Source of the DNA: Deltaproteobacteria bacterium
GTDB taxonomy: Bacteria; Desulfobacterota; Desulfobacteria; Desulfobacterales; JAHEIW01
Direction of reading: 5' to 3'
DNA: 64,000 bases
NCBI GenBank assembly: GCA_024639185.1
Contig: JAHEIW010000011.1
Location: 976 to 64,975, forward strand
In this document: one piece after another, positions 1-64,000 of the stretch
How positions within the stretch are numbered: position 1 is the first letter of the stretch
How the letters are laid out: each line of letters begins with the position of its first letter
Notes under the pieces: generated by a model
Databases searched by the model: none
What the model was told of the DNA's origin: nothing
The model's input: only the letters and a program-made list of their open reading frames with translations
Position numbers and translations under genes: made by a program

Positions 1-115
1 GCCCGGGCTGAAAATTGAAATTGAGAATTTTAAAATAGGGTGAATCATGCACCAGAAGTTTTTTAAACGCCTTTTCAGAAAAATCGTTTTCCGCGTAAAG
101 ATTGAGCTGTTTCAT
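1..115 (-). CDS. cupin-like protein, N-terminal fragment (gene runs off the window start)
   Basis: The ATG at 113-115 (rc) is preceded by AGGAGG (rc of 121-126). It translates MKQLNLYAENDFSEKAFKKLLVHDSPYFKILNFNFQPG and stays open to the window edge. This ORF is not in the supplied track because it is partial. Confidence 0.4.
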   Translation of the reverse strand, partial: MKQLNLYAENDFSEKAFKKLLVHDSPYFKILNFNFQPG

Positions 116-303
116 AGCAGCCTCCTATTGGGTTGATTTGCTAGCATTAATGAAAATATATATGCGATTAACCAGCATAGATGAATGTGCTGTGGGAGAT
201 CATTGATATAGGTCAAAATTATTAAAAGAAGACCCGCATACGGTTGCGGGTCAGGACCGTGATGCGGGTCAGGATATCATAACGGGATTATGGGGCCGCA
301 GCT

Positions 304-1770
304 TCAGCGAGTTGCTGGCACGTTGGGTGAAATGGTGACATCTATGCGGCGATTCATGGCCCGGCCTTTTTCGGTTGAATTTGACGCCAGCGGACGCATG
401 GATCCGTATCCGACCGAGATGATCTTTTCAAACGGTAAAATACCGTTGGCGACAAGGTACTGACGGACTGCCTCCGCCCGTTGCTGGGACAAATGTTCAT
501 TTATCGGTTCAGGTCCTGTGCTGTCAGTATGGCCGCCGATAATGACATCCGGTTCGCCAAAAGCCCGGATGGCGCGCTGAACTTTACTAAGCAAGGCATA
601 ATTATCCGGCATGATCACCGATTGCCCCACTGGGAACTCTATGGTTTTGAGCCGGATAATCAGTTGATTTTCTCTTTTATAAACTTCTGCTTCATGAGGT
701 TCAAAATAGCCCCTGACTTCGCTGAAAAGCTGGTTGAGCTGTTTTTGGGCCGTCAACCGCTCCCGTTGCTGACGGCTCTGGCCTTCCAGAGATGCGATCT
801 TTTGCTGCAGGTCGGTGATTTCCAGCTGCTGCTCTTTGATCTTTTTGGTTGTAAATACTTGATCTTCCCGCTGGGCGGATATGGTCGCAACGATATTATC
901 CAGTTGCTGCTCAAAAGACTGATCCCGCATATCGGGTGCCGCCAGCTGGCTGGACGTCTTGTAAAGCATATTTTCCATGTTGAGAGCCATTTGCTCCGGC
1001 GTCATCTGCTGGAGCTTGATGGTTTCTTTGGCGATTTCCATATGGCGGCGCGCAAGAAAAAGGGCCTCATTGGCCAACGTGCTCATCTGTTCCTTTTGGT
1101 AAGGATTTTCGGTAATAAATGTATCGGCCTCTGTAAATTTATTTTTAGCAGCCGTGTAGGACGCCGGTGCAATTTTATCGGTTTTTTGTTTTTCGGCTGC
1201 TCGCAGCAGATTGCGCACCTGACCAATGGTGCTAACTTTTATTGCCCTTATTTCCAGCTGGCGAAATTTTTCGGCCACCTCGGCCTGGTTTCGCTGAGCA
1301 TAGCCCAGATTTTCCTTTTCGATGGCATGCGTGAGCTCCAAAAATTCTTCTTCAACGGCTGTATAATCCCTACCAAGGCCGGCTGCTCCGGCCTTGCGAG
1401 CCAGCTCGCGTGCTTCGATAACTTCAGGCAGTGTGGCTTTGGAAACTTTTGCTATTTTTTCGGCGCGGTCTATCTGGGCCTGTCCGGTGGCGATGTTTTC
1501 AAAAATTTTTGAAAGCTCAGCCCCTTCGTCCAGAAGTCGTTTGGCTTCATTGAGCGAAGATTCGGCCTTTGCAAACCAGGTCGGTGCCAAAACATTTATT
1601 TTTTCGTTGCGGGCCAGGGCAATCTCACTGTCCAGTTTGTTAACCAGTTCCTGCGGATGCTCTGATTTTGGGATGGATTGAACCTCCAGCTGGCGGCCGC
1701 CGCAGGCCGCAACTAAAAATAAAATCATTAAGAGCCATACGATTCGTTTATAGCAGATCTGTTGTATCAT
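304..1770 (-). CDS. OmpA-family lipoprotein with a long coiled-coil N-terminal region
   Basis: 488 aa. Signal peptide plus lipobox LVAAC. Long helical, Q/E/K-rich middle. C-terminal OmpA/MotB peptidoglycan-binding motif (GHTDSTG...NxxLSxxRAEAV...NRRIDV). Confidence 0.85.
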   Translation of the reverse strand: MIQQICYKRIVWLLMILFLVAACGGRQLEVQSIPKSEHPQELVNKLDSEIALARNEKINVLAPTWFAKAESSLNEAKRLLDEGAELSKIFENIATGQAQIDRAEKIAKVSKATLPEVIEARELARKAGAAGLGRDYTAVEEEFLELTHAIEKENLGYAQRNQAEVAEKFRQLEIRAIKVSTIGQVRNLLRAAEKQKTDKIAPASYTAAKNKFTEADTFITENPYQKEQMSTLANEALFLARRHMEIAKETIKLQQMTPEQMALNMENMLYKTSSQLAAPDMRDQSFEQQLDNIVATISAQREDQVFTTKKIKEQQLEITDLQQKIASLEGQSRQQRERLTAQKQLNQLFSEVRGYFEPHEAEVYKRENQLIIRLKTIEFPVGQSVIMPDNYALLSKVQRAIRAFGEPDVIIGGHTDSTGPEPINEHLSQQRAEAVRQYLVANGILPFEKIISVGYGSMRPLASNSTEKGRAMNRRIDVTISPNVPATR

Positions 1771-2123
1771 TTTTCTAAACCCTTTTTTATCCGATAGATG
1801 ACCGCCTCTCGCGGGTATACTATCTGACTATCTGTTTCAAAATAATTATTTTTACAAAATAAAATCCTCAACGGCAAGCTAAAATTGTGGCGTCTTAACC
1901 TCAGCGATGATATTTTTTAATAAAAGGCCATCCTGTGTGGTTGTACTTTGACCTTTAAGATATTAAAATGTAAGGTGCACACCGAAGTTTCATATTCCAT
2001 ATTAAGCGTTTTATACCGCTTGTCACTACAATGTTCGGAATAACGCAAAAATGGATGGCGGCATAAGTGTTGGAGCAAAAACCGTCCTGCAATCGGAACG
2101 TTTTTTTGACAACGACTATAGAC

Positions 2124-2861
2124 ATGAAAACAAACCCCAATACAGATCTCATTCTTTCATATGCCCATACGCATAACCGCTGTTTATCCTGCGGTACCGA
2201 CGAAAATATGGGTAGACGAAAATACTGCTCTATCGATTGTCGCCAGAAGCTGCGTTACAGTTTGAATATGCGCACAGGTTTGTTAAGAGCGCTCAGCACC
2301 AAGTATGCGGTCTTCTATTTTACGACTTCCCTTATTTTTCTGGATGTGTTGCCATATGGCTCAGCGGATATTTTCAGTTTTCTGTTTCCGCGCAGTGTCG
2401 GACGAAAACCGGTTGATGATTTCACCACACTGTCCAACGTGTTAGGAAGGGCGTGGTGGGCTGAAAGGCGCCGGACCAACAAGCGCTATATCGCCACCCA
2501 GCATGTTTTGGAAAGAGCCAAGAATCAAGATGCCGGCTATAATTCAATCAAACCTTATGAAATCGTGGAACCAGCGCGAATGGCAAAGTCATTGACCTTT
2601 CTTAAACTGGGCCGTGCGGACCTGGATTCACCTGAATTGCAAAGGACCATTAAAAGTGCCTACCGACAGCAGGCTAAAACCCACCACCCCGATCAGGGGG
2701 GCGACGCTGCTGTTTTCTTGCGGGTTCAACAGGCCTATGAGCAACTGATGGACTGGGCTGAAAACCCGACATACACGCGCCGTCGTGGTTTTCCAGATAA
2801 ATGGTTTTATGAAGGCAGTACTAGCCGGTGGATACAACCCGCCGCCATAAAACTGGCTTAA
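2124..2861 (+). CDS. J-domain (DnaJ-like) protein with an N-terminal Cys4 zinc-ribbon-like motif
   Basis: C-terminal J-domain with the HPD tripeptide (YRQQAKTHHPDQGGD...FLRVQQAYEQL). N-terminal CLSCG...CSIDC. ATG at 2124 preferred over the alternative start at 2067. The last 4 codons and the stop lie inside the repeat at 2849-2991. Confidence 0.7.
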   Translation: MKTNPNTDLILSYAHTHNRCLSCGTDENMGRRKYCSIDCRQKLRYSLNMRTGLLRALSTKYAVFYFTTSLIFLDVLPYGSADIFSFLFPRSVGRKPVDDFTTLSNVLGRAWWAERRRTNKRYIATQHVLERAKNQDAGYNSIKPYEIVEPARMAKSLTFLKLGRADLDSPELQRTIKSAYRQQAKTHHPDQGGDAAVFLRVQQAYEQLMDWAENPTYTRRRGFPDKWFYEGSTSRWIQPAAIKLA

Positions 2862-2991
2862 AACCGCATAATTTTCCCGATGGCTGCGTTACAATTCGTT
2901 TCAAAATGCTCGCGTACTATCGTGTACGCTCCGCTTTTGAAACGAATCAAGCCTTGCCCTTGAAAAAATTCTACGGTTTTAAGCCAGTTTT
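2849..2991. repeat. ~142-bp near-palindromic intergenic element, family A, full copy
   Basis: Perfect 18-bp terminal inverted repeat aaaactggcttaaaaccg / cggttttaagccagtttt. The core matches the copies at 3898-4041, 25546-25690 and 60081-60222. Confidence 0.85.
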
Positions 2992-3094
2992 AGTTTAAAC
3001 TTTAAACATAATATTGTTTTCAAGGAAAACGATCCTGTTAGCAACTTATTTACTGTAGGATTGTTTAATTAGGCAAATTTTATTACTAACGGGT

Positions 3095-3769
3095 CTACCC
3101 AACAGCGGCGGCGACCACGGCCTGCACATTTTCCAGTTTGGCATTGGCCGGGATATCGCAGCCAGACTGCAATATAAAACCCTGCGGGCCAAGCTGCCGG
3201 ATGAGACGTGTACAGTATGCGTAGATATCCTCGGGCTGCTTTAAAAACAGCATCGATGCCGGAACATCTCCCATAATACACATGTGATCGCCCAAAATTT
3301 CTTTGGCTTTGAAAATAGCGGTTTCACCGTCAAAGGCCAAAATACATTTTCCTCGCGGAAGTTCTTTGAAACGCTCCAGTTCGCGCGTCCAATCCGAATC
3401 CAGATGTAACAATGCAATCAGCCCTGCATCAACCACCTGCCACATCTCATTATCGGGCAAATCCACTCCCGGTACGCGCACCTTGGCCATAAAATCATAG
3501 CACAGGCCATACGGCCAGAAGGCCCCATAGTTGATGGCATCACCATCACCCACCAGCTCAAATGCTTTGATCATGGTGTCGATATTGGTTCGGGGAGATT
3601 TCAAGAAGGCCGCCATCGGTGTGTGGGTGGCATTGGCCGCAAACCCGGAATACTCCAGAACAACCGGTGTGCGATCCGGCTTTTCCAGGGCAACGGCCTT
3701 TAAGATTCGATCCAACCGCTGGTTGTATAGATCTTCAGTGCACATGCTATTTGGCTTGTTTTTTTTCAC
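3095..3769 (-). CDS. uroporphyrinogen decarboxylase (URO-D/MtaA-like) family protein, apparently internally deleted (possible pseudogene)
   Basis: 224 aa. The N-terminal ~100 aa and C-terminal ~115 aa resemble the two ends of the URO-D barrel family (members are usually 330-400 aa). The central part appears absent, with the junction near ...NEMWQVV/DAGLIALLHLD. The first start codon is GTG at 3769; an ATG lies at 3745. Confidence 0.55.
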   Translation of the reverse strand: MKKNKPNSMCTEDLYNQRLDRILKAVALEKPDRTPVVLEYSGFAANATHTPMAAFLKSPRTNIDTMIKAFELVGDGDAINYGAFWPYGLCYDFMAKVRVPGVDLPDNEMWQVVDAGLIALLHLDSDWTRELERFKELPRGKCILAFDGETAIFKAKEILGDHMCIMGDVPASMLFLKQPEDIYAYCTRLIRQLGPQGFILQSGCDIPANAKLENVQAVVAAAVG

Positions 3770-3773
3770 CGCA

Positions 3774-3818
3774 GACCCGCCCGCCTCGCCTTTTGGACTC
3801 GCGTGGCGGGCGTGGGGC
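3774..3818. repeat. GC-rich stem-loop repeat, family B
   Basis: The sequence gacccgcccgcctcgcctt...tggcgggcgtggg is near-identical to 63955-63997. The 19 nt on the 5-prime side and 13 nt on the 3-prime side are identical; the loop differs. Confidence 0.8.
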
Positions 3819-3897
3819 GCAAAGTGTGCAAAGATTATCTGATTATCTGGAAGGACTATATAGATCTATGAAACTATCTTGATTAAAAAATATTATT

Positions 3898-4041
3898 AGA
3901 ATCGATTTGAAAACATCAGATTTTGGTTGAGAGCAAGGCATAATTCGATTCAAAAACGGAGCGTACACGTCAGTACGCGAGTATTTTGAATTGAATTATA
4001 ACACAGCTATCGGCCAAAAGATGTGTTTTGAAATCGATTCT
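3898..4041. repeat. ~142-bp near-palindromic intergenic element, family A, full copy
   Basis: Termini agaatcgatttgaaaacat / atgtgttttgaaatcgattct are complementary. The core caaaaacggagcgtacacgtcagtacgcgagtattttgaa matches the other copies. The right end overlaps the ilvD stop codon (4040-4042). Confidence 0.85.
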
Positions 4042-5734
4042 ACCGTTCGAAAACTGCGCCCGTATCCGCGCTCGAAACCATCTGTGCATAACGGGCCAGA
4101 TAGCCGCTTTTGACTTTGGGCTCAAATTCGGGCAGGGCAGCGATCCGTTTGCGAATCTCGTCTTCGGTTAATTGCACGTTGAGACGTTTTTGGGGGATAT
4201 CGATTTCGATAATATCCCCATCGCGCAGTGCTGCAATCGGCCCGCCTGCAGCCGCTTCCGGAGAAACGTGCCCGATGGCCGCCCCGCGGCTGGCGCCTGA
4301 AAAGCGACCGTCGGTGATCAGGGCCACCTGCTTATCCATCCCCATACCGGCCAGCGCCGATGTGGGCGAGAGCATTTCGCGCATGCCGGGCCCGCCTTTT
4401 GGCCCTTCATAGCGAACCACGATCACTTCGCCTTTTTTAATCTGCGCATCCATGATGGCCTCAAACACATCTTCTTCAGAGTTAAAAATCCGGGCTGGAC
4501 CCGCATGGGTCAGCATCTCCTCTGAGACGGCAGCCTGTTTTACAATGGCGCCATCGGGCGCCAGGTTCCCGCTGAGAATGGCCAGTCCGCCGCCGCGGTG
4601 GACCGGTTTTTCAATTGAACGAATGACCGTATAATCTTTGACGCCGGCGTTTATGTCGGTCAGCATGTCGCCAACGGATTTCCCGTAGACTGTCGGCGGG
4701 TTGGTTTTGATGAGCCGGGCTTTGTTCAGTTCGGCCAAAATGGCAGGGATGCCACCGGCATAAAATAGATCTACAACGTGATGGGGACCGGCGGGCGCAA
4801 TAGAGGTCAAATGGGGCACTTTGGCGGTAAAGGGATCCAGATCTCTGAGGGTTAAATCCAGGCCGGCATAATAGGCCAGTGCCGGAATGTGCAGCGCCGT
4901 ATTGGTGGAACCGCCCAGCGCCATATCGGCCGCAATGGCATTGTGAAACGCGTCTGCTGTCATGATATCGCGGGGTTTTAAGTCCTTTTTGACCAGCTCG
5001 ACGGCTTTGTAGCCGGTTTCTTTGGCCAGCCATATGCGTTCCGAAAAAACAGCCGGTGCACTGCCGTTAAACGGCAGCGACATGCCCAGCGCTTCTGAAA
5101 GATTGCTCATGGTATTGGCAGTGAACATTCCCGAACAGGAGCCGGCGCCGGGGCAGGCAGCGCATTCAAAGGTATCCAGTTCTTCTTCGGAAATTTTTCC
5201 ACTTTTAAAACGACCGACAGCTTCAAAAACTTTGTCCAGTCCCGTATCTTTGCCCTGGACCTTGCCTGGCAGCATCGGCCCGCCGGATAAAAAAATCGCG
5301 GGAATGTTCAACCGGGCAGCAGCGATCAGCATGCCCGGTATGATCTTGTCACAGGATGCCAGCAAAACCAAACCATCAAAAGGATGGGCTACCGCCATGG
5401 TTTCGACCGTGTCGGCGATCAATTCCCGGCTGGGCAGCGAATATTTCATGCCATCATGGTTCATGGCGATGCCGTCACAAATACCGATGGTGTTAAAGAC
5501 CAGCGGCGTGCCCCCGGCTGCATATATCCCGGCTTTGACCGCATCGACCAGCTTGTCCAGATGCATGTGTCCCGGTATGATCTCATTGAATGAGTTGGCG
5601 ATACCGATCATCGGCCGTTCCAACTCCCAGTCCGTGAAGCCATCTGCTCTGAGCAGGGAACGATGGGGTGCTCTTTCGGGGCCTTTGGTCATCAAATCAC
5701 TTCGTTTGCTCATTGTTCTGTTCCTTATATTCAA
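4040..5734 (-). CDS. ilvD: dihydroxy-acid dehydratase
   Basis: 564-aa ORF with typical IlvD/Edd sequence ([13 protein letters not shown]..., CDKIIPGM, Fe-S Cys residues). The real start is probably MSKRSD at 5713. Confidence 0.95.
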
Positions 5735-6742
5735 TTACTTATTGTTCATGGGTTTCAACAATTTTTCCACATATACGCTGACGGGGATCAGCTTTTGGGC
5801 CAGCATAATCTCTTCAGTTTGTTGCCAGGCGGCCACATCTATTGCGCCAAATCTAAATTTCGCAGAGGGCATCATCAAGATGCGGGTGGCAGGCAATTGC
5901 TGGCGAACGATGTCCTCTGGTGTTTCTTTATTGTATTTTAGTAGCAGCGCTATGGCCTTTTCGGTATTGGCCGGGTCCAACGCCTCCCGCCAGCCTTCAA
6001 GCAACGCTTTGATAAACCGCTGAACCGTTTCACGTCTGTCCTCAAGCATTTTACGGGTGGTGACCACTGAGTTGGCGACAAATCGGATGCCCATTTTGCT
6101 GGGGTCCATTAAATCAAAGCGTTCGCCCGCTTTTATCAGCTTGGCACCGATGATGGGCGCCTGGGCATTACGATACAGAGGCCACAGGTCAACTTTACCC
6201 TGGTAAAAAGGGGTATAATCATAACGCACGCTGAAAAGAGTGACTTCATTTTCCTGAATGCCGTATTTGGCCAGCAGCGCACGCATGATGGTTTCATCAT
6301 TGCCACCATGGGTAATACCGATGGTTTTGCCCTTAAGATCCTGGGGGGTTTTTAGCGGTATTTTATCCGGGCGATAAATCCAATGCAGTGGATTGGTTTG
6401 GAAAAGCTGGGCGATGACCACAATCGGAGAACCCTTTGAAACCGCCCTGATCACCTGATCGGCTGAGGCGACGCCAAACTGGGCATGGCCCAATTCGAGC
6501 TCCTTGATGGCGTCTTTTTCAGGTCCCCCTGGTTTGACATTTACCGCCAGGCCCTGTTTTTTGAATAATCCGCTGTCAAGGGCGTAAAGGTCTCCGACCA
6601 CGCTGATGTTATATAGCCACTTAAGCCGGTAACTGACTTCTTCCAGCGGTTTTTCAGCCTCCGGTGTGCAGCCTGCCAAAATTAGGATAAGGATCAAACC
6701 CATTACTGGCAAACCGAAATGATCAAACAGTTGTCGCTGCAT
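5735..6742 (-). CDS. ABC transporter substrate-binding lipoprotein, NMT1/THI5 (SsuA/TauA-like) family
   Basis: Lipobox LILAGC. Length and periplasmic-binding-protein pattern typical of the nitrate/sulfonate/bicarbonate-type SBP family. Sits in an operon with a permease and an ATPase. Confidence 0.75.
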   Translation of the reverse strand: MQRQLFDHFGLPVMGLILILILAGCTPEAEKPLEEVSYRLKWLYNISVVGDLYALDSGLFKKQGLAVNVKPGGPEKDAIKELELGHAQFGVASADQVIRAVSKGSPIVVIAQLFQTNPLHWIYRPDKIPLKTPQDLKGKTIGITHGGNDETIMRALLAKYGIQENEVTLFSVRYDYTPFYQGKVDLWPLYRNAQAPIIGAKLIKAGERFDLMDPSKMGIRFVANSVVTTRKMLEDRRETVQRFIKALLEGWREALDPANTEKAIALLLKYNKETPEDIVRQQLPATRILMMPSAKFRFGAIDVAAWQQTEEIMLAQKLIPVSVYVEKLLKPMNNK

Positions 6743-6771
6743 CTATTACCTCCCGTAGGACCTTTAATCCC

Positions 6772-7521
6772 TTAAACACTGCCGATGCGTTTTTTAATCT
6801 CCATACCCAACCATTCCAGAAACACCAGATAGATTGAGGTGCAAATCCCGATTAAAAAAAGCGCAACCAGAATTTTTGCCAGATCGCTCTGGTAAAGGGC
6901 GATTCGTATACTGTATCCGATACCTGCATTGGCTGCAATAAATTCGGCCACAATGGTGCCCACCATAGCCAGGGTGGCACTGCCGACAATAACGGTCATC
7001 AGTTTGTGCATATTTTCAAAAGCCCGGATTTTAACCTGAAGCTGCCAGTTCATCCTGCGTGTGGATTCAAAAAAGTGTTCGATTTCAGCCACCGGCTCCG
7101 ACAATATTCCGATGATTGAGAGCAATAACGGGAAATAGCAGATCATGGCGGCGATGAGTAAGCGGGAGGAAAGGCCGTCTCCCAACAGGATAAAAATAAT
7201 CGGTGCCACAGCCACAATGGGGTAGGCCTGAATATTGTAAGCCGCCACGCGGATAAACGAACCGATCCAGATGGTTAAGCGTCCGATAATGCCCACCAGC
7301 GTTGCCATGCAAATGGACAACAGGTGACCCAGAATGGCAACCGCCAGGGTGTTGAGTACCGCCAGCAGGTAAAGCCAGAAATAGCGCCGGCAGGCCATGC
7401 CGATTTCGGAAAAGCCCGGTATGACATAATCGGATAAATTCAGACTATATTTTACCAGCATCAGACCGGCAAAACCGATGAAATAGATCATCAAAAATTG
7501 ATAAATACGCCTATGCAGCAT
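6772..7521 (-). CDS. ABC transporter permease (SsuC/TauC-like)
   Basis: Six or more hydrophobic helices and a BPD_transp_1-like region. ATG at 7521 (MLHRRIYQ...) overlaps the upstream ATPase stop by 11 nt. The N-terminal extension in the track to 7674 is unlikely to be real. Confidence 0.8.
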   Translation of the reverse strand: MLHRRIYQFLMIYFIGFAGLMLVKYSLNLSDYVIPGFSEIGMACRRYFWLYLLAVLNTLAVAILGHLLSICMATLVGIIGRLTIWIGSFIRVAAYNIQAYPIVAVAPIIFILLGDGLSSRLLIAAMICYFPLLLSIIGILSEPVAEIEHFFESTRRMNWQLQVKIRAFENMHKLMTVIVGSATLAMVGTIVAEFIAANAGIGYSIRIALYQSDLAKILVALFLIGICTSIYLVFLEWLGMEIKKRIGSV

Positions 7522-8203
7522 TGACGATCTCCAGCATGCATTGCTCAAGATCCTTTTCAGCAATCGGCTGACGGCCATTAAAATCCTGCCCCTGCAGCGA
7601 AACGGCTTGGGGATTTTTATGGTAACTGCGCAGCACAAGGATCTGTTTGCAAAATTTGGCAACCTCAACCACATTATGCGAGATGTATAAGAAGCAGCGA
7701 TCAGGGTACAGGGCCTTTATTTTTAATATGATTTTTTCTTTGGTGATTTCATCCACATTGGCCAGGCTTTCGTCCATGATCAGCAGGTCAAAGTCCTGGA
7801 GTAAATAACGCGTCAAATTGGTCCGGTTTTGTTGCCCCAGGGACAGTTGTGCGAAGCGGGAATTCAAACAGGGCTCGAGCCCAAACGAATCCACCAATTC
7901 TTCCATGCGGCTGTGTTTGGGGGGCGGCGTTATTTGTGTCAGATGATCCTGGACGCTGTGCCAGCCCGGAAGCCGCTCCAGATTATAGGTGTAAAGGACA
8001 TGCGTCATTTGATCGGTTCGAACAGCTCCGGAAAATGCTGTGATGGACCCGCTAATCATCTTTGCAAGGGTCGTCTTGCCGACACCGGATGGTCCAAACA
8101 GGGCGTGAAAACCGGGCGCGGTCACCTGGCAGCTCAGTTGCCGGAAAACGTTTCTGGCCGATCCCGGATACGTATAATTGATGTCTTTTAATTCAAGCTG
8201 CAT
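7511..8203 (-). CDS. ABC transporter ATP-binding protein
   Basis: Walker A GPSGVGKTT, signature LSLGQQNR, Walker B LLIMDES. Confidence 0.9.
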   Translation of the reverse strand: MQLELKDINYTYPGSARNVFRQLSCQVTAPGFHALFGPSGVGKTTLAKMISGSITAFSGAVRTDQMTHVLYTYNLERLPGWHSVQDHLTQITPPPKHSRMEELVDSFGLEPCLNSRFAQLSLGQQNRTNLTRYLLQDFDLLIMDESLANVDEITKEKIILKIKALYPDRCFLYISHNVVEVAKFCKQILVLRSYHKNPQAVSLQGQDFNGRQPIAEKDLEQCMLEIVNAA

Positions 8204-8238
8204 TCTGCCTCTAAGAATATAATGGACCCCAAAAAAAC

Positions 8239-9426
8239 TTAAATTTGAATTAACGACTGGTCTGTGAGCGTCAGCCTCTTCAGGCCCTCGGCAGTCATGA
8301 CATAGTCATCCTCCAATCCGACGACGCCGGTTTGGGGGAAAACGAATTTGGGCTCCAGGGCCAGCACCATGCCATTTTCCAGCGGGTCTTCAAAACGCGG
8401 AGAAATGATGGGGTATTCATCGATTTCCAGCCCGATGCCATGCCCGATGAATTTAACTTGACCTTCCCCATGACCCATAAAGAATTTGGACAGGCCCTCT
8501 TGCTGCGCCTTTTGAGCCGCTGCTTCATAGAGCTTTGCACATGAAATGCCCGGACGGGCTTTGTCGACCAAAAGAGCAAGGATATCCTGTGAGCAGGCGT
8601 AGGCCTTGTTTAGGCGCTCAGAAAGCGTTCCGACAACATAGGTCCTGAATTGATCGCCGACATAACCGTTAATGGCAACTCCGTAGTCGACCCCAATGGG
8701 TTCGTTGCGTCTTATCTTGCGAAAACCGGCACCCTGAGCCATGGCCGGTGTATTACCGGTGCCGCCGTGGGGGCTGTTCAGCAGCGAGACGGTTGCGCCG
8801 CTGCGGCCTGCCAACACGTGAGCGTAAGTCATTTCCTGGTTCCAGCCGCGCATGCGCAGGGTGCCCATATGGCCTTCCCGCCTCGCAATCATGGCCAGGT
8901 GCCCGTCGATTTCCAGCTCGGTGATGCCCTCGCGAATAATATTTTTCAGTTCCGTCAAACCGGTGTGCAATACGGCAGCGGATTTTTTAATCTGCTCTAT
9001 TTCATAATCTGACTTAACCATACGCAATCTGCGGATGATGCTGGATATGTCCTTCCAGCTGCATTGCGGCAGGGATTGCTGAAACCACAAATACAGATTT
9101 GCCGGCAGAACATCCATCTCTAAACCGGCCCGCTCCAAACGACTAAAGCCGAAGTCGTTTAAGATATGTGGAATTGAATTTTTATTTTCGACCGGGATGA
9201 TATTTTCTAACGAAGATTCAAGCTCGGCCCGCTTGATATTTTTTAGGACCATCAGAAGGGGCTGGCCGTGGGCGGGCACAAATAAGACAGCAGACTGTAT
9301 GGTTCCGCTAAAATAATATAGATCAGCGTTTTGCAAAATAAAGGCACCGTCCAGCTGGCGGGCTGCCAGCCGGGTTTGGAATTTTATGATACGCTGATGT
9401 ATTTCCTGGCGGGGGACGGTCTGCAT
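8239..9426 (-). CDS. M24-family peptidase (Xaa-Pro aminopeptidase / creatinase-like)
   Basis: Creatinase-like N-terminal domain plus a pita-bread fold, with the metal-ligand pattern ...HGIGLEIDEYP...ALEP. The probable start MQTVPRQ at 9426 forms TAATG with the upstream stop. Confidence 0.85.
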   Translation of the reverse strand: MQTVPRQEIHQRIIKFQTRLAARQLDGAFILQNADLYYFSGTIQSAVLFVPAHGQPLLMVLKNIKRAELESSLENIIPVENKNSIPHILNDFGFSRLERAGLEMDVLPANLYLWFQQSLPQCSWKDISSIIRRLRMVKSDYEIEQIKKSAAVLHTGLTELKNIIREGITELEIDGHLAMIARREGHMGTLRMRGWNQEMTYAHVLAGRSGATVSLLNSPHGGTGNTPAMAQGAGFRKIRRNEPIGVDYGVAINGYVGDQFRTYVVGTLSERLNKAYACSQDILALLVDKARPGISCAKLYEAAAQKAQQEGLSKFFMGHGEGQVKFIGHGIGLEIDEYPIISPRFEDPLENGMVLALEPKFVFPQTGVVGLEDDYVMTAEGLKRLTLTDQSLIQI

Positions 9427-9992
9427 TATTTTTGCTTCATTTTTTTTCCGACATTCCAGCACCTGGCTACGGTTTGGCCAATCGACCAGTACTGCACACT
9501 GCTCATGTCAAACAATAGGGGTTTCACACGGCTAAGATCCACCCTGCCGTCTACGAGCACGGACTCTTCGGCATACGTTTCGACAATTTCACCGATAAAC
9601 AGATCATGGGTGGGGGTGTCGTAGACATCATAAAGCGTGCACTCCATGTTGATCGGGCATTCGCTGATCATGGGCGCGCTTTCCAGCTGACCGTAAAAAA
9701 TCTCGAATACATCGGATTTATCTTTTTTCTTGCCGCTGACCAGACCGACGTAATCGGTGGCCACAACCATATCTTCGGATGGAATGTTGACACTGAAAGC
9801 CTTGTTCTCTTTGATGCCGGCATTGGTATAGTGGGGCTTGCCCATGCTGAGCGATATCAGAAAGGGTTTGGCGTGATTGACGATGCCGATGTGGGCGATG
9901 GTGATAAAGTTGTGCCTGCCTTCTACTTTAGCGCCTACAATCGTCGTTGGTGTTGGATATAGCAGATTGATGCCGTCGAGCGTTTTTTTCAT
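9426..9992 (-). CDS. flavin reductase-like (flavoredoxin) domain protein
   Basis: 189 aa counted from MKKTLDGINLLYPTPTTIVGA. Typical flavin_reduct/flavoredoxin N-terminus. The upstream part of the 270-aa track ORF overlaps lgt and looks non-coding. Confidence 0.75.
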   Translation of the reverse strand: MKKTLDGINLLYPTPTTIVGAKVEGRHNFITIAHIGIVNHAKPFLISLSMGKPHYTNAGIKENKAFSVNIPSEDMVVATDYVGLVSGKKKDKSDVFEIFYGQLESAPMISECPINMECTLYDVYDTPTHDLFIGEIVETYAEESVLVDGRVDLSRVKPLLFDMSSVQYWSIGQTVARCWNVGKKMKQK

Positions 9993-10015
9993 CACGTGCC
10001 TCCACTGATTTTCTG

Positions 10016-10861
10016 TTACACCTTCTGCTGGGTTTGCCGCAAATATAAATACAGGCCTATTCCGCCTAAAATCATCAGTGCGCAAAGAATTTGTCCCATG
10101 GAAAAGGACAGAAAGATAAAGCCGATATGGGCGTCGGGCTGGCGAAAAAATTCGATAAAAAACCGCACCGTCCCATAGCCGATCACATAAAAGGCCAGCA
10201 TGGCGCCTCTGGGTTTTTTTATCTTGCGGATGCTCCATAGGATAACAAAAAGAAAAATGCCTTCAAAAAAAGCTTCGTATAGCTGGGATGGATGCCGCAG
10301 GGCTGTGTTAGGCGCCTGAGGAAAAACCATGCCGATCGGTGCGGTGGTTATGCGCCCGAATAACTCCCCGTTCATAAAATTTCCAAGCCGGCCAAAAGTA
10401 TAACCCAGGGGCACTACGGTAAAATATAAATCCATCACATCCCAGAATTCCAGTTTGTTCTTGCGGATGTACCAGGTGACAGCCAACAATGCCCCGATCA
10501 AGCCGCCATGGTATGACATGCCCGAGATACCGGTAAAGGCAAAGCCGTTTGAGAATGAAAACGGCAAAAAGATCTCAAGCGGATGGCGCAGATAATAGGC
10601 TAAATTATAAAACAACACATAGCCCAGACGCGCACCGATAATCAGCCCCAGAATGGCGTAGGTGGTGATATCATTAACCTGATCTTTGCTGAAAGCAAAA
10701 CGTTCCTCATGCGTGATGCGATACAGCACCAGGATATAGGTCAGTGCAAAGGCCACAATATAAGACAATCCATAATACTGGACTTTGAACCAGCCAATTT
10801 CAAACAGAACCGGGCTTATGTTTTGCGGCAGATGCTGCCACCAATCCCAGAATTCACTCAT
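10016..10861 (-). CDS. lgt: prolipoprotein diacylglyceryl transferase
   Basis: 281-aa polytopic membrane protein with the Lgt signature GRLGNFMNGELFGR and a conserved N-terminus (F.IG.F.V.YYG). Confidence 0.93.
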   Translation of the reverse strand: MSEFWDWWQHLPQNISPVLFEIGWFKVQYYGLSYIVAFALTYILVLYRITHEERFAFSKDQVNDITTYAILGLIIGARLGYVLFYNLAYYLRHPLEIFLPFSFSNGFAFTGISGMSYHGGLIGALLAVTWYIRKNKLEFWDVMDLYFTVVPLGYTFGRLGNFMNGELFGRITTAPIGMVFPQAPNTALRHPSQLYEAFFEGIFLFVILWSIRKIKKPRGAMLAFYVIGYGTVRFFIEFFRQPDAHIGFIFLSFSMGQILCALMILGGIGLYLYLRQTQQKV

Positions 10862-11088
10862 CGATAGAGGGTTATCGCTCCTTTCCCATATTTCGGCCCA
10901 TAATATGGTATATATTTTTTAATGTCAAAGTATCGCCCGGGTTGCGTGGGGCTGAAGTGAATCCACACCGTTTTTAGTTGAAATATTTCATAGGTGTGGA
11001 ATACTATAACCTATCTCAAAATGCATTTTTCGCGCCTGCAGCGGACAGGCACCCAAGGGCATTGTCACCCCAAGCGGGATAAAATTTA

Positions 11089-12111
11089 ATGACTTCTCTA
11101 GAATCGACTGCATCCATCTTTGATATCTCTGTCAACCGCGGCAGCTCGGGCGAGTTCATCATCAACTGGAAAACCAAACACCAGCAGCTGCCGATATCCG
11201 TTTATCACGGCACGACTGCTGACACCATCCTGCACAAAATTCCCTTCAAATTAACCAAAGACCCCGCGGCGGTCATCTTATCGCAGCTGGATCCCAGGGT
11301 TCCGCATTATTTTAAAGTCGTTTTTGAAATCGATAAAGCGATCAACGTCGGCGAGCGGCGCCTGCCCCTGCAGGAAACGGTGAACACCCGCGATCTGGGC
11401 GGCTACGAAACCGCGGAAGGCCGCCGGATCAAGTGGGGAAAAGTCTTCCGCTCGGATCACCTGGCCCGGCTGTCGGAAGACGACATTGCTTTTCTGCAGC
11501 AGATGAAGATTCAAAGCGTGTGCGATTTTCGCACTTCAGTTGAGGTCCAAACCAGGCCGGATCGGTTTCCAACCGATGGGTACGGTACCTATATTCACCT
11601 GCCGGTTAACCATCTAAAATTTGAACCCGGTCTCTTATTTGAAAAACTTAAAAATGGAGATGCGAGCTGGTTAACCCCTTCCTTTTTAATTGAAGGCTAT
11701 CATTTAAACCTGGATCAATTTGCCACCACCTGGGGGGACGTTTTCAGGCAGTTGGCGGAGCCAAAGAGCCTGCCGCTGCTTTTTCACTGTACCGGTGGCA
11801 AGGATCGGGCCGGCACTTTTGCAGCCTTGCTTTTGCTTGCACTGGGCGTGCCGGAAGAAACCGTTATCTATGATTACGACCTGTCCAATACCTATATTGC
11901 CGATGTCGTCAATCAGATTTATGCGCAATTTAATATTGATGCCGATTACCGTGAGAAAATTGCGCCTTATTTTTCTGCACCCCAGTACTGCATTGAGGCC
12001 CTGCTTTCCCATCTGCATGATAAATATGGCTCACCCATCAAATACCTCACATCCCGGGCGGGTGTATCAGAGCAGGTGCTGCAAGCAATCAAGTATCAGT
12101 TGCTCGAGTAA
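11089..12111 (+). CDS. protein-tyrosine phosphatase (Y_phosphatase3-like) with a ~90-aa N-terminal extension
   Basis: CX5R active-site loop HCTGGKDRAG. NTRDLGG motif upstream of it. Confidence 0.8.
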   Translation: MTSLESTASIFDISVNRGSSGEFIINWKTKHQQLPISVYHGTTADTILHKIPFKLTKDPAAVILSQLDPRVPHYFKVVFEIDKAINVGERRLPLQETVNTRDLGGYETAEGRRIKWGKVFRSDHLARLSEDDIAFLQQMKIQSVCDFRTSVEVQTRPDRFPTDGYGTYIHLPVNHLKFEPGLLFEKLKNGDASWLTPSFLIEGYHLNLDQFATTWGDVFRQLAEPKSLPLLFHCTGGKDRAGTFAALLLLALGVPEETVIYDYDLSNTYIADVVNQIYAQFNIDADYREKIAPYFSAPQYCIEALLSHLHDKYGSPIKYLTSRAGVSEQVLQAIKYQLLE

Positions 12112-12303
12112 AATTTTCAGATTACGGATTTCTTCCCCTCAGCCCCGGGCTTCTGGCAACTGGCTGCTGGCTTTCAGTCTGGCAATTCAGCAGCTTAGCC
12201 TATTCTTTAACCCATCGAACAGTAAAATAGTCAGTTGACCTGATCCATTTTTAACTATTTAACGAATCAACCATTTAACGATTTAACTTTTCATTTTCTT
12301 AAA

Positions 12304-12332
12304 TTGACATTGCTATAAAAAACCTTTAATAT
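12304..12332 (+). promoter_or_regulatory. sigma70-type promoter candidate upstream of the response regulator
   Basis: TTGACA (12304-12309), a 17-nt spacer, then TAATAT (12327-12332). It lies 117 nt upstream of the ATG at 12449. Confidence 0.4.
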
Positions 12333-12448
12333 CAATTTTGCCATGTAAAACAAGTGATTGACACATCCGGGCAGCATATCAATATGCCGGTAGATTTTGT
12401 CACGTTGAATCGAGCCTATAGTGGATTTATTCAAAATAAAGGTTCCCA

Positions 12449-12838
12449 ATGAAAAAGAAAATATTAGTCGTCGATGATGAAGATTTCCAAAGAGATCTGC
12501 TGAATAAGCTACTGAGCAAGGCAGGTTATACAGTGGCTGAGGCGGAATCACCGGAAGTCGCGCTTGCGCTTATGAGAAATGAGGATTTTCCGGTGATTGT
12601 AACCGATTTGATTATGCTCGATATGGACGGTGTTGAGTTTTGCCAACGAATCAGAGAAAGAAATTCACAGTCGGTCATCATTGCATTAACCGGGTATGCG
12701 GATCTGTACGATCTGCAAAAACTAAAACAGGTTGGCTTTGATAATTATCTGACCAAACCCATCAAGCTGGACAAAATTCAACCGGTTATTGAGGCTGGCT
12801 TTGAAAAAATAAAGCAAAGAAAAAAATACGGTCGTTAA
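12449..12838 (+). CDS. single-domain response regulator (CheY-like receiver)
   Basis: 129 aa. Has the DD...D (VTDLIMLDMDG)...T...K receiver pattern and no output domain. Confidence 0.9.
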   Translation: MKKKILVVDDEDFQRDLLNKLLSKAGYTVAEAESPEVALALMRNEDFPVIVTDLIMLDMDGVEFCQRIRERNSQSVIIALTGYADLYDLQKLKQVGFDNYLTKPIKLDKIQPVIEAGFEKIKQRKKYGR

Positions 12839-12849
12839 GCTCCATATAT

Positions 12850-13956
12850 TTATTTTTTGTTTTTATCATTTTTTGCCAATTGGTCAGGGGCAAAAGATCC
12901 GCGGACAACCTTATTCCTTCCGGAATTTTTTGCATCGTAAAGGTATTGGTCTGCCATCTCGATGAGGTCCTCCGAAGATAAATCCTCCCAAGTCGCGTTT
13001 TTGTCAATACCGGTTATCCCAAAACTGACGGTAATGGAAACCTCCTGCCCTTCCCAGCTAAAATTCTTTTTTGCAATTTGCTTGCGGAGTCTTTCTGCCA
13101 GACGGCTCGCATTCTTGTAGCTGGTCTCAGGCAAAACCAGCAAAAACTCTTCCCCACCATAACGCGCCAGCCAGTCCATATCGGAACGGATCAGCGACAG
13201 GATGTGCTGCACAAATTCCTTGAGGACCATATCACCGCATAAATGACCGAACGTATCGTTGACGCGCTTGAAATGGTCAAGGTCACACAAAGCGACAGAG
13301 AGCGGGTGATGATAACGTGAGGCCCTTTTAATTTCATGTTGCAGGTGTTCATTCAGGTAGCCGCGATTGTAGCAGCCGGTCAGGGAATCTTTTCTGGATA
13401 AAAGCCGTATTTCACCATTGGCCTTTTCCAGTGACTTGTGCTTGCGCTTCAAACGTTCATACAGCAGGGTATTTTCCAGTACCAGTGAGTACTGTTTGGC
13501 CAGCATGGTCAGAAGCTTTATGTTCTCCTGTGTGATGAAGCTTTCTTTAATGGGTGTCTTAATCATGACCACCCCCAGCGTTCGTTTGATGGTGGAAAGC
13601 GGCAACATGACAATTGATTTGCCGTCTTCAAATGCCAGTGCGGGTATGAGCGCGGGCTGCCTGCGATTGATGATCCAGGAAAATATGCCGCATTCAATTT
13701 GATAATCGACTTCTTGTCTGCAGATTTTTTTGCGATCATCGGGTTCGACATATTCTAAAATAAATTCATGGGAATTGTCATCAACCACAAACAACGCGCA
13801 AACCTCAATCTCAATTAAACTGCGCACATCTTCCAGAAACACTTCCCATATCTGCCCGATGGTGGCCGGAAAATCGATCCGGTCCTGAAACTGCCCCATG
13901 TGCTCTATTTTATCAATGAGTTCCAACAGCGCTATTCTTTGTTCTGACATGTCCAC
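12850..13956 (-). CDS. GAF-domain diguanylate cyclase (GGDEF)
   Basis: N-terminal GAF-like region. C-terminal GGDEF domain with an intact GGEEF (RYGGEEFLLVL). Confidence 0.88.
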   Translation of the reverse strand: MDMSEQRIALLELIDKIEHMGQFQDRIDFPATIGQIWEVFLEDVRSLIEIEVCALFVVDDNSHEFILEYVEPDDRKKICRQEVDYQIECGIFSWIINRRQPALIPALAFEDGKSIVMLPLSTIKRTLGVVMIKTPIKESFITQENIKLLTMLAKQYSLVLENTLLYERLKRKHKSLEKANGEIRLLSRKDSLTGCYNRGYLNEHLQHEIKRASRYHHPLSVALCDLDHFKRVNDTFGHLCGDMVLKEFVQHILSLIRSDMDWLARYGGEEFLLVLPETSYKNASRLAERLRKQIAKKNFSWEGQEVSITVSFGITGIDKNATWEDLSSEDLIEMADQYLYDAKNSGRNKVVRGSFAPDQLAKNDKNKK

Positions 13957-14185
13957 TATCTCCTAAGCTCTCAATATCTTATCAGAAATAATTATTAGCG
14001 CAAGCCTTTCAGCTCACCCGGGAGCGCTTTGGCCGGTAACCCTCAATCTGATTTTGCGCTGGATTTTTTTAGCGGTTCGTTGTAGCGTTCAGCTTTATAG
14101 TGGTTGTCAAAAAAACAAGGCGATCTAATCTCTGTGGCGTGCACGGCTTTGAGTTAAATAATGTGAAACTGGCAGTCATTAATAA

Positions 14186-14914
14186 ATGAGCAACAAGCAG
14201 AAAGTAACCTTATTCATTCAGTGTCTGGTGGATACGCATTATCCCGAGGTGGCCGAGGCCATGGTGCGCGTATTGCAGCGACTGGGGATTTCCTTAACCT
14301 GTCCGGGTGATCAAACCTGCTGCGGGCAGCCGGCGTTCAATTCCGGTTATCGCCGCCAGGCGCTGATTGCCGCCAAGCATTTTATTGACGTGTTTAAAGA
14401 TGCGGACACCATTGTCTGTCCCTCAGGCTCATGTGTGAACATGGTGCGGCATCATTATGCGCAGCTGTTTCAAAACGAGCCCCAATGGTTACCCCGCGCC
14501 TTGAATATGGCACGGCGCACATTTGAATTTAGCGAATACCTTGTGGACGTGCTCGACGTTGATGATCTGGGGGCGCACTTTGATGCGCGGGTAACCTATC
14601 ATGATTCCTGCCATTTGATGCGGGGCATCGGTGTCAGGCATCAGCCGCGAACGCTATTGCAGCATGTAGACGGTATCGATTTTATTGAAATGTACAATTC
14701 GGATTATTGCTGCGGATTTGGCGGAACTTTTTCCGTTAAATATCCTGATATTTCAGATGGCATGGTCAGCGATAAGGTTCAAAACATACTGGATACTGAT
14801 GCCAATGCCGTGGTGGGCTGTGATATGGGCTGTCTGATGAACATCCAGGGTAAGCTCAGCCGCCTGGGCTCTTCCATCAAAGTGATGCACCTGGCGCAAA
14901 TCCTTGCCTCTTAG
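14186..14914 (+). CDS. lutA: lactate utilization protein A, (Fe-S)-binding CCG-domain oxidoreductase
   Basis: Two CCG motifs (CCG...C, CCGFGG). Followed by lutB and lutC. Confidence 0.88.
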   Translation: MSNKQKVTLFIQCLVDTHYPEVAEAMVRVLQRLGISLTCPGDQTCCGQPAFNSGYRRQALIAAKHFIDVFKDADTIVCPSGSCVNMVRHHYAQLFQNEPQWLPRALNMARRTFEFSEYLVDVLDVDDLGAHFDARVTYHDSCHLMRGIGVRHQPRTLLQHVDGIDFIEMYNSDYCCGFGGTFSVKYPDISDGMVSDKVQNILDTDANAVVGCDMGCLMNIQGKLSRLGSSIKVMHLAQILAS

Positions 14915-14950
14915 TGCTGCTTTGAATGTGGAGAGGCTAATGACTAATTT

Positions 14951-15015
14951 ATCACGAAAGCACGAAAATACCCAAAATACGAAAAAATTGATTTCGTGCT
15001 TTTGTGGTTTTTTTT
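14951..15015 (+). terminator. intrinsic-terminator-like hairpin between lutA and lutB
   Basis: A ~15-bp stem, atcacgaaagcacgaaa / tttcgtgcttttgtggt with one G-U pair, is followed by eight T (15008-15015). Confidence 0.7.
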
Positions 15016-15051
15016 AAATTTTCTTCATCAATTCCGTCTAAAAAAATTAAA

Positions 15052-16479
15052 ATGACAAAAATAACAACTGAAAATTACGTGCCTGAGGCCAGAAAGGCCA
15101 TTAAAAATCCGGTCCTGCAAAAGGCGCTGGCGGATTTACAGAACCGTTTCGGCCGCGGCACGGCCGAATGTTACCGTCGCTTGCCGGAGGGGCCCGATCT
15201 GCGTTTAAAAGCCCATGAGATCCGGATGAAAACCATTGAAAACCTGGATGTTGTGCTGGAAACCCTGGCCGCCAACATCCGCAAAAACGGCGGTCATGTG
15301 TATTTTGCCAAAGACAGCCAGGCGGCGGTGAATTATTGCCTGAAAGTTGCCCGGCAACACCAGGTCAAACACGTGGTTAAGGGCAAATCCATGGTGAGCG
15401 AAGAGATCGGTTTAAACGATGCCCTTGTCGATGCCGGCATTGAGGTTTCTGAAACGGATCTGGGCGAGTATATCATCCAGTTGGCCGCTGAGACGCCTTC
15501 TCATATCATTGCGCCGGCCATCCACAAAACGCGCCATGATGTTGGCAGCCTGTTTGCCGAAAAGCTGGATATCCCCTACGAGGATGATCCACCCAAATTG
15601 ACCTGGATTGCCAGAAAGGCTTTGCGGCAAAAATTTCTGGCGGCGGATATGGGCACTTCCGGTTGCAATATTGCCTGTGCCGAAACCGGACACATCACAA
15701 CCGTTTCAAACGAAGGCAATATCCGCATGTCAACCACCCTGCCAAAAGTCCACATGGCGTTCATGGGCATGGAGCGTGTTGCCGCCCGTCTGGAAGATCA
15801 CGATATTCTTTTAAGGCTTCTGTGCCGGGGGGCTGCGGCCCAAAATATGGCCACCTACGTCAGCTATATTGGCGGCCCCCGCCAGGCGGATCAGGCCGAT
15901 GGGCCCCGGGAGTTTCACCTGGTTATTCTGGATAACGGGCGCAGCCGGATTCTGGCCGATCCTGAATTTCGCGAGATGCTATGCTGCATCCGGTGTGCGG
16001 CCTGCCTGAATGTGTGCCCGGTTTATGCCAAGATTGGCGGGCATTCCTACGGATACGCCTATACCGGACCGGTAGGCGCGGTGGTCACACCTTTGCTGGT
16101 GGGGATTAATCGCGCCAAGGACCTGTGTCAGGGGGAGACCCTGTGCGGTGCCTGCCAGGTTGCCTGTGCCGTCAATATCGATCTGCCGCGCATGCTGCTG
16201 GCCTTGCGGGAAAAACTGGCCGAAGGTGATCCGGCCTGGCAGGTAAATCCGGCAGATCGTAAGGAAAGACTTTTATGGCAGGCCTGGTCCTGGATCATCC
16301 GCAATCGGTCTGTTTACGACCTTGCCCTGCGATTAGCGGCTGTGGGACAAAAACTGATGCCGCAGCGAAACGGTATGATCCGCCGCCTGCCGCCGCCGGT
16401 CAATGGCTGGACGCAGGGGCGGGATTTAAAGCCGTTGGCCAATCAAAGCTTTATACGACGCTGGAAAAAAGGCCTTTAG
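15052..16479 (+). CDS. lutB: lactate utilization protein B, 4Fe-4S ferredoxin-type / LUD-domain protein
   Basis: Two ferredoxin-type Cys clusters (CIRCAACLNVCP, CGACQVAC) and typical LutB length. ATG at 15052 preferred because the track start at 15004 lies inside the terminator hairpin. Confidence 0.88.
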   Translation: MTKITTENYVPEARKAIKNPVLQKALADLQNRFGRGTAECYRRLPEGPDLRLKAHEIRMKTIENLDVVLETLAANIRKNGGHVYFAKDSQAAVNYCLKVARQHQVKHVVKGKSMVSEEIGLNDALVDAGIEVSETDLGEYIIQLAAETPSHIIAPAIHKTRHDVGSLFAEKLDIPYEDDPPKLTWIARKALRQKFLAADMGTSGCNIACAETGHITTVSNEGNIRMSTTLPKVHMAFMGMERVAARLEDHDILLRLLCRGAAAQNMATYVSYIGGPRQADQADGPREFHLVILDNGRSRILADPEFREMLCCIRCAACLNVCPVYAKIGGHSYGYAYTGPVGAVVTPLLVGINRAKDLCQGETLCGACQVACAVNIDLPRMLLALREKLAEGDPAWQVNPADRKERLLWQAWSWIIRNRSVYDLALRLAAVGQKLMPQRNGMIRRLPPPVNGWTQGRDLKPLANQSFIRRWKKGL

Positions 16480-16549
16480 AATGGTGATCGAAGAGATGAA
16501 CAACAATGGATAGCGGGCATATCATTTTCCGATAGAAAGTTCGAATGAA

Positions 16550-17308
16550 ATGAGAGATTCAGGACAAGAACCGTTTATAAATACCGTCAAAAAGGCTTTG
16601 GGAAAATCGCAGGCTGCATCCGGCAGTCAGGCCGATTTGTTTGGCGGTGATATGTCCGCTGAAAGCCGGGCGATATTAGAGCGCATTCAAAACCGCAGTG
16701 CGGTGGAGCGCAAAAGACTGCTCGACACCTTAATTAAAGCCGCCGGTCCCATCAACCTGAAAGTAATTCCCTGTGACGGCATCAACACCGTAACCGATGC
16801 CATCGCGGCATTGGTCCGGGCAAAAGATCCCGAATGGGGTGAGCAAAAACGGGTCGTGGCCTGGGCCCACCCGCTGATTGAACGCCTGAGCCTGCCGGCT
16901 GCTTTGGCCGAACAAAATGTAGGTTTGTTTGTCACCGAGTCGAAAAATACCACGGAAAAAGACATCCGACAGCAGGTTGTCGATGCTTACATAGGTGTGA
17001 CCTCGGCCGATTTTTGCATGGCTGACACTGCCACTGTGGTGATGCGGGCCCGGCCCGGCCATGCGCGTATCGTATCGCTGGTGCCGGCTATTCATATCGC
17101 TGTCATTAAGCTCGATCAGATCGTTGCCGATTTAAAAGAGCTCTACGCCCTGCTTAAATGGGACCCGCATGAGCGGCTGCAGGGCTTATCCAATTGTCTG
17201 ACGTTTATATCCGGCCCCAGTAAGACCGCCGATATCGAAGCCACCATGGTGCATGGCGCCCATGGCCCGCGGGAAGTCCACCTTTTTGTGATTACCGCCC
17301 ATGATTGA
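16550..17308 (+). CDS. lutC: lactate utilization protein C (LUD domain)
   Basis: Sits after lutAB. LUD-domain-like C-terminal region (SGPSKTADIE...). Confidence 0.75.
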   Translation: MRDSGQEPFINTVKKALGKSQAASGSQADLFGGDMSAESRAILERIQNRSAVERKRLLDTLIKAAGPINLKVIPCDGINTVTDAIAALVRAKDPEWGEQKRVVAWAHPLIERLSLPAALAEQNVGLFVTESKNTTEKDIRQQVVDAYIGVTSADFCMADTATVVMRARPGHARIVSLVPAIHIAVIKLDQIVADLKELYALLKWDPHERLQGLSNCLTFISGPSKTADIEATMVHGAHGPREVHLFVITAHD

Positions 17309-17716
17309 TCCTAAGACCCGTCAGATCACCGAAAAAAATTCGCATCCTTTTTTCGGAACAGTATGATGACAAGCGGTATAACGTATGGCCGCCAGAATTT
17401 GATCGGCTTGATTGCGGCTTCCTGCAGAAGTTAAACACCGATATATAAATTCAAAAAAACTATTTTGTGTGCCTTGAAATTGACACCCATTTGCTTCGTT
17501 CCTATCTTCCCCGCATGCCTTTAGAAAACAATACTTGAATAGAATTCATTAATGTACACATATTAATCTAAAGTTTGACCTTTTGGAAAGTCCGCCCAGT
17601 GAACGTATCTGTGGATTTTGACAATAGCAGGATGTTGGGAAGAAGATTGAGTCGGGAAGACAGTCAAGCTTTGTGCAAGAAGTTGTTCTAATCTAACTCT
17701 TTTTGGAGGCACAAAA

Positions 17717-20173
17717 TTGCGACGCGAAGATGTGGTTGAGATCAGTATCGATGGTCCCGTCAGCCGTAAATCCCGGCGCGGGCACTTCTTGCGGGTGGCC
17801 GGCCCGATCGGATTTGTTATTGTCATGCTGGCGGCCTTGCTGGCGATTACGGCATATTCTCAGTACAGCAATCGCCGCGGCACAAGGGTGCTTTCGGATG
17901 ATTTGCTGGGGGCGATTGAAAGACGTATCAGCAGTGAGCTCAAGGCCTTTTTTGAGCCGATTAGAGATACCGCCCGACTAACGGCTGACTTTTTCAATCG
18001 TATTTCCTTTGACGTGCACAACCGGGAATTTATAGAGCCAATTGCTTTCAGGGTGCTGGATAACCTTCCCCAGGTCAGCAATTTCATAGTGGCTGATCCC
18101 CGGGGTAATTTTTTGATGATCAGCCGGATGCCGGACGGATCCATGCACACTAAAACTATTGCGCGCACGCCGGAGGCGACCCGGGTTACCTGGATCCGTC
18201 GGGACACGACCGGCAAGGTGATTGCCAGGGAAATATCCACAGATGATTCCTACGATCCGCGCAATCGGCCCTGGTATACGGAGGCGGTGGCCAGCCGCGA
18301 TGTGCGCTGGTCGGATTTCTATATTTTTTTTACCAGTCAAGCACATGGTACAACCATCTCTATGCCGATTCTCGGGGAAGCCGACCAACTTCAGGGTGTC
18401 TTTGGGCTGGATATCGAATTAAAGGTAATCAGCGCATTTCTTCAAACATTGAAAATTGGCCAGCAGGGTGAGGCCATCATTGTTGACGAAGACGGCTACA
18501 TCGTTGCCCATCCGGAAATTGAAAAAGCGATAAAAAAAGACGGCGATCGGTACAGGCCGATTCGGGTTGAAGAATTGGGAAATCAGATTTTGAACCGCGC
18601 CTACAACCGCTTCCGCATCGATGGGCACGGCCGGCGCGATCTGACCATTGCGGGTAAGCGTTATCTGAGTTCTGCTTTTGCGCTTCCCCGCAAAACAGGC
18701 GGAAATTTAACGGTATTTATTTTCGTGCCGGAAGAGGACTTTGTCGGCTTTGTGTCACGTAACAACCGTGCCATGTTACTGATGTCCACCGGCATCGTTG
18801 CTTTAGCAGCCCTGATGGCCGGGCTGCTGGTTTTCCAGGGCCTGCGGGCGGAGCGCAACGCCCAGCTGGTGCTCGATCGCCAGGATGAACTCGAGGCCCA
18901 GAGCCGGGCTTTCTCCGAACTATCATCCACAGCTGCCCTGTTTGATGCCGAAAATACCGATTCCTTCAGAAAGTTGACCGAGATTGTCACCGATGCGGTC
19001 AGCCTGAGACGCACCAGTGTGTGGCATTTCGATGATAACGGCCAATTTTTGCGGTGCGTCGACAGTTATGATCGCGAGAGCAATGGCCATACAGAGGGGA
19101 CCGTGCTGGCGCGGGCAGATTTTGTGCCGTTCTTTGACATGTTGCAGAACGGTGAAGTTATCAGGGCCGAGGACGCTGAAAATGATAGTCACGTGGCCGA
19201 GCTGTACCGGGTGTACCTGCAACCGCTGGGCTGTGAATCATTGTTGGCGGTACCGATTCGGTATCGCGGTCAGACACCAGGGGCCCTGTGGTTCGAGCAT
19301 GATCGACAGCGCGACGGCTGGTCGAGCGAAGAAATCTCCTTTGCGCATGCCATTGCCGACATGCTGGCGCTTCGGTTGTCAGTGGATCCGGAATGCATCC
19401 GTGCATTTACTCAACCGGAAGAAGATACCGGAACTGCAGAGGCACCCGGTGCCCTATCGCCGGAACCAGCTGCGGTTGCCGGAGACATTCGAGCCGAGGA
19501 ACCTCCTATTGCATCCGATACCGCCCAGCAACGGTCGAGCCCGAATTCGACGGGCAGAAAAACGCCCGTCATCTCGTTTTTGGATCGTCTAAAAGCCGGG
19601 GGTATCGACCCCGATCAAACCGCTGCGGATATCTTCCCAGATATGACAGTTCTGGTCCTGCAATTTACCGACACCATATCCCTTGCCGGGCGTATGACGG
19701 ATACCGAGTCAACAACGACGGTTGATCAAATGGTCGGTCACCTGGAAGATCTGGTCACAGCCCGGGGCATCGACTACATGAAGGTGATGGGGGAGGAAAT
19801 CGTCTGTGCGGCGGGATTTGACGCTGGATCTGAAGGACATGCCGTTCTGATCGCTGACCTGGCACTCGGGATCCAGAATCACTGTGCCGGCCTGTTTGCA
19901 TCGCTAAACGCAGCCATGGAATTCCGGATCGGGATCGACACCGGGGCTGTTTTGGGCAGTTCGGTGGGTCGTAAAGCAAAAACATATAATATATGGGGCG
20001 AGTCGGTTCGTTTTGCATCCAAGATGGCAGATTCCGGAATACCCGGTGGCATTCAGGTGTCGGAAACCACCTATCGTCGTCTGCGCGCCCATTACCTGTT
20101 TAAATTGCGCGGCCGCTATTATTTGCCCAACATCGGTGAAACCTCAACCTATTTTCTGACAGGACAAATATGA
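17717..20173 (+). CDS. membrane sensor protein: Cache-like periplasmic domain, TM, GAF, class III cyclase-homology domain (non-canonical catalytic residues)
   Basis: 818 aa. TTG start preceded by GGAGG. Two TM segments flank a ~300-aa Cache-like region. GAF region (...LLAVPIRYRGQTPGALWFEH). The C-terminal CHD has FTD, MKVMGEE and WGESVRFASK at the conserved motif positions. Confidence 0.8.
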   Translation: MRREDVVEISIDGPVSRKSRRGHFLRVAGPIGFVIVMLAALLAITAYSQYSNRRGTRVLSDDLLGAIERRISSELKAFFEPIRDTARLTADFFNRISFDVHNREFIEPIAFRVLDNLPQVSNFIVADPRGNFLMISRMPDGSMHTKTIARTPEATRVTWIRRDTTGKVIAREISTDDSYDPRNRPWYTEAVASRDVRWSDFYIFFTSQAHGTTISMPILGEADQLQGVFGLDIELKVISAFLQTLKIGQQGEAIIVDEDGYIVAHPEIEKAIKKDGDRYRPIRVEELGNQILNRAYNRFRIDGHGRRDLTIAGKRYLSSAFALPRKTGGNLTVFIFVPEEDFVGFVSRNNRAMLLMSTGIVALAALMAGLLVFQGLRAERNAQLVLDRQDELEAQSRAFSELSSTAALFDAENTDSFRKLTEIVTDAVSLRRTSVWHFDDNGQFLRCVDSYDRESNGHTEGTVLARADFVPFFDMLQNGEVIRAEDAENDSHVAELYRVYLQPLGCESLLAVPIRYRGQTPGALWFEHDRQRDGWSSEEISFAHAIADMLALRLSVDPECIRAFTQPEEDTGTAEAPGALSPEPAAVAGDIRAEEPPIASDTAQQRSSPNSTGRKTPVISFLDRLKAGGIDPDQTAADIFPDMTVLVLQFTDTISLAGRMTDTESTTTVDQMVGHLEDLVTARGIDYMKVMGEEIVCAAGFDAGSEGHAVLIADLALGIQNHCAGLFASLNAAMEFRIGIDTGAVLGSSVGRKAKTYNIWGESVRFASKMADSGIPGGIQVSETTYRRLRAHYLFKLRGRYYLPNIGETSTYFLTGQI

Positions 20174-21012
20174 ACGACGAAGGCGTTATATCAGGAAAAA
20201 ACGGCACATCGCATGCGGGATCGATGCTGAGGCGCTTGCTAGCAATCATCGGAAAATGGACGATTGGCTTCTGGCAATGGCCGGTTCTATTTATCAGCGA
20301 TGCCGTTGCCGTCATCTGGCAAAGTTTACGCCCGATTACCTGGCGACGGTCGATCCGCGCCGAGTTTTTGCGTCAGTGTCAGCAGGTGGGCGCACAGGCG
20401 TTGCCCTTTATTCTGGTTGCCGGCGTTTTTGTGGGATTTGGCCTGGTCGCACAGGCTTATCACTGGCTCACCGTCTTCGGCAGCACCCGATTGTTCGGCG
20501 GATTTCTGTCGGCAATACTCGTACGTGAAATAGCGCCGGTGCTGGTGGGCCTGATTGTGATCGGGCGCAGCGGCTCGACCCTGCTGGTCGAATTGGGTAC
20601 CATGAAGACCGCAGGCCAGGTCCACATGCTGGATGCCCAGGGCATCGATCCATTCCTGTATCTCGTGGTGCCGCGGGTGCTGGCATTCAGCATTTGTATG
20701 TTTTCATTGACGACGGCTTTTGTGGCCGTGGCGCTCTTAGCGGGCTTTTTTTCAGGTGTGCTGATCGGCATCACCCAATTTTATTTTTTCGATTTTCTCG
20801 GCCGCGCGATCGGCTCAATGGGTTGGCAAACATATGTGTTGTTCGCGTTAAAGACGGTTACCATTGGCTTTGCAATTGCGCTGATATCATGCAGGACGGC
20901 CGTGTCGCTAACCGGCGTCTCGGCCAACGTACTGGATATCATGCCGCGAGGCTTTGCCCTATCGGCGTTGGCGACGTTAATCATTTCGATAGCTCTGACA
21001 ATTTTATTCTAG
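20170..21012 (+). CDS. mlaE: MlaE-family ABC transporter permease
   Basis: MlaE/YrbE signature region (REIAPVLVGLIVIGRSGSTLLVELGTMK...Q..ML...GIDP). ATGA overlap with the cyclase stop. Confidence 0.88.
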   Translation: MNDEGVISGKNGTSHAGSMLRRLLAIIGKWTIGFWQWPVLFISDAVAVIWQSLRPITWRRSIRAEFLRQCQQVGAQALPFILVAGVFVGFGLVAQAYHWLTVFGSTRLFGGFLSAILVREIAPVLVGLIVIGRSGSTLLVELGTMKTAGQVHMLDAQGIDPFLYLVVPRVLAFSICMFSLTTAFVAVALLAGFFSGVLIGITQFYFFDFLGRAIGSMGWQTYVLFALKTVTIGFAIALISCRTAVSLTGVSANVLDIMPRGFALSALATLIISIALTILF

Positions 21013-21028
21013 CAATGGGTAAGTTGTA

Positions 21029-21736
21029 ATGACAGCAACAGTTAAACGGGAGCGCGTGATTCTGCAATTCGATGATACCGTTTTCACAGACACATCCGGG
21101 GCTGTCGCTCAGTCCGATGAAGTCAGCCTGAGTGCCTGCGCTGGCGATCTGATCTTGATCCGTCTGGCCCGTCTGGACCAAACAACAGGCCTGGCAGATG
21201 CATGCGCCGGAATCCTGAGGCCAAGCCGCGGTGCCGTCCGTTTTCTGGGACGCAACTGGCCGGAGCTGACACCGGACCAGGCCAATGCGCTGCGGGGTCG
21301 GATCGGTCGTGTTTTTAAGACCGGCAATTGGGTTAGTCACTTATCGGTCATGGATAATATATTGCTTCACCAGCGACACCATACCCGCCGATCTGTCCAG
21401 CGGCTGTGCGAGGAGGCCGGGGAGCTGTCACAGAAATTTGGCCTTCCCGGGCTTTCTTTAGAGCTGCCCGGGGATTGTACCGCAGGCGACCTGAGGCGCG
21501 CGGCCTGTGTGCGGGCATTTCTGGGTCGGCCCCTGCTGATCCTGCTGGAAGAACCCACAAGCGGCATTTTCCTCGAGGTGATATCTGCATTGATGGGCGC
21601 CATTCGCGATGCACGTGATCGCGGGGCCGCAGTCATCTGGCTGACACAAAAAGGTTTAATCTGGAAAGATCAAACGCTGCCGGTAACCAGACGCTATCGA
21701 TTAATCGCCGGGAGGTTGATGGAGGTGACACCGTGA
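21029..21736 (+). CDS. MlaF-like ABC ATPase homologue with degenerate nucleotide-binding motifs
   Basis: Collinear with ABC ATPases. The Walker A position reads RLARLDQTT, the signature position CTAGDL, Walker B LLILLEEP, and the H-loop position TQK. Confidence 0.65.
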   Translation: MTATVKRERVILQFDDTVFTDTSGAVAQSDEVSLSACAGDLILIRLARLDQTTGLADACAGILRPSRGAVRFLGRNWPELTPDQANALRGRIGRVFKTGNWVSHLSVMDNILLHQRHHTRRSVQRLCEEAGELSQKFGLPGLSLELPGDCTAGDLRRAACVRAFLGRPLLILLEEPTSGIFLEVISALMGAIRDARDRGAAVIWLTQKGLIWKDQTLPVTRRYRLIAGRLMEVTP

Positions 21737-22779
21737 AAGAGATGCTGCCGCAACCGAAATTTCGTTATACCAATGAAACGGTCGGATTGTTTGTGCTAAT
21801 CTTCGTAATGATTTTTATCGCCGGGCTATTATACTCCGGTCAGGTCCGCAAATGGTTCAATCCCGGTGAAACGCTCAAGGTTGTTTTGCCCGATGAAGGC
21901 CTTTTTGGTCTGGCGAAAGGATCGCCAGTCGAAATTCTGGGAACCAAAGCGGGGGAAGTCACGGATATTGTCATCAATCCCGACGAAAAGATACATGCGA
22001 ATGTACGCATTGATAGTGACATGGCGGTATTTGTACGCAGCGATTCAAAAGCTTCCATTCTCAAGACATTCGGCATCGCCGGTGATGCCTATCTTGAAAT
22101 TACACGGGGCAGCGGGGCCGAGCTGGATTGGGAATTTGCGGTCCTTACCGTCGAATTGGATCGCAGTACATCCGACACTCTGGCTGAGTTAATCGATAAT
22201 CTGCGGGAAAAGGTTTTGCCGGTTGTCGATGATGCCCATGAAGCGATCCTTGTCTTGACGGCAGTGGTAAGGGATCTGCAGCACGATGAAAAGGGCGTCC
22301 AGAATTTGCTGGCGAATCTGAATTCCATCGCCGATAAGATCGACAGCGGAGAGGGGACTATCGGGCGCCTGCTGACTGAAGATAAGCTTGTAAGAAACTT
22401 AGAAGACCTGGTTGCGCGTGTAGCAAAGCTTTTTGACGATTTGAAGGAAACGGTTCAAAACGTTGCAGCGTATTCAGTTGAATTTGATAATGAAACCGGC
22501 GATATCCCTCAAATTACGCGCAGTCTGAAAAAGACCATGGCGTCAATGGAAATCGTGATGAAAGACCTTAGCAAAGCAACGCCACAGCTGCCGAAGATTG
22601 TCGAAAATGTCGGCGACACTGCGGATAGCGTCCCGATCCTCGTTTTGCAACTGCAACAGGTGATGGTCGAAATGGAGCGTTTGATCCAGCAATTGCAGTC
22701 TCACTGGCTGCTGGGGGGTGGCTCCCGCCAGCCGTCACAGGCGGATAGCCGAATATCACCGCTGGAGGTAAACCCATGA
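21733..22779 (+). CDS. mlaD: MlaD/MCE-domain protein
   Basis: N-terminal TM anchor, then an MCE domain (LFGLAKGSPVEILGTKAGEVTDI...), then a long helical C-terminus. 4-nt overlap with the upstream gene. Confidence 0.85.
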   Translation: MKEMLPQPKFRYTNETVGLFVLIFVMIFIAGLLYSGQVRKWFNPGETLKVVLPDEGLFGLAKGSPVEILGTKAGEVTDIVINPDEKIHANVRIDSDMAVFVRSDSKASILKTFGIAGDAYLEITRGSGAELDWEFAVLTVELDRSTSDTLAELIDNLREKVLPVVDDAHEAILVLTAVVRDLQHDEKGVQNLLANLNSIADKIDSGEGTIGRLLTEDKLVRNLEDLVARVAKLFDDLKETVQNVAAYSVEFDNETGDIPQITRSLKKTMASMEIVMKDLSKATPQLPKIVENVGDTADSVPILVLQLQQVMVEMERLIQQLQSHWLLGGGSRQPSQADSRISPLEVNP

Positions 22780-23702
22780 GGTGTTATCTGCGTTTGATTT
22801 ATGGGATGGGATTTATCGGCTTGCTGATGGCAGTTGCTGTTTTGACGCTGAGCGGTTGCGGGTCTTCACCACCGAAGCAAAAAGGTCCGGCCCCCGATAA
22901 AGAGCTGCAGCGGTTTAACAGCGCTGCGCGACAGGCCTTTGATAAGAGTCGCTTCGAGCAAGCTGCCAACTTTTACCGTAAGGCACTGGAGCGTGCATAC
23001 GTGCGCGATGATACAGCCGCAATTCTGGATGCCCAGTATAATCTGGCAGTTTGTTTGCTGAACCTGCAATCCTATGATGAGGCGCTTGAAGTGGTCCGGT
23101 GCGCCAACACCGAAATGGCGTTAGCGGATCACGGCAAATCGGTCGATTTTTTGCTTTTGGAAGCCACCGTCCTTCACAGGGGCGGGGATCTGAACGCCGC
23201 CTGGCAGGCGACCGATCAAATTTTATCCATTCCGTCACAATCCTCTTCAATTATTAAAAGCAAAACCCATTTTCTGCGGGGCTTGATGGCCAGCGAACAG
23301 GAGGACCTGGATCAGTTGCGTGTGGAGATTACCGCCTTAGGGCAACCAGAGCAATCACGGCTGCGGGCCGATTATCAGGAGCTGGTCGGGCGTCTGGCCA
23401 TGGCCGGACAAAACTGGGATGCTGCTATTGATGCATTTGACAACGCAACGAACCTGCGCCGTGAAATGCTAGATTATCGGGGTATGGTGAGGGTCGTCGT
23501 CCTGGCGGGCGAAGCCAGTCAAAAGGCGGGGCGCACGCGGGAGGCTGCCATTTATTATCTGAGAGCCGGCCGAAGCGCTTTTTGGCAGGACCAGTTTGAT
23601 GATGCCCGCCAATGGCTGAATGAGTCCATCCAGCTGGCTACCAGCGCCAATGAAGATCAAATCATCGAGGAGGCCCGCAGCCTTTTGCGGCAAAATCATT
23701 AA
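22776..23702 (+). CDS. TPR-repeat lipoprotein
   Basis: Lipobox LTLSGC. Several TPR-like helical repeats (AANFYRKALERAY..., YNLAVCLLNLQSYDEAL). 4-nt overlap with mlaD. Confidence 0.7.
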   Translation: MRCYLRLIYGMGFIGLLMAVAVLTLSGCGSSPPKQKGPAPDKELQRFNSAARQAFDKSRFEQAANFYRKALERAYVRDDTAAILDAQYNLAVCLLNLQSYDEALEVVRCANTEMALADHGKSVDFLLLEATVLHRGGDLNAAWQATDQILSIPSQSSSIIKSKTHFLRGLMASEQEDLDQLRVEITALGQPEQSRLRADYQELVGRLAMAGQNWDAAIDAFDNATNLRREMLDYRGMVRVVVLAGEASQKAGRTREAAIYYLRAGRSAFWQDQFDDARQWLNESIQLATSANEDQIIEEARSLLRQNH

Positions 23703-23927
23703 AAGGTTTAATTTTTGAGTTGATCCCTGCTCTGAAGCAAGCAGGATGCTTCGGCTGTATTTCAGGCGCCTAAGCATCAAAAACACCAGGACCGCAATGA
23801 TTGCCGTGGCAGCCATCACCAAAAACGGCAATCCGGTGCCGTTGGGCGCCATCGACCCCGCCCAGGCGTACGGTATGACTAAAAAGAATAGTGTCAGGGT
23901 GATGAAGACACCCGGCCAACAAAACAT
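23469..23927 (-). CDS. possible small two-TM membrane protein (doubtful)
   Basis: The first ~60 codons encode two clean hydrophobic helices. The remaining ~234 nt overlap the 3-prime end of the convergent TPR gene, so the real extent and existence are uncertain. Confidence 0.25.
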   Translation of the reverse strand: MFCWPGVFITLTLFFLVIPYAWAGSMAPNGTGLPFLVMAATAIIAVLVFLMLRRLKYSRSILLASEQGSTQKLNLLMILPQKAAGLLDDLIFIGAGSQLDGLIQPLAGIIKLVLPKSASAGSQIINGSLPRAPRLLTGFARQDDDPHHTPII

Positions 23928-24178
23928 CGGTCACCTCTCACATAAAATATTGATTTTATACTAATTTTTCATATAAGATATTGCATTCATCATTACAAGT
24001 CGATTATATTCTGACGTGAAGCACCCTCATAAATAGTAGATCATGTGATCTGGTTTGTCAGCCTCCCGCGGGGCGTTGCCTGTTCGAAAATACGTGATGT
24101 CTGATGATATCGTTTATGCAACGGGCTAACTGGCTGGCGGGCAACACGCTCAACCAGTTTATAACCGGAGTTTCTGCC

Positions 24179-25327
24179 ATGAACAAAGAAGCGATCAATA
24201 AATGGGTGTTGCTGCTGCTGGTTTTTTTTATCTCGGCTCTTTTTTTGTCAATGATCCGCCAGTTTCTGATGGCCATTTTTCTGGCCGGCATTTTTTCAGC
24301 TCTATCCTATGCGCTGTATCGACGCTTTGAAAGCTGGTTCGGCGGACGCCGTGCTTTAGCTTCAATAGTGACCCTTTTGCTAATTGTTGTTGTCGTTATT
24401 ATACCACTTGGGGCCTTGTTAGGAATTGTTATCGATCAGGCGTTCAAGGTGGGCCAAGCCGCCACGCCCTGGGTGGCTGAGCGACTCTCCCAGCCGGATG
24501 AGATCACCGAAGCCTTAAAATCCCTTCCATTTTATGATCGCATCGAACCTTACCGCAATCTGATCCTGACCAAGGCCGGTGAGTTGGTCGGCCATATCAG
24601 CGGCTTCTTAATTAACCGTCTGCGATCATATGCCCTGGGAACGGTCAATTTCATTTTTATGCTGTTCATTATGCTGTATACCATGTTCTTTTTTCTTATG
24701 GACGGCGATAAGCTGATCGAGAAAATTCTGTATTATTTGCCGCTGGAGGACCAGGATGAGCGCCGCATGTTGAACAAGTTCACTTCGGTCACGCGTGCGA
24801 CGCTCAAAGGTACCGCGGTCATCGGCATCCTGCAGGGCACCCTGGCCGGTGCGGCATTTGCGGTGGTGGGCATTGACAGCGCGGTGTTCTGGGGCACCAT
24901 CATGGCGGTACTTTCCTTTATCCCGGGCATCGGTACGGCGCTGGTGTGGGTGCCGGCGGTGATCATTCTGGCCGCCACCGGACACTTTGCCAAGGCCATC
25001 GGGCTGGGTGTGTTCTGTGCGGCGGTGGTGGGCAGCATCGATAACCTGCTGCGCCCCATTCTGGTGGGTCGCGACACCCAGATGCACGAGCTGATGATTC
25101 TTTTTGGAACCCTGGGCGGTATTATCATGTTCGGTGTGGTGGGCATCATCATCGGCCCGATCGTGGCAGCCTTGTTTGTCACGGTCTGGGAAATATATGG
25201 GGCGGCATTTCAGGATATATTACCTTCTGTGGGAATCTCTACGCTTGAGGGTAAATCCAAGAATTCAAATGGGGAGTTGCTTCCCGATGATTTCGACACT
25301 GAAGCAGATGCTCCGCCGGAATCTTAG
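24179..25327 (+). CDS. AI-2E family transporter (PerM/YhhT, UPF0118)
   Basis: Eight predicted TM helices with typical AI-2E family sequence (...LRPILVGRDTQMHEL...). ATG at 24179 (MNKEAINKW) preferred. Confidence 0.85.
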   Translation: MNKEAINKWVLLLLVFFISALFLSMIRQFLMAIFLAGIFSALSYALYRRFESWFGGRRALASIVTLLLIVVVVIIPLGALLGIVIDQAFKVGQAATPWVAERLSQPDEITEALKSLPFYDRIEPYRNLILTKAGELVGHISGFLINRLRSYALGTVNFIFMLFIMLYTMFFFLMDGDKLIEKILYYLPLEDQDERRMLNKFTSVTRATLKGTAVIGILQGTLAGAAFAVVGIDSAVFWGTIMAVLSFIPGIGTALVWVPAVIILAATGHFAKAIGLGVFCAAVVGSIDNLLRPILVGRDTQMHELMILFGTLGGIIMFGVVGIIIGPIVAALFVTVWEIYGAAFQDILPSVGISTLEGKSKNSNGELLPDDFDTEADAPPES

Positions 25328-25341
25328 CCTTCGGCTTTAGC

Positions 25342-25496
25342 AGGTTTCGGGTTTCAGGTGTCTGGTGTCAGGAAGATTTAAATGACAGAGCACAGAACTC
25401 AGATGATAGAAGACCAGGAACAGACGGTCGTTTTTAATGAGTCATCTGATCGCTGTAATCTTTTAGCTGACACCTGAGCACTGACACCTGAAACCT
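25342..25496. repeat. ~155-bp imperfect palindrome in a 3-prime UTR
   Basis: Outer arms aggtttcgggtttcaggtgtctggtgtcagg / gctgacacctgagcactgacacctgaaacct. Inner stems aagatt/aatctt and tcagatga (25399-25406) / tcatctga (25442-25449). Confidence 0.75.
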
Positions 25497-25545
25497 AATT
25501 GAGAATAGAGGCCAGAAGCGAGAAGCCAGCGGCCAAGGAAGCACT

Positions 25546-25690
25546 AAAAGCTATTTATAAAATAGTAAATTATTGCCACGGGCAAGGCGAAAACCGATTC
25601 AAAGGCGGAGCATACACGTTAGTATTCGAGTATTTTGAATCGGTTTTTAACAAAGCCCATGGGCGTAAGATGCATTTTAAAATAGCTTTT
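25546..25690. repeat. ~142-bp near-palindromic intergenic element, family A, full copy
   Basis: Termini aaaagctatttataaaat / attttaaaatagctttt. The core ggcaaggcgaaaaccgattcaaaggcggagcatacacgttagtattcgagtattttgaatcggttttt is nearly identical to the rc of the 60081-60222 copy. The right end overlaps the ridA-like stop codon. Confidence 0.88.
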
Positions 25691-25964
25691 AAATATATGC
25701 CGTGGCTGTAATTTCAACTCTAGTATTGAAGGGCAGGCTGCCGGCCTGGATGCAGGTGCGGGCCGGACGACTTTTTTTAAAATATTTCAGGTAGACGTCA
25801 TTAAAGCGCGCGTATTCTGCGATGTCGAGAAGATAAACTGTAACTGTCAAAACTTTATCTAAGGAGGAGCCGGCCTCTTCCAATATGATTTGTAAATTCT
25901 CTAACCCCAGCTCAGCTTCTTCTTCCAGCGTACCCGGCTTTATCTGATTGGTTTGGGGATCCAC
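25689..25964 (-). CDS. RidA/YjgF-family protein, apparently truncated at the 5-prime end
   Basis: C-terminal RidA pattern (...PARTCIQAGSLPFNTRVEITATAYI). The frame stays open upstream to 26036 and encodes ...SNSQAIIHNGIIYVSGQGA. There is no ATG/GTG/TTG before the in-frame TAG at 26037-26039. Confidence 0.6.
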   Translation of the reverse strand: MDPQTNQIKPGTLEEEAELGLENLQIILEEAGSSLDKVLTVTVYLLDIAEYARFNDVYLKYFKKSRPARTCIQAGSLPFNTRVEITATAYI

Positions 25965-26062
25965 CGCTCCCTGGCCGGAGACATAGATAATCCCATTGTG
26001 GATGATGGCTTGCGAATTGGAACACAGCCAGTGGCCCTAAGATGAATTTTTAAAACGATTTT

Positions 26063-26761
26063 TTAGATGCCGCAGATATGTTTGACTTCCTCGTTATCGA
26101 TGAGTTCATCAACCGGTCCCTGGTAGCAGATGCGGCCATTGTCGATAATGTAGCCGTAATCGCTCAAGGATAGCGTAAATTTAACGTTTTGTTCGGCCAG
26201 CAGAACCGTCAATCCCACTTCTTTGAGTTTTTGGATACGCTCACCCAGGATCTTGACCAGCACCGGCGCCAAGCCCTCGGTGGGCTCATCCAGCAATAAA
26301 AATTGCGGATTGGTCATCAGAGCCCTTCCAATGGCCAGCATTTTTTGCTCCCCGCCGCTGAGCAGCCCCCCTTTGCGGCTGTCCATTTTTTTCAATGCTG
26401 AAAACAAATCGTAGACTTTTTGTTTGTCCCATTGCTCACCGGTAGCGCTTGCACGGGCGGCAATTTCCAGATTCTCACCGACCGTCAGGTCGGCAAAGAT
26501 GCGGCGGTCATCGGGCACCCAGGCTATGCCCTGACGGACCCGTTTGTAGGGCGGTGCGCCGGTCACATCAATGTTGTTAAATTGGATGTGCCCCTGGGCC
26601 GGAGGATTCAACCCCATGATGCTTCGAAACGTGGTGGTCTTGCCGGCGCCGTTTCGTCCCAGCAGACAAACGACCTGCCCCTTTTTGACTTTCAGGGACA
26701 CATCGAAAAGAATGTGGCTCAAGCCGTAGTAGGTGTGAATACCGTCAACCGCGAGCATCAT
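26063..26761 (-). CDS. livF: branched-chain amino acid ABC transporter ATP-binding protein
   Basis: Walker A GRNGAGKTT, signature LSGGEQ, Walker B LLLDEP. Last gene of a liv-type operon. Confidence 0.9.
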   Translation of the reverse strand: MMLAVDGIHTYYGLSHILFDVSLKVKKGQVVCLLGRNGAGKTTTFRSIMGLNPPAQGHIQFNNIDVTGAPPYKRVRQGIAWVPDDRRIFADLTVGENLEIAARASATGEQWDKQKVYDLFSALKKMDSRKGGLLSGGEQKMLAIGRALMTNPQFLLLDEPTEGLAPVLVKILGERIQKLKEVGLTVLLAEQNVKFTLSLSDYGYIIDNGRICYQGPVDELIDNEEVKHICGI

Positions 26762-27492
26762 TCATCTCCCAAATAGGCTTGTTGGACTTCAATGTTTTGT
26801 CGCACCGTTAGGGGATCGTCCTGAACAATTGTCTTTCCCTGTTGCATGACCATGATGCTTTGCGCCACGCCGAAGACGACTTCCATATCATGCTCACAAA
26901 ATAAAATTGTTAGACCTTGATCGGCGGCCAGGCGTTGAATCAAGGCCATGGTGGTTGTGGTTTCCTCAGGAGACATGCCGGCGGTGGGTTCATCTAAAAT
27001 CAGCAACTCGGGCTCATTTCCCATGGCAATGGCAATCTCCAGAATACGTTTGTCGCCATGGGATAGTGAACCGGCCAGGTCCCTTTTTTTATCCAAAAGG
27101 CCGACGCTGTCCAGAATATGGTTGGTTTCGTCCACGGCCAGCTGAGCAGCCGGATGAAATAGTTTGTTGCTGAGTTTTTGCTGGGATAGAACCGAGACCT
27201 GCACATTGCGAAAGACAGACAGCCGCGGAAAAATATTGGCGATCTGAAATGAGCGGGCAATTCCTTTGCGGCAGATGACATGCGGAGGCAATTTCCCGAT
27301 GTCTTCGTCAGCCAATAGAATCTGGCCCTTGTCGGGCTGCAATTGTCCGCAGATTAGATTGAATAGAGTGGTTTTGCCCGCTCCGTTGGGGCCGATCACC
27401 GCCACCAGCTGTCCTTTATCGACGCTCAGATGCGCACCGTCCACGGCTTTGAAGTCATCAAATGCTTTGTGCAAATTTTTTATGCGAAGCAT
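26758..27492 (-). CDS. livG: branched-chain amino acid ABC transporter ATP-binding protein
   Basis: Walker A GPNGAGKTT, signature LSHGDKR, Walker B LILDEP. 4-nt overlap with livF. Confidence 0.9.
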   Translation of the reverse strand: MLRIKNLHKAFDDFKAVDGAHLSVDKGQLVAVIGPNGAGKTTLFNLICGQLQPDKGQILLADEDIGKLPPHVICRKGIARSFQIANIFPRLSVFRNVQVSVLSQQKLSNKLFHPAAQLAVDETNHILDSVGLLDKKRDLAGSLSHGDKRILEIAIAMGNEPELLILDEPTAGMSPEETTTTMALIQRLAADQGLTILFCEHDMEVVFGVAQSIMVMQQGKTIVQDDPLTVRQNIEVQQAYLGDE

Positions 27493-27496
27493 TCAT

Positions 27497-28462
27497 TTAC
27501 TCCGTCTGGTATTCACCGTTATATTTTACCCGGGACCGAAAAAGTTGCCGGTAGTTCGTGCCCATAATGCCTTCCGGTAAAAAGAAAATCAGCAAAATTA
27601 AAATGACGCCCAGAATAAGCGTCCAGTATTCTGTGTAGGTTCCAACAAAGGTGCGCAGGGATACAATGATGGCAGCACCCAAAATGGGACCGGCAAATGT
27701 AAACCACCCACCCAACAGGCACATGATAAATATTTCAAGCGATAGCGTCCAGAACAGCAGATCCGGGAAAATGGACCCTTCCACGACAACGAAGAGAATC
27801 CCGGCCACGCCACCAAAGAATGTGGCGATGACAATAGTGATCAACTGGTGGTGACGGACATTGATGCCCACGGCAGCACATCGCTCCGGGTTGTCGCGAA
27901 TGGCCTGCAGGGTGGAGCCGAAGGGAGATTTTAGGATTAAAAACATCAGCAACAAACAAATGACCGTAACGATCAAAACAAAAAAATAAGAACCGGTTGT
28001 GGAGGCAATAAAATCAGGAACGGGGATGCCGTGAATGCCGTCATCACCGCCGGTAAGGTCGTACCAACGAAACGCAATCGCCCAGATCAAAGATCCCAGC
28101 GAGATCTGCAGCATGCCGAAATACAGTCTGTTCAAGCGAATACAGAACATGCCGATTAGCAATCCGGCAAAGGCTGCTGCCAGCGGCCCTGCGATTAAGG
28201 CAATCCACCACGGCAGGGAAGTTTTAACCAATAACAGTCCGGCGGTATAGGCGCCGACGCCGTAAAAAACACCGTGGTGAAATTGAAACAGCATGCCATG
28301 GCCCACGCATAAATTTAAGCTCATGGCCAGCAGTGCCGTTACGAAAATAACGGCCATAAGATAGATGTAGAATCTGGGCAGGAACGACGGCGCCAGAAGC
28401 AGCATTATAAAAATAGCGACACTGACGCCGAACGATTTTTGCCGAATCAACTCACCAAACAA
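27497..28462 (-). CDS. livM: branched-chain amino acid ABC transporter permease
   Basis: Polytopic protein of LivM-like length with the motif (AIRDNPERCAAVGINV). Confidence 0.88.
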   Translation of the reverse strand: MFGELIRQKSFGVSVAIFIMLLLAPSFLPRFYIYLMAVIFVTALLAMSLNLCVGHGMLFQFHHGVFYGVGAYTAGLLLVKTSLPWWIALIAGPLAAAFAGLLIGMFCIRLNRLYFGMLQISLGSLIWAIAFRWYDLTGGDDGIHGIPVPDFIASTTGSYFFVLIVTVICLLLMFLILKSPFGSTLQAIRDNPERCAAVGINVRHHQLITIVIATFFGGVAGILFVVVEGSIFPDLLFWTLSLEIFIMCLLGGWFTFAGPILGAAIIVSLRTFVGTYTEYWTLILGVILILLIFFLPEGIMGTNYRQLFRSRVKYNGEYQTE

Positions 28463-28475
28463 CGCTTGTTCCTTT

Positions 28476-29378
28476 CTACCATACAGCCTTAAGCATGCCG
28501 GTAGGCTTCAGAGTTAAAATAATCACCACTGCCAAATATGGAAAAATGATCGCAAACTGTGGCCATAGCAATACGCCGAAGGATTGGGTAATGCCGAATA
28601 TCAGCGATCCGATCAGGGCACCCCACATATTACCCAGCCCGCCGATGGTGACAATTAAGAAGGCCTCTATGATGATGTTGTGATCCATGCCAATGGTCAC
28701 GCTAATAGTCGGTGAAACCAGGGCGCCGCCAAGGCCGGCAAGCAGGCACCCCAGAACAAAAGCAAAAGCAAACACCCAGCTGACGTTAATGCCGATGGCG
28801 CCGACCATCTCCATGTCCACGGCGGCCGCTCGGGCAATTTTGCCTATTTTGGTCTTGGTTGAAAACAACCACAGCCCGACGGCGACCAGCGGTCCGATGA
28901 TTAACAAAAACAGGTTGTATTTGGGGAATGGTGACCCGAAAACCGATACGGAGCCCTGTAGCACCGGAGGGGGCATGATAGACCGGTAATCTGCTCCCCA
29001 GACGATTTTGGTCAAATCGCCTAGAATGAGCATCAACGCAAAGGTGAACAAGAGCAGCATCAGGTGTTCGCGCTGGTAGAGATGACAAAACAGCGTTCGT
29101 TCGGCAATCAGGCTGATGAGTGCAACCACCAGAGGCGCAAAAATCAGGGCCAGCCAAAAGCCGAGTGAGCCCCCGCCAAACAGGGTCGAAATGCTATAAG
29201 CAGCGAATGCGCCGATCATATAAAGGGAACCGTGTGCCACATTTGGGACCCGCAGCACGCCCAGCACGAAGCTCAAGCCCGAAGTCACGATGAACAGAAT
29301 CATGGCGCGGCTCAGACCCACCAGAAACGTACTGCTCAAAGCTGCAAGCGTTATCCCCGCTCCGCCTTCCATAGTCAA
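28476..29378 (-). CDS. livH: branched-chain amino acid ABC transporter permease
   Basis: Polytopic and LivH-like (ARAAAVDMEMVGAIGINV). Confidence 0.88.
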   Translation of the reverse strand: MTMEGGAGITLAALSSTFLVGLSRAMILFIVTSGLSFVLGVLRVPNVAHGSLYMIGAFAAYSISTLFGGGSLGFWLALIFAPLVVALISLIAERTLFCHLYQREHLMLLLFTFALMLILGDLTKIVWGADYRSIMPPPVLQGSVSVFGSPFPKYNLFLLIIGPLVAVGLWLFSTKTKIGKIARAAAVDMEMVGAIGINVSWVFAFAFVLGCLLAGLGGALVSPTISVTIGMDHNIIIEAFLIVTIGGLGNMWGALIGSLIFGITQSFGVLLWPQFAIIFPYLAVVIILTLKPTGMLKAVW

Positions 29379-29603
29379 ATGTCCTTAAATGAAATTGAAT
29401 AAGATGATTTCATCAAGCTGGATTGCCATTCTATGCCTGAATGGAATTGGAATGCCGGAATGTTGGTTTATTGGAATATTGTTTGATGCTTGATCCATGC
29501 CGCATTTGGGAAATTTATCCCCCTTATCCCATCATTCCAGAATTCCAATATTCCATTATTCCACATCAAGAAAGCCTGCCCCTAAAGCCTGCATCGGCAC
29601 GAT

Positions 29604-29641
29604 CCTGCTCAGCGCTAAAATCAAAAGTTACGCTGAGCAGG
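29604..29641 (-). promoter_or_regulatory. intercistronic stem-loop after the liv substrate-binding gene
   Basis: Perfect 11-bp stem cctgctcagcg / cgctgagcagg with a 16-nt loop, 49 nt downstream of the SBP stop (stop codon 29690-29692). No U-tract on either strand. Confidence 0.6.
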
Positions 29642-29689
29642 ACCGGCCCTTATCGGAGGGCAGGCGGGCAAGGGATTTTATCGAATGGT

Positions 29690-30919
29690 TTATTGACCGC
29701 GCGCCTTCATTATTTCTTCACATGACGGCATTACTTCCGCGCCTCTGAGGGTGTAAATATCGGATGAAATAGCAACACCCAGTTCGGGTGATAATTTGGT
29801 GACGCCAAAATTCATCGGCAAAATCGCTTGATGGTCGCAGGCCCGCATTTCGATCCTGCCCGCCGGGCTCTGGATCTGAAGCCCTTCGAGGGCATCGATG
29901 AATTTTTCGGTATCAAGCGAGCCGGCTTTTCTATATGCTTCGGCAATAAAATGGGCGGTGATATAAGCCTGAAAGGCCGGAAAACCGGGCGGGTTGCCGT
30001 AGGCGGCCTTATATTTATTGACAAAGCTCCGGTTGGCGGAAATATCCGGATGATAAAAGTTATAGTCGATGGTACCCATAACACCTTCGGGTGCATTCAT
30101 CCCCAGTGGTTTTAAGACGGCATGATCGGTGGCGCTGTGAATATAAATCCCCATCTTGTCGGCCATGCCGGTGGCCTTGATGGTTTTCATTATGTTGACC
30201 ATGCTGGCTCCTCCGGTGGCAAAGATAACCGCATCCGGTTTGGCAGCCATAATCGATGTGACGTAGGGAACCAGATCGGGTTCACCGACTTTCCACCAGG
30301 ATTTGCCGATGACCTTCACCTCCGGTTTGCGGGCTTTGAGATTTCTCCAGGCCGCATCGGCAATCGCATGCCCGTATTCATAATCGTCTCCGGCAATCCA
30401 ATAAGTGGTATAGGGTTTGGTGGCCAAGGCGACCCCGCCGGATTTACCTGCCATGGCCGTATTTTCTCCGGCCGAAAACACATAGCGATGGCCTTTTTTG
30501 CCGGTAATGTTTTCGCTTTTGGAAATCCAGGCGATAAAAGGCACCTTTTCTTTTTTGGCCACAGCCTGGGATATGGCCAGCGCGGCCCCGCTGTTAATGG
30601 TACCCACCAGAATATCCACATCTTCACGTAAAACCAATTCTTTGGCAAAATTCAGCGCCAGATCGACCTTAAATTTTGAATCTCGGGTGGTAAACTCGAT
30701 TTTATTACCCAACACACCTTTTGCGTTTATATCCTTTAAAGCCAGCTTAAACCCATTGAGGGCATCTTTACCGAAAAAGGCAGCTGGGCCGCTGTAGCAA
30801 TCGATGACACCGACCTTTATATTCTTTGCCCGAGCATTTGCTGGCATCAGAACCAAGGAGATGGTAAAAAGGCCCACCAGCAATGTTAAACTGATGATAA
30901 ACATATTTTTTTTCATCAT
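29690..30919 (-). CDS. ABC transporter substrate-binding protein, Leu/Ile/Val-binding (LivK-like) family
   Basis: 409 aa with a signal peptide. Type I periplasmic-binding-protein pattern. First gene of the liv-type operon. Confidence 0.85.
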   Translation of the reverse strand: MMKKNMFIISLTLLVGLFTISLVLMPANARAKNIKVGVIDCYSGPAAFFGKDALNGFKLALKDINAKGVLGNKIEFTTRDSKFKVDLALNFAKELVLREDVDILVGTINSGAALAISQAVAKKEKVPFIAWISKSENITGKKGHRYVFSAGENTAMAGKSGGVALATKPYTTYWIAGDDYEYGHAIADAAWRNLKARKPEVKVIGKSWWKVGEPDLVPYVTSIMAAKPDAVIFATGGASMVNIMKTIKATGMADKMGIYIHSATDHAVLKPLGMNAPEGVMGTIDYNFYHPDISANRSFVNKYKAAYGNPPGFPAFQAYITAHFIAEAYRKAGSLDTEKFIDALEGLQIQSPAGRIEMRACDHQAILPMNFGVTKLSPELGVAISSDIYTLRGAEVMPSCEEIMKARGQ

Positions 30920-31081
30920 GACCCTCCTTCCACTTTTGGGTTGACGTTAAGGTGTTGAAATGAATGCGATTCAGTTTTTATTTTGATATTCTTTCCTATA
31001 TAGGTTACACATTGAAGTCAAGACTTATTCAAAAGGAAGGGCTCTACCAAAGCGAAATACAAGAAACCATAGGAGGCCCGG

Positions 31082-32467
31082 TTGAAATTCAATGCTCTAA
31101 ACGAGAAGCATATCAGGACGCTGCAGCACATGGTTGCGCCGGACCGCTTCTCAACCGGCGATTCGGTACTTGACCTGCACGCCAAGGATCAGTCGCAGCA
31201 TGGCCCCAGTCGACCTGAAGCGGTCATCTGGCCGCTGGATCGCAACGAGGTGGCGAATCTATTAAGATATGCCAATGACCACCGCATCCCGATAACCGGC
31301 TGGGGCTCCGGCTCCAGCCTGGAAGGCAATCCGATCCCCATTCACCAGGGCCTGGTTCTGGATTTTTCACGGATGAACCGCATTCTGGACATTCGGGTCG
31401 AAGATTTTCAGGCCGATGTAGAACCTGGCGTTATTTATCAGCATTTGAACGAAAAACTGCGGCACACGGGCCTGTTTTTTCCACCCGATCCCGGGGCCCA
31501 GGCCACCGTCGGTGGCATGATTGCCAACAATGCCAGCGGGACGCGCACCGTCTATTACGGATCCACCAAGGATTACGTGTTGCGGCTTGAAGTGGTTCTG
31601 GCAAGCGGTGAGATCATCGAGCTGGGCACCCGCGCGGCTAAAACATCTTCGGGCTATGATTTGGTCCATCTGATGGTGGGATCCGAAGGCACCCTGGGCG
31701 TTGTGACCGCTGCTACCCTTCGTCTGGTGGGTTTTCCGGTTGAATACTCGGCCGCAATTGGCACCTTTCCTTCCGTCAAGGCGGCCGGCAACGCTGTTTT
31801 TGAGATCATCCGATCCGGTCTCAACCCGGCTGCATTGGAGCTGCTGGGCCCCGAATGCATCGAACTTATGAATCGCGAAGAACGGCTGGGCCTGAATGTC
31901 TCGCCGACCCTATTTGTTGAATTCCACAGTTCGTCTGCCAGCCATCTGGCCGAAGTGTTGGAAATGGGCCGCGAGATCTGCAACCAACAGGGCTGTACGG
32001 AATTTCGATCCGGTCTGGGTAAAGCCGAGCGAGACCATATCTTCAAGGCCCGCCACGCGCTTGGAGAGATGATTATTCGTACCCATCCGGATTGCGGCAC
32101 CCTGGTGGTTGACGTGGCTGTTCCCAATACAGCCTATCCGGAAATTATTGCTGCCATTGGCGACGAGATGAAGACCACCGGCATTATGGGGTATACGTTC
32201 GGTCATGCCGGTGACGGCAACGTGCATTTTAATATTCCCGGTAAAAAAGGCGACCAGAAGCAATGGGCTCAAATTGACAAACTGGTCCAGCGCTTAGTGT
32301 CTAAAGCACTTGATCTGGGCGGGACGGCCACCGGGGAGCATGGTGTCGGCCTGGGCAAGAAAAAGTATATGGCTGCCGAGCACGGCAAAAGCCTGGATTG
32401 GATGAAACAGATCAAAACCCTGTTTGATCCCAACGGCATCCTGAACCCCGGAAAAATCTTTCCTTGA
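31082..32467 (+). CDS. FAD-binding oxidoreductase (GlcD / D-lactate dehydrogenase family)
   Basis: FAD_binding_4 pattern (...GWGSGSSLEGN...) and an FAD-oxidase C-terminal domain (GEHGVGLGKKKYM). TTG start with GGAGG 8 nt upstream. Confidence 0.85.
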   Translation: MKFNALNEKHIRTLQHMVAPDRFSTGDSVLDLHAKDQSQHGPSRPEAVIWPLDRNEVANLLRYANDHRIPITGWGSGSSLEGNPIPIHQGLVLDFSRMNRILDIRVEDFQADVEPGVIYQHLNEKLRHTGLFFPPDPGAQATVGGMIANNASGTRTVYYGSTKDYVLRLEVVLASGEIIELGTRAAKTSSGYDLVHLMVGSEGTLGVVTAATLRLVGFPVEYSAAIGTFPSVKAAGNAVFEIIRSGLNPAALELLGPECIELMNREERLGLNVSPTLFVEFHSSSASHLAEVLEMGREICNQQGCTEFRSGLGKAERDHIFKARHALGEMIIRTHPDCGTLVVDVAVPNTAYPEIIAAIGDEMKTTGIMGYTFGHAGDGNVHFNIPGKKGDQKQWAQIDKLVQRLVSKALDLGGTATGEHGVGLGKKKYMAAEHGKSLDWMKQIKTLFDPNGILNPGKIFP

Positions 32468-32645
32468 ATGCCATCCCGGGCGCTCTTGAATCCCATCCCC
32501 CTGCTTGACCCATTGAATTGTATCATGTATGAATCTAAACTGAGCGTTTCAAATTAATAAAGTTGCAGTCGTAATTACCCTTCATTTCAGTAAGGTTAGA
32601 TCCTCTCCTATCAAATCCGAGCGTTTATCAGTGGAAAGGGGCTCG

Positions 32646-33731
32646 ATGGGATATCAGCTTGAACTTATCAATGTCTCTAAACTATTTGGAGATGTCAGAG
32701 CGGTTGATGACGTATCCTTGAGCATACAGCACGGCGAGTTTTTAACGTTGCTGGGTCCCAGCGGATCGGGTAAGACCACCTCGCTAAACATGATCGCCGG
32801 TTTTGAAATACCTGACCGCGGCGAGATATTGCTGGAAAATGAAGATATCACTACGGTGGCCCCGAATGATCGCGGGATTGGCATGGTGTTTCAAAACTAT
32901 GCGCTTTTTCCCCACTTGGCCGTATCGGATAACATCGCCTTTCCACTTAAAATGCGCAAAACCCCCGGCCATACGATTCAGCAGGCCGTCAGGGAAGCCC
33001 TTGAGCTCGTCAAATTGCCCGGATTTGGGAGCCGCTACCCCCATCAACTCAGTGGCGGACAGCAGCAGCGAATTGCCCTGGCCCGCGCCATTGTTTATAA
33101 ACCCAAGATATTGCTGATGGATGAGCCCCTGGGCGCGCTGGATAAGAAACTGCGGGACCACATGCGGCTAGAAATCAAGCATCTGCAAGAGTCTTTGGAC
33201 ATCACCGTTATCTATGTCACCCACGACCAGGAAGAAGCGCTGACGATGTCGGATCGTATCGCCATTATGAACGAAGGCAAAATTATCCAGCTGGATACGC
33301 CGGTGGCGCTGTATGAGTCTCCGGCCAATCTTTTTGTGGCCGACTTCATTGGTGAGTCAAATTTTCTAAAAGGCCAATTTGCGGAAACCGATGACGTCCG
33401 CACAGCCGTTGAGACCGCTGAAGGCCTCAAAGTGTGGGTCACAAAATTCAACCAGGCTGCACCCGGAGAGGCGGTTTCGGTTGCCGTCCGGCCGGAAAAA
33501 ATTCAAATCCTGACCGCAGATGTGCCGGATGCCAATAACATTGCCAACCAATTCAATGGCAGAATCGAAGAGATTATCTACGTCGGCGAAGCCAGAATTT
33601 ATCGCGTCAGTCTGGCGCCAGAGGTACTCGTCGATGTAAAGGTGCAAAGCGGGCCCAGTGCCCAAAATTTCAAGGTCGGAGGTGATATTACCATCGGCTG
33701 GCGCATACGCCACGGACTTGCCTTAACGTAA
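32646..33731 (+). CDS. ABC transporter ATP-binding protein, PotA/MalK-type with a TOBE-like C-terminus
   Basis: Walker A GPSGSGKTT, signature LSGGQQQR, Walker B LLMDEP. Confidence 0.9.
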   Translation: MGYQLELINVSKLFGDVRAVDDVSLSIQHGEFLTLLGPSGSGKTTSLNMIAGFEIPDRGEILLENEDITTVAPNDRGIGMVFQNYALFPHLAVSDNIAFPLKMRKTPGHTIQQAVREALELVKLPGFGSRYPHQLSGGQQQRIALARAIVYKPKILLMDEPLGALDKKLRDHMRLEIKHLQESLDITVIYVTHDQEEALTMSDRIAIMNEGKIIQLDTPVALYESPANLFVADFIGESNFLKGQFAETDDVRTAVETAEGLKVWVTKFNQAAPGEAVSVAVRPEKIQILTADVPDANNIANQFNGRIEEIIYVGEARIYRVSLAPEVLVDVKVQSGPSAQNFKVGGDITIGWRIRHGLALT

Positions 33732-33774
33732 TATGGCTCGTTGTTCACAACCCAAACACATAAGGAGGTGTGAA

Positions 33775-34872
33775 ATGAAAAAGAAAAAGGAAATCCAAAA
33801 CCAGAAGGGTATGACCCGCCGTGAATTTATCGTAAAAACCGGAACGGCGACCGGTGCGGCTTTGGTGACGGCGTCAGTGGGACCATTTGTTCACACCACC
33901 ATGGCCAAGGGCGGCACCCTGAAGGTTTGCTCCTACGGCGGATCCTATCAGGAATCTCAACGCAAAGCCCTCATCCAGCCATTTGCGGACAAATTCGGTG
34001 TTAAGATTATCGAAGCCTCCGGACCGGATATTGCCAAGGTTAAAGCCCAAGTCGATGCGAAATCTTTTGAATGGGATGTGGTGGATCTCGAAACCCGCCA
34101 TATTGCTCGCGGTGAGCTGGAAAACCTGTTAGAACCCATCGATACCAATGTGGTCAACCTTGAGGGCATTGATAAAAAGGCCATTCGTAAAGCGGCGGTC
34201 GGCAATATTTTCTGGACCACCTCTCTGGCTTACAACAAAAAAGCGTTGGGTGACAAGAAAGCCTGCGCAAGCTGGGCGGATTTTTGGGATGTCAAAAATT
34301 TTCCGGGTCCGCGGGCACTGCAGGATCAAGCGCCCTTTAACCTTGAGTTTGCCCTCTTGGCCGACGGCGTGCCCATGGATAAAATTTATCCCATTGACGT
34401 TGAACGGGCCTTTAAGAAAATGGATGCCATCAAAGAGCATATCACGGTTTGGTGGAAAAACGGCGCGCAACAGATTCAACTGCTGACGAGTGCCGAAGCC
34501 CACTATGCATCTGCCTGGAACGGGCGTGTCAATGTGGCCCAGAAAAAGAACGTGCCGTTGGAGATTGTCTGGGAAGGCGGTTGTCTTGATCTGGATTGGT
34601 GGGCCGTTCCCAAGGGCAACCCCAACCGAGATCTGGCTATGAAATTCATTAATTTTGCGATCTCGGCAGAGCGCCAGGGCGAGCAAATGCAGAAATTCAT
34701 TGCCTATGGCCCCACCAATCTCAAGGCGTTTAACTACATCACGCCGGAGCGGGCCAAAGAGCTGCCGTCCTTTCCGGATAACCTCAAAAAGCAGTTTGCT
34801 CACGATGCGGATTACTGGGGTCCGAATCTGGCGCCGTTGACTGAAAAATGGAAGACCTGGATTATCTCCTAA
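33775..34872 (+). CDS. extracellular solute-binding protein (PotD/PotF-like) with a Tat-type signal peptide
   Basis: AAGGAGG RBS before the ATG at 33775. The signal sequence contains a twin-arginine TRREFI. Spermidine/putrescine-type SBP family features. Confidence 0.8.
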   Translation: MKKKKEIQNQKGMTRREFIVKTGTATGAALVTASVGPFVHTTMAKGGTLKVCSYGGSYQESQRKALIQPFADKFGVKIIEASGPDIAKVKAQVDAKSFEWDVVDLETRHIARGELENLLEPIDTNVVNLEGIDKKAIRKAAVGNIFWTTSLAYNKKALGDKKACASWADFWDVKNFPGPRALQDQAPFNLEFALLADGVPMDKIYPIDVERAFKKMDAIKEHITVWWKNGAQQIQLLTSAEAHYASAWNGRVNVAQKKNVPLEIVWEGGCLDLDWWAVPKGNPNRDLAMKFINFAISAERQGEQMQKFIAYGPTNLKAFNYITPERAKELPSFPDNLKKQFAHDADYWGPNLAPLTEKWKTWIIS

Positions 34873-34957
34873 GCGTAATGATTAACAACAAATGAAATGT
34901 TAAACCGGACCGGGGGAAGGTTTTCTACTTCCCCCGGTCAGCCAATCCCACAACGAA

Positions 34958-35848
34958 ATGGAAGCAGCAGAAAACATCATGCCTGTTGAAAGTGCTTCCG
35001 GCAGCCTCTGGCACCGGCCAGCTTTCAAACAGTTTATCCTGGTGGTCCCGGCCCTGCTGGCGCTTTTTCTGCTTTTTGTCTACCCGATTTCAAGCATTCT
35101 GATCAAAAGTTTATTCAGCCCTGAATTTACGCTAAAGCATTATCTTTATTTTTTAAAAACACCCCTGTATTCACGGGTCTTATGGATTACATTTCAAATT
35201 AGCGTTTTATCAACCCTGTCGGCCTTGGTCGTTGGATATCCCATAGCTTATGTCCTGCGTCGCGCCAGACCCGGTGTCCGCAATTTCTTCTTACTGGCGA
35301 TAACACTATCTTTTATGATCAGTCTCCTGGTGCGCAATTACTCCTGGATCATTGTTTTGCAGCGCAGTGGTGTGGTTAACTCCGTGCTTACCTACCTTGG
35401 ACTGATCGACTCACCTTTTAAGCTTTTGCACAACAAACTGGGCGTGATGGTCGGTATGACGCATATTTTTGTGCCCTATATTGTGTTTCCCATTTACTCG
35501 GTCATGATGGGTATTGATCTGAATCTTGAAAAGGCGGCCCAAAATCTGGGTGCATCCCGCTGGCAGACATTCTGGCGAATTTCGTTTCCGCTGAGCCTGC
35601 CCGGTATCGGCGCCGGGGCGTTGCTGGTTTTTATCATGGCGTTGGGATTTTTTATCACCCCGGCCCTGTTGGGCGGACGCAAGGAACAGATGATTTCCAA
35701 CTTGATTCAGATCCAGGTCGTGGACCTGTTGAATTGGCCATTTGCATCGGCCCTGTCGGTTATTTTGTTGCTGGCCACGCTGGTTGTTTTTGCCATTTAC
35801 AACCGCTATTTGGGAGTGGAGCGCCTGTGGGGAGGGGTAAAAACATGA
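34958..35848 (+). CDS. ABC transporter permease (PotB-like)
   Basis: Six TM helices. EAA-like loop (LEKAAQNLGASRWQTFWRISFPL). Confidence 0.85.
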   Translation: MEAAENIMPVESASGSLWHRPAFKQFILVVPALLALFLLFVYPISSILIKSLFSPEFTLKHYLYFLKTPLYSRVLWITFQISVLSTLSALVVGYPIAYVLRRARPGVRNFFLLAITLSFMISLLVRNYSWIIVLQRSGVVNSVLTYLGLIDSPFKLLHNKLGVMVGMTHIFVPYIVFPIYSVMMGIDLNLEKAAQNLGASRWQTFWRISFPLSLPGIGAGALLVFIMALGFFITPALLGGRKEQMISNLIQIQVVDLLNWPFASALSVILLLATLVVFAIYNRYLGVERLWGGVKT

Positions 35849-36678
35849 GCCAAAGGTCACGCAAAAGAGCGTCACGTTACGACCCGTTGCACATCGGCTG
35901 GCCGCTTTGGATCGTTTCCGGATCGGCGATTTTTTTTCTGATTGCGCCGGTATTATTGTTGATTCCCATGTCTTTAGGTTCAGCTGAAATTATCGAATTT
36001 CCACCCAGCAAAATCGGTTTGGATCAATATCGCAAATTTTTCAACCACCCGGCCTGGCAGAGTGCGGTCTTAAACTCTTTGCAGGTATCGGTCATGACAG
36101 CCGGTTTTTCGACCCTCCTGGGTCTTTTGGCTTCTCTTGGGTTGGTGTGGGGGCGTTTTAAAGGCAAGGGACTTATCAATGCCTTTATTATTTCCCCGAT
36201 GATTGTTCCGCTGATTGTCATGGCTCTGGCTTTTTATATCAGCCTTGCCAAATTCGGCCTGCTGGGGACCAAGCTGGGACTGGTATTGGCATACACCCCT
36301 CTAACCCTACCGTTTTCAGTTCTGCCCATTTCGGCTACGCTGCGCGGGTTTGATCGCAGCCTTGAAAATGCCGCCCGTATACTAGGCGCCAGTCGATTGC
36401 AGACCTTTATGAAAGTTACATTTCCCATTATCAGACCGGGCGTTTTGACCGGGGCCATCTTTGCTTTTATGATTGCCTTTGATGAAGTTGTGATTGCCCT
36501 GTTTATTTGTGGTTCAACGGCGGTAACCCTTCCCAAGAAAATGTGGGATGTGATTCGGTATGAGATCGAACCCATGTTGCCTGCCATTTCAACCCTGCTT
36601 TTATTGCTGGCAGCTTTTATTCTGGTGTTGGTCGGTCTGCTTCAGCAGCGTATCACCCGGCGCATGACCGCCGGCTAA
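35845..36678 (+). CDS. ABC transporter permease (PotC-like)
   Basis: ATGA overlap with the upstream stop. EAA-like loop (LENAARILGASRLQTFMKVTFPI). Confidence 0.85.
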   Translation: MSQRSRKRASRYDPLHIGWPLWIVSGSAIFFLIAPVLLLIPMSLGSAEIIEFPPSKIGLDQYRKFFNHPAWQSAVLNSLQVSVMTAGFSTLLGLLASLGLVWGRFKGKGLINAFIISPMIVPLIVMALAFYISLAKFGLLGTKLGLVLAYTPLTLPFSVLPISATLRGFDRSLENAARILGASRLQTFMKVTFPIIRPGVLTGAIFAFMIAFDEVVIALFICGSTAVTLPKKMWDVIRYEIEPMLPAISTLLLLLAAFILVLVGLLQQRITRRMTAG

Positions 36679-36737
36679 ATCAATACTGTGGCTGACGTCT
36701 AGATCACTTTACGTAGCCGCGAGTGAGGGCAAAAGCC

Positions 36738-37391
36738 ATGTTTCCTGAATTTTATCTGTCAACCGCATACCAAGCAAAATATCCTGGTGTTGGATTCGGT
36801 CTGACGCTGATCAGCAGCTGCCAGAACCATGAAAACCCGGCCGGTTTTGATCAATACAAGCGCAAATTGCTGCGCAAGATGCGCAAGCGGCAAACCCTGG
36901 CTGAAATTACCGATCGGATTGATACCTATGCCGCTTTTTTCCAACGCTTTGGGTTTGAATGCCCGCTGACCAAACATCTCCAACGCACCATTCACAGCGG
37001 TTTTCCGCGCTACGATCTGATCGTGGATGCGCATTTTATGGCTGAGATGTGTGCCGGCATTTTGGTAGCCGTCACCGATTATGAGCGTTTCAACGGCGGC
37101 CTGACATTGGATGTGGCGGACGAAGGCGAGGGGTGTGCGGGCATGGGTGGGCGTGAGTTTATCTGTAAGGCCGATGAGATCGTGCTGCGGGATCAAAAAG
37201 AAATTGTGTGCGTCCTGTGCCAGGGCGCTGATGAGAAAACCCGCGTGCACGAAGATACGCATCAGGTTCTTTTCTATGCCTATGCCGTTCCCGGCATTGA
37301 CAGCCAGCACTTAACAGACGGTCTGACCATTGCGGCTGAAACCATGGCAGAATTCGGCGGGGGTAAAATTGAAGGGATAGAAGTTTACTAG
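36738..37391 (+). CDS. B3/B4 tRNA-binding-domain-like protein (PheT-related family), function unknown
   Basis: ~217 aa. The sequence pattern resembles stand-alone B3_4 domain proteins. Last gene of the glcD-pot cluster. The family assignment rests on my recollection only. Confidence 0.5.
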   Translation: MFPEFYLSTAYQAKYPGVGFGLTLISSCQNHENPAGFDQYKRKLLRKMRKRQTLAEITDRIDTYAAFFQRFGFECPLTKHLQRTIHSGFPRYDLIVDAHFMAEMCAGILVAVTDYERFNGGLTLDVADEGEGCAGMGGREFICKADEIVLRDQKEIVCVLCQGADEKTRVHEDTHQVLFYAYAVPGIDSQHLTDGLTIAAETMAEFGGGKIEGIEVY

Positions 37392-37435
37392 TATGCTGTC
37401 GCAAAAATAACTTACAAAATTAGAGGGCGTTGTCT

Positions 37436-37615
37436 GGTCATGTCATTTTCTGAAAGGCGCTATGATTTTCATAGTGCCGGTGCCCCGATATTTGGTATTC
37501 TACCTGCGCCGCGGTTTGGGACAAAATCTTCGGTGCCTATCATCCCAAATATCGCAGCACAGGGTTGCCAATGCGCTAATTATCGGTATATCGCCTTTCA
37601 GAAAAAAACATGACC
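37436..37615. repeat. ~180-bp imperfect palindrome between convergent genes
   Basis: 24-nt arms ggtcatgtcattttctgaaaggcg / cgcctttcagaaaaaaacatgacc match at 22 of 24 positions. Inner 10-bp stem cgatatttgg (37486-37495) / ccaaatatcg (37545-37554). Confidence 0.75.
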
Positions 37616-37713
37616 GTCGTGCAATTGAGCACGGGCTCTTTATAAGTGCGCTGTATTTAGATCAGAATTCCTCTGCACAACATAATGCGACGCCATCAAT
37701 AACGATCCGTAAG

Positions 37714-38250
37714 TTAGGATTCGAGGCGCTCCTCGAACTTCTCCAGCGCTTCCCGCAACAATTGGCGAATGAACACCTCTTTTTCCCGTGGGATCAGCTT
37801 CTGATAGGTTGCATGGCCCGGATGGGACGATGACAGCCCCGGCGGATTCGCTTTGCAATCGTCGCGCATCTGCCTGTGGTTCTGGACCAGGGCGATGATG
37901 CTGTAGTTTTGACAGGGATGTGCGGCGAGCCATTTCAAACGGCACATCATTTCAAAGCGCATGTGGTCTGCTAAAAACAGATGGATATCGACGACCTGCA
38001 TCTGTTGTTCGGTCGGCAGATAATTAAACTTGGTGGCCGGCCCCAGATCCAGAACGCCCATGATCATCTCATAGTAAGCAACTGAGCTGTCCTCTCCGGG
38101 CTGGGCAAGAAAAAAGAGGGTTTTATCCGATAAATCCGACAAGCGGCTCTTCACGTCGTAGACCTCTCCAAAGCGGTTCTGCCAGGGGCTGAAAGCACGT
38201 TGTTCAACGGCTTTGGTTCGATAATTATGAAGGTCAACGATTTTTGACAT
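37714..38250 (-). CDS. hypothetical protein
   Basis: 178-aa ORF with coding-like composition and no family I recognise. Lies downstream of the AsmA-like and SRPBCC genes on the same strand. Confidence 0.6.
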   Translation of the reverse strand: MSKIVDLHNYRTKAVEQRAFSPWQNRFGEVYDVKSRLSDLSDKTLFFLAQPGEDSSVAYYEMIMGVLDLGPATKFNYLPTEQQMQVVDIHLFLADHMRFEMMCRLKWLAAHPCQNYSIIALVQNHRQMRDDCKANPPGLSSSHPGHATYQKLIPREKEVFIRQLLREALEKFEERLES

Positions 38251-38345
38251 GAATGCTATGGTTGCTTAGGAGTTGTTGTTAATGGGTTTTGGCGTAGACG
38301 ATTCCCATCGACGCGCATGAAGTATAAAGAAGTGAAAATGTCGTG

Positions 38346-38774
38346 TCAATCATTGTTAACCGGATTTATATCGGCCGAAAGGCCGCTTTCCAAATACCGG
38401 GCAATTCGATCGGCAGCAATTTTGCAGAAAATCGCATAGGGTCCTGCCCAAAGCGGCACCTCAAAAATGAGCCGACAGCAATTGCCGTCAATGACTTCGA
38501 TGCGATGGCCGGTGGCCCGAATGTTCAAAACATGCCACGACCAATATTGTCTATCTGCCCATTCGGTGATGACAAATGGCGCCCAAAAGCCGAAGATCGT
38601 TTTGACGCGACCTGTTGAACCGGCTCGAATATAACGAATTTCGGATTGAACGGCTTTAACCGTGGGCCCCCATTCGGTCCACTGCAGGGTGTCGGTGAGC
38701 GAATCCCATAATTTATCAGGGGTCGTCTGGATGATACGGCTCACTTTGAAATGAGACTTTAAAAGCTTACGCAT
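38346..38774 (-). CDS. SRPBCC (START/polyketide cyclase-dehydrase-like) family protein
   Basis: ~142 aa. The pattern ...TTPDKLWDSLTD...W.EWGP.V... is typical of SRPBCC ligand-binding proteins. An alternative GTG start at 38813 lies 3 nt after the AsmA-like stop. Confidence 0.7.
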   Translation of the reverse strand: MRKLLKSHFKVSRIIQTTPDKLWDSLTDTLQWTEWGPTVKAVQSEIRYIRAGSTGRVKTIFGFWAPFVITEWADRQYWSWHVLNIRATGHRIEVIDGNCCRLIFEVPLWAGPYAIFCKIAADRIARYLESGLSADINPVNND

Positions 38775-38816
38775 GGTGTTATCGGCTCGCGGGACGCTTC
38801 GTTGAATTAGCACTTC

Positions 38817-41800
38817 CTATTTTTTTAGCAGCTGTTCGAGAACATTTTGCACGCCTTTTTGCAGTGATTTTTGAAGCGCCTGTTCGGCCAGGCTGCTAGA
38901 GGCCTGCTGCACGGCACCTTTGTTGATGTCCGGATTGGACGAATTACCGCGGATGGGAACGTCGATGGTAACCCCTTCAAGATAGGTATAAGCTCTATCG
39001 CCGACCAGCTTGGGGGTGATCGGAATTTTGGCGACATAGTCAAGGCTTTTGTCAAAGCCCACCGAGCCGTGTAAGGCAATTGGGTACCCGTCGATTTCCA
39101 GCCGGATGGGGGAGGTTTCAATGCGGCCGTTGCGGGCCACAAATTCGATGTCCAAATCGCCGAAATCCATTTCATTTCCACGGACACCCATCAGCGCAAG
39201 AATACCGGTAAGCATTTTGGTGGAATTGATACGCACGCCTCTTAGACTCAGGGTTCCGGCAAAATCCGTTTTGTCGCGGTCCTTGTTGTCCAGCGGCCAG
39301 TTGAAACGCTGCATATGCAGGTCAACCTGCCCTTCCGCCTGCACCGAGCCCTGAAAAACCGGGTGAAGCTTAGACATTAGCTGCTCGGCGATAGCGTCTG
39401 TTATTTCAACATCCTTTAAAATATAGCTGTCCTGGGGCAGCGTGAGCATGTAGGGTTCTTTTTGCAAATGCAGAGTCGGCTCCAGGTTGAGTTGACCGCC
39501 ATTGGCGGTTGCAGCCAATTTGGCCAGGGCCGATTCGTTTGCCACCCGGATGGGGATTTCGGTGGCTGAGATACCCAGACCGAAAGCGTTGATTGAGTCT
39601 GCGCGAATGGCGCCGCTAAAATCCGTTTGCCTGAGTGAATCCGTCCAGCGCTTGCCGCCTGAGACCATTTTGAGTTGAAAAGGGTTCTCGCCTCTGCCAG
39701 TTATGGTAATCTGCCGGGGTCCGGCTATTTTCTCCAGGAAGGGCGAAAGCATCTTCAGGTCCAGGTTGATGCTGCCGGCGGCATCCAGCTTATTGCGACC
39801 ACCGGTCTGGTCCAGATTACCCGCCGCTGAGAGCGACAGCGGGGTCGAATTGAGTTGAATGTTTTCGATTGTTAGAACCGATCCGTCCGGTTTGCGCTTT
39901 AAATCGGCGGTCAGTTTAACACGGTCTTCGGCAATCGGGGGCAGGGTATCGGATGTCATTTGAAAAGGGGAAAGGTCGGCACGAACTTTTAAAAACTGTG
40001 CGCTCGGGGATGAAAAATCGACATCAAGATCAACTTTGCCTTTACCGGCCACGCGTGTTTTTTCCGGCAGCTCGATAAAATCCCCATAGGCCTTGAATAG
40101 TTTCGCCAGGTCAAGATCTGCCTGCGCCCGGGTTTTCATGTCGTTTTGAAAGTTCGACCAATCATTGACCGCCAAGCGGGGAACAGTGATCGTGCCCGCC
40201 GAGCTGTTGATATTCATCGGGGCCAGATCGACGGACCGAGCGACAAAATTGAGTTTGCCCTCGGTTTGCACGGTCAGGCGTTCTTCGCTGATTTGTTTTT
40301 GCCCCGCACGGTATTTGAAATTACGGGCGTCGACGCGGGTGCTGTTGAGGGTTAACTGTCGGTCAGCGAGTGTGCCGCTGGTCTTAAGGTGAGCGTTGCC
40401 CGCCAGTCTATTGGTAGCCGGGAGTATTTTAAAATTGCGCAGCACATCTGAAATCTGTTGCAAATTGAATCCAGCGTCAATAGCAAGATTCCGGACCGAG
40501 GGAAAATCGCTGCTATCGGCCAGCTGAAAGCGGTCGGCCCTGAAATTGCCTTTGGCCAGGGTCGATTGAACGCTTAAATTAAGCTGTTGAAATTCGCTGG
40601 CGCTGAAATTCGCTGCTCGGCGGATGGTGGTCTTTAAGTCAGCCTTGGCATCCTGTTGGGGAAGGATCGTGCGGCCGTTGCGGCTTAAAGCCAGGCTGCG
40701 GGTATCCAGATTCAGCAACGCGTCATTTATGCCGGGTGCGGTTTCCTTGATATCAACCCTGGCAAACAGTTTTCCGGAAGCATCCCATTCCTTGATGTCG
40801 ACAAATTTTTTAAATTCCCTCAGGGCGACTGCCAGATCTGCTGAGAGGGTACCTTTCATATTGGCCAGATCGCCCTGGCCGTCGGCATTGATAAATGCCG
40901 AGCGCAACGACAGCTTGGCCAGTTGAATTCCGTCCGGGCGTTTTTCTCCGCGGGCCTTCAATGAAATAGGCTGATTCCAGCTGATGGGTTTGCCGCTGCT
41001 GGCGCCCTTTATACGGTCGATTCTGGCGCTGGTGTCAAATGCGGTGACCGTTTCCGTGGTGTTAACATTATACGACAGCAATAAAGTGCCTTCAGACAGG
41101 TTTGTGTCCTGGCGTAAATTTAAGGTTTGCGGCATCTGGGAAAAAAGCTCGGCCAGATTGATGCTGGCCGAACCGCTTAATTTATTATCACCCTGATCGG
41201 AGGCGCTGCCCTGGGCAGTTCCCTGGGCCACCGAAGATTTAAAGCTCAATTGTTTTAGCGACAGACTGCCCCGGCTGATGTTTGCGTCCAACTCCGTGGC
41301 GATATCTTTGAATCGGGGATGATCCGTTTTAAGGGGACCACCCCAGAGCTCGAGTCGACTCACGGACAAATTGCCCTTGAGGTTTAAGGCCTCTGCTGAG
41401 CTGCCCTTTACGTTCAGGTCGGCATTGATTCGCCCTTTACCATGGGGGTAGTTGCCCTGTGAGGCCAGAATAGCCAGCGTATCCTCGAGTTCCCAGTTGG
41501 AGACTTTCAAGCTGGCATCGGATTGGATGGCGTTCAGATCAAGGGGGTTGTCTGCAGACAGGGTCAGGGTGCCTTCACCGGAAAAACGACCGATGCTGTC
41601 ACCGGAGGTCAGCAAAACACGATAGATGATGGGCTTTTCGATATCCGAGACGTCCAGAAACAGATCAAGATCTTTGACCACCGTTTTTTCATCACCTTTA
41701 AGGTTCACTGTGCGGATGGTGCCGTCGGTAATTTTAAGGATGCCAGCTATGGCCGGCAGCCCTGCCGCCTGTGAAGGTTCGCCTGTTTTTGATGGTTTCC

Positions 41801-42161
41801 GCCGCTGGTTGTCTGTTAGATAAAATAAGACCTGCGGTTTAATGACCTCCACGCCACCCAGGTTGCGGGCGTTGGCCATCAGCTGAACCAGTCCTCGATA
41901 TCCCTTTATTTCAGCAACTTCGATAAAAATATGTTCTTCCTGGTGGTCGTAAATGATGCCTTTGGCTTCAATACCGCTAAACCATTTAAAGCGCCATTGC
42001 GCGACCTGTAGTTTTCCGGGCAACCGCTCGTTGACCGCCTGCAGAATTCGTGGTTTGAGCGCTTCGCTGGACAGGACGGCCGGCAGAAACACCAGGCCCG
42101 TGAAAATCATAAAAAATACGGCAACTACGGTTCCGAGTAGTATCGGTTTTGTTTTCATCAT
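38817..42161 (-). CDS. AsmA-family / TamB-like large envelope protein
   Basis: 1114 aa. Single N-terminal TM anchor. Very long beta-rich, low-complexity body. AsmA-like C-terminal region. Confidence 0.75.
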   Translation of the reverse strand: MMKTKPILLGTVVAVFFMIFTGLVFLPAVLSSEALKPRILQAVNERLPGKLQVAQWRFKWFSGIEAKGIIYDHQEEHIFIEVAEIKGYRGLVQLMANARNLGGVEVIKPQVLFYLTDNQRRKPSKTGEPSQAAGLPAIAGILKITDGTIRTVNLKGDEKTVVKDLDLFLDVSDIEKPIIYRVLLTSGDSIGRFSGEGTLTLSADNPLDLNAIQSDASLKVSNWELEDTLAILASQGNYPHGKGRINADLNVKGSSAEALNLKGNLSVSRLELWGGPLKTDHPRFKDIATELDANISRGSLSLKQLSFKSSVAQGTAQGSASDQGDNKLSGSASINLAELFSQMPQTLNLRQDTNLSEGTLLLSYNVNTTETVTAFDTSARIDRIKGASSGKPISWNQPISLKARGEKRPDGIQLAKLSLRSAFINADGQGDLANMKGTLSADLAVALREFKKFVDIKEWDASGKLFARVDIKETAPGINDALLNLDTRSLALSRNGRTILPQQDAKADLKTTIRRAANFSASEFQQLNLSVQSTLAKGNFRADRFQLADSSDFPSVRNLAIDAGFNLQQISDVLRNFKILPATNRLAGNAHLKTSGTLADRQLTLNSTRVDARNFKYRAGQKQISEERLTVQTEGKLNFVARSVDLAPMNINSSAGTITVPRLAVNDWSNFQNDMKTRAQADLDLAKLFKAYGDFIELPEKTRVAGKGKVDLDVDFSSPSAQFLKVRADLSPFQMTSDTLPPIAEDRVKLTADLKRKPDGSVLTIENIQLNSTPLSLSAAGNLDQTGGRNKLDAAGSINLDLKMLSPFLEKIAGPRQITITGRGENPFQLKMVSGGKRWTDSLRQTDFSGAIRADSINAFGLGISATEIPIRVANESALAKLAATANGGQLNLEPTLHLQKEPYMLTLPQDSYILKDVEITDAIAEQLMSKLHPVFQGSVQAEGQVDLHMQRFNWPLDNKDRDKTDFAGTLSLRGVRINSTKMLTGILALMGVRGNEMDFGDLDIEFVARNGRIETSPIRLEIDGYPIALHGSVGFDKSLDYVAKIPITPKLVGDRAYTYLEGVTIDVPIRGNSSNPDINKGAVQQASSSLAEQALQKSLQKGVQNVLEQLLKK

Positions 42162-42252
42162 GCTTCCTCAAAGATCAGCAGCTGCGATCGTTGTTCTTTA
42201 ACTCCACCTGTTTGCATCCTTCAAAGCCAGGTCAAATTAATCCCAGATTTCG

Positions 42253-42339
42253 ATTCGGCCTGAGCCCTTTGGCCGTGAGCTACATTCGGCCTGCCTTCGA
42301 CTTGAGCTCAGGCCGAATGTAGCTTATGTCGAAGGCAGG
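42253..42339. promoter_or_regulatory. cluster of overlapping, mutually exclusive stem-loops in a divergent intergenic region
   Basis: 16-bp stem 42278-42293 / 42309-42324. 12-bp stem 42290-42301 / 42328-42339. 13-bp stem 42253-42265 / 42306-42318. The three share strands. Confidence 0.6.
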
Positions 42340-42633
42340 GCCGAGCGGCTCGTCGCAGGCCAAATTCCGCTCAAATTCAAGGCATCCGTGCCGCCAAAGG
42401 ATGATGAAACGACTTTAGCTTTATATTCGAGCGACGTGGCTCTATGTTCGGACTACCTACAACATAATACACAAAGATGATAATCAAAACGAAACCCGGT
42501 TCAAATTTGATCAATCGATTCAGGGGCAGCAACATATGACCCTTCAATCCACTTGGCGTTTACAATTTAATGCTTAAGATATTACCTATTGATCGGGATC
42601 ATCCCCGTTCGGAAATTGATGACAGGATTAAAC

Positions 42634-43830
42634 ATGGTTCGATTTTTTATCATATTTTTCGCCATCTCCGCCCTGTTGGCCGGCTATATGACCTGGCGAC
42701 TTTTCGGCCGGGCGCCCTTCAGGCGGCGCTGGAAAATCGCGTTGGCTGCTGGTATCGTTACCACCATATTTGTGCCGGTCCTCACCATTGTGTTGCGCCG
42801 CTCAGGTTTCGACAACCCGGGCCTTCATCTGCTGACATGGGCCGGGTATCTGGGTGTGGGGTTTTTAAGTTTTGTCTTCTCCTACCTGGTGATTCGCGAT
42901 CTTGTGTGGCTGCCGGTTGCGGCCCTTAACTGGTTCAAAGCGCGTGTTTCCAAACCGGCCCGCAACCCGGATAAGATAGAGCCCATTGATAGCCCGTCGC
43001 GCAGAGGGTTCCTCGTCAACTCGATGAATTACGGAATCCTGGCAGCTGCGGCGCTGACCACCGGGTTTGGCGTGGCCGAAGCCAAACAGACGCCCCAGGT
43101 CAAACGGGTAGCGGTTCCAATCGATAATCTGCCGCCGGATCTGGAAGGTTTTAAGATCGTGCAGATTACCGACATTCATGTCAATCCCACTTTTCGACGT
43201 TCCAGTGTCGAAGATATCGTTGCGGTGGTCAATACGCTTGAGGCCGATATTGTGGCCTTGACCGGTGATCTGGTGGACGGCTCGGTCGATCAGCTCGGGT
43301 ATGATGTGGCACCTTTGGCCCAGATACAATCAGTGTCGGGCAATTTTTTTGTGACCGGCAATCACGAGTATTATTCCGGTGTGATTGAATGGATTGAAGA
43401 AGTCCGGCGTCTGGGGTATATCGTGCTGTTAAATGAGCATCAGGTAATTACCCGGGGTCAGGCCAGACTGGTGCTGGCCGGGGTGACCGACTATCGCGGC
43501 GGCAATTTTTTCTCCACTCACCGCTCGGATCCGCAAAAAGCCTTAAATGGTGCACCAGCAGCAGATGTGAAAATCCTGCTGGCGCATCAGCCCAAAAATA
43601 TATTTGCGGCTGCCCGCGCCGGATATGATCTGCAGATATCAGGCCACACCCACGGCGGTCAGTTTTTTCCGTGGAATTTACTGGTCGGGTTTGCCCAGCC
43701 ATACGTTTACGGTTTGCATACCCACGAAACCACCCAGATCTATGTGAGCCGCGGCACCGGTTACTGGGGACCACCGGTGCGCGTGGGCTCGCCATCTGAG
43801 ATTACCCTTTTAAAATTGACTCGCCGCTGA
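42634..43830 (+). CDS. membrane-anchored metallophosphoesterase (calcineurin-like, YkuE/YaeI type)
   Basis: N-terminal TM helices followed by the motifs ITDIH, GDLVDG, GNHEY and GHTHGGQ. Confidence 0.88.
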   Translation: MVRFFIIFFAISALLAGYMTWRLFGRAPFRRRWKIALAAGIVTTIFVPVLTIVLRRSGFDNPGLHLLTWAGYLGVGFLSFVFSYLVIRDLVWLPVAALNWFKARVSKPARNPDKIEPIDSPSRRGFLVNSMNYGILAAAALTTGFGVAEAKQTPQVKRVAVPIDNLPPDLEGFKIVQITDIHVNPTFRRSSVEDIVAVVNTLEADIVALTGDLVDGSVDQLGYDVAPLAQIQSVSGNFFVTGNHEYYSGVIEWIEEVRRLGYIVLLNEHQVITRGQARLVLAGVTDYRGGNFFSTHRSDPQKALNGAPAADVKILLAHQPKNIFAAARAGYDLQISGHTHGGQFFPWNLLVGFAQPYVYGLHTHETTQIYVSRGTGYWGPPVRVGSPSEITLLKLTRR

Positions 43831-44004
43831 ATCGAAATGGAAATCATTATATTGCCTCGAGTAAAAATGTATCTCCGGCCAACAAAATCGAAATGGGTAT
43901 GGTGAGGATCTTGAGTCATTTCCTCAAGATTCATAAGATATCCAGTTGTCGTGACGCTTATCGGTTGGTCATGAATGTTGGATAAGGATGACGCTTGCCA
44001 ATAG

Positions 44005-45165
44005 TCAGGCGGGTCCGATCAGACGGTACAACCATGAACTGTATAGGCCGATGGCCTCTTCCGGGCAGACTTCGTGGCAGCAATAACAGCGAATACACTT
44101 GTCGTCATCGATAGAAGCACGCTCTTTAACAAAACTGATGGCTTCAACCGGACAGCCTTTGATGCATGTGCCACAGGCGATACAGCGATGCCACATGACC
44201 TTGGGCCGCACGGTAAACGCATTTTTAAACATGGGTTCAATCATGCGCTGATACAAGGGACCTGGATCCAGGCCAAATCTACGAGCAGATGTTTGCGGTT
44301 GTTTAAAATCCGGCACCCGCACATCAGCCAGGTCAACGCCAATGATCTCAACGTCTTCGATGCGTGATGGTGTCAGCGCGCGCTGTTCGGCCTCCACCAG
44401 GATGGGGTTTCGGGTTCGATCCAGATTCATTATTTCGCCGGCAACCACATCCAGGGCCAGCGGATTTGTTGACCCCAAAAGCAAGCCGACCGTCCGCGGC
44501 TCTCCAGCACCGGGTCCATCTCCCTCCATGGCCACAACCGCGTCCATTATGGTAAGTCGCGGTGAGACATATCCGGCCAGATCCAGCAGCATACCGGCAA
44601 AGCGCTGCACATCATTCAGCTTGGCATGATAACCGGGCTTGGTCAGACCGGGGATCACCCCGAAAATGTTTTTGACGGCACCGGTCATACCGGTAAACAC
44701 GTGGGTTTTCATTTTGCACAGGTTAAAAACGCCCTGGGCCTCATACACCGGGGTGATGATATCAAAATGTTTGGTCAGCTGGCCCTCTGCATAAGATACG
44801 GGCCGGGCCGTTGTGTCCCAGTTGACCTCAATGCCGGCCTCCCGGGCTGCCCGGTGCATGCCGCAGGTGCGATATATTTTATCCAGTGATTTGGCGTTAT
44901 AGCGGTAGCCCCCGCCGGGTGAATCGGCGATGATCGGTGTGGCCCCCGTTTCTTTGGCCATACGGGCGACAGCCGCCACAAGAGTCGGATGGGTGGTGAC
45001 CGCCGTATCGGGTCGGGCCTCGCGCAGCAAATTGACTTTCAATACGATCTTCTCGCCGCTGTGGGCAAAACGCTGCATACCGCCCATTAAATCCATCAGG
45101 CTTGTGAGCTTTGCCTGGATTTCGGCATAATCATTACACGTCACAATATAGACTTTGTTTTCCAT
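44005..45165 (-). CDS. DUF362-domain protein with a C-terminal 2x[4Fe-4S] ferredoxin domain
   Basis: DUF362-like N-terminal ~300 aa. Cys clusters CIACGTCIKGCP and CIRCYCCHEVCP. Confidence 0.8.
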   Translation of the reverse strand: MENKVYIVTCNDYAEIQAKLTSLMDLMGGMQRFAHSGEKIVLKVNLLREARPDTAVTTHPTLVAAVARMAKETGATPIIADSPGGGYRYNAKSLDKIYRTCGMHRAAREAGIEVNWDTTARPVSYAEGQLTKHFDIITPVYEAQGVFNLCKMKTHVFTGMTGAVKNIFGVIPGLTKPGYHAKLNDVQRFAGMLLDLAGYVSPRLTIMDAVVAMEGDGPGAGEPRTVGLLLGSTNPLALDVVAGEIMNLDRTRNPILVEAEQRALTPSRIEDVEIIGVDLADVRVPDFKQPQTSARRFGLDPGPLYQRMIEPMFKNAFTVRPKVMWHRCIACGTCIKGCPVEAISFVKERASIDDDKCIRCYCCHEVCPEEAIGLYSSWLYRLIGPA

Positions 45166-45299
45166 TGTATCATCCTTTAGGGTCTGGCGGTATGGAACCG
45201 AACAGCGCTACCACAATGTTCCCTTAACATGCCAAAAACCGGGTCCGGTGTCAAATCAATCAACCCACCTTGACAATTGGTGAAAAGCGGGGCCGCCAC

Positions 45300-45791
45300 T
45301 CAAGATCGCGCCTTATTCTGGGTTGCGGCTTTGCCTGGCGGGCAGTGTACCGCCAACACCGAGCAGGTGGCATCCTTAATGACCCGCTGCGCCACATTTT
45401 CCTTGAAAAAGCGCATCCAGCTCTGAGGTTTTCTATCCGCTATCACGATCAAATCCACATTTAGCTCGCGGGCCTTTTCAATAATAACCCGCGCCATCGG
45501 CGTACCGGTTACCTGAATGTCTTTTACCGCTATCGTATCTTTAATGCTGTCAGGAATCAGCTCTGCTAGACGGGTTTGTTCTTTCCGGTTCCGCTGGTTT
45601 TGAACATGCTCCAAAGCGCCAGCTGCAAATCGTCCATGAACCGGATAGGGCGCTTTGACGTGCAGCACTATAAGCCGGGCCTGATGCGCCTGGGCCAGAG
45701 CAACTGCATATTGGGCGGCATACACGCTGGCATCAGTTAAATCAACTGGGACCAGTATATTTTGAATGGAAATCATGTCCGTTGCGTTCAA
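45300..45791 (-). CDS. universal stress protein (UspA family)
   Basis: 163 aa with the Usp pattern (ILVPVDLTDAS...LHV...VDLIVI...G...GSV-like). Confidence 0.85.
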   Translation of the reverse strand: MNATDMISIQNILVPVDLTDASVYAAQYAVALAQAHQARLIVLHVKAPYPVHGRFAAGALEHVQNQRNRKEQTRLAELIPDSIKDTIAVKDIQVTGTPMARVIIEKARELNVDLIVIADRKPQSWMRFFKENVAQRVIKDATCSVLAVHCPPGKAATQNKARS

Positions 45792-45866
45792 CTTTGTCCG
45801 GGTGCACAGGATTTTTCAATAATTTCAATTGACGATTTAAAACTAAAATTTGTAGTATGAATCAGA

Positions 45867-46667
45867 TTGACAGTACTAAAAAGGAGCATGTTCGGCAAGG
45901 ACCATACCATGAAAAAGGAAGACATCAAGAAGCTGGCCGAAAACGAAAATTTCATACCCGGAATTTACAATTATTGTGATCGCTGGTGTGAGCGCTGCCC
46001 GTTTACCGCGCGCTGCATGAATTTTGCCATGACCCGTGAGTACTCAGATGATCCTGAGGCCAGTGATCTTAACAATGAGAAGTTTTGGCAAAGCCTTTCT
46101 GATATTTTTAAGGTGACCCGGGAACTGGTAGAAGAGACCGCCCGGGAGATGGGGGTCGATCTCGATAATATCGATTTTGAGGAGAGCGCCCGGGAAGAAG
46201 ACATTAAAGACAAGATCACCGAAAATCACGAGTGCTGTCAGGCTGCAAAAACATATTATGAAATGGTCACGGAATTCTTTGAGTCAGAATATATTCCTGC
46301 GCTGCAGGTCGTTGACAAAGAGCATATTGCAAATACCGCCGAACTGCAGAAGAGCGATATACTGGACGGACCGCCCACACTTGATGAAGTGGTCGAAATT
46401 ATTCACGGGTATCAGCATTTTATTTATGTCAAGCTGATGCGCGCGGTGCGGGGCACGCTGGGTAATGCAGAAGAAGAATGGGAAGATTTTCCAAAAGATT
46501 CAGACGGCTCGGCTAAAGTGGCACTAATAGCCATTGACCGCTCCATGGCTGCCTGGGGGCATATGCACCAATTTTTACCTTCTCATCAGGACCGAATTAT
46601 GGCCATTATCGTTCACCTGGAGCGGCTGCGCAACCGGACCGAAACGATATTTCCGGAAGCGATTTGA
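45867..46667 (+). CDS. hypothetical acidic protein with an N-terminal Cx3Cx2Cx5C motif
   Basis: 266-aa ORF; alternative ATG starts at 45888 and 45909. Motif YNYCDRWCERCPFTARC at 45975-46016. The rest is helical and Glu/Asp-rich. Confidence 0.6.
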   Translation: MTVLKRSMFGKDHTMKKEDIKKLAENENFIPGIYNYCDRWCERCPFTARCMNFAMTREYSDDPEASDLNNEKFWQSLSDIFKVTRELVEETAREMGVDLDNIDFEESAREEDIKDKITENHECCQAAKTYYEMVTEFFESEYIPALQVVDKEHIANTAELQKSDILDGPPTLDEVVEIIHGYQHFIYVKLMRAVRGTLGNAEEEWEDFPKDSDGSAKVALIAIDRSMAAWGHMHQFLPSHQDRIMAIIVHLERLRNRTETIFPEAI

Positions 46668-47307
46668 TCTGCCATGCAGCCGCCGCTGCTTATCATGCCT
46701 TTGGGTTTGAAGGCGCTTACCTCGATAATCCGACCCTTTTCTTGTTCGGCAGCGTCGATTCGCAGCAACCTGAAGCGTTCATACAGCAAAGGCGCCCTTT
46801 ACCTGTCGAGCTTAAAGTCCAGCCGCAACAGCGCAGACCTGCTCAACCAATTCATCGAGATTAAAAACAAAAGCCGTCTGCCCACCTTCCTGTATCTGAT
46901 CCAGCGATTGTAATCCGACCCCACTGCCTCATCGTATGCATGACCCTTTGCAGGTGTTGTTGGTAAAGGCTGCGGTATTCAATTCTTTGGCTCCTGTTCA
47001 GCTAAAAGTAGTAAAGAATAAAATTTAAGGATCTATTCATCGGTCGAGTGTAAGTTTTAAGTATTTAAAATAATTAGATAATAGTTTTTTTTTTGAGAAG
47101 CGGTAGACAAAACCGGATACAGGCATTACTTTTTTCCATCAAATTTTTTATGCTTATTTAAAAGTTTCAATGTTCAAATTAAAATTTAAATAATCTGTGC
47201 ATCTACATCAGTACATGAAATAATATTTTTTTGATATCCGTAGTATTAACCGTACAAGCACAATTTGCTGCTTGTCCCGAAAGCGAACATGATAAGGAGG
47301 TCCAACC

Positions 47308-48399
47308 ATGTACTTCAAATCTAGCGTTGTTCCAATGGTCATAGGTATTATGCTGGTCGGTATATTTGCCAGCACGATTCCGGCCGCAGAGGTTATTACG
47401 GAAAAAGATATTGTTGAAAAAGTGGTTCAGAAAAAAGATTTTATCAAAACCGCTGACAACTTTATCATTATGTTTGATTCTTCAAGCTCAATGAAAGAAT
47501 TTATTAACAAGGGTACCAAGGAAACCAAATATGACGTTGTCAGAAGAATCCTCGCAGAGCGGCAGAGGGTCCTGCCGGATCTGGGTTACAATGCCGGTTT
47601 GTATATCTATACGCCGTTTCAAGAGGTTTACCCCATGGGGCCCTATGATCCGGCAAAGTTTGCCGCAGCTATTGACAGCCTGCCGGCAGAGCCCAAGGGG
47701 CGAACACCCTTACCGGAAGGAATCAGCAAAATCGGGCCGGTACTGGAAAAACTGTCCGGTAAAACCGCCGTGTTCATCTTTAGCGACGGCACTTTCGACC
47801 AGTTGGCAGCTGTCAAAGTACCGGAGGTTCACACCCGGGAATTGGCTGAAAAGCATAACGTCTGTTTCTATATGATCAGCAGCGCATCAACCTGGCAGTC
47901 GGAAAAGCGACTGGGTGATATGGCCAAGGCCAACGCCTGCTCGCGGGTTATTCCCATCGAGGCTTTCGTCAACAATCCGGAATACATGACCGGCGCTCTA
48001 TATGCAGTCAAGGCATCTGCGGTAGTGGAAACAACCACTGAAGCCAGAATTGCCGGCCTCAGAGCGAACGATGGCTTGTTTGATTACAATAAATCCGATA
48101 TCCGCTCGGAGTTTAAAAGTGAGTTGGATGAAGTCGGAACGTTTCTGCAGAATAACCCGGATGCCTATGTTAAGCTGGTTGGTTACACCTGCGATATCGG
48201 CACTGAGGAATACAATCTGGATCTATCCAAACGCAGAGCGGACAGTGCAGCAAATTATCTGATAAATAGCCACAACATTAGTCGAAACCGCATCGTCGTA
48301 AACTATTACGGCGAAGGCAATCCGACTGCGAGCAATGATACCGAAGAGGGCCGGGTAAAAAATCGGCGGGTTGAAATTGCAGTCGGCGGCATAAATTAG
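47308..48399 (+). CDS. vWA-like domain / OmpA-domain envelope protein
   Basis: Good RBS (AAGGAGG). Signal/TM segment. MIDAS-like DSSSSM. C-terminal OmpA motif (YNLDLSKRRADSAANYL...NRRVEI). Confidence 0.8.
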   Translation: MYFKSSVVPMVIGIMLVGIFASTIPAAEVITEKDIVEKVVQKKDFIKTADNFIIMFDSSSSMKEFINKGTKETKYDVVRRILAERQRVLPDLGYNAGLYIYTPFQEVYPMGPYDPAKFAAAIDSLPAEPKGRTPLPEGISKIGPVLEKLSGKTAVFIFSDGTFDQLAAVKVPEVHTRELAEKHNVCFYMISSASTWQSEKRLGDMAKANACSRVIPIEAFVNNPEYMTGALYAVKASAVVETTTEARIAGLRANDGLFDYNKSDIRSEFKSELDEVGTFLQNNPDAYVKLVGYTCDIGTEEYNLDLSKRRADSAANYLINSHNISRNRIVVNYYGEGNPTASNDTEEGRVKNRRVEIAVGGIN

Positions 48400-48417
48400 A
48401 CTTCCATTTACAAACGA

Positions 48418-48449
48418 GGGAGAGGACCCGATCGTCCTCTCCCCTTTTC
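48418..48449 (+). terminator. rho-independent terminator of the vWA-OmpA gene
   Basis: 10-bp GC-rich stem gggagaggac / gtcctctccc with a 6-nt loop, followed by cttttc. Confidence 0.75.
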
Positions 48450-48589
48450 ACACGCTTTTCGCTCTACTTTTCCGCTAGTCTCCCTTATGCACGAGTTTGC
48501 ATCCCGCCGCCCGGGCGGGACTGATGAGTTATGTAGCGACCGATTGCAGGTAACTTGCCGACCTCTCAATTATTCATGGTGAACAGGAA

Positions 48590-49930
48590 TCAAAACTGGG
48601 CCTCTTCGGTTGATCCCTCCAGGGCCTCCACGGAACTCTCACCTTCGGTCACACAGTTCATGACCCGGTCAAAATAGCCGGTGCCCACAAACTTTTGATG
48701 GGTAATGGCCATGTAACCATCGTCTTTGCCATGTGCAAATTCCTGCTGCTGGAATTGGGAATAAGCCTTCATGCCCTCTTTGCGGTAATTGAGCGCCAAC
48801 TCGAACATGCCCAGGTTAAGGGCGTGAAAACCGGCCAGGGTGACAAACTGAAACTTGTATCCCATGGCACCCAGCTCGCGTTGAAAAGTGGCGATTTGAC
48901 TGTCCCCCAGGTTGCCTTTCCAGTTAAAAGAGGGCGAGCAATTATAGGCCAGCAATTTGTCCGGATAATCAGACTTGATGCTTTCGGCAAATCGTTTGGC
49001 CTGTTTAAGATCGGGGGTTGAGGTTTCGCACCACACCAGATCGGCATAGGGGGCGTAGGCCCGGCCGCGGGCAACGGCGGCTTCAACGCCATTTTTTACG
49101 GGATAGAAACCTTCGGAGGTGCGGTTATCATCGATGATAAACGGCCGGTCACGCTCATCGATATTGCTGGTCAGTAAATTGGCGGCATCGGCATCGGTGC
49201 GGGCCACTAATAGGGTCGGCACCCCGCAGACATCGGCTGCCAGACGAGCCGCAAGAAGCTTGGTGATAAACTCCTGGGTGGGCACCAGAACCTTGCCGCC
49301 CAGGTGGCCGCATTTTTTGGCCGAAGCCAGCTGGTCTTCAAAGTGCACCCCGGCCGCACCGGCATGGATCATTTGCTTCATTAATTCAAAGGCATTCAGG
49401 GGCCCGCCGAAGCCGGCTTCTGCATCGGCCACGATGGGCGCAAACCAATAGGGGCCGCGTTTGCGGCCATCGAGCACCTGGATCTGGTCGGCGCGCCGCA
49501 GGGCATTGTTAATCCGCCGCACGACTTCAGGAACGCTGTTGGCCGGATACAGACTCTGGTCGGGATACATTTCACCGGCCAGATTGGCATCCGCCGCCAC
49601 CTGCCAGCCGCTCAGATAAATGGCTTTAAGGCCGGCTTCAACCTGCTGCACGGCCTGGTTGCCGGTCAGCGCACCCAGGGCCGGGATGTAATCCTCGGAT
49701 TTGAGCAAATACCACAGGCGCTTGGCGCCGGCGGTGGCAAAGCTATATTCAACTTTTAACGTTCCGCGCAGCGCCAGTACTTCCTCAGGCGTATACGGCC
49801 GGGCGATGTCATTCCAGCGCGGGTCGTTTTCCCATTCGTCTCGCATGATGGCAGCGTCATCGACGTCGATTTCGTGGCATGAAAGCCTTTCACACAATTC
49901 CATGGCCTTTTCTTCAATGGTTTTTGGCAT
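48590..49930 (-). CDS. aceA: isocitrate lyase
   Basis: 446 aa with the ICL signature KKCGHLGGK and typical flanking sequence. Confidence 0.93.
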
Positions 49931-49976
49931 TTTTGTTTTCCTTTCATTAAACCCTTGCCTGAATTCAGGTAAAAAA

Positions 49977-51581
49977 TTAATCTAGATACTTATAGGCCAC
50001 CAGCGTTAAAAATTCTTCCAGCTCTTCGTTGGCAATGATGTCGTCGAAAAGCCGGGCGGCCAGCTCATAATTGCCGGTGGCAAAACGCTCTTCACCAATG
50101 GTTTCTTTAATTTTTTGCAATTCCTCATCCATGACTTCCCGGAACATCTCAAGGGTTACCTTACGGCCGTCGGACAATACCCCGTCGGGATGATGAATCC
50201 ATTGCCATACCTGGGTGCGTGAGATTTCAGCCGTAGCAGCGTCCTCCATCAAGTTGTATATGGGCACGCAGCCCAGACCGCTAAGCCAGTTGGCCATGTA
50301 TTGGATGCCGACATCGATGTTGGTGCGCAGCCCTTCTTCGGTAATGGTGCCTTCGGGCACTTTCAACAGGTCGGCGGTGGTTACGCTGACATCTTCGCGC
50401 AGTTTTTCAATCTGATTGGGCTGCGGCATGATCTTGTCGAATTCATCTCTGGCAATTTGCATCAAGCCCGGATGCGCCACCCAGGTGCCGTCATGGCCAT
50501 CGGTTGCTTCGCGAACTTTGTCTTCCTGCACCTTTTTCAATGCAGCCGTGTTGGCATCCGGATCATTTTTAATCGGGATCTGGGCTGCCATGCCGCCCAG
50601 CGCATGGGTGCCGCGCCGGTGGCAGGTTTGGATGACCAGCAGGGAATAGGCGTGCATGCAATGGCGGGTCATGGTAATTTGAGCGCGATCCGGGAAGAGA
50701 TAGCCCGGCACTTTTTTAAAGCGCTTGATAAAACTGAAGATATAATCCCAGCGGCCGCAATTTAAGCCGGCCATATGCTCTTTGAGCTCGTAGATGATTT
50801 CATCCACCTCGAATGCGGCTAAAATGGTTTCGATCAAGACCGTGGCCTTGATGGTGCCGGTTGGGATGCCGAGTATTTTTTGGGCGCGAACGAAGATATC
50901 ATTCCACAAGCGGGCTTCCAGATGGCTTTCAATTTTCGGCAGATAAAAATAGGGGCCGGACCCTTTGGCCAGCAGGGCTTTGGCATTGTGGAAAAAATAC
51001 AGCCCAAAATCAAATATGCTGCCTGAAATCGGTTCGCCGTCCACGCTGACATGTTTTTCAACCAGGTGCCAGCCGCGCGGTCTGACGATCAGGGTGGCGA
51101 CTTGTGGATTCAGCGCATACTTTTTGCCCTGGGGATTGACAAACGTAATTGTATCGTTGACCGCATCGTGTAGATTGATTTGCCCCTCGATGGTTCCCTT
51201 CCAGGTGGGCGAGTGCGAGTCCTCGAAATCCGCCATATATGTGCTGGCGCCGGAGTTGAGCGCATTGATGATCATTTTGCGGTCCACCGGACCGGTGATT
51301 TCCACCCGCCGATCCTTTAGATCATCCGGAATCGGCGCCACTTTCCAATCGCTTCGACGAATTTCCCGCGTTTCTTCCAAGAAATCGGGCAGCTTGCCGC
51401 CGTCAATTTCGCTCTGTCGCTTTTGACGGTTTTGCAGCAGCAATTTGCGTTGAGACTCGAATTCACGCGCCAGGGTGCCCACGAATTGAAGGGCTTCCGG
51501 TGTCAGAATCTGAGAAAATGCTTCATTAACGGGTCCAAGTACTTCAATACCATCAATCTGGATTGGGCCGCCCATGGTCAT
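49977..51581 (-). CDS. aceB: malate synthase A
   Basis: 534 aa, collinear with AceB-type malate synthase (e.g. ...ADFEDS..., ...[12 protein letters not shown]...). Confidence 0.93.
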
Positions 51582-51720
51582 TCCTCCTTTGCAGCGTCTA
51601 TTACTTTGAAGAAAACTGTAAGCTCAAATTGGCTCGAAGTCAACGGCCACCTTTAATTTGAAATTCGTATTTTTGCTTGGGCGATTCATTTATTTTTAGG
51701 ACGATTTATTAGAAGTTATC

Positions 51721-53451
51721 TCAAATAAGCCGTCGGCTTTGGGCGTACGGAAAAATATGGGGCAATTCACCGGCTTTGATGGCCGCCTGGGCCTTGTGCC
51801 AGAAAGCGGCATCCAGCAGATCGGAGTGGTGCTCTAAAAAGATTTGCAATAGATGATCGGGCAGGCCCAGAAAATGTCTAAACTCCTGTGGAAAGACATC
51901 ATTTTCAGCAACGGCATACCAGGGCTCGGAGGCCAGCTCATCATCATAGCTGGACGATTGCGGTATGGTGCGAAAATGGCAGGTCGTCAGGGGGCAAATT
52001 TCATCGTAATCATAGAAAACCACGCGACCGTGACGGGTGACGCCAAAATTTTTAATCAGGATATCACCGGGAAAGATATTGCTGACAGCCAGATCTTTAA
52101 TGGCAGCACCAAAGTCGATCACCGCCTCACGCGCCGCATCGGTTTCTGCCGCTTGCAGGTAAATATTTAACGGTGTCACCCGGCGTTCAACATATGCATA
52201 GGTTATGATCACCTGATCTTTTTCAACTTTTACGCTTTTAGCCGCTTCAGATTGAAGCTGCGCCAGCAAGTCCGGTGAAAAAAAACAAGCATCCAATTTT
52301 AGATATTCAAAATCCTGTGCATCGATCAGTCGACCGGCGCGGTCATGTTCGAACACCAGGCGATATTTTTCCTTAACTTGCTGGTGGGTAACTTTTTTGG
52401 GCCTTCCAAAGCGATCCCGGATGAGTTTAAATACCAGATCATCATCGGGCATGTTAAAAACGATCATGACCAGACCGCTCTCCCCGGGCGATATTTCAAA
52501 GCGCTCCTCGCGGCATTCCGATAGATGAACCAATAGCTCTCGATATAGAACCGTTTTGCCGTGTTTGTTAAAACCGATGGCCGTATACAGCTCGGCAACG
52601 CGCTTATGCGGCAGAATGCTTCCAAGGAAGCCGATCAAATCATCAGGGCTATCCAATGCCACGTGAAAATATGACCGCGTAAAGCTGAATAAAATACTGA
52701 GATCGCTTTCCTGCAGTAAAACAGCATCCACGCTAATGCCCGCATCTGAATTCAACAATGCGATGGCCAGCGGAACCAGATGCTGGCCGCAATAGATGCG
52801 ACCGATGAGATAAGCGCCCATTCCGCGATAAAAAATGTTTTTGGCTATGTCAACGCGATCAATTTCGGCCCGCATATCCATTTTTTGCAGATGCATTTCG
52901 ATTCTGCCGGCCACTCGCGCGGCATCCTGCTCGATGTCTTGAAATTTGGTTGCCAACGGACAATCGGCCAGGATGTCGTCAGTCAGATCCACGACCGATT
53001 TTCTACCTTTGTACGCCCCGTATATTGTTGATATTGCCGAATCAGGGGATGTGGCTCCGTCATCATCGACAAATTCAATTTGCGGGTCGACCCCGACGGT
53101 GGCAAATATGCGCCGCGTGACCGAATTAAAAAAGGTTTCCGCCAGCCCGCGGTCCGGGCGTGGGCTCACCAGACGATCATATGCTGCCTTTAAGAGCGTC
53201 CAGACCTGTTTGTCCTCAATTTGATTGCCCAGCAATCGGCGAATAACGATCTCTATGTTGTCGACTTCCGCCTTATACAAGTCTAATCTGGCGGCGGCAT
53301 CGGCGCGCATACCCTGCCAGTCAAGTTCTTCAAATTTTGATTGGGCTCGCTTGGTGACCTCGTCAAACTGGCTCCGGTAGCTGACAAAGTTCTCCTCGAT
53401 TGCCCTGGCAGCTGTTTTTGCGAGCTGGCTATTGGTTTTGTTTTGCGGCAT
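51721..53451 (-). CDS. aceK: isocitrate dehydrogenase kinase/phosphatase
   Basis: 576 aa. AceK-like throughout (N-terminal regulatory region, C-terminal kinase-like region ...GDILIKNFGVTRHGRVVFYDYDE...). Confidence 0.9.
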   Translation of the reverse strand: MPQNKTNSQLAKTAARAIEENFVSYRSQFDEVTKRAQSKFEELDWQGMRADAAARLDLYKAEVDNIEIVIRRLLGNQIEDKQVWTLLKAAYDRLVSPRPDRGLAETFFNSVTRRIFATVGVDPQIEFVDDDGATSPDSAISTIYGAYKGRKSVVDLTDDILADCPLATKFQDIEQDAARVAGRIEMHLQKMDMRAEIDRVDIAKNIFYRGMGAYLIGRIYCGQHLVPLAIALLNSDAGISVDAVLLQESDLSILFSFTRSYFHVALDSPDDLIGFLGSILPHKRVAELYTAIGFNKHGKTVLYRELLVHLSECREERFEISPGESGLVMIVFNMPDDDLVFKLIRDRFGRPKKVTHQQVKEKYRLVFEHDRAGRLIDAQDFEYLKLDACFFSPDLLAQLQSEAAKSVKVEKDQVIITYAYVERRVTPLNIYLQAAETDAAREAVIDFGAAIKDLAVSNIFPGDILIKNFGVTRHGRVVFYDYDEICPLTTCHFRTIPQSSSYDDELASEPWYAVAENDVFPQEFRHFLGLPDHLLQIFLEHHSDLLDAAFWHKAQAAIKAGELPHIFPYAQSRRLI

Positions 53452-53745
53452 TTTGATAAATAAAAGACAGTTACGAAAAGTGCAGTTCGGTTAGTGTCTT
53501 TCACAATGATCTTTATGACAATCTTAAGTTCATCTGGCAATTTTTTCAACCGAGATTGACGATAATTTGTTGGAAAATGCGGTATGTTCTAATTGGAAGG
53601 ATTCATGGCTATCGATAGGGGGATTTGGATGACATCAATATTGCAAATCAGATAACAGTCATTGCCCAAATATACAAATAGAACGGACGTACCCCTTTTC
53701 CATCCCATTAATTATGTTATGAAATATAGGGAATAGTATACTGGA

Positions 53746-53790
53746 TAACACAGCCATTGGGCGTTAGATGCATTTTTGAGATAGCTTTTA
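53746..53790. repeat. half copy of the family A element
   Basis: taacacagccattgggcgttagatgcatttttgagatagctttta matches the stop-proximal half of the other copies. It ends on the comM stop codon (53788-53790). Confidence 0.75.
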
Positions 53791-55326
53791 TTTGAATTGC
53801 TTGCCACGGTCCAGGTTGCGGTATTGGATGGCTTCGGAGATGTGGGCGGAGCTGATATCTGTTGTTGCGTTGAGATCGGCAATGGTGCGGGCAATTTTGA
53901 GGATGCGGTTATAGGCCCGGGCCGAAAGCCCCAGTTTGTCGATGGCCGATTCCAGCAGACGGCAGGAGGCATCGTCGACCCGGCAATGGCGCTTGATGTG
54001 CCGGCTGCTCATCTGGGCGTTGCAAAAAATTTTAGTGCGTGACAGGCGTTTTGCCTGAATTTCACGGGCAGCGGCGACACGCTGGCGGATGGTTTCAGAG
54101 GCCTCGGCGGCATGATCCTGCATCAAGTCTTTATACGGTACGGCCGGCACTTCCACGTGCATGTCGATACGGTCCAAAAGCGGTCCGGAAATCTTTGAGC
54201 GGTAGCGATGGATTTGCGGATGAGTGCAGCGGCATTCGTGTTTGGGATCGGAAAGATAGCCGCAGGGGCAGGGATTCATAGCGGCCACCAGCATAAAATT
54301 GGCCGGGTAGGTCAGGGTGGACCTGGCCCGCGAAATGGTCACCTGCAAATCCTCAATAGGTTGGCGCAGCACCTCCAGGACGTGTTTCTTAAATTCCGGC
54401 ATTTCATCTAAAAACAGCACCCCGTTGTGCGCCAGGCTCACCTCGCCGGGCCTGGGAATATGACCGCCACCGATCAGACCGGCATCGGAGATGGTGTGGT
54501 GGGGGGCGCGAAATGGTCGGGTAGTCACCAGAGCTTGTCCCTTGGTTAACAGGCCGACAACACTGAATATTTTAGTGGTTTCCAGAGCTTCTTCAAAGGA
54601 TAGGGGGGGCAGGATGGTCGGCAGGCGTTTGGCGAGCATGGTTTTGCCGGATCCCGGCGGGCCGATCATCACCAGATTGTGGCCGCCGGCGGCGGCAATT
54701 TCCAGGGCCCGTTTGGCATGTTCCTGCCCCATGACCTCGGCATAATCAATGGCGGAGTGACTGTCGCTGGTAAATAATTGGTCAATATCGATTGGTTCTG
54801 ATGTGATGCGGGTAAATCCTCTTAAAAATCCCACAATCTCAGACAACGTGTTCGCTGCTAACACTTCGATGCCCTGGACCACTGCGGCTTCTGCTTTATT
54901 TTCAAAAGGCACGATGATGGCCGAATAGCCGGCGGCTTTGGCGGCCAGTGCCATTGGCAGGGATCCTTTGACCGGCTTGATGCGCCCGTCCAATGAGAGC
55001 TCGCCCAATATGAGATAGCAGGAAAGCTGGTCCTGGGGAATAATGCCGGTGGCGGCCAGGATACCCAGCGCGATCGGCAGGTCAAAACCGGTGCCTTCCT
55101 TTTTAATGTCGGCCGGCGCCAGATTAACCGTTATGCGGTCAGCTGGAAACCGATAGCCCGAGTTGTTAACTGCCGATTTGACCCGTTCTTTGCTTTCTTT
55201 GACCGCAGCTTCCGGCAGACCGACCGTTGTGAAGGTCGGCAGTCCGGAAGTGATGTCAACCTCCACCTCAACCGGATAGGCATCGATTCCCAGAACGGCA
55301 CTGCTGAGGACTTTGGCAAGCAACAA
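53788..55326 (-). CDS. comM: YifB/ComM-family Mg-chelatase-like AAA+ ATPase
   Basis: 512 aa. Lon-protease-like N-terminal domain. Walker [10 protein letters not shown]. Cys-rich insert (CPCGY...C.C) and C-terminal domain. Confidence 0.92.
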
Positions 55327-55708
55327 CTTTCTCCCAGGTCTTAAGGTTAACCGGTTTGGCTCTATGACCTACTGTCGACTGCACAAAGCTATAGCAAATC
55401 AAACTGTCGGCGACAATCCTTTTAATGGGTCTTGCGACAATCCTTTGTTAGCATAGACCGATGCAGGCAGTACACGGCCAGGATAACCAAAATCACTTGC
55501 TATTTAGATGGGTTTCGGCTATTTATTACCTAAATCTTGCATGAAAATTAATAAGGGATTCAGATTCAATTTTTAGCATGCGTTCTAACAGGCTGATGTG
55601 AAGTGCCGGGTGAAATGTTAAGCTGCATATTATATGCTCATTTTTTACGACGATGCATTTTCGGATAAAGAGGCAAGCCGCAGATTATAAAATTGATTGT
55701 TTTTTCAG

Positions 55709-56284
55709 ATGATTGTGCTGCTAAAACGGACAAAATCCGTCTTTCTTCTAATTGCGGGATTACTGTTGCTTGCACCCCAGGCTGGCTATGCTCAGGATGC
55801 AACCCTGACGAATATAACGGTCTCCAATACCCAGGATGACCTGCTGCTTTTTTTAAATCTTGAAGGCGCATTCCGCGCAGAGATGAAACAGGCCATTTTA
55901 AGTGGCGCGCCTTCCACATTTTCTTTTTTTGCCAAATTGAATCGTGTCCGCAGTTTATGGTTTGACAAAGATATTGCCGATTTAGAGGTCACCCACACGA
56001 TCGTTTACGATAATCTTAAGAAAGAGTTTACGGTCACACGCTCCTGGAAAGACAATAATCCTGAAGTGACCAAATCATTTGATGAAGCAAAGAGATGGAT
56101 GACAGAAATCGATAGTTTAAAAATTATACCATTAAACAGGCTGGAAAGAGGCGAGCAATACCAACTGAGAGTGAAAGCTGAAGTTAGCAAGAAAACCCTT
56201 CCTCTATATCTGCATTATATTCTGTTTTTTGTGTCTTTATGGGATTTCGAGACGGATTGGTACACCATCGATTTTACTTTTTAA
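55709..56284 (+). CDS. DUF4390-domain periplasmic protein
   Basis: Signal peptide (LLLLAPQAGYA). Sits immediately upstream of the NtrY-like kinase, as is typical for DUF4390. ATG at 55709 preferred. Confidence 0.7.
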   Translation: MIVLLKRTKSVFLLIAGLLLLAPQAGYAQDATLTNITVSNTQDDLLLFLNLEGAFRAEMKQAILSGAPSTFSFFAKLNRVRSLWFDKDIADLEVTHTIVYDNLKKEFTVTRSWKDNNPEVTKSFDEAKRWMTEIDSLKIIPLNRLERGEQYQLRVKAEVSKKTLPLYLHYILFFVSLWDFETDWYTIDFTF

Positions 56285-56320
56285 TCACAGCCTGTTGATG
56301 ATCAACCCACCACGAATGCC

Positions 56321-58552
56321 ATGAAAAGGCCCAGATTTAAAAGAAAATCTTCACTTTCTGAAAAAGAGCGCAAGCGGCGCAAGCGCGAGCTTATTCTGAT
56401 TCTGGTGATCCTGTTCGTGGTAGCCCTTCTAACGCTGGTCGAAAGCCGAATCATTAAATTCGAGGCGGATATTGCCGTTTCAAACACAGTTCTGATGTTT
56501 ATCCTGATCAACATCAATTTGCTGTTGCTGATTTTAATGATCTATCTGGTTTTTCGAAACCTGGTAAAACTTATCTATGACCGGCGGCGCAACGTCCTGG
56601 GCGCTAAAATCAGGACCAAACTGGTCCTCGCTTTTGTCTCCCTTACACTGTTGCCGACCATTGTTTTGTTTTTCTTTGCACTCAATTTTATCACCACCAG
56701 CATTGAGTTCTGGTTTAATGTGCCGGTCGAACAGGCGCTCGAAAACTCATTGTGGGTGGGCAGTCGTCTCTACAGTCGAACCGAGGAGAATAATAAGTTT
56801 TTTCTTGATCGCATATCGTACCAGGTTAAAACCAAAAACTTGTTGGATGCCAAAAACCGCAAAGCCCTTTCCCAATATATTCGAATCGTTCAGCGCGAAT
56901 TTAATCTGGATGCCGTCGAGATCTATGCCCGCAATGCCGAGCGTCTGACCTTTGCCCTGGCGCCCAAACTTGAAAACGAGTATTTCGGCATCATTTCGGC
57001 TGAAGATATCAAAAAGGAACTGCCTGCGGAAGGGTTTCGATCCATTTCGCAAACCATACCCTCCGGTGAGTTTATCAAAACCATAAGCACCATTCCGTTT
57101 GGGGTGCAGCCCGGTGAGGCCATCGGATTTGTGGTGGCAACCGTTCTGATGCCACAGGATCTTTCTGAAAATTTGCAGTTCATTCGCAAAGGTTTTATGG
57201 AATACCAGCAGATCAAACTCCTGAAAAAGCCGATTCAGATTACCTATTACATATCACTTTCAATTGTTGCATTGCTGGTCCTTTTTTGTGCTATCTGGTT
57301 CGGATTCTTTATGGCGCGCTCGATCAGTCTGCCGATTAAAGAACTGGCCGAAGGAACACGACGATTGGCAGATGGCGACCTCGATTACACCATTGATCCG
57401 GTCAGCGATGATGAATTCGGCAGCCTGGTTGAATCCTTTAACCAGATGACCCAGGATCTTCGGCTCAGCCGCGAGCAACTGGAGCTATCTGCCCGTATGT
57501 TGCGGCACCAGAATATCGAAATCGAAGAGAAGCGGCAATTCATGGAAATTGTTTTAAAAAGCGTATCCGCCGGTGTCGTCACACTGGATGCCAAGGGTAT
57601 TATATCGACGATGAACAAATCAGCCGAAAAGATGCTGAATCTCAAATCCGAGCAGATACTGAACAAAAGCTATAAAAATTTATTAAACGGGGCTTTTTTA
57701 GAGCTGGCCAATGAAATTTTGGATAACCTCTCTTTGTCCAGTGGCGACGCAATTGAATTGCCGCTAAAGCTGACCATTGAGGGCCGACCGCGGAGTTTTC
57801 TGGTATCTGTCAATGCGCTCAAGGACGATGGCGGAAGACACATGGGAACCCTGATGGTGTTTGATGATCTAACCGAACTGGAAAAAGGCCAGCGCATGGC
57901 AGCCTGGCGCGAAGTGGCCCGGCGTATCGCCCATGAAGTTAAGAATCCGTTGACGCCGATTATTCTTTCCGCACAGCGGCTCAAACGAAAATATGCACAG
58001 TTTGTGGATGAGACCATATTTGAAGAGTGCACCGAAACCATTATCAGTCAGGTTGAGCTGATTCGCAATCTGGTGAATGAGTTTTCATCTTTTGCACGAT
58101 TTCCCAGTGCCAATCCGCTTCCCTGTCATTTGATACCGATTATTGAAGAAACACTAGCGCTTTACCGTGAAGGACATCCGGCGATTGATTTCAAGATCAA
58201 TAATACCCGTGACATCCCGATCCTCAATCTGGATCACCAGCAAATGAAACAGGCGATGATCAACCTGATTGATAATGCCATAAGCGCCATTAAAGGCGCC
58301 GGCCATATTACGATCAGCGTGGCTCATGACCCCATCCTAAAAAAGGTTCGGCTGGAGGTTGCCGATGATGGGCCGGGTATTTCCGATGAAGATAAAACCC
58401 GGCTGTTTCAGCCCAATTTTTCCACGAAAAAGACCGGAATGGGGCTGGGGCTCACCATTGTCAACACCATTATCGCAGATCACAATGGGATGATAAATGT
58501 GCAGGACAACGCCCCCACAGGTGCAAAATTTGTCATTGAATTGCCAGTATAG
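56321..58552 (+). CDS. ntrY: NtrY-like sensor histidine kinase (multi-TM, HAMP, PAS, HisKA, HATPase_c)
   Basis: 743 aa. H-box HEVKNPLTPI. N/G boxes (DNAISA..., DDGPGI, GMGLGL). Confidence 0.85.
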   Translation: MKRPRFKRKSSLSEKERKRRKRELILILVILFVVALLTLVESRIIKFEADIAVSNTVLMFILININLLLLILMIYLVFRNLVKLIYDRRRNVLGAKIRTKLVLAFVSLTLLPTIVLFFFALNFITTSIEFWFNVPVEQALENSLWVGSRLYSRTEENNKFFLDRISYQVKTKNLLDAKNRKALSQYIRIVQREFNLDAVEIYARNAERLTFALAPKLENEYFGIISAEDIKKELPAEGFRSISQTIPSGEFIKTISTIPFGVQPGEAIGFVVATVLMPQDLSENLQFIRKGFMEYQQIKLLKKPIQITYYISLSIVALLVLFCAIWFGFFMARSISLPIKELAEGTRRLADGDLDYTIDPVSDDEFGSLVESFNQMTQDLRLSREQLELSARMLRHQNIEIEEKRQFMEIVLKSVSAGVVTLDAKGIISTMNKSAEKMLNLKSEQILNKSYKNLLNGAFLELANEILDNLSLSSGDAIELPLKLTIEGRPRSFLVSVNALKDDGGRHMGTLMVFDDLTELEKGQRMAAWREVARRIAHEVKNPLTPIILSAQRLKRKYAQFVDETIFEECTETIISQVELIRNLVNEFSSFARFPSANPLPCHLIPIIEETLALYREGHPAIDFKINNTRDIPILNLDHQQMKQAMINLIDNAISAIKGAGHITISVAHDPILKKVRLEVADDGPGISDEDKTRLFQPNFSTKKTGMGLGLTIVNTIIADHNGMINVQDNAPTGAKFVIELPV

Positions 58553-58556
58553 CTCC

Positions 58557-58646
58557 GGCATAGGGCATAGCGCAAAGAGCAAGGCGCAAGAAATGGGTGC
58601 TGTCGGAAATTTCAACGCTATGCGCTATGCACGATGCGCTTTGCGG
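58557..58646. repeat. heptamer-repeat hairpin region between ntrY and ntrX
   Basis: Left arm is five tandem 7-mers (ggcatag ggcatag cgcaaag agcaagg cgcaaga). Right arm is four tandem complementary 7-mers (cgctatg cgctatg cacgatg cgctttg). Confidence 0.65.
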
Positions 58647-58721
58647 AGAATTGAAGACCTCTGATGAGTAGGTCAAGCCAATATGTTCAATATACGTTGA
58701 AGCTAATAGGAGCAGAAATTT

Positions 58722-60080
58722 ATGATCGCATCGGTACTAATTGTTGATGATGAGCAGTCAATTGTGCAGTCATTGAGTGGATTGCTTTCAGATGAGGGTT
58801 TTGAGGTTTCAACAGCGGTCAACGGATATGATGCCCTAAAGGCCATTGAATCGCAATCGCCGGACCTGGTTTTACTCGACATCTGGATGCCGGGAATGGA
58901 TGGAATTGAAACCCTGACGGAAATTAAAAAAATTAATCCTCAAATTCAGGTCATCATTATCACGGGTCACGGGACGATTGAAACGGCGGTTAAAGCCACC
59001 AAACTGGGCGCCTTTGATCTGGTTGAAAAGCCGCTTTCAATTGATAAGATCATTTTAAGTATAAACAATGCGCTCAATTACCAGCGCCTGGAAGAAGAAA
59101 ATAAATATCTTCGAACCAAGACTCTGGAAAAGCATTCAATAGACGGAGAATCAGAAAGGACAAAGGCTTTAAGGAAAAATATCGAAGTTGCAGCACCGAC
59201 AGACACCTGGATACTGATTAGAGGAGAAAACGGCACCGGAAAGGAACTGGTGGCGCGCACGATTCATCAGCTCAGCCCACGGGTCGAACAACCCCTGATT
59301 GATGTCAGTTGTGCGGCCATCCGGGATGAACTATTGGAAAACGAAATGTTCGGCCATGAAAAAGGTTCATTTCCCGGAGCGACCGCCAAAAAAATAGGCA
59401 AATTTGAACTGGCCAATAATGGCACCATATTTCTGGATGAAATCGGTGATATGAGTTTAAGCTCTCAGGCCAAAATTCTGCGGGTTTTGCAGGAACAGCA
59501 GATACAACGGGTCGGCGGAAGCCGTCTGATCGGTATTGATGTGAGGGTGATTGCCACCACCAATAAAAATCTGGAAAAGGAAATCGATATGGGAACATTT
59601 CGAGAAGATCTCTATTATCGCTTGAATGTGATTCCAATTGATGTCCCGCCTCTAAGAGAACGCATCGAGGATCTTCCGTTTTTGGTCGAGGCATTACTGG
59701 AGGAATTTGCTGTGCAGAATCGCAGCAAACGCAAAACCATGAGTCTTGCGGCCATGAGCATGTTGAGTAATTATGCCTGGCCGGGAAACGTCAGGGAGTT
59801 GCGTAACCTGGTTGAACGACTGGCGATCATGGTCGATAAAGACCTTATTGATGTTGAGGATATACCGGATTCGTACCGCCCCGGTGGTTTGACCTATCCT
59901 GCGTATGCCGCCACAGCACCGTTTATGAAATTAGATAATTTTAAAGAAGCCAAAAAAGCATTTGAAAAAGAATTTATAAAAATTAAATTGGTTCAGAATG
60001 AAAACAACATTACCAAAACCGCCAAAGCCATGAAGGTCGGTAGGAGTTATCTGCACAAAAAAATCAAAAGCCTCAAATAG
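58722..60080 (+). CDS. ntrX: NtrX/NtrC-family response regulator (receiver, AAA+ sigma54-activator domain, HTH)
   Basis: Receiver domain D...D...K. Walker A GENGTGKE. ESELFGHEKG-like region. C-terminal Fis-type HTH. The GAFTGA position reads GSFPGA. Confidence 0.85.
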   Translation: MIASVLIVDDEQSIVQSLSGLLSDEGFEVSTAVNGYDALKAIESQSPDLVLLDIWMPGMDGIETLTEIKKINPQIQVIIITGHGTIETAVKATKLGAFDLVEKPLSIDKIILSINNALNYQRLEEENKYLRTKTLEKHSIDGESERTKALRKNIEVAAPTDTWILIRGENGTGKELVARTIHQLSPRVEQPLIDVSCAAIRDELLENEMFGHEKGSFPGATAKKIGKFELANNGTIFLDEIGDMSLSSQAKILRVLQEQQIQRVGGSRLIGIDVRVIATTNKNLEKEIDMGTFREDLYYRLNVIPIDVPPLRERIEDLPFLVEALLEEFAVQNRSKRKTMSLAAMSMLSNYAWPGNVRELRNLVERLAIMVDKDLIDVEDIPDSYRPGGLTYPAYAATAPFMKLDNFKEAKKAFEKEFIKIKLVQNENNITKTAKAMKVGRSYLHKKIKSLK

Positions 60081-60222
60081 AAGCGGTCTTAAAAATGCAT
60101 CTAACGCCCAAGGGCTGTGTTAAAAACCGATTCAAAATGCTCGAATACTAGCGTGTATGCTCCACTTTTGAATCGGTTTTCGCCTTGCCCTTGGGCGTGA
60201 TCTACTATTTTTAAGACCGCTT
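60081..60222. repeat. ~142-bp near-palindromic intergenic element, family A, full copy
   Basis: Perfect 16-bp termini aagcggtcttaaaaat / atttttaagaccgctt. It starts on the base after the ntrX stop codon (60078-60080). Confidence 0.9.
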
Positions 60223-60330
60223 CAAATTTATTTTTATAAATTGGAAACTTAATAATTTTAAGACCGCTTCAAAATTGTTTTTATAATTTGGAAACTTAGG
60301 TTTTTTAAGACCGCTTCCAATATAAACGAG
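60211..60330. repeat. 47-bp tandem direct repeat (2 full units plus a partial third)
   Basis: Units start at 60211, 60258 and 60305. Each begins ttaagaccgcttc, which is the right terminus of the family A element. Units 1 and 2 are near-identical (ttaagaccgcttcaaa[t/a]tt[a/g]tttttataa[a]tt[t]ggaaactta). Confidence 0.85.
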
Positions 60331-60368
60331 ATTTTGCAAACGTATTATATGAAAAAAGGACAGACGGG

Positions 60369-60929
60369 TTGACCATACGGATTATTGGCGGAGAGCTGAA
60401 GGGACGAAAACTGGTGACCGTGGCCGGCAGGGAGACAAGACCGACTGCTGACCGGGTGCGGGAGTCCATTTTCAATATCCTGGGCGATAGCGTTCGGGGC
60501 GCCCGCGTTCTTGATCTGTATGCCGGGACCGGAGCCATGGGGATTGAGGCATTAAGTCGGGGAGCTCAATTCGCTTTATTTGCAGACAACCGCAAAACGG
60601 CGTTGGCTGCTTTGGCAAAAAATATAAAAAATTGTGCGCTTGAAAGCAAAGCCAGTACCATCAAATGGAATATCGCTGACAACCTGAATATTCTTCGTTC
60701 ACACCAACCCCTCTTTGATCTTGTTTTTGTAGACCCGCCTTACCATCAGGATCTGATCCAGCCGACCTTATCTAGTCTGTGCGCAAGCCAATGCCTGGCC
60801 AGAGGGGCCCGGTTGGCCATTGAACACTCGCCGCATGAGCGGATAGCGGAAAACCGAGCTGAGTTCCAAATCGCTGACCAGCGCAGATATGGAAAAACGC
60901 TTGTTTCTTTTTTAATTTATATGCTATGA
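60369..60929 (+). CDS. rsmD: 16S rRNA (guanine966-N2)-methyltransferase
   Basis: 186 aa. N-terminus RIIGGELKGRKL...RPT.DRVRE..FN.L. DPPY motif (VFVDPPY). The rsmD-coaD synteny is conserved. TTG start. Confidence 0.88.
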   Translation: MTIRIIGGELKGRKLVTVAGRETRPTADRVRESIFNILGDSVRGARVLDLYAGTGAMGIEALSRGAQFALFADNRKTALAALAKNIKNCALESKASTIKWNIADNLNILRSHQPLFDLVFVDPPYHQDLIQPTLSSLCASQCLARGARLAIEHSPHERIAENRAEFQIADQRRYGKTLVSFLIYML

Positions 60930-61021
60930 ATTTTCTTTATTAATCGGACCTAGTATATTACTTGTCTGCCGTTCGTGCTTTCCATTGCCGCCTAACCCCA
61001 AAGAAAAAGGAATGATAGCCG

Positions 61022-61534
61022 ATGCCTAAAGTTGCCATCTATCCCGGATCCTTTGATCCGGTAACCAACGGCCATCTTGATATTGTTGAAAGAGGGTTAA
61101 AAATATTTGACAAGATTATCGTTGCGATTTTGTATAATCCAAACAAGGAGTATCTTTTTGGCCTCGAAGAACGTTTGGAGATGCTCAAAGATTGCCTGAA
61201 GAAATTTAAAGGCGTTGAAATCGATAGCTTTGATGGCCTTCTGGTCAACTATGCCGCTCAGCGAAAAGCGCACGCCATTTTACGGGGGCTGCGCGCCATG
61301 TCTGATTTTGAGTATGAATTCCAGATGGCCTTAATGAACCGGCGGTTAAATCGCGAGGTGCAGACGGTTTTTCTTATGACCGGATTGCGCTGGATATTTA
61401 CAAGCTCTTCGATTATCAAAGAAGCCATTCAATTCGGCGGTAACATAGATGGGATGGTGCCGGACCTGGTCCAAGCAAAGCTGGTACAAAAATTCGATCT
61501 GGATACCGGATCCGGGCAAACCGGTAAAAATTAA
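61022..61534 (+). CDS. coaD: phosphopantetheine adenylyltransferase
   Basis: N-terminus AIYPGSFDPVTNGHLDI (the HxGH-type motif) and typical length. Confidence 0.95.
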   Translation: MPKVAIYPGSFDPVTNGHLDIVERGLKIFDKIIVAILYNPNKEYLFGLEERLEMLKDCLKKFKGVEIDSFDGLLVNYAAQRKAHAILRGLRAMSDFEYEFQMALMNRRLNREVQTVFLMTGLRWIFTSSSIIKEAIQFGGNIDGMVPDLVQAKLVQKFDLDTGSGQTGKN

Positions 61535-61569
61535 TTCAAGCCACGATTTCGTAAAGGCGCAATCGCGGT

Positions 61570-61672
61570 GTTATTCGTTAATGGCTATTCATAATTAGAA
61601 GAAAACAATGGATAACAAAAAACAGCGCTTGTTCTTCTAAAAATGAATAACCGATACCCGATAACGAATAAC
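61570..61672. repeat. ~103-bp imperfect palindrome after coaD
   Basis: gttattcgtta...ctattcat..ttagaaga pairs with tcttctaa..atgaataa...taacgaataac. The outer 11 bp are perfect. Confidence 0.7.
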
Positions 61673-61708
61673 ATGGGTTGAGCGCTAAGCGCTCCATCGG
61701 GCGAATGG

Positions 61709-62608
61709 ATGGATCTCTGGCAACTCCATATCTTTTGCAAAGTCATCGAACTTAAAAGCTTTTCCAAAGCCGGCAAAGCCGTGCGCCTTTCTCAACCCAC
61801 CATTAGCAGCCACATCAAAGATCTGGAAAATCATTTTAATTGTCGCTTGATTGATCGTCTGACCAAAGAAGTCGTTCCCACCAAAGCCGGCGAATTGCTG
61901 TATGGCTATGCGAAAAAATTCGGGGCGCTCCGTGATGCCACCGAGTCGGCGTTGTCGGAGTACAACGGGAAAATGCGGGGGCGCCTGGTCATTGGCGGCA
62001 GTACCATACCCGGGACTTATTTAGTGCCACAATTAATCGCTGACTTCAAACGCCCCTATCCGGATGTCATCATTTCTCTGGTTATCGGAGATACGGCTGA
62101 TATTATCGAGCGCATCTTGGATGGAAGTCTGGAAATAGGAATTGTCGGTGCCCGGGCAGAGTCTCAAAAGATTGATCAAAAGGTAATTCTCTCTGATGAG
62201 ATGGGGTTGATTGTACCGGCCCGACATCGCTGGGCTGGAAAAAAACGGGTATCGTTGAAACAACTTTTGACAGAGCCTTTTATTTTACGAGAACGCGGAT
62301 CGGGAACCTTAACATCACTGCACAAAAGCCTTCACAACCAGGGCTGTGCGATTGAAGATTTGAAGGTCATTGCTGAACTGGGGAGCACCCAGGCCATTTG
62401 TCAAGGCATCAAAAACGGGATTGGTGTGTCCATTCTTTCGACACTGGCAGTGGCCGAGGATATTCAGGCCGGCAAATTAAGTGCGCTTAAAGTCGACGGC
62501 CTTAACCTCAAACGGAATTTTTATCTATCCTGGCACAAACGCCGCAGCCCCTCACCTTTGCGCCAGGCATTTGTCGATTTCCTCAACGAAAATCTTCCGG
62601 GCAAATAG
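61709..62608 (+). CDS. LysR-family transcriptional regulator
   Basis: N-terminal wHTH (FSKAGKAVRLSQPTISSHIKDLE) and a LysR substrate-binding domain. Confidence 0.9.
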   Translation: MDLWQLHIFCKVIELKSFSKAGKAVRLSQPTISSHIKDLENHFNCRLIDRLTKEVVPTKAGELLYGYAKKFGALRDATESALSEYNGKMRGRLVIGGSTIPGTYLVPQLIADFKRPYPDVIISLVIGDTADIIERILDGSLEIGIVGARAESQKIDQKVILSDEMGLIVPARHRWAGKKRVSLKQLLTEPFILRERGSGTLTSLHKSLHNQGCAIEDLKVIAELGSTQAICQGIKNGIGVSILSTLAVAEDIQAGKLSALKVDGLNLKRNFYLSWHKRRSPSPLRQAFVDFLNENLPGK

Positions 62609-62640
62609 TTGATTAGGGTTAAGATGCCCAATGGCGCCTT

Positions 62641-62736
62641 TTTAGAGTGAATGAATGCTTAGGCCTCTCGCAAAGGCGCAAAGAGAACAAGGGCTTTTTA
62701 ACTCTAAATCTTTGCGACTTGGCGGCTTTGCGTGAG
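62641..62736. repeat. CGCAAAG-repeat hairpin region after the LysR gene
   Basis: Left arm ctcgcaaaggcgcaaagag (62667-62685) pairs with tctttgcg (62709-62716) and ctttgcgtgag (62726-62736). A competing 8-bp stem is tttagagt (62641-62648) / actctaaa (62701-62708). Confidence 0.6.
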
Positions 62737-62773
62737 CGAAAAATACATAATGGATGTGTTCCGTTATTAAACT

Positions 62774-63754
62774 TTAACCACTGCCTTTCGATCTATCCAG
62801 CCGCTCGATTACCATAACCGCCACAAATCCGATGATTGCCAGACCAATGGCAGCTATCACCTCGGTGTTCACGGATGCAGGAATGATATTGGAACCATAG
62901 GTGACATGGGTTTTTCCGCGAATTATTTCGGTTGCCAGGATTTGTTTCCATGGCCAGATTTTAGGCATGGCGCCGACCATCAAACCGGTGAGGAATGCCA
63001 TCGTCAGCGCGCGGAAACGGGTCAGGAAATAATTTAGCAGTCTAGAGAAACTGAGCAAACCGACCACACATCCCAGACAAAACACAATGATAATGACGAA
63101 GTTGTGGGGCAAAAAAGGGTTTTTTAGGGTGGCTGTAATAAACTCATATTTACCCAAAATGAGCAAGATGAAGGCGCCGCTGATGCCGGGCAGAATCATG
63201 GCGCAGATGGCAATGATCCCACACAAAAAAATAAACCAGAGTGCATCGGGGGTTTGCAACGGGATTAAATTCATGATGAAGGCCGCCACAGCGATGCCGA
63301 CCGCCAGACTGATACCGGTGGTCAGTTTCCAGTATGCCACCTGACGGCTGACCACCATGATGGATGCCGCAATCAGTCCGAAAAAAAGACTCCATGTAAA
63401 GACAGGGTAGTGGTTAATCAAGAAGTTCATCAGTCGTGCGAGACTGATGATGGCTGCGCCGATTCCGGTAAACAGCGCAACCAAAAAACGGATGTGGATG
63501 CGCATCAGCGCACCTTTAAGGTTAAACTTCAGCAGGCTGCTGACCATGGTGCTGTCAAGAGATTTAAGGGCGCGGATCAGATCTTCGTAAATACCGGTAA
63601 TAAGCGCAATGGTGCCGCCGGACACACCGGGTATCACATCCGCTGAACCCATGCACAGTCCCTTTAAAGACAACGCGCCGGCTTCATTAAAGGAATCCGG
63701 GCCCGGACTCGCAAAAAACACCTCTTTCCATGTCATCTGGGTTTTACGTTTCAC
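62774..63754 (-). CDS. DUF368-family membrane protein (PopT-like candidate polyprenyl-phosphate transporter)
   Basis: 326 aa, polytopic. DUF368 hallmark GVSGGTIALITGIY and a second repeat, PGISGAFILLILG. Confidence 0.8.
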   Translation of the reverse strand: MKRKTQMTWKEVFFASPGPDSFNEAGALSLKGLCMGSADVIPGVSGGTIALITGIYEDLIRALKSLDSTMVSSLLKFNLKGALMRIHIRFLVALFTGIGAAIISLARLMNFLINHYPVFTWSLFFGLIAASIMVVSRQVAYWKLTTGISLAVGIAVAAFIMNLIPLQTPDALWFIFLCGIIAICAMILPGISGAFILLILGKYEFITATLKNPFLPHNFVIIIVFCLGCVVGLLSFSRLLNYFLTRFRALTMAFLTGLMVGAMPKIWPWKQILATEIIRGKTHVTYGSNIIPASVNTEVIAAIGLAIIGFVAVMVIERLDRSKGSG

Positions 63755-63874
63755 AAATTCAATCCGTTTTATTATTTATTTTAAAAACAAGGCTATCTAA
63801 TTTATTGGCCATTCACGCGCAAATTCAAAAAAGCCCGCATACCGCGGGATAAAAGCATGAATTAAAGCACTAAG

Positions 63875-63938
63875 CCACAAAGGTCACAAAGAAATTAATT
63901 AAAAGATGACCCGATAGGCCCTTTGTGTTCTTGGTGTC
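63875..63938. repeat. CACAAAG-repeat hairpin
   Basis: Left arm ccacaaaggtcacaaagaa, right arm ccctttgtgttcttggtgtc. Each arm is two tandem ~9-mers. Confidence 0.6.
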
Positions 63939-63954
63939 CCACGCCCGACATCGC

Positions 63955-63997
63955 GACCCGCCCGCCTCGCCTTGCGGCATCGCATGGCGGGCGTGGG
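63955..63997. repeat. GC-rich stem-loop repeat, family B (at the window edge)
   Basis: gacccgcccgcctcgccttgcggcatcgcatggcgggcgtggg matches 3774-3818. Confidence 0.8.
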
Positions 63998-64000
63998 CCG

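Follow-up and report, generated by a model that had tools for sequence, protein, structure and literature searches.

Gene content and expression signals

Five plus-strand ORFs exactly fill positions 17717-23702 of the window, that is, of the whole 64,000-nucleotide stretch of DNA analysed here (ORF coordinates and translation; Table 1). In order, they encode a membrane sensor with dCache_1, GAF and cyclase-homology (CHD) domains, an MlaE-type permease, an ABC-NBD-like protein here called psF (pseudo-MlaF), a long MlaD/MCE protein and a TPR lipoprotein. The gene content, the tight coupling and the positions are as described in an earlier, sequence-only reading of this DNA. That reading had also noted that neither MlaB nor MlaC is recognisable; in agreement, Pfam found no STAS/MlaB or MlaC domain in any of the five proteins.

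Table 1. Features of the five-gene locus and its flanks (positions are those of the window)
Feature	Position	Strand	Basis
Promoter-like site, TTGACA-17-TATCTT	17480..17508	+	best sigma-70-like match of the region, 10/12
Membrane sensor, 818 aa	17717..20173	+	ORF, translation, Pfam, hydropathy
dCache_1 domain with complete AA_motif (residues 95-320)	17999..18676	+	Pfam dCache_1, 75.6 bits; gapless alignment to PctA
GAF domain, predicted cytoplasmic (residues 417-554)	18965..19378	+	Pfam GAF, 54.6 bits
Degenerate CHD, predicted pseudo-cyclase (residues 643-815)	19643..20161	+	Pfam Guanylate_cyc, 89.2 bits
Sensor/MlaE junction, ATGA overlap	20170-20173	+	junction sequence
MlaE-type permease, 280 aa	20170..21012	+	PF02405, 142.8 bits
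MlaE/psF junction, 16-nt gap	21013-21028	+	junction sequence
psF, ABC-NBD-like, soluble, 235 aa	21029..21736	+	ORF; Pfam ABC_tran
psF/MlaD junction, GTGA overlap, GGAGG upstream	21733-21736	+	junction sequence
Long MlaD/MCE protein, 348 aa, GTG start	21733..22779	+	PF02470, 43.7 bits
MlaD/TPR junction, ATGA overlap, GGAGG upstream	22776-22779	+	junction sequence
TPR lipoprotein, 308 aa, signal peptide	22776..23702	+	several TPR families; lipobox LSG|C
Weak terminator-like hairpin	23732..23754	+	consensus scan only; 30 nt past the TPR stop

The sensor starts at a TTG codon with GGAGG 8 nt upstream, and both are conserved in relatives. The promoter-like site falls inside the 408-nt gap downstream of lutC, and its blocks, AATTGACAC ... 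CCTAtcTT, are kept in five of six aligned relatives. Between this site and the sensor start lies a leader of about 200 nt in which Rfam gave no match. Promoter-like and terminator-like matches in the operon interior are no commoner than in shuffled sequence. The hairpin downstream of the TPR gene is a possible end of the operon; the next plus-strand gene, for an AI-2E transporter, starts at 24104.

Conservation of the five-gene module

In a synteny scan of 185,579 species genomes, all five parts were present in each of the 56 loci with both flanks readable. The hosts are Desulfobacterales, Acetobacteraceae and other Alphaproteobacteria, Chromatiaceae, Burkholderiales, Planctomycetota and one Acidobacteriota MAG. 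The sequence-only reading had named a lack of synteny between sensor and Mla genes in relatives as grounds for its rejection; instead, the synteny is found in several phyla. The TPR lipoprotein gene occurs in 68/68 loci with downstream room, and no further conserved neighbour was found beyond the five parts in the module loci. Even relatives with only about 40% identity, such as Acetobacter cibinongensis (L052), share the gene order and the 4-nt overlaps; the arrangement is far beyond chance. Every part is under purifying selection (dN/dS 0.15-0.33 overall; 0.22-0.26 for the sensor, 0.16-0.24 for its CHD and 0.15-0.21 for psF). Together the five genes form one autonomous, widely conserved module.

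Among the 65 loci with upstream room, 60 have the sensor gene upstream in the same orientation, and three more carry a convergent CHD gene downstream. In a separate psF clade (L035, L036, L045, L049, L055 and L075), every locus with a sufficiently long flank has a downstream gene for a soluble CHD protein in convergent orientation. Of four such partner proteins read, three have retained the GAF domain, being GAF-CHD proteins (L036, L049 and L055); the fourth, in L075, consists of an HNOBA-like helix and a CHD. The partnership therefore outlasts both rearrangement and loss of the Cache and TM regions. The GAF-CHD protein is an obligate fifth partner of the module, usually fused to a periplasmic dCache_1 sensor of the amino-acid type.

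Sensor, pseudo-NBD and envelope components

Hydropathy places the two TM segments of the sensor at about residues 22-51 and 351-378, on either side of the periplasmic dCache_1 domain. The nearest solved relatives of this domain are PctA, PctB and PctC. The amino-acid-binding AA_motif of dCache_1 domains has been defined previously (PMC8915833), and the window Cache has all five of its residues with the PctA spacing: Y, R, W, Y and D, equivalent to PctA Y121, R126, W128, Y144 and D173. Over the family the motif reads YRWYD in 37/66 copies, FRWYD in 19/66 and YRWYN in 8/66. The Acetobacter-group copies carry D173N, a change that abolished binding in PctA. Whereas the output of PctA-family sensors is a chemoreceptor or a kinase, here it is a GAF-pseudo-CHD unit tied to an Mla-like complex.

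The domain composition proposed in the sequence-only reading (Cache-like, GAF and cyclase-homology) was borne out by Pfam; a working cyclase is unlikely, given the catalytic residues lost. The CHD has the fold of class III cyclases and mammalian C1/C2-type domains (PF00211), and among solved structures it is best matched by AC8/AC5 C2 and mycobacterial Cya (5o5k). Aligned to these, KVSGDSYM stands against KVMGEEIV and YDVWGDAVNVASRME against YNIWGESVRFASKMA. In the window CHD the transition-state Asn is replaced by R, the catalytic Arg by K, the adenine-specifying Asp by N, and the metal Asps by Q and E, with Q aligned to the canonical first Asp. A homodimer would therefore lack Asn and Arg, and also the metal Asps, in both sites. 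The catalytic Arg is kept in none of the 75 family copies; most of these have other, variable residues in place of the Asn, the adenine-specifying Asp and the metal Asps. With these residues lost, the window CHD is probably not a cyclase. There is a small chance of non-canonical catalysis, as the residue at the second metal position is a Glu and an Asp lies three residues past the canonical first position. Some type-B soluble CHDs retain the Lys/Asp pair as well as the metal Asps, and some score 150-207 bits; these might have residual weak activity or might pair with another CHD. GAF-CHD and Cache-CHD architectures are frequent among genuine cyclases. In regulated cyclases, however, a rigid signalling helix precedes the CHD, while here there is a long flexible linker rich in Pro, Ala and acidic residues (about residues 556-640, some 85 residues). 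Such a linker fits a tethered docking domain.

The ABC_tran match of psF (30.4 bits) is limited to profile positions 27-137, and the Walker A part is therefore missing. Its best solved relatives are MlaF structures (7d06, 6z5u and 6xbd; E about 1e-15), relative to which GPSGTGKTT is replaced by LARLEQTAA at Walker A, LSGGMNRR by LTAADLQR at the signature, IMYDEP by LLEEP, and LFQSG by VFKTG at the Q-loop, with loss of the Q-loop Gln. The H-loop and the MlaF C-terminal extension are lost as well. No Walker A was found in 83 locus copies, 120 close matches or 150 cluster representatives. The 'MlaF-like' protein of the sequence-only reading can thus not be kept as an ATPase (0/353): lacking P-loop, signature motif and H-loop, psF is predicted to be unable to bind or hydrolyse ATP canonically. 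Its Q-loop and helical-subdomain stretch, the part in contact with the permease, has nevertheless stayed MlaF-like. With a threshold of E<=1e-30, the family comprises about 311 clusters (50% identity), all of them unfused proteins of 125-300 aa.

The permease, with multiple TM segments by hydropathy, is divergent, as its TIGR00056 score (115.8 bits) is under the cutoff of that model. MlaD has a TM segment at about residues 12-39 and an MCE domain at about 47-128, followed by some 180 helical residues (145-327) in a low-confidence AF2 model; both AF2 models are of poor quality and insufficient for reading fold or pockets. The protein has a precomputed match to PF28544 (Helical_needle), and its profile matches Mce1B (8fed_B) over residues 57-277 as well as coiled-coil proteins. 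In the family alignment its C-terminal tail, W325 ... R340 ... PLEVxP, is conserved across phyla. By analogy with Brucella MpcD, Mce1 and Veillonella MlaD, a needle-type MlaD projecting across the periplasm would explain the missing MlaC shuttle. The TPR lipoprotein, weakly similar to the BamD N-terminus, is presumed to be the outer-membrane partner of this needle. A strict lipobox pattern is found in 62/74 of its homologues, and most others are near-matches.

Related systems and possible function

No published description of the five-gene module was found in the literature, in line with the sequence-only reading, which knew of no system with this architecture. The closest characterised system is MpcEFDA of Brucella abortus, a Mla-Pqi chimeric four-gene operon for an MlaE-type permease, an NBD, a long MlaD and a lipoprotein, without MlaC or MlaA, for which a bridging role between inner and outer membrane has been proposed (PMC12436622). 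Both systems are compact, have a long MlaD with a C-terminal helical needle (331 aa in MpcD, 348 aa here) and end in an outer-membrane lipoprotein, PqiC-like in Mpc and presumably the TPR protein here. However, MpcF is described as a homologue of MlaF and an ABC ATPase (PMC12436622), MpcE carries a STAS (MlaB-like) domain that the module lacks, and MpcEFDA has no sensor or CHD partner, in contrast to the P-loop-less NBD and obligatory GAF-CHD found here. The MlaFEDB-MlaC-MlaA system of E. coli and A. baumannii shares the MlaE permease and the MCE-domain protein, but has MlaB, MlaC and MlaA, all three absent here, and an MlaD about half as long. In Mce1/Mce4 and Veillonella parvula MlaEFD, long C-terminal MCE helices form a periplasm-spanning needle of the kind proposed for the module; these systems run on an active ATPase (MceG or MlaF) and have no CHD partner, and Mce1, unlike the module, is heterohexameric and has many accessory proteins. 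Among MCE systems, PqiABC and LetAB form trans-envelope lipid conduits that lack an ABC ATPase, and in Pqi a terminal outer-membrane lipoprotein holds the needle tip (PMC12436622). They consist of PqiA/LetA membrane proteins and multi-MCE proteins, with neither MlaE nor an NBD-fold subunit, whereas the module preserves an ABC architecture that would be catalytically empty. In LapD, degenerate GGDEF-EAL domains form a nucleotide receptor for inside-out signalling. Only the concept is in common, namely conserved but catalytically dead nucleotide-enzyme domains and a periplasmic sensor controlling an envelope process; the two are unrelated in fold and in sequence.

Several other explanations were considered. 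The loss of catalytic motifs, together with split sensor and MlaD ORFs in one draft genome (Acetobacter papayae, L083), could indicate an operon decaying into pseudogenes. This is in practice refuted by intact ORFs of conserved length across phyla, conserved translational coupling, the low dN/dS of all parts including psF and the CHD, and the many diverged psF clusters. An active Cache-GAF adenylate or guanylate cyclase, whose cyclic nucleotide regulates an ATP-hydrolysing Mla-type ABC transporter, is what the Pfam domain names and the high-scoring type-B CHDs with metal Asps would suggest. It is improbable: with Walker A missing throughout the psF family, Arg missing in 75/75 CHDs, and the Asn and adenine Asp mostly replaced, the picture of an ABC transporter under a locally made cyclic nucleotide appears wrong.

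MceG serves several mycobacterial Mce permeases, a precedent for an ATPase supplied in trans. A canonical MlaF/MceG-type ATPase encoded elsewhere might likewise drive the complex, with psF as an accessory or regulatory subunit standing in for the MlaB that the module lacks. This is unlikely, as a recurring canonical MlaF is absent from the 10-kb flanks and psF most simply fills the NBD sites itself, given its permease-contacting stretch and its translational linkage directly after MlaE in all loci. Somewhat less unlikely is a trans-envelope signalling device, in which TPR-MlaD-MlaE-psF would probe the outer membrane or periplasm, either mechanically or for lipid state. The GAF-CHD unit would read the state of the probe or, as an inside-out receptor, alter the periplasmic assembly, much as in LapD. 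The sensor domains in every module, the operon without an energy source, and psF and CHD that are degenerate yet conserved, like receptor-type pseudoenzymes, are consistent with this possibility. However, no recognisable output domain (kinase, DNA-binding or GGDEF) is found in the module or conserved beside it, and the good conservation of MlaE and of the MCE domain suggests that the lipid path remains in use.

The explanation preferred here, tentatively and with a probability of roughly 0.45, is a sensor-gated trans-envelope lipid conduit of Mla/MCE type that would work without ATP hydrolysis, with the GAF-CHD protein as obligate partner. One point against such a passive conduit is that it would need a lipid gradient to run on and a purpose for its gating. 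The stoichiometric or regulatory partnership proposed for the sensor in the sequence-only reading remains the preferred view, for an envelope complex rather than for an ABC transporter. The module would assemble an envelope-spanning complex in which the domains have abandoned their namesake chemistry. If MlaFEDB, Mce1 and Brucella Mpc are taken as models, an MlaE dimer would lie in the inner membrane, and the long MlaD would form a ring whose helical region reaches across the periplasm, its conserved tail probably gripped by the TPR lipoprotein. On the cytoplasmic side, two psF copies would turn their MlaF-like surface toward the permease. The non-catalytic CHD/GAF unit may dock on these pseudo-NBDs and replace the role of ATP binding in deciding whether MlaE is open or closed. 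Lipid would then move through MlaD down its own gradient, under the control of a periplasmic amino-acid-like ligand sensed by the Cache domain and a cytoplasmic ligand sensed by the GAF domain.

Gene content, boundaries and distribution of the module

Judged from its sequences, this Mla/MCE-type module, so far undescribed and conserved over a wide range of bacteria, has two pseudoenzymes at its core: psF (pseudo-MlaF, a P-loop-less protein resembling an ABC nucleotide-binding domain, NBD) and a sensor with a cyclase-homology domain (CHD). Five plus-strand open reading frames lie exactly where the sequence-only reading had put them, and reading the junctions directly confirmed the overlaps it had described. 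The sensor and MlaE genes share an ATGA (20170-20173), the psF and MlaD genes a GTGA (21733-21736) and the MlaD and TPR lipoprotein genes another ATGA (22776-22779), the last two each with GGAGG upstream; a 16-nt gap separates MlaE from psF. The best promoter-like site of the region falls inside the 408-nt gap 5′ of the operon. Within the operon, a consensus scan gave promoter- and terminator-like matches only at the level of shuffled sequence, and a split of the operon by internal promoters or terminators was rejected on this background rate. An Rfam scan of 17200-24200 (E ≤ 1) found nothing.

Features of the module and its surroundings (coordinates in the window)
Feature	Coordinates	Strand	Remarks
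GAF-GGDEF diguanylate cyclase gene	12850-13956	-	just upstream of lutABC
lutABC	14186-17308		upstream flank of operon; Pfam
Leader region	within 17478-17716		about 200 nt, conserved promoter-like boxes to TTG
Promoter-like site	17480-17508		best of the region
Conserved leader block	~17645-17660		GAAGATTGAGTCG
Sensor gene	17717-20173	+	818 aa; TTG start, GGAGG ahead of start
MlaE gene	20170-21012	+	280 aa ORF
psF gene	21029-21736	+	235 aa ORF
MlaD gene	21733-22779	+	348 aa ORF, GTG start
TPR lipoprotein gene	22776-23702	+	308 aa ORF
Convergent ORF	23469-23927	-	hydrophobic part 23760-23927
AI-2E transporter gene	24104-25327		downstream flank of operon; Pfam
1114-aa ORF	38817-42161	-	no Pfam match at E ≤ 1e-5

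The leader preceding the sensor gene contains conserved blocks common to the window and five relatives, one of which is listed in the table, and it may be a regulatory leader. The minus-strand ORF convergent on the TPR gene begins with about 55 strongly hydrophobic residues, and its remainder shares sequence with the end of the TPR gene; a small membrane protein and a spurious ORF are both conceivable. The operon has ordinary chromosomal neighbours, and these, with the source names of nearly identical proteins, point to an uncultured Desulfobacterales bacterium as the host.

Homologues of psF number in the hundreds, and the closest 120 are nearly all 235 aa long. Metagenomic long contigs with psF 67-68% identical show an identical set of five genes, overlaps included. 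A scan of 185,579 species (one genome each) with the psF family alignment gave 161 relatives. The loci of the best 80 were taken with 10-kb flanks, and the five window proteins were mapped on all their ORFs, the sensor being divided into Cache, GAF and CHD. Among these best 80, all five components are present in every locus with sufficient flank on both sides (56/56). Where there is room downstream, MlaD and the TPR lipoprotein are encoded in 68/68 loci, and a Cache-GAF-CHD gene stands directly upstream, on the same strand, in 60 of the 65 with upstream room. The carriers include Desulfobacterales, Chromatiaceae and other Gammaproteobacteria, Burkholderiales, Planctomycetota, a 'Candidatus Acidoferrum' MAG, and, among Alphaproteobacteria, Acetobacter, Gluconacetobacter, Asaia, Ameyamaea, Lichenicoccus, Plastoroseomonas, Stellaceae, Geminicoccaceae and Kiloniellales.

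A separate psF clade consists of six loci (L035, L036, L045, L049 from Piscinibacter sakaiensis 201-F6, L055 and L075). In the four of them with enough downstream sequence the upstream sensor is absent, and a soluble Guanylate_cyc protein of 363-411 aa (hereafter type-B) is encoded immediately beyond the TPR gene in convergent orientation. A GAF domain is present in three of these soluble proteins; that of L075 has an HNOBA-like helix instead. The CHD partnership thus outlasts a change of gene order and the loss of the Cache domain and transmembrane segments, which is strong evidence of a functional link. The sensor is thus syntenic with the Mla genes in relatives, as the sequence-only reading requires.

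No sixth conserved gene was found in the 6-kb flanks of all loci. The recurrent flanking genes are generic PAS/kinase proteins (at most 16 loci) and, in close relatives, lutABC. Since no further flanking gene is kept beyond close relatives, the module comprises exactly five genes. In several relatives (L001, L002 and L003; 12796-17141, minus strand) a multi-PAS hybrid histidine kinase of about 1440 aa lies between the TPR and AI-2E genes, and in some Desulfobacterales relatives a NorB-like gene sits between lutC and the sensor gene. Both genes are missing from the window, and the flanks of the module are therefore fluid. The GAF-GGDEF gene next to lutABC recurs in L001 (1-641; a 68% identical relative); this synteny is confined to relatives within the Desulfobacterales, and the gene does not belong to the module. 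In the Acetobacter papayae JCM 25143 locus (L083, 3996-8904) two ORFs take the place of the sensor gene, two more that of the MlaD gene, and MlaE is shortened, the cause being either frameshifts of a draft assembly or real inactivation in this species.

The pseudo-MlaF protein

Pfam gives psF only a weak and partial ABC_tran match (30 bits, profile positions 27-137 only). The best solved relatives of its profile are MlaF chains (7d06, 6z5u, 6xbd), with BceA and MacB barely behind. In the profile alignment, Walker A of MlaF, GPSGTGKTT, is opposed to LARLEQTAA in the psF family, and at this position the family varies across phyla (THDADRATA, IERQRQGTA and SPTTGQSAA, among others). The Q-loop LFQSG has become VFKTG with loss of the Gln, the signature LSGGMNRR has become LTAADLQR, and Walker B IMYDEP has become LLEEP with loss of the Asp; the H-loop His is replaced by Q or R. 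In most members a new motif, DLxR, stands for SGGQ.

An exhaustive search gave 311 psF clusters at E ≤ 1e-30, with listed members of 125-300 aa. The pattern G-x4-GK[ST] was found in none of the 83 locus copies, 120 close hits and 150 representatives of 50%-identity clusters. The 'MlaF-like' protein of the sequence-only reading thus has no Walker A in any of these members, and by its motifs psF is not an ATPase. Fusions of psF, a Rosetta-stone sign of contact with the CHD, were absent from the 150 cluster representatives, all of which are stand-alone.

The protein retains ALRGRIGRVF..W..L.V.EN, corresponding to the Q-loop of MlaF and the stretch of the helical subdomain facing the permease, and has the family-specific motifs HHTRR and FGLPG. 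Its dN/dS is 0.15-0.21. An AlphaFold2 model from an 18-sequence alignment reached a mean pLDDT of 37, too poor for a reading of the fold. From its distribution, motifs and substitution rates, psF is an old, selected NBD without a P-loop.

The Cache-GAF-CHD sensor

Pfam assigns dCache_1, GAF and Guanylate_cyc domains to the sensor. The fold of its CHD is well matched: PF00211 scores 89.2 bits, and solved cyclases match with E values down to 2e-25 (AC8/AC5 C2 and mycobacterial Cya). Catalysis by class III cyclases requires two Asps that bind metal, a Lys and an Asp that specify the substrate and, for the transition state, an Asn and an Arg. In the window the first metal Asp is replaced by Gln, and an Asp three residues downstream leaves some ambiguity about this loss. 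The second is replaced by Glu (KVMGEEIV vs KVSGDSYM in the reference). The substrate Lys is kept; the adenine Asp is replaced by Asn (YNIWG vs YDVWG), and the transition-state pair is lost (VRFASKMA vs VNVASRME; N to R, R to K). Across the family the metal positions hold R/T/Q/K/H at the first and E/D/H at the second. These positions vary freely: in 75 family copies the Asn position is R/H/G/S/Q and the Arg position K/E/M/A/G, the catalytic Arg being kept in 0/75. The type-B soluble CHDs are nearer to canonical cyclases (150-207 bits, metal Asps often present), and have also lost the Asn/Arg pair. These replacements speak against catalysis, and the sensor probably does not work as a cyclase.

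The CHD is nonetheless the slowest-evolving part of the sensor (dN 0.035-0.05, dN/dS 0.16-0.24). A linker of about 85 residues, rich in Pro, Ala and acidic residues, joins it to the GAF domain; type-B proteins instead have a helical transducer (HNOBA-like match). Between the window and the relative L004, dS reaches 1.33 in Cache against 0.22 in the CHD; with L012 it is 0.21 for the CHD, 0.94 for psF and 0.87 for MlaE. Such strong differences in synonymous divergence between parts of the sensor gene and of the operon point to recombination or a mosaic past inside the module.

The periplasmic dCache_1 domain (75.6 bits) has its closest relatives in PctA, PctB and PctC, which are chemoreceptors for amino acids. 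The published amino-acid motif is Y121/R126/W128/Y144/D173 in PctA numbering, with a spacing of 13-17 residues (PMC8915833). All five residues are present in the window sensor, which aligns with PctA without gaps. Among 66 family sensors, 37 read YRWYD, 19 FRWYD and 8 YRWYN, the last from the Acetobacter group. Asn at the D173 equivalent was seen in acetic-acid-bacteria loci L052, L053, L058, L063, L064, L074, L080, L082 and L083, from Acetobacter, Gluconacetobacter, Asaia and Ameyamaea. Because D173N abolished binding in PctA (PMC8915833), these sensors may have a different ligand or have lost sensing.

Envelope components, possible mechanism and meaning

MlaE matches PF02405 at 142.8 bits (cutoff 22.5) and is divergent, since NCBIfam MlaE models fall below their cutoffs. 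No specific NCBIfam family exists for any of the five proteins, all matches being far under the cutoffs. MlaD (PF02470, 43.7 bits) has an N-terminal transmembrane helix at about residues 12-39 and a single MCE domain, followed by a helical region of about 180 residues and a tail without helix. Precomputed annotation gives a PF28544 Helical_needle match, and the profile matches coiled-coil proteins and, over residues 57-277, Mce1B. Helices at residues 145-327 come from AlphaFold2 secondary structure in a low-confidence model (pLDDT 43, 22-sequence alignment). W325, G328, R340 and a terminal P-x-EV-x-P are kept from Desulfobacterales to Acetobacter. The last protein has TPR families by Pfam, a signal peptide and an LSG|C lipobox that is kept almost everywhere among its homologues; it is always encoded last in the module and is of TPR type, not PqiC-like. 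STAS, MlaC and MlaA domains are absent from the five proteins and their immediate neighbours, in agreement with the earlier remark that MlaB and MlaC were not recognisable.

Among characterised systems Brucella MpcEFDA comes nearest: its MlaE-type permease, MlaF homologue, needle MlaD of 331 aa and outer-membrane lipoprotein were shown by pull-down to make up a single complex, and MlaC is lacking (PMC12436622). The module differs from it in its P-loop-less NBD, the lack of STAS, a TPR instead of a PqiC-like lipoprotein and an obligatory GAF-CHD partner. It has the needle in common with Mce1 and the Veillonella Mla bridge. PqiABC and LetAB likewise lack an ATPase, but their membrane subunits differ. 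Since psF lacks the motifs of an ABC ATPase and the CHD the catalytic residues of a class III cyclase, we place the system as an undescribed MCE/Mla envelope variant and not as a member of MlaFEDB. A full-text literature search for this architecture, for P-loop-less MlaF homologues and for pseudo-cyclases returned no relevant description, in line with the sequence-only reading, to which no described system of this kind was known.

As a whole we favour, with a probability of roughly 0.45, a gated lipid conduit. MlaE as a dimer, MlaD as a hexamer and psF in two copies would assemble after the manner of MlaFEDB, Mce1 and Mpc. The MlaD needle would extend to the outer-membrane-anchored TPR lipoprotein, whose TPR groove would hold the conserved MlaD tail. 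The GAF-CHD unit would bind the pseudo-NBDs and set the state of MlaE instead of ATP, and the conduit would be gated by an amino-acid-like periplasmic ligand together with a cytoplasmic GAF ligand. The stricter proposal, that the ABC scaffold has turned nucleotide-independent, with a dead CHD dimer docking on the NBDs and replacing ATP for opening and closing, such that the two ligands, the periplasmic one possibly even an amino-acid lipid head group, directly gate lipid flow between inner and outer membrane, is speculative and rather improbable.

A device that only signals or tethers and moves no lipid would have use for the sensor domains and for degenerate but conserved enzymes; against it, MlaE and the MCE domain are well conserved, and we consider this reading unlikely. 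Alternatively, psF might be an accessory to an ATPase encoded elsewhere; the permease-facing stretch retained by psF speaks against this, as does the lack of a recurrent canonical MlaF in the 10-kb flanks, and it seems rather improbable. Gene content and coupling stand as first read, and the first interpretation is partly supported in sharpened form. The literal combination of an active cyclase with an active ABC pump has the domain matches on its side and the loss of both sets of catalytic motifs against it, which makes it very improbable. Missing motifs might also mean decay of the operon, but all five parts are under purifying selection; this was rejected on dN/dS and has hardly any probability left.

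What energises and regulates bacterial MCE/Mla bridges, and which way lipid travels through them, is disputed. Here the module is a natural experiment: an ABC architecture selected in hundreds of lineages of several phyla with the ATP site gone, and always attached to a sensor with a dead cyclase domain. The module brings with it two large pseudoenzyme families that had gone unrecognised: NBDs without a P-loop, now annotated as 'ABC transporter ATP-binding protein', and CHDs without the Arg, for which the Pfam domain would give the name adenylate/guanylate cyclases. Its presence in cultured Acetobacter, Gluconacetobacter, Asaia, Lichenicoccus and Piscinibacter sakaiensis 201-F6 makes it directly testable. 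If the complex moves no lipid, it would represent a transporter turned into an envelope-spanning sensor of a new type. If it does, MlaE/MCE conduits could work without ATP hydrolysis and ligand gating would be possible. Gating by the CHD, if true, would control an ABC-type fold in a new way and make this the first intermembrane lipid bridge gated by a ligand.

Follow-up and report, generated by a model that had tools for sequence, protein, structure and literature searches.

A conserved ABC nucleotide-binding domain lacking the ATP-handling motifs in an MlaE/MCE gene cassette of a Desulfobacterales bacterium

The window, that is, the whole stretch of 64,000 nucleotides analysed here, contains a cassette of five genes on the forward strand, which encode in this order a dCache-GAF sensor with a dead cyclase domain, an MlaE-type permease, an ABC nucleotide-binding domain (NBD) protein, an MCE needle protein and a TPR lipoprotein. 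The sensor (17,717-20,173; 818 aa) is composed of a transmembrane segment, a periplasmic dCache_1 domain, a second transmembrane segment, a GAF domain and a C-terminal class III pseudo-cyclase (PF02743, PF01590 and PF00211, the last at 89.2 bits). Its stop overlaps the start of the mlaE gene (20170/20173), whose product is a permease of 280 aa (20,170-21,012; PF02405, 142.8 bits). The next gene (21,029-21,736) encodes 235 aa with the complete fold of an ABC NBD and without its nucleotide-binding and catalytic motifs; we refer to it as the pseudo-NBD, or pseudo-MlaF. It lies between the permease gene and an MCE (MlaD-like) gene (PF02470; 21,733-22,779), the start of which overlaps the pseudo-NBD stop. 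The 348-aa MCE protein has an N-terminal transmembrane segment, one MCE domain and a long helical region, the needle; TIGR00996 matches its residues 17-299, the Helical_needle family PF28544 is weakly matched on orthologues, and the C-terminal tail (WLLGG...RISPLEVNP) is conserved. The fifth gene (22,776-23,702; 308 aa) encodes a protein with a signal peptide, a lipobox L-S-G-C (read from the translation) and TPR families, in which Pfam and NCBIfam profiles revealed TPR repeats but no PqiC-type family. This lipoprotein is probably the outer-membrane partner of the needle. None of the five genes encodes a second ATPase, just as the earlier note on this DNA had stated, and Pfam searches detected neither a STAS domain nor an output domain (DNA-binding, kinase or active cyclase) in the cassette.

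The earlier note had described the 235-aa protein as collinear with ABC ATPases, and had suggested a profile alignment with inspection of each motif and a structure prediction as checks. Both analyses agree with that description. The only Pfam match is PF00005, at 30.4 bits (cut-off 25), and since it spans profile positions 27-137 the Walker A part of the profile remains unmatched. The matches to NCBIfam models, including FtsE, DevA and MlaF, are all far below their cut-offs; for example, the MlaF equivalog NF008809 scores 45.7 bits against a cut-off of 441. The AlphaFold2 model has a mean pLDDT of 94.3 and a pTM of 0.91, and shows the RecA-like core together with the helical subdomain. Foldseek aligns it with YbbA, LolD, MacB, MlaF, FtsE and MceG at TM scores of 0.80-0.85 over about 225-232 columns, while the top sequence matches in the PDB are MlaF of A. 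baumannii and E. coli and MceG. The protein stops at residue 235, whereas the alignment shows its canonical paralogues from the same genome extending further; the C-terminal extension of the MlaF type is missing, as is the STAS partner MlaB from the cassette. In public databases such proteins are annotated as phospholipid/cholesterol/gamma-HCH transport system ATP-binding protein, organic solvent ABC transporter ATP-binding protein or ATP-binding cassette domain-containing protein, pipeline labels that exceed what pseudo-NBD proteins can do.

Three canonical MlaF-type ATPases of the same genome, with the Walker A sequences GGSGSGKS, GQSGTGKS and GLSGTGKS, served as the reference for the motifs. 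At the former Walker A (21,161-21,187), R45-L-A-R-L-D-Q-T-T53 replaces G-x-S-G-x-G-K-S, with T52 at the Lys position, and in the model (DSSP) the P-loop has shrunk to a turn of two residues that links strand 41-46 to helix 49-59. The Q-loop Gln is aligned with K97 (21,317-21,319). The former LSGGQ signature (21,476-21,493) reads C150-T-A-G-D-L155, where C150-T-A-G-D154 stands for L-S-G-G-M/Q and where D154 and L155 are conserved residues specific to the pseudo-NBD family. The former Walker B strand (21,533-21,556) is L169-LILLEE-P176, compared with hhhhD-E-P: E174 replaces the Mg-binding Asp and E175 occupies the position of the catalytic Glu. The D-loop S-G-L-D has become S-G-I-F181, with loss of its Asp, and at the former H-loop (21,644-21,652) T206-Q207-K208 replaces S/T-H-E, so that the His is Q207. 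The alignment thus puts each replacement listed in the earlier note (RLARLDQTT, VFK, CTAGDL, LLILLEEP and TQK) where that note had placed it. An intact P-loop in another register, which would have overturned that reading, is ruled out: the pattern G....GK[ST], sought in every register, is absent from the protein and from 150 listed representatives of its family. Judging from these residues, we infer that the pseudo-NBD would be unable to bind or hydrolyse ATP in the manner of ABC proteins.

The loss of the motifs is a property of the whole family. The same replacements are found in 120 close orthologues (65-100% identity, about 235 aa, frame intact), none of which has the canonical motifs that the earlier note had named as a sign of recent change, and the family comprises about 304 clusters at 50% identity. 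Motif counts are based on the 150 listed representatives, 140 of which were aligned. Among these 140, the P-loop Lys position never holds a Lys, the Q-loop Gln is present in four and the H-loop His in six, the S-G of the signature is rare, and not a single member retains two or more of the five motif cores. The position of the Walker B Asp is a Glu in 120 of the 140, while that of the catalytic Glu is variable (E in 27/140). The former motif positions are in fact the least conserved of the protein, with a mean top-residue frequency of 0.23 in the aligned representatives versus 0.53 elsewhere (Mann-Whitney p = 5e-8). Conservation peaks in the strand leading to the Q-loop (0.79), followed by the signature helix (0.72) and the strand that precedes the H-loop (0.70). 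Purifying selection acts on the gene: its dN/dS is 0.15-0.25, compared with 0.16-0.29 for mlaE and 0.12-0.17 for the MCE gene. The orthologue comparison proposed in the earlier note therefore bears out its suggestion that a non-catalytic form is being maintained. In the Desulfobacterales subgroup, moreover, R45, R48, E/D50, Q51, T52, D154 and K208 are nearly invariant among close orthologues, and the conservation of the replaced P-loop residues (R45, R48, E/D50 and Q51) could mean a new local function instead of mere decay.

In a FastTree phylogeny of 83 NBDs from the same genome and 26 family representatives, the pseudo-NBDs form one clade with a support of 1.0. This clade sits on a long branch, and its attachment to the other NBDs has a support of 0.2; descent from the MlaF clade therefore rests on the operon position and the best matches. 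The five-gene order recurs in Desulfobacterales MAGs, in an uncultured proteobacterium and in the genomes G741 and G732, down to 27-39% identity, and the carriers are sediment bacteria; every named hit is a MAG. The sensor gene lies immediately 5′ of mlaE at all loci having that flank. The TPR lipoprotein gene is likewise syntenic wherever its flank is present, except at the Ca. Entotheonella locus, where just the first 68 residues of the MCE protein are matched and no TPR gene follows; at the G103 locus the contig stops within the MCE gene. Two distant representatives lie on contigs of just 1-2 kb, without useful gene context.

The pseudo-NBD is accompanied by a second degenerate enzyme. The earlier note had called the upstream cyclase domain similarly degenerate, and a comparison with Cya of PDB 5o5k confirms this for five catalytic residues. 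The two metal-binding Asp residues are replaced by Gln (Asp1) and Glu (Asp2), Asn stands in for the substrate Asp, and the transition-state Asn and the Arg have become Arg and Lys; of the catalytic set only the Lys is retained. In relatives, the metal Asp1 position holds K, R or Q. The domain is dead in nearly all cassette members, the G103 relative retaining D, D, K and D.

Two or three canonical Mla systems are likewise present in every cassette genome that was checked. The cassette MlaE stands apart from these: in the genome under study it scores 143 bits in the MlaE search versus 241-264 bits for the other three paralogues, and no MlaE paralogue diverges further in any of the eight genomes with the cassette that were searched (this one and seven others). 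Each of the other three MlaE genes adjoins its own canonical ATPase, and the canonical C213 and C363 operons have the same order as the cassette (E, NBD, D, lipoprotein). There are four MlaF-type ATPases for these three canonical MlaE genes. The fourth (C228:1048-2289) lies on a 2.4-kb contig on which no MlaE precedes it; it probably belongs to the C267 operon, where the end of its own contig could abut a truncated MlaE, and this is more likely than its being an orphan. Canonical MlaF paralogues encoded in this genome carry, as a fusion, a degenerate GGDEF domain, whose fold is of the cyclase type. In this lineage, such cyclase-fold domains are thus tethered to Mla NBDs.

The pseudo-NBD is a genuine ABC NBD that was inactivated in the distant past, and we consider it reasonably probable that its role is non-catalytic, either structural or transducing, within an MCE system that is gated by a sensor and independent of ATP. 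Of the three options offered in the earlier note, namely a borrowed ATPase, transport without hydrolysis and a regulatory scaffold, the data lean to the last two, although they do not separate the mechanisms. There are three observations behind this preference. First, the pseudo-NBD holds the NBD position in every cassette. Second, the cassette MlaE is the most divergent paralogue wherever it was compared. Third, the sensor with the dead cyclase is always co-encoded. The envelope machine is therefore likely to operate, or to be gated, with no ATP consumption of its own.

The pseudo-NBD may have been retained for its continued docking on the MlaE dimer, at the cytoplasmic coupling helices; conservation is highest in the strand that leads to the Q-loop, in the helical subdomain and in the strands and helices of the core. 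A docked pseudo-NBD would stabilise the membrane complex. A structural role of this kind has a precedent in MCE systems, as the Mce1 and Mce4 proteins are degraded without MceG (PMC9947336). In addition, it probably relays conformational input from the GAF and pseudo-cyclase module of the sensor to the permease. Lipid, or another hydrophobic cargo, would then follow the path of MlaE, MCE needle and lipoprotein passively or under the control of ligand sensing, and would not be driven by ATP at the pseudo-NBD. The structural model is of a single chain, for which docking on MlaE and contact with the cyclase domain would be expected. A bolder version, which we put forward tentatively and think doubtful as it stands, is that a widespread but patchy class of MlaE/MCE systems has swapped ATP-driven cycling for ligand gating. 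In such a class, the signal from the dCache sensor would pass via its GAF and dead cyclase domains to two dead NBDs that grip the coupling helices, a passive lipid conduit to the outer membrane would thereby be opened or closed, and the two pseudoenzymes would constitute a new module for coupling a signal to a transporter.

Other explanations have to be considered. Theoretically, ATP could still power transport if the MlaE dimer combined one pseudo-NBD with one canonical MlaF-type ATPase encoded elsewhere, or if the two were exchanged. Two or three further MlaE systems with canonical ATPases are at hand in every cassette genome checked, the genome under study has one MlaF-type ATPase more than it has canonical MlaE genes, and the sharing of one ATPase by Mce1 and Mce4 is documented (PMC9947336). 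However, because the pseudo-NBD has neither Walker A nor signature, both composite sites of such a heterodimer would be one half short. Furthermore, the pseudo-NBD is encoded with translational coupling at the NBD position in every cassette, the cassette MlaE is very different from the paralogues whose ATPases it would need to accommodate, and the surplus ATPase (C228) probably has its own place in the C267 operon. On this evidence we regard a borrowed or mixed motor as unlikely.

Another possibility, in our opinion quite unlikely, is that the system is not a transporter at all. MlaE, the MCE needle and the TPR lipoprotein might form a tether across the envelope, or a sensor of its state, whose mechanical condition or lipid occupancy is reported to the cytoplasm through the two pseudoenzymes. 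It is in keeping with this idea that both cytoplasmic modules of enzyme type are dead yet conserved, that the sensor protein is invariably coupled to the cassette, and that the TPR lipoprotein and the conserved tail at the C-terminus of the needle point to a fixed bridge. The cassette, however, encodes no output domain, and purifying selection acts on its MlaE and MCE parts just as it does in transport systems. The idea also overlaps with our preferred explanation, the sole difference being whether cargo moves.

The remodelled ATP pocket might alternatively have become a receptor for a different ligand, be it a small molecule (a cyclic nucleotide or an anion, for instance) or a partner peptide, making the pseudo-NBD a regulatory sensor. 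The nearly invariant pocket residues of the close Desulfobacterales (R45, R48, E/D50, Q51, T52, D154 and K208) and the presence of GAF and cyclase-type signalling domains in the cassette are consistent with such a role. Family-wide, however, the positions lining the pocket are the most variable of the protein, unlike a conserved ligand site; the P-loop of the model is down to a two-residue turn, and the cyclase that might make the ligand is dead in nearly all members. We therefore find a ligand receptor very improbable. Finally, a dying ATPase gene in a MAG, or an assembly or frame artefact, has only the missing motifs in its favour and can practically be dismissed in view of the intact frame, the 120 orthologues of about 235 aa at 65-100% identity, a dN/dS of about 0.2, the high-confidence model and the roughly 304 clusters.

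The significance of a non-catalytic NBD in such a cassette, as we prefer to see it, lies in the central role of MCE/Mla systems in outer-membrane lipid homeostasis, where the energy source and the direction of lipid movement are still debated. A large, selected family whose sole NBD is without ATP chemistry is a natural experiment: it indicates that a permease of the MlaE type, combined with an MCE needle, can be of use in the absence of an ATPase of its own, and the cassette offers a defined system for probing passive or sensor-gated lipid flow. Stand-alone ABC NBDs that have become pseudoenzymes are rare, and here the operon contains a second pseudoenzyme as well, the cyclase domain, with which the pseudo-NBD is paired. 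In the literature we found no description of a dead ATPase in Mla/MCE systems, of MlaF-GGDEF fusions or of ABC pseudoenzymes of this kind.

Heterodimeric ABC proteins with degenerate sites, such as CFTR, SUR, TAP and TM287/288, contain domains that serve regulation or gating without hydrolysis. There, just one of the two composite sites is degenerate; the other remains active, and the proteins continue to bind ATP. The pseudo-NBD differs from them in being the product of a single NBD gene that is without both halves of the site.

Comparison with the known MCE systems may provide some further orientation. MlaF of the MlaFEDB complexes of E. coli and A. baumannii (PDB 6xbd, 7d06 and 6z5u; PMC7367683) gives the best sequence matches among solved structures, shares the NBD fold at a TM score of about 0.8, and has MlaE and MCE gene neighbours like those of the pseudo-NBD. 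However, it possesses all ATPase motifs, the C-terminal extension and the STAS partner MlaB, none of which is present here. Among the closest sequence and structure matches is also mycobacterial MceG (Mkl; PDB 8fed), an ATPase encoded elsewhere that serves the MCE permeases Mce1 and Mce4 and stabilises the complex (PMC9947336). MceG is catalytically active, with Walker B residues needed for both transport and stabilisation, whereas the pseudo-NBD is devoid of motifs; and mycobacteria, unlike the cassette, have no dead NBD in the operon.

A precedent for MCE conduits without ATP hydrolysis is provided by PqiABC and LetAB, which have no ABC ATPase. These rely on membrane proteins of the PqiA/LetA type and have no NBD-like subunit, whereas the cassette uses an MlaE permease. 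The possible energy sources of envelope lipid transporters at large have been listed as ATP hydrolysis, the proton-motive force or passive transport (PMC13631591). The same order of permease, NBD, single-MCE needle protein and lipoprotein is found in PA3211-PA3214 of P. aeruginosa and MpcEFDA of Brucella abortus (PMC13631591, PMC12436622). The needle MCE protein is 348 aa long in the cassette versus 312 aa for PA3213, and the cassette protein shares with systems of the PA3211-PA3214 type the feature of a conserved C-terminal peptide, which in those systems was shown to bind the lipoprotein (PMC13631591). Measured against these tripartite MCE systems, the cassette has the MlaE-type permease and the single-MCE needle protein but not the active ATPase or the PqiC-like lipoprotein. 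Where PA3211-PA3214 and Mpc have a normal ATPase and a PqiC-like lipoprotein, the cassette has a dead NBD and a TPR lipoprotein and, unlike both, it co-encodes an additional dCache-GAF sensor with a pseudo-cyclase.

The pseudo-NBD, the 235-aa product of 21029-21736, belongs to a cassette of five tightly packed + strand genes spanning 17717-23702 of the window. According to Pfam, the first gene (17717-20173) encodes an 818-aa sensor with dCache_1, GAF and class III cyclase domains. It is followed by an MlaE-type permease (20170-21012; PF02405, 142.8 bits), the pseudo-NBD, an MCE/MlaD protein whose C-terminal part is long and helical (21733-22779; Pfam and NCBIfam) and a TPR protein with the lipobox LSGC (22776-23702; TPR families and translation). 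Neighbouring genes overlap by 4 nt at three of the four junctions and are separated by a 16-nt gap at the remaining one. Outside the cassette are lactate-utilisation (LUD-domain) genes on the 5′ side (14186-17308), an AI-2E-family transporter gene on the 3′ side and, downstream on the opposite strand, a complete ABC system with a pair of canonical ABC ATPases, a pair of integral membrane proteins and what is probably a binding protein. Relatives have a gene for a NorB-like haem-copper oxidase between the LUD genes and the cassette (L005/L006, 1-4355), and an AI-2E-family gene is found 3′ of the cassette there too; the wider neighbourhood is partly conserved among Desulfobacterales MAGs.

Alignment with the three canonical MlaF-type ATPases encoded beside the other MlaE genes in this genome placed every motif replacement reported in the earlier note where it had been claimed. 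The Walker A motif, G-x-S-G-x-G-K-S in the canonical proteins, is L46-A-R-L-D-Q-T52-T53; the Q-loop Gln is K97; the signature L-S-G-G-M/Q is C150-T-A-G-D154; the Walker B motif hhhhD-E is LLILLE174-E175; the D-loop S-G-L-D is S-G-I-F181; and the H-loop His is Q207. A pattern search found no intact P-loop in another register. PF00005 is the sole Pfam family matched (30.4 bits), and this match begins at profile position 27, behind the Walker A part. NCBIfam matches were far below threshold (FtsE 54.8 bits; MlaF 45.7 bits against a cut-off of 441), and the best sequence matches in the PDB were MlaF of A. baumannii and E. coli and mycobacterial MceG. Nevertheless, the pseudo-NBD is predicted to be a well-folded NBD. 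The AlphaFold2 model, based on a 53-sequence family alignment, has a mean pLDDT of 94.3 and a pTM of 0.91, and Foldseek matched it in the PDB exclusively to ABC NBDs (YbbA, LolD, MacB, MlaF, FtsE and MceG; TM 0.80-0.85 over about 225-232 columns). Since only two residues separate strand 41-46 from helix 49-59 in the model, the glycine-rich phosphate-binding loop has collapsed there to a short turn.

The remark in the earlier note that the upstream cyclase domain is similarly degenerate was borne out. Relative to Cya (PDB 5o5k), the two metal-binding Asp residues are replaced by Gln and Glu, the substrate Asp by Asn, the transition-state Asn by Arg, and the Arg by Lys. The domain is degenerate in all cassette genomes found except G103, a genome from a different order of the phylum, where both metal-binding Asp residues, the Lys and the substrate Asp are still present in the domain (L053:5684-6226) and just the Asn and the Arg are missing. 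The G103 domain may be closer to an ancestral, active state. By these residues, the sensor is dead yet conserved.

Every locus with sufficient flank has its genes in the order sensor-cyclase, MlaE, pseudo-NBD, MCE protein, and the TPR lipoprotein comes next in all loci with that flank except the Entotheonella locus. This order was found in Desulfobacterales MAGs (60-91% identity), in further genera of the same order (45-60%), in G103, in Ca. Entotheonella and an uncultured proteobacterium (about 44%), and in two genomes, G741 and G732, whose five proteins share just 27-39% identity with their counterparts in the window. The G103 cassette is the most distant of the phylum, and the N-terminal part of its sensor has no match to that of the window. 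The distribution is patchy: with part of the candidates per genome scored, the cassette was found, as lower bounds, in 16 of the 301 genomes sampled from the order (6 of 155 genera), in 4 of 401 from the phylum, in 3 of 201 from the class of another genome, G689, and in 1 of 17 from the Entotheonella phylum. In Ca. Entotheonella (L036/L055; about 7869-8072 of L055), the MCE protein matches over its first 68 residues only, with no match to a TPR gene; the 3′ part of the cassette may have been replaced or disrupted there.

With moderate confidence, we regard the pseudo-NBD as a non-catalytic partner of MlaE in a passive or ligand-gated MCE path. It would no longer bind or hydrolyse ATP, would be retained on the cytoplasmic side as partner of the MlaE dimer, would stabilise the membrane complex, and would probably relay the state of the GAF and pseudo-cyclase domains of the sensor to the permease. 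The route leading from MlaE via the MCE needle to the lipoprotein would be passive or gated by a ligand. MCE systems that lack an ABC ATPase exist in PqiABC and LetAB. Absence of MceG in mycobacteria leads to degradation of the Mce1 and Mce4 proteins (PMC9947336), and envelope lipid transporters in general may use ATP hydrolysis, proton-motive force or passive transport (PMC13631591). The C-terminal tail of the MCE protein is conserved (W-L-L-G-G, about 10 variable residues, then R-[IL]-S-P-x-E-V-x-P) and can still be made out in the most distant loci, where MCE identity is just about 29-34%. It includes the last 9 codons of the gene (22750-22776, + strand), found at the same place in L005-L035, L051, L052 and L054. 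Peptides are commonly bound by TPR domains. The C-terminal peptide of PqiB and of PA3213 binds outer-membrane lipoproteins (PMC13631591). For these two reasons, the TPR lipoprotein is probably the outer-membrane anchor of the needle, and the MCE tail is a candidate docking peptide for it.

Alternatively, a borrowed or mixed canonical ATPase could drive the cassette, which we consider unlikely. Four MlaE genes are present in the genome itself (5.09 Mb in 443 contigs, 92% complete). Of these, the cassette MlaE is by far the most divergent (143 versus 241-264 bits), and a canonical ATPase adjoins each of the other three. Seven further cassette genomes show the same pattern, with two to three canonical MlaE genes and one divergent cassette MlaE. 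The cassette is always an additional system in these eight genomes, and therefore absence of other ATPases is no argument against a borrowed one. Three canonical MlaF-type ATPases of the genome (403-418 aa; L001:2363-3574 (= C363:7675-8886), C267:11-1267 and C228:1048-2289, all outside the window) end in a degenerate GGDEF domain (PF00990, 60.3 and 41.7 bits in the two scanned), with GGFSAR replacing GGDEF. No MlaB/STAS gene was seen beside them, and on the 2.4-kb contig C228 no MlaE lies upstream of the ATPase gene. The GGDEF fold is shared by class III cyclase domains, and the fusion lends weak, Rosetta-stone-like support to the idea, part of the favoured reading, that the cyclase-type domain of the sensor sits beside the pseudo-NBD. 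Another genome, G388, encodes a distinct MlaF-like protein (L010:1339-2082, - strand) with intact Walker A (GGSGSGKS) and Q-loop Gln, the signature LSLEM, a Walker B of LLDQP (catalytic Glu to Gln) and Ser for the H-loop His; it looks like an ATP-binding, non-hydrolysing NBD.

That permease, needle and lipoprotein form a non-transporting tether or sensor seems less probable again. A new ligand pocket in the pseudo-NBD is given a lower probability still and is weakened by the variability of the pocket across the family. Searching 1.84 billion representatives (50% clusters) with a profile gave 304 proteins at E <= 1e-30, almost all of 225-250 aa, and Walker A is absent from all 150 of them that were listed. 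Among 140 full-length representatives, none has Lys at the P-loop Lys position, 4 have the Q-loop Gln, 6 the H-loop His and 27 Glu at the catalytic position; none has two or more of the five motif cores. The mean top-residue frequency is 0.23 at ex-motif positions versus 0.53 elsewhere (Mann-Whitney p = 5e-8), a pattern inverse to that of real ABC ATPases. Conservation is highest in the strand before the Q-loop (R89-G-R-I-G-R-V-F, 0.79), with the helix following the signature (D154-L-x-R-A-x-x-V-R-A-F-L-G-x-P, 0.72) and the strand preceding the H-loop (G-A-A-V-x-W-x-T, 0.70) next. Therefore, the fold core and the region facing the coupling helix in ABC transporters are kept while the former ATP sandwich face drifts. 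Family-specific residues include W101, H117-H118 and P143.

Recent decay of the gene, which canonical motifs in close relatives would have implied, has next to no probability and was refuted. A search of 5.8 billion proteins gave 904 homologues, the best 120 of which are nearly all 235 aa long, 65-100% identical and from Desulfobacterales MAGs; in these 120 the replacement residues are near-invariant (R45, E174, E175, T206 and K208, each 120/120). In pairwise comparison with seven orthologous loci, the pseudo-NBD gene has a dN/dS of 0.15-0.25, similar to the values for mlaE (0.16-0.29), the cyclase domain (0.14-0.21) and the MCE gene (0.12-0.17). Sequence comparison thus indicates that the motif loss is old and under selection, and it is close to certain that the pseudo-NBD is non-catalytic and selected. 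The earlier interpretation is supported in part, namely for a selected non-catalytic form.

A full-text literature search turned up no account of this cassette or of any Mla or MCE system with a dead NBD, and public annotation presents the homologues as Mla-type ATP-binding proteins. By sequence and operon position, MlaF is nearest to the pseudo-NBD, which falls outside the MlaF equivalog by score, motifs, C-terminal extension and MlaB partner. The nearest tripartite architectures are PA3211-PA3214 of P. aeruginosa (PMC13631591) and MpcEFDA of Brucella (PMC12436622). Unlike both of them, the cassette has a dead NBD, a TPR lipoprotein where those systems have a PqiC-like one, and an added sensor pseudo-cyclase.

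Follow-up and report, generated by a model that had tools for sequence, protein, structure and literature searches.

What kind of element is the palindromic repeat that begins at the stop codon of an NtrC/NtrX-type regulator gene, and why does it recur behind other genes, always in one orientation? The window (the whole 64-kb stretch of a Desulfobacterales genome that was analysed) contains four full copies and two 5' fragments of this hairpin repeat, each at the stop codon of a different gene (Table 1). The original prediction had listed the four full copies and one half copy, and their positions hold to within 1–2 nt at most. The fragment behind the LivF-like gene is a sixth piece that was absent from that list. 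The claims that the repeat contacts stop codons and keeps a single orientation relative to the upstream gene hold for 6 of the 6 window copies, and the outer arms vary from copy to copy yet remain self-complementary, as had been proposed. Five of the copies begin exactly at a TAG or TAA stop. The copy at 2848 is the exception, as the DnaJ-domain ORF enters its outer arm by four codons and stops at 2859–2861, while the TAA at the customary position (2848–2850) is out of frame.

Table 1. Copies and fragments of the hairpin repeat in the window. The strand of a copy is the strand of the abutting upstream gene, and hairpin limits are taken from folds.
Feature	Position	Strand	Context	Covariance-model score (bits)
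Full copy (flagged copy)	60078..60223	+	TAG stop 60078-60080 of NtrC/NtrX-type regulator gene; hairpin 60080-60223	171.9
Full copy	2848..2992	+	At end of DnaJ-domain gene (2067..2861)	137.5
Full copy	3897..4042	-	From native TAG stop (4040-4042) of ilvD (4040..5734, minus strand)	146.9
Full copy	25545..25691	-	From TAA stop (25689-25691) of short RidA-like ORF 25689..25964	130.4
5' fragment (half copy), ~45 nt	53745..53790	-	After TAA stop (53788-53790) of comM-like gene	
5' fragment, ~50 nt	26013..26065	-	After TAA stop (26063-26065) of LivF-like ABC ATPase ORF 26063..26761	
Tandem units, 47-50 nt each	60203..60320	+	Immediately 3' of flagged copy	

The asymmetric core of the repeat (TACTNNCGTGTAYGCTCC) occurs four times in the window against 0.33 expected, a number reached in 0 of 100 shuffles. 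All full window copies fold into one long hairpin apiece, with fold z-scores of -7 to -13.8. In the flagged copy (dG -74.6, z -12.5) the outer stem pairs 60080–60097 with 60206–60223 and is followed by an asymmetric loop, GCATCT (60098–60103) facing GATCTAC (60199–60205), by helix 2 (60104–60115/60187–60198) and by the apex core TACTAGCGTGTATGCTCC at 60146–60163. The tandem units next to this copy each repeat its 3' outer arm TTTTAAGACCGCTTC (60209–60223, 60256–60270 and 60306–60320). The comM-side fragment is truncated just past the conserved loop GGCTGTGTTA, and the livF-side fragment is truncated in the same loop.

A scan of public genomes with nhmmer and a covariance model recovered at least ~100 further copies. 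They are carried by Desulfobacterota, Nitrospirota, Nitrospinota, Alpha-, Beta- and Gammaproteobacteria, Chlorobi, Myxococcota and Acidobacteriota. Rfam 15 gave no match at the gathering threshold for the whole window, and an Rfam E-value search around the flagged copy returned noise only (E >= 1). Plasmids and phages gave no family match and viral contigs no true copy, the 26 pattern matches in the latter being due to chance; on these results carriage by plasmids, phages or viruses was rejected. Searches of the literature for the motif and for repeats that dock at stop codons turned up no account of the family. The family is large, spans many bacterial phyla and is apparently undescribed. The scan also matched Legionellales MAGs (L032, L076).

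The element is a hairpin of ~145 nt with 54 base pairs, and in the family alignment 41 of the 54 show compensatory (two-sided) changes. Paired cells make up 88.2%, compared with 28–43% when the partners are slid, and 0 of 500 shuffles match the observed values. In the stems it is the pairing that is conserved and not the sequence, with double changes at 17 of the 18 pairs of helix 1. The compensatory changes first pointed out in the window copies are real, as seen for an apical pair that is G-C in 41 and A-T in 18 of 60 copies. Conserved sequence is found in the apex (..CTCRCGTACTNNCGTGTAYGCTCCG..), where the invariant columns are located, and in two asymmetric internal loops, where CATCT faces GATCT and GGCTGYGTTG faces CGCCTTGCCC. 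The conserved 30-nt apex suggests a putative protein-binding site.

The arms are inverted repeats within a copy and fall into at least six sequence types among copies. Copying of the outer arms from the target at insertion was considered and rejected, since arm types (among them GAACCYATCTC, GAAGTGGTTTC, AAACTGGCTTM and GAAGCTRTCTC) recur at unrelated loci and in other genomes. A nested copy in L001, which carried its own arms in, also counts against such copying. Insertion of the core into a small 'shell' hairpin already in place, with ATCT duplication was rejected as well, as no core-less shell was found in ~1 Mb.

The contact with stop codons extends to the whole family. Of 56 copies, 44 have the stop of a long ORF within -4 to +2 nt of one given element end (a second count gave 46 of 60 full copies), and 0 of the 56 have an ORF converging on the opposite end. 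The same rule is seen in copies from Legionellales, Prosthecochloris, Nitrospinota and GC-rich Desulfobacterales. Real stops account for 35 of the 714 (4.9%) non-disruptive TAA/TAG sites in the window, yet 6 of 6 copies sit on real stops. The stops at the junction are TAA in 23, TAG in 21 and TGA in 2 cases (n = 46), whereas the background counts are 107, 57 and 76 (TGA 32%). This wider check with nhmmer and the covariance model shows that the stop and orientation rule holds across phyla and, together with the covariation, it backs the view of the original prediction that the hairpin is under selection and that its placement and orientation are nonrandom.

Of 60 copies, 23 have a second TA in the mirrored place at the 3' end, followed by A (12), G (4), T (4) or C (3). 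The nested copy in L001 (2910–3058) lies within an older copy and has TA on either flank. A terminal TA could be a mere palindrome end, because TA is self-complementary, and the relatives compared gave no filled and empty sites that could be paired through alignable 3' flanks. Some further candidate features of the docking site were rejected. An in-frame back-up stop is not a conserved feature, as the next stop is scattered at 2–116 codons, and a special target sequence 5' of the stop is not seen in the last 15 nt of the ORFs, which have ordinary coding composition. An outward sigma-70 promoter in the 3' arm, proposed as the basis of the orientation lock, reaches a 9/12 match in 7 of 60 copies only.

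A hairpin that starts at the stop codon might act in the host mRNA as a 3'-UTR element that terminates transcription, blocks 3' exonucleases or keeps the stop near the next start. The original prediction had likewise taken the selected structure to be an mRNA-sense hairpin (a terminator, a stabiliser or a 3'-UTR RNA). The location, which is always downstream of an ORF and in the transcribed orientation, agrees with this, as do the strong covariation, the long-lasting occupancy at orthologous positions and the 32 of 54 copies that lie between co-directional genes, 17–454 nt from the next start. The strands of the hairpin are, however, not equivalent. Mismatches on the sense strand are mostly destabilising A.C, which are G.U on the complement (214 against 52 G.U), and the complement of the mRNA strand folds better in 57 of 60 copies (mean -73.3 vs. 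-59.6 kcal/mol, p ~1e-13) and in 4 of the 4 full window copies. The mean gap in favour of the complement is thus ~14 (13.6) kcal/mol.

The hairpin is also not followed by a U-tract. Its basal stem is A/T-rich and the 15 nt of 3' flank, with 39% A and 38% T, hold no T-run, so a Rho-independent terminator was rejected. The A-run at the start and the U-run at the end do not form a terminator-style tail, as both belong to the basal stem, where one pairs with the other. A terminator scan flagged the 6-bp apex mini-hairpin with TTTT alone as terminator-like, in one copy. An RNA function would moreover be indifferent to TGA, yet TGA is depleted to 2 of 46 junction stops, and neither termination nor stabilisation needs nucleotide-exact contact with the stop. 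A 3'-UTR element acting in the mRNA sense therefore appears unlikely, and the A.C excess, the weaker sense fold and the absence of a U-tract argue against the mRNA-sense hairpin as the selected structure. The strand asymmetry could in principle stem instead from selection that weakens the mRNA-sense hairpin.

Given that the better-folding strand is opposite to the mRNA, a single-strand mobile element fits better than a plain mRNA terminator. With our judgement about evenly balanced for and against it, we prefer to read the family as a palindromic mobile element, non-autonomous and constrained by its structure, which uses the TA of stop codons as its docking site and acts via a bottom-strand hairpin. 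It would be MITE/REPIN-like in kind, but of a new type. Docking onto the TA with which TAA and TAG stops begin is the pattern seen in the copies, and in the insertion chemistry that we infer from it the first base of the element (G or A) would restore the stop. A second TA, usually then A or G, would come to lie at the far end, and the protein would stay intact or be altered by a few residues at most. Judging from the strand asymmetry, the hairpin would be active when formed by the complement of the upstream gene's strand, most simply as single-stranded DNA on which a putative strand-specific enzyme (HUH-type or tyrosine-recombinase-like) acts in trans. Decay proceeds through deletions unable to remove the stop and leaves 5' stubs of 9–50 nt, and sites also switch between variants over time. 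A tblastn search of 1.36 Mb of loci with an approximate IS200 TnpA query, which is a weak test, found no transposase or partner protein, and no autonomous element with the same ends was noticed among half-copies or interrupted copies.

This mobile-element reading has to account for both parts of the docking rule. A DNA-level enzyme would be blind to the reading frame, and TA targeting alone therefore leaves an enrichment of in-frame stops of at least 15-fold unexplained. Symmetric insertion at TA would rebuild the stop either way round, and the orientation lock therefore needs an additional cause. To produce the whole rule, insertion would have to include a strand-specific step, or selection would have to be strong, or the two would have to act together.

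In close relatives the same stop can be followed by no element, by a short 5' remnant or by another variant. The C-terminus of IlvD (..GAVF(E/Q)R-TAG) is shared by the filled window site and by L196 and L198, relatives in which the site is empty, and that of LivF (..CGI-TAA) is found in every site state. The IlvD protein (P0004) is identical in L199, which has a full copy, and in L198 and L200, which have in its place a 45-nt stub of another variant. At the livF stop a sister-subfamily copy is present in L201–L206, and the site after hpf is filled in L023 and empty in L098. In other relatives 25 nt (L116), 9 nt (L197) and 12 nt (L207) of the element are left. Whether these stubs are ancestral empty targets was considered. 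For L116 this was rejected because its 25 nt contain the conserved element sequence AAAAATGCATCTAA, and a deletion that spares the stop codon is the simplest explanation for all three. An NtrX-based metagenome scan for empty sites yielded one close relative only. Orthologous sites are still occupied between genomes with flanking genes that are just 70–85% identical, and this lasting occupancy fits vertically kept, possibly host-useful elements as well as active transposition.

The original prediction had set its selected structure against a randomly inserted MITE. This contrast is weakened by the polymorphism for presence, absence and replacement, the decayed 5' fragments, the TA at both ends, the nested TA-flanked copy and the depletion of TGA. 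Among known MITEs, the Correia/NEMIS elements of Neisseria are TA-duplicating, with IS630/Tc1-like behaviour and TA at both ends. Like these, the family consists of non-coding, near-palindromic whole-element hairpins of 100–160 bp with TA at both ends and an orientable asymmetric core, often located near or overlapping gene ends. It shows no sequence similarity to them, and its arms vary among copies where Correia/NEMIS elements have one conserved transposase-binding inverted repeat. The strict orientation lock, the exact in-frame stop docking and the complement-strand folding bias also set it apart, and to our knowledge orientation lock and exact stop docking have not been described for Correia elements.

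MITEs in general are small, non-coding and palindromic (PMC5896051). With ~145 nt, and six copies or fragments in 64 kb, the element lies within their size range (< ~400 bp, non-coding, multi-copy), but in place of shared terminal inverted repeats it has at least six arm types in which the pairing alone is conserved. The QMITE2 elements of Coxiella burnetii are 150–190 bp long with a hairpin core and copy-specific flanks, lie mostly in ORF 3' regions, where they overlap ORF 3' ends by 1–10 bp, and exist as full and truncated versions at positions that are conserved long-term (PMC5896051). The family resembles them, in a comparison by description only, in its hairpin core with variable flanks, its place at ORF 3' ends, its truncated forms and its long-kept positions, and the matches in Legionellales MAGs (L032, L076) are a further point of contact. 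The GTAG REP core, the 7–11-nt direct repeats and the IS1111 insertions of QMITE2 (PMC5896051) are not seen in it.

REP/REPIN sequences are described as abundant extragenic long-hairpin palindromes, mostly downstream of genes, between co-directional or convergent ORFs. They are also described as vertically inherited and long persistent, with single-stranded hairpins handled by a strand-specific enzyme, and the GTAG REP ends as often being the flanking ORF's TAG stop (PMC3733652; PMC2817692; bioRxiv 10.1101/2021.07.10.451892, 10.1101/2022.05.22.493013). Extragenic hairpins behind genes and long vertical persistence are common to REP/REPIN (RAYT, IS200/IS605-like HUH Y1) and the stop-docked family. 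Unlike REPs, the family has no GT(A/G)G head: a G precedes the junction stop in just 6 of 46 copies, and CTAC (GTAG on the complement) is present in the 3' loop of only ~10 of 50. Its length of ~145 nt and its two conserved asymmetric loops set it apart too and, unlike REPINs, in which two 20–40-nt inverted REPs surround a variable spacer, it is most conserved in its centre and apex. No rayt gene was seen in the 1.36 Mb of loci with the approximate IS200 TnpA query, again a weak test. The family spans at least seven phyla, whereas RAYTs were found in Proteobacteria only (Nunvar et al., 2010; PMC2817692). REP/RAYT membership was rejected, as both the GT(A/G)G head and the two-REP layout are missing.

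Could the element instead be a one-way insulator against antisense transcription? The strongly folding strand is the complement and 22 of 54 copies face a convergent gene, as expected for an insulator, and the copies within co-directional pairs would have to let operon transcription pass. In the antisense direction, however, what comes after the hairpin is ordinary coding sequence in complement, with no U-tract, and the search for conserved antisense promoter or terminator signals found none. An insulator would also leave the TA/TGA bias, the exact stop contact and the nested TA-flanked copy unexplained, and we find it quite improbable.

Another explanation, which we rate as very improbable, is that the element targets translation stops through a ribosome-sensing process, in which a hairpin RNA would be joined to the cut mRNA and copied back to DNA. 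We know of no translation-coupled retro-mobile element of this kind in bacteria. Such coupling would account for the frame specificity, the fixed orientation, the TA junction and, if the cDNA hairpin is what is selected, the folding of the complement. The junction is UA|R inside the in-frame stop, with UAG and UAA used and UGA nearly absent, and RelE-type A-site cleavage is reported to favour a cut between nucleotides 2 and 3 of UAG stops (PMC2680264). In a milder version a strand-specific HUH enzyme may nick the conserved apex, by analogy with RepB, whose nick site TACTACG/AC sits in a hairpin loop and is similar to the apex CGTACTAC(C)G (PMC5030251).

A further explanation, which we also rate as very improbable, is an integron attC-type site, with the folded bottom strand as substrate of a tyrosine recombinase and the upstream gene as a present or former cassette. 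attC sites start at or over a stop codon, have their orientation locked to the ORF, conserve structure over sequence and function through the bottom-strand fold. The family likewise starts on or across the upstream ORF's stop codon, keeps its orientation tied to that ORF, has an imperfect palindrome in the range of 60–150 nt with conserved unpaired features and covarying stems, folds better on the bottom strand and has a taxonomic spread akin to that of chromosomal integrons as generally known. The R-box comparison speaks against it. Although the 5' CATCTAAC can be read as RYYYAAC, its 3' counterpart GATCT(R) repeats it directly where the inverse GTTRRRY would be required; 5' CATCT(A/T)(A/T) faces 3' (G/A)ATCT(A/G), both in direct order on one strand. 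Copies lie scattered over both strands, behind housekeeping genes (ilvD, livF, ntrC-type regulator, comM and hpf) and a dnaJ-like gene, with no arrays, the basal stem joins the gene-proximal flank to the distal end, unlike in attC, and the apex is most conserved here but variable in attC. Membership was rejected as there are no R''/R' boxes and no arrays beside intI/attI, and the shared strand and stop habits are a behavioural resemblance only.

The repeats have practical consequences, as they interrupt metagenome assemblies (contig L196 ends 14 nt past the ilvD stop), alter protein C-termini by a few residues and belong to a family that lacks Rfam annotation. If the reading as a mobile palindromic element is right, the six copies per 64 kb extrapolate to hundreds of copies per genome and a very large family. 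The docking rule, with in-frame stops, one orientation and an undamaged gene, would then be beyond ordinary transposition chemistry. Explaining it would reveal either a new targeting principle, whether strand-specific, single-stranded or translation-coupled, or a strong, general selective filter that acts after stops.

Reading of the window sequence found each of the five sites named in the original prediction as described, and an independent repeat search (families D1–D3 and I1–I4) returned the copies at 2850 and 60081 as direct repeats of each other, those at 3910 and 25559 as a second direct pair inverted relative to the first, and an extra fragment at 26020–26050. Each copy was said to begin at the stop codon of its own, unrelated gene, and the ORF listing agrees, with six sites and not five. 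When the six are aligned in gene-sense (the orientation of the abutting upstream gene), their 5′ parts agree in ..AAAA-NN-CATCT-N5-CC-N4-GCTGTGTT.., and each of the four full copies contains the asymmetric core TACTNNCGTGTAYGCTCC, for which chance predicts 0.33 matches. Every full copy forms a single hairpin with fold z-scores of −7 to −13.8.

Element copies and neighboring features in the window
Feature	Position	Strand	Upstream gene or location
Full copy	2848–2992	+	DnaJ-domain protein
Full copy	3897–4042	−	IlvD
Full copy	25545–25691	−	Short RidA-like ORF
5′ fragment	26013–26065	−	LivF-like ABC ATPase
5′ fragment	53745–53790	−	ComM-like protein
Full copy (flagged)	60080–60223	+	NtrC/NtrX-type regulator
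Tandem repeat	60203–60320		Directly after flagged copy
ORF, 224 aa	3095–3769	−	After ilvD
RidA-like ORF, 91 aa	25689–25964	−	Between livF and AI-2E-family transporter gene
46-nt repeat	3774–3819		Upstream of gene following ilvD
46-nt repeat	63955–64000		
29–35-nt repeat pair	2011–2043/17349–17381		
29–35-nt repeat pair	2100–2128/14088–14116		
29–35-nt repeat pair	14111–14145/63783–63817		

Other repeats also occur in the window. The tandem repeat has three units (period 47–50 nt, 89% identity) made of the 3′ outer arm TTTTAAGACCGCTTC plus a ~30-nt A/T-rich spacer; its second unit holds a 10/12 sigma-70-like match (TTAAGA-18-TATAAT), and a similar local doubling of the 3′ arm is seen in the public-genome locus L087. 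The two G+C-rich 46-nt repeats (GACCCGCCCGCCTCGCC..GGCGGGCGTGGG.CG) are 87% identical and partly palindromic, and relatives L197 and L198 have a different palindrome (CACCGCAGAG..CTCTGCGGTG) in the same place after ilvD; these intergenic regions thus seem to house a second family of hairpin repeats. The three 29–35-nt pairs, whose members are 77–86% identical or complementary, closely precede the starts of several genes (2067 +, 14186 +, 17717 + and 63754 −) and may represent a shared promoter or operator motif.

Scanning one genome per species with an 18-nt core gave at least 115 loci, where several hundred chance matches would be expected in 596 Gb by an arithmetic estimate. About 20 of the matches listed are coding-sequence matches lacking surrounding similarity and the remainder are true relatives; nhmmer found ~100 element copies among them, and 56 full ones were aligned. 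A covariance model built from 50 of the full copies recovers, among the matches listed, 60 full copies at E < 1e-19 as well as weaker GC-rich relatives. Most copies among the matches listed come from Desulfobacterales MAGs. The window's own IlvD is 95–97% identical to proteins of Desulfobacterales MAGs, which places the window in this order. The same list holds clear relatives with the same apex and architecture in Nitrospirales, Nitrospinota, Rhodanobacteraceae, Lysobacterales, Legionellales, Gallionella, Pseudohongiella, a Rhodospirillaceae MAG, Prosthecochloris, Myxococcota and Thermoanaerobaculia, and a sister subfamily has the distinct apex CCTCGACATAC-N4-GTATGCCTCCGG. No match was found in Rfam at gathering thresholds or permissive E-values, nor in plasmid and phage collections, and a literature search for the motif and for the concept of a stop-codon-docked repeat returned no description. 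Viral contigs gave 26 pattern matches, none of them a genuine copy.

Some copies carry an optional ~53-nt module (..TTAATNTNNTAAGATCTGATGCGAAATCCCGC-loop-GCGGG..) with its own small G+C hairpin, inserted at CGCCTT^GCCC in the 3′ loop (L026, L103, L112, L081, L048, L054, L004, L058) or mirrored at GYGTTG^ in the 5′ loop (L026, L004, L025, L022, L080); it represents an optional branch of the structure or else another mini-element nested within it. Several public contigs (L196, L114, L064, L032, L007) end inside the element or a few nt away, and the element probably breaks short-read assemblies. The contig of L196, for instance, ends 14 nt past the stop of ilvD, a position occupied by a copy in the window.

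Read in gene-sense, the 5′ half consists of the stop codon (TAG/TAA), AA, a variable arm of ~8 nt, AAAA, the loop CATCT and helix 2. The middle follows with the loop GGCTGYGTTG, helix 4, the apex ATGCTCRCGTACTNNCGTGTAYGCTCCGC, helix 4′ and the loop CGCCTTGCCC, and the 3′ half with helix 2′, the loop (G/A)ATCT(R), TTTT, the complementary variable arm and TT(C/T)TA. Sequence is conserved in the loops and apex, and the stems are conserved in pairing only. The compensatory changes noted in the window copies proved strong across the family: in the 60-copy alignment, standard pairs fill 88.2% of cells (28–43% with partners slid 1–3 columns), 41 of 54 pairs show two-sided changes and none of 500 shuffles reaches any observed pairing measure, a very large margin even though an alignment fitted to the model favors structure. 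One copy (L045, 4769–4922) scores on both strands; its 3′ arm mirrors the 5′ arm exactly, even in the loop that is otherwise asymmetric (AGATG, not GATCT), and it looks like one arm was converted by the other.

Placement is also constrained. When open frames of at least 70 codons ending near either element end were sought in the 56 aligned copies, a stop lay within −4 to +2 nt of the first column at the gene-sense end in 44 (exactly on it in 30), and no ORF converged on the other end in the same range, so that the non-random position and orientation proposed for the window hold across public genomes. With the model-based alignment the stop is found in 46 of 60 copies. The rule extends to Legionellales (L032, TAG), Prosthecochloris (L029, TAG), Nitrospinota (L021, TAA) and GC-rich Desulfobacterales (L077), and also to L042, L092 and L095, whose stops fall within the basal stem by a few nt; a Myxococcota variant (L111, L061), in which the ORF stop adjoins the other end, alone clearly breaks it. 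Real stops make up only 35 of the 714 TAA/TAG triplets in the window that could be hit without gene disruption (4.9%), and for all six copies to sit on them is far from chance. The upstream ORFs show normal coding composition over their final 15 nt, so there is no extended target on that side. Past the element, the next 15 nt are 77% A+T and tend toward T-A-A-T-T-T, and the downstream neighbor is co-directional in 32 copies (17–454 nt to the start) and convergent in 22.

Junction stops are TAA in 23 cases, TAG in 21 and TGA in 2, compared with 107, 57 and 76 for other long ORFs in the same loci, so TA is needed at the junction; the TAG excess fits elements with G as first base. The mirrored 3′ position is TA in 23 of 60 copies, the next base being mostly A or G, and in L001 a full copy is nested in an older one, away from real stop codons, with TA on both flanks. 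A TA target duplication is likely, and comparisons of close relatives yielded no filled/empty pair with alignable 3′ flanks.

Orthologous sites differ in occupancy. At ilvD the window is filled, L196 and L198 show nothing of the element, and L197 retains just AATCGATTC, the initial 9 nt of the arm; in all of them IlvD ends ..GAVF(E/Q)R-TAG at one and the same codon, and because these states share the stop codon the element follows the native ilvD stop. After livF, the window has a 50-nt 5′ fragment following the TAA stop, L201–L206 a full sister-subfamily copy and then TAA, and L207 and L208 only the first 12 nt of such a copy. Behind the ntrX-type gene, L116 (92% identical in the protein) still has 25 nt of the element, the conserved AAAAATGCATCTAA among them, and the next gene follows directly. 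The dnaJ-like gene end has three states in three relatives (C-termini ..AAIKLA*, ..AAIKL* and ..AAIKITPR*); L198, L199 and L200, which encode an identical IlvD protein (P0004), carry at this site a full copy (L199) or a 45-nt stub of another variant (L198 and L200). Among Rhodanobacteraceae, the hpf site is occupied in one genome and empty in a relative. The stubs are always 5′ pieces adjoining the stop, which is what would be left by deletions barred from removing the stop codon, and several end at the same conserved loop. Where flanking genes are 70–85% identical, the stems at orthologous sites are almost wholly different and the loops the same, indicating long residence with compensatory evolution; a host-level role is therefore also possible.

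Three MAGs have different subfamilies at one orthologous stop (L022 3975–4127, with a different apex; L058 4076–4272; L009 517–671), which suggests replacement or repeated colonization. Between livF and the AI-2E-family transporter gene, L201–L206 have nothing and L207 and L208 a 421-aa aminotransferase where the window has its RidA-like ORF; this region is a rearrangement hot spot flanked by element copies. The 224-aa ORF after ilvD starts like a URO-D-family gene of relatives (368 aa, L198–L200) and may have suffered a truncation or rearrangement beside the 2848 copy.

Non-Watson-Crick stem cells are mainly A.C/C.A in gene-sense, corresponding to G.U on the complement: 214 A.C against 52 sense G.U with three near-constant G.U columns beside loops set aside, or 215 against 147 all-inclusive. 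The complement is the more stable fold in 57 of 60 copies (means −73.3 and −59.6 kcal/mol; binomial p ~6e-14) and in all four window copies. Common mutational asymmetries, for example C-to-T changes on the non-transcribed strand, would act the opposite way. These results together argue that the selected structure is the complement-strand hairpin. Alternatively, the same bias could arise if a hairpin in the sense RNA were selectively weakened. An element acting as sense RNA is unlikely overall. An insulator against antisense transcription, for which the complement-strand fold would be relevant, is very doubtful. A purely replication-strand explanation is also unlikely, because the copies at 2848 and 3897, 1 kb apart, are inverted relative to each other and orientation thus tracks the gene. 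An attC-like site is the least credible reading, since the element shares four behavioral traits with attC but fails the R-box and array criteria.

The original prediction of a structure under selection is upheld by the covarying stems, but its preference for a conventional RNA motif is not, as the marks of a mobile element fit better: many copies patchily spread across phyla, TA ends, TGA avoidance, a nested copy, stubs, site turnover, and loops kept in sequence while the stems covary. Our favored reading, held with about even confidence, is thus a palindromic element that is mobile, non-autonomous and active as the bottom strand (opposite to the upstream mRNA). The folding bias toward that strand suggests a single-stranded hairpin as its relevant form, with IS200/IS605 ends, REP/RAYT substrates and attC sites as parallels. 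REP/REPIN-RAYT systems are closest in behavior, and flanking ORFs frequently take their TAG stop from the end of a GTAG REP, as Di Nocera et al. note (PMC3733652), but the defining traits of these systems (GT(A/G)G head, build of two REPs plus spacer, flanked rayt gene) are missing or were not seen in this family. TA-duplicating MITEs have size, TA ends and hairpin in common with the element, but not its copy-specific arms, stop docking or orientation lock. Coxiella QMITE2, with a hairpin core, copy-specific flanks and 1–10-bp overlaps with ORF ends (PMC5896051), resembles it in habit. Two likenesses are only leads: the apex resembles TACTACG/AC, the site within a hairpin loop that RepB nicks (PMC5030251), and RelE reportedly prefers to cleave UAG codons in the A site after their second nucleotide, between nucleotides 2 and 3 (PMC2680264), the same junction as TA|element.

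The mobile-element reading leaves two features unaccounted for: insertion at TA would rebuild a stop in either orientation, yet orientation is locked, and a DNA enzyme cannot read frame, yet in-frame stops are preferred. Either insertion is strand-specific and coupled to a mark of gene ends, or almost all other insertions are lost to selection. The element is a real, statistically solid feature, and its rules are unusual for a palindromic repeat: stop docking, strict orientation, a bottom-strand fold and an apex conserved across phyla.
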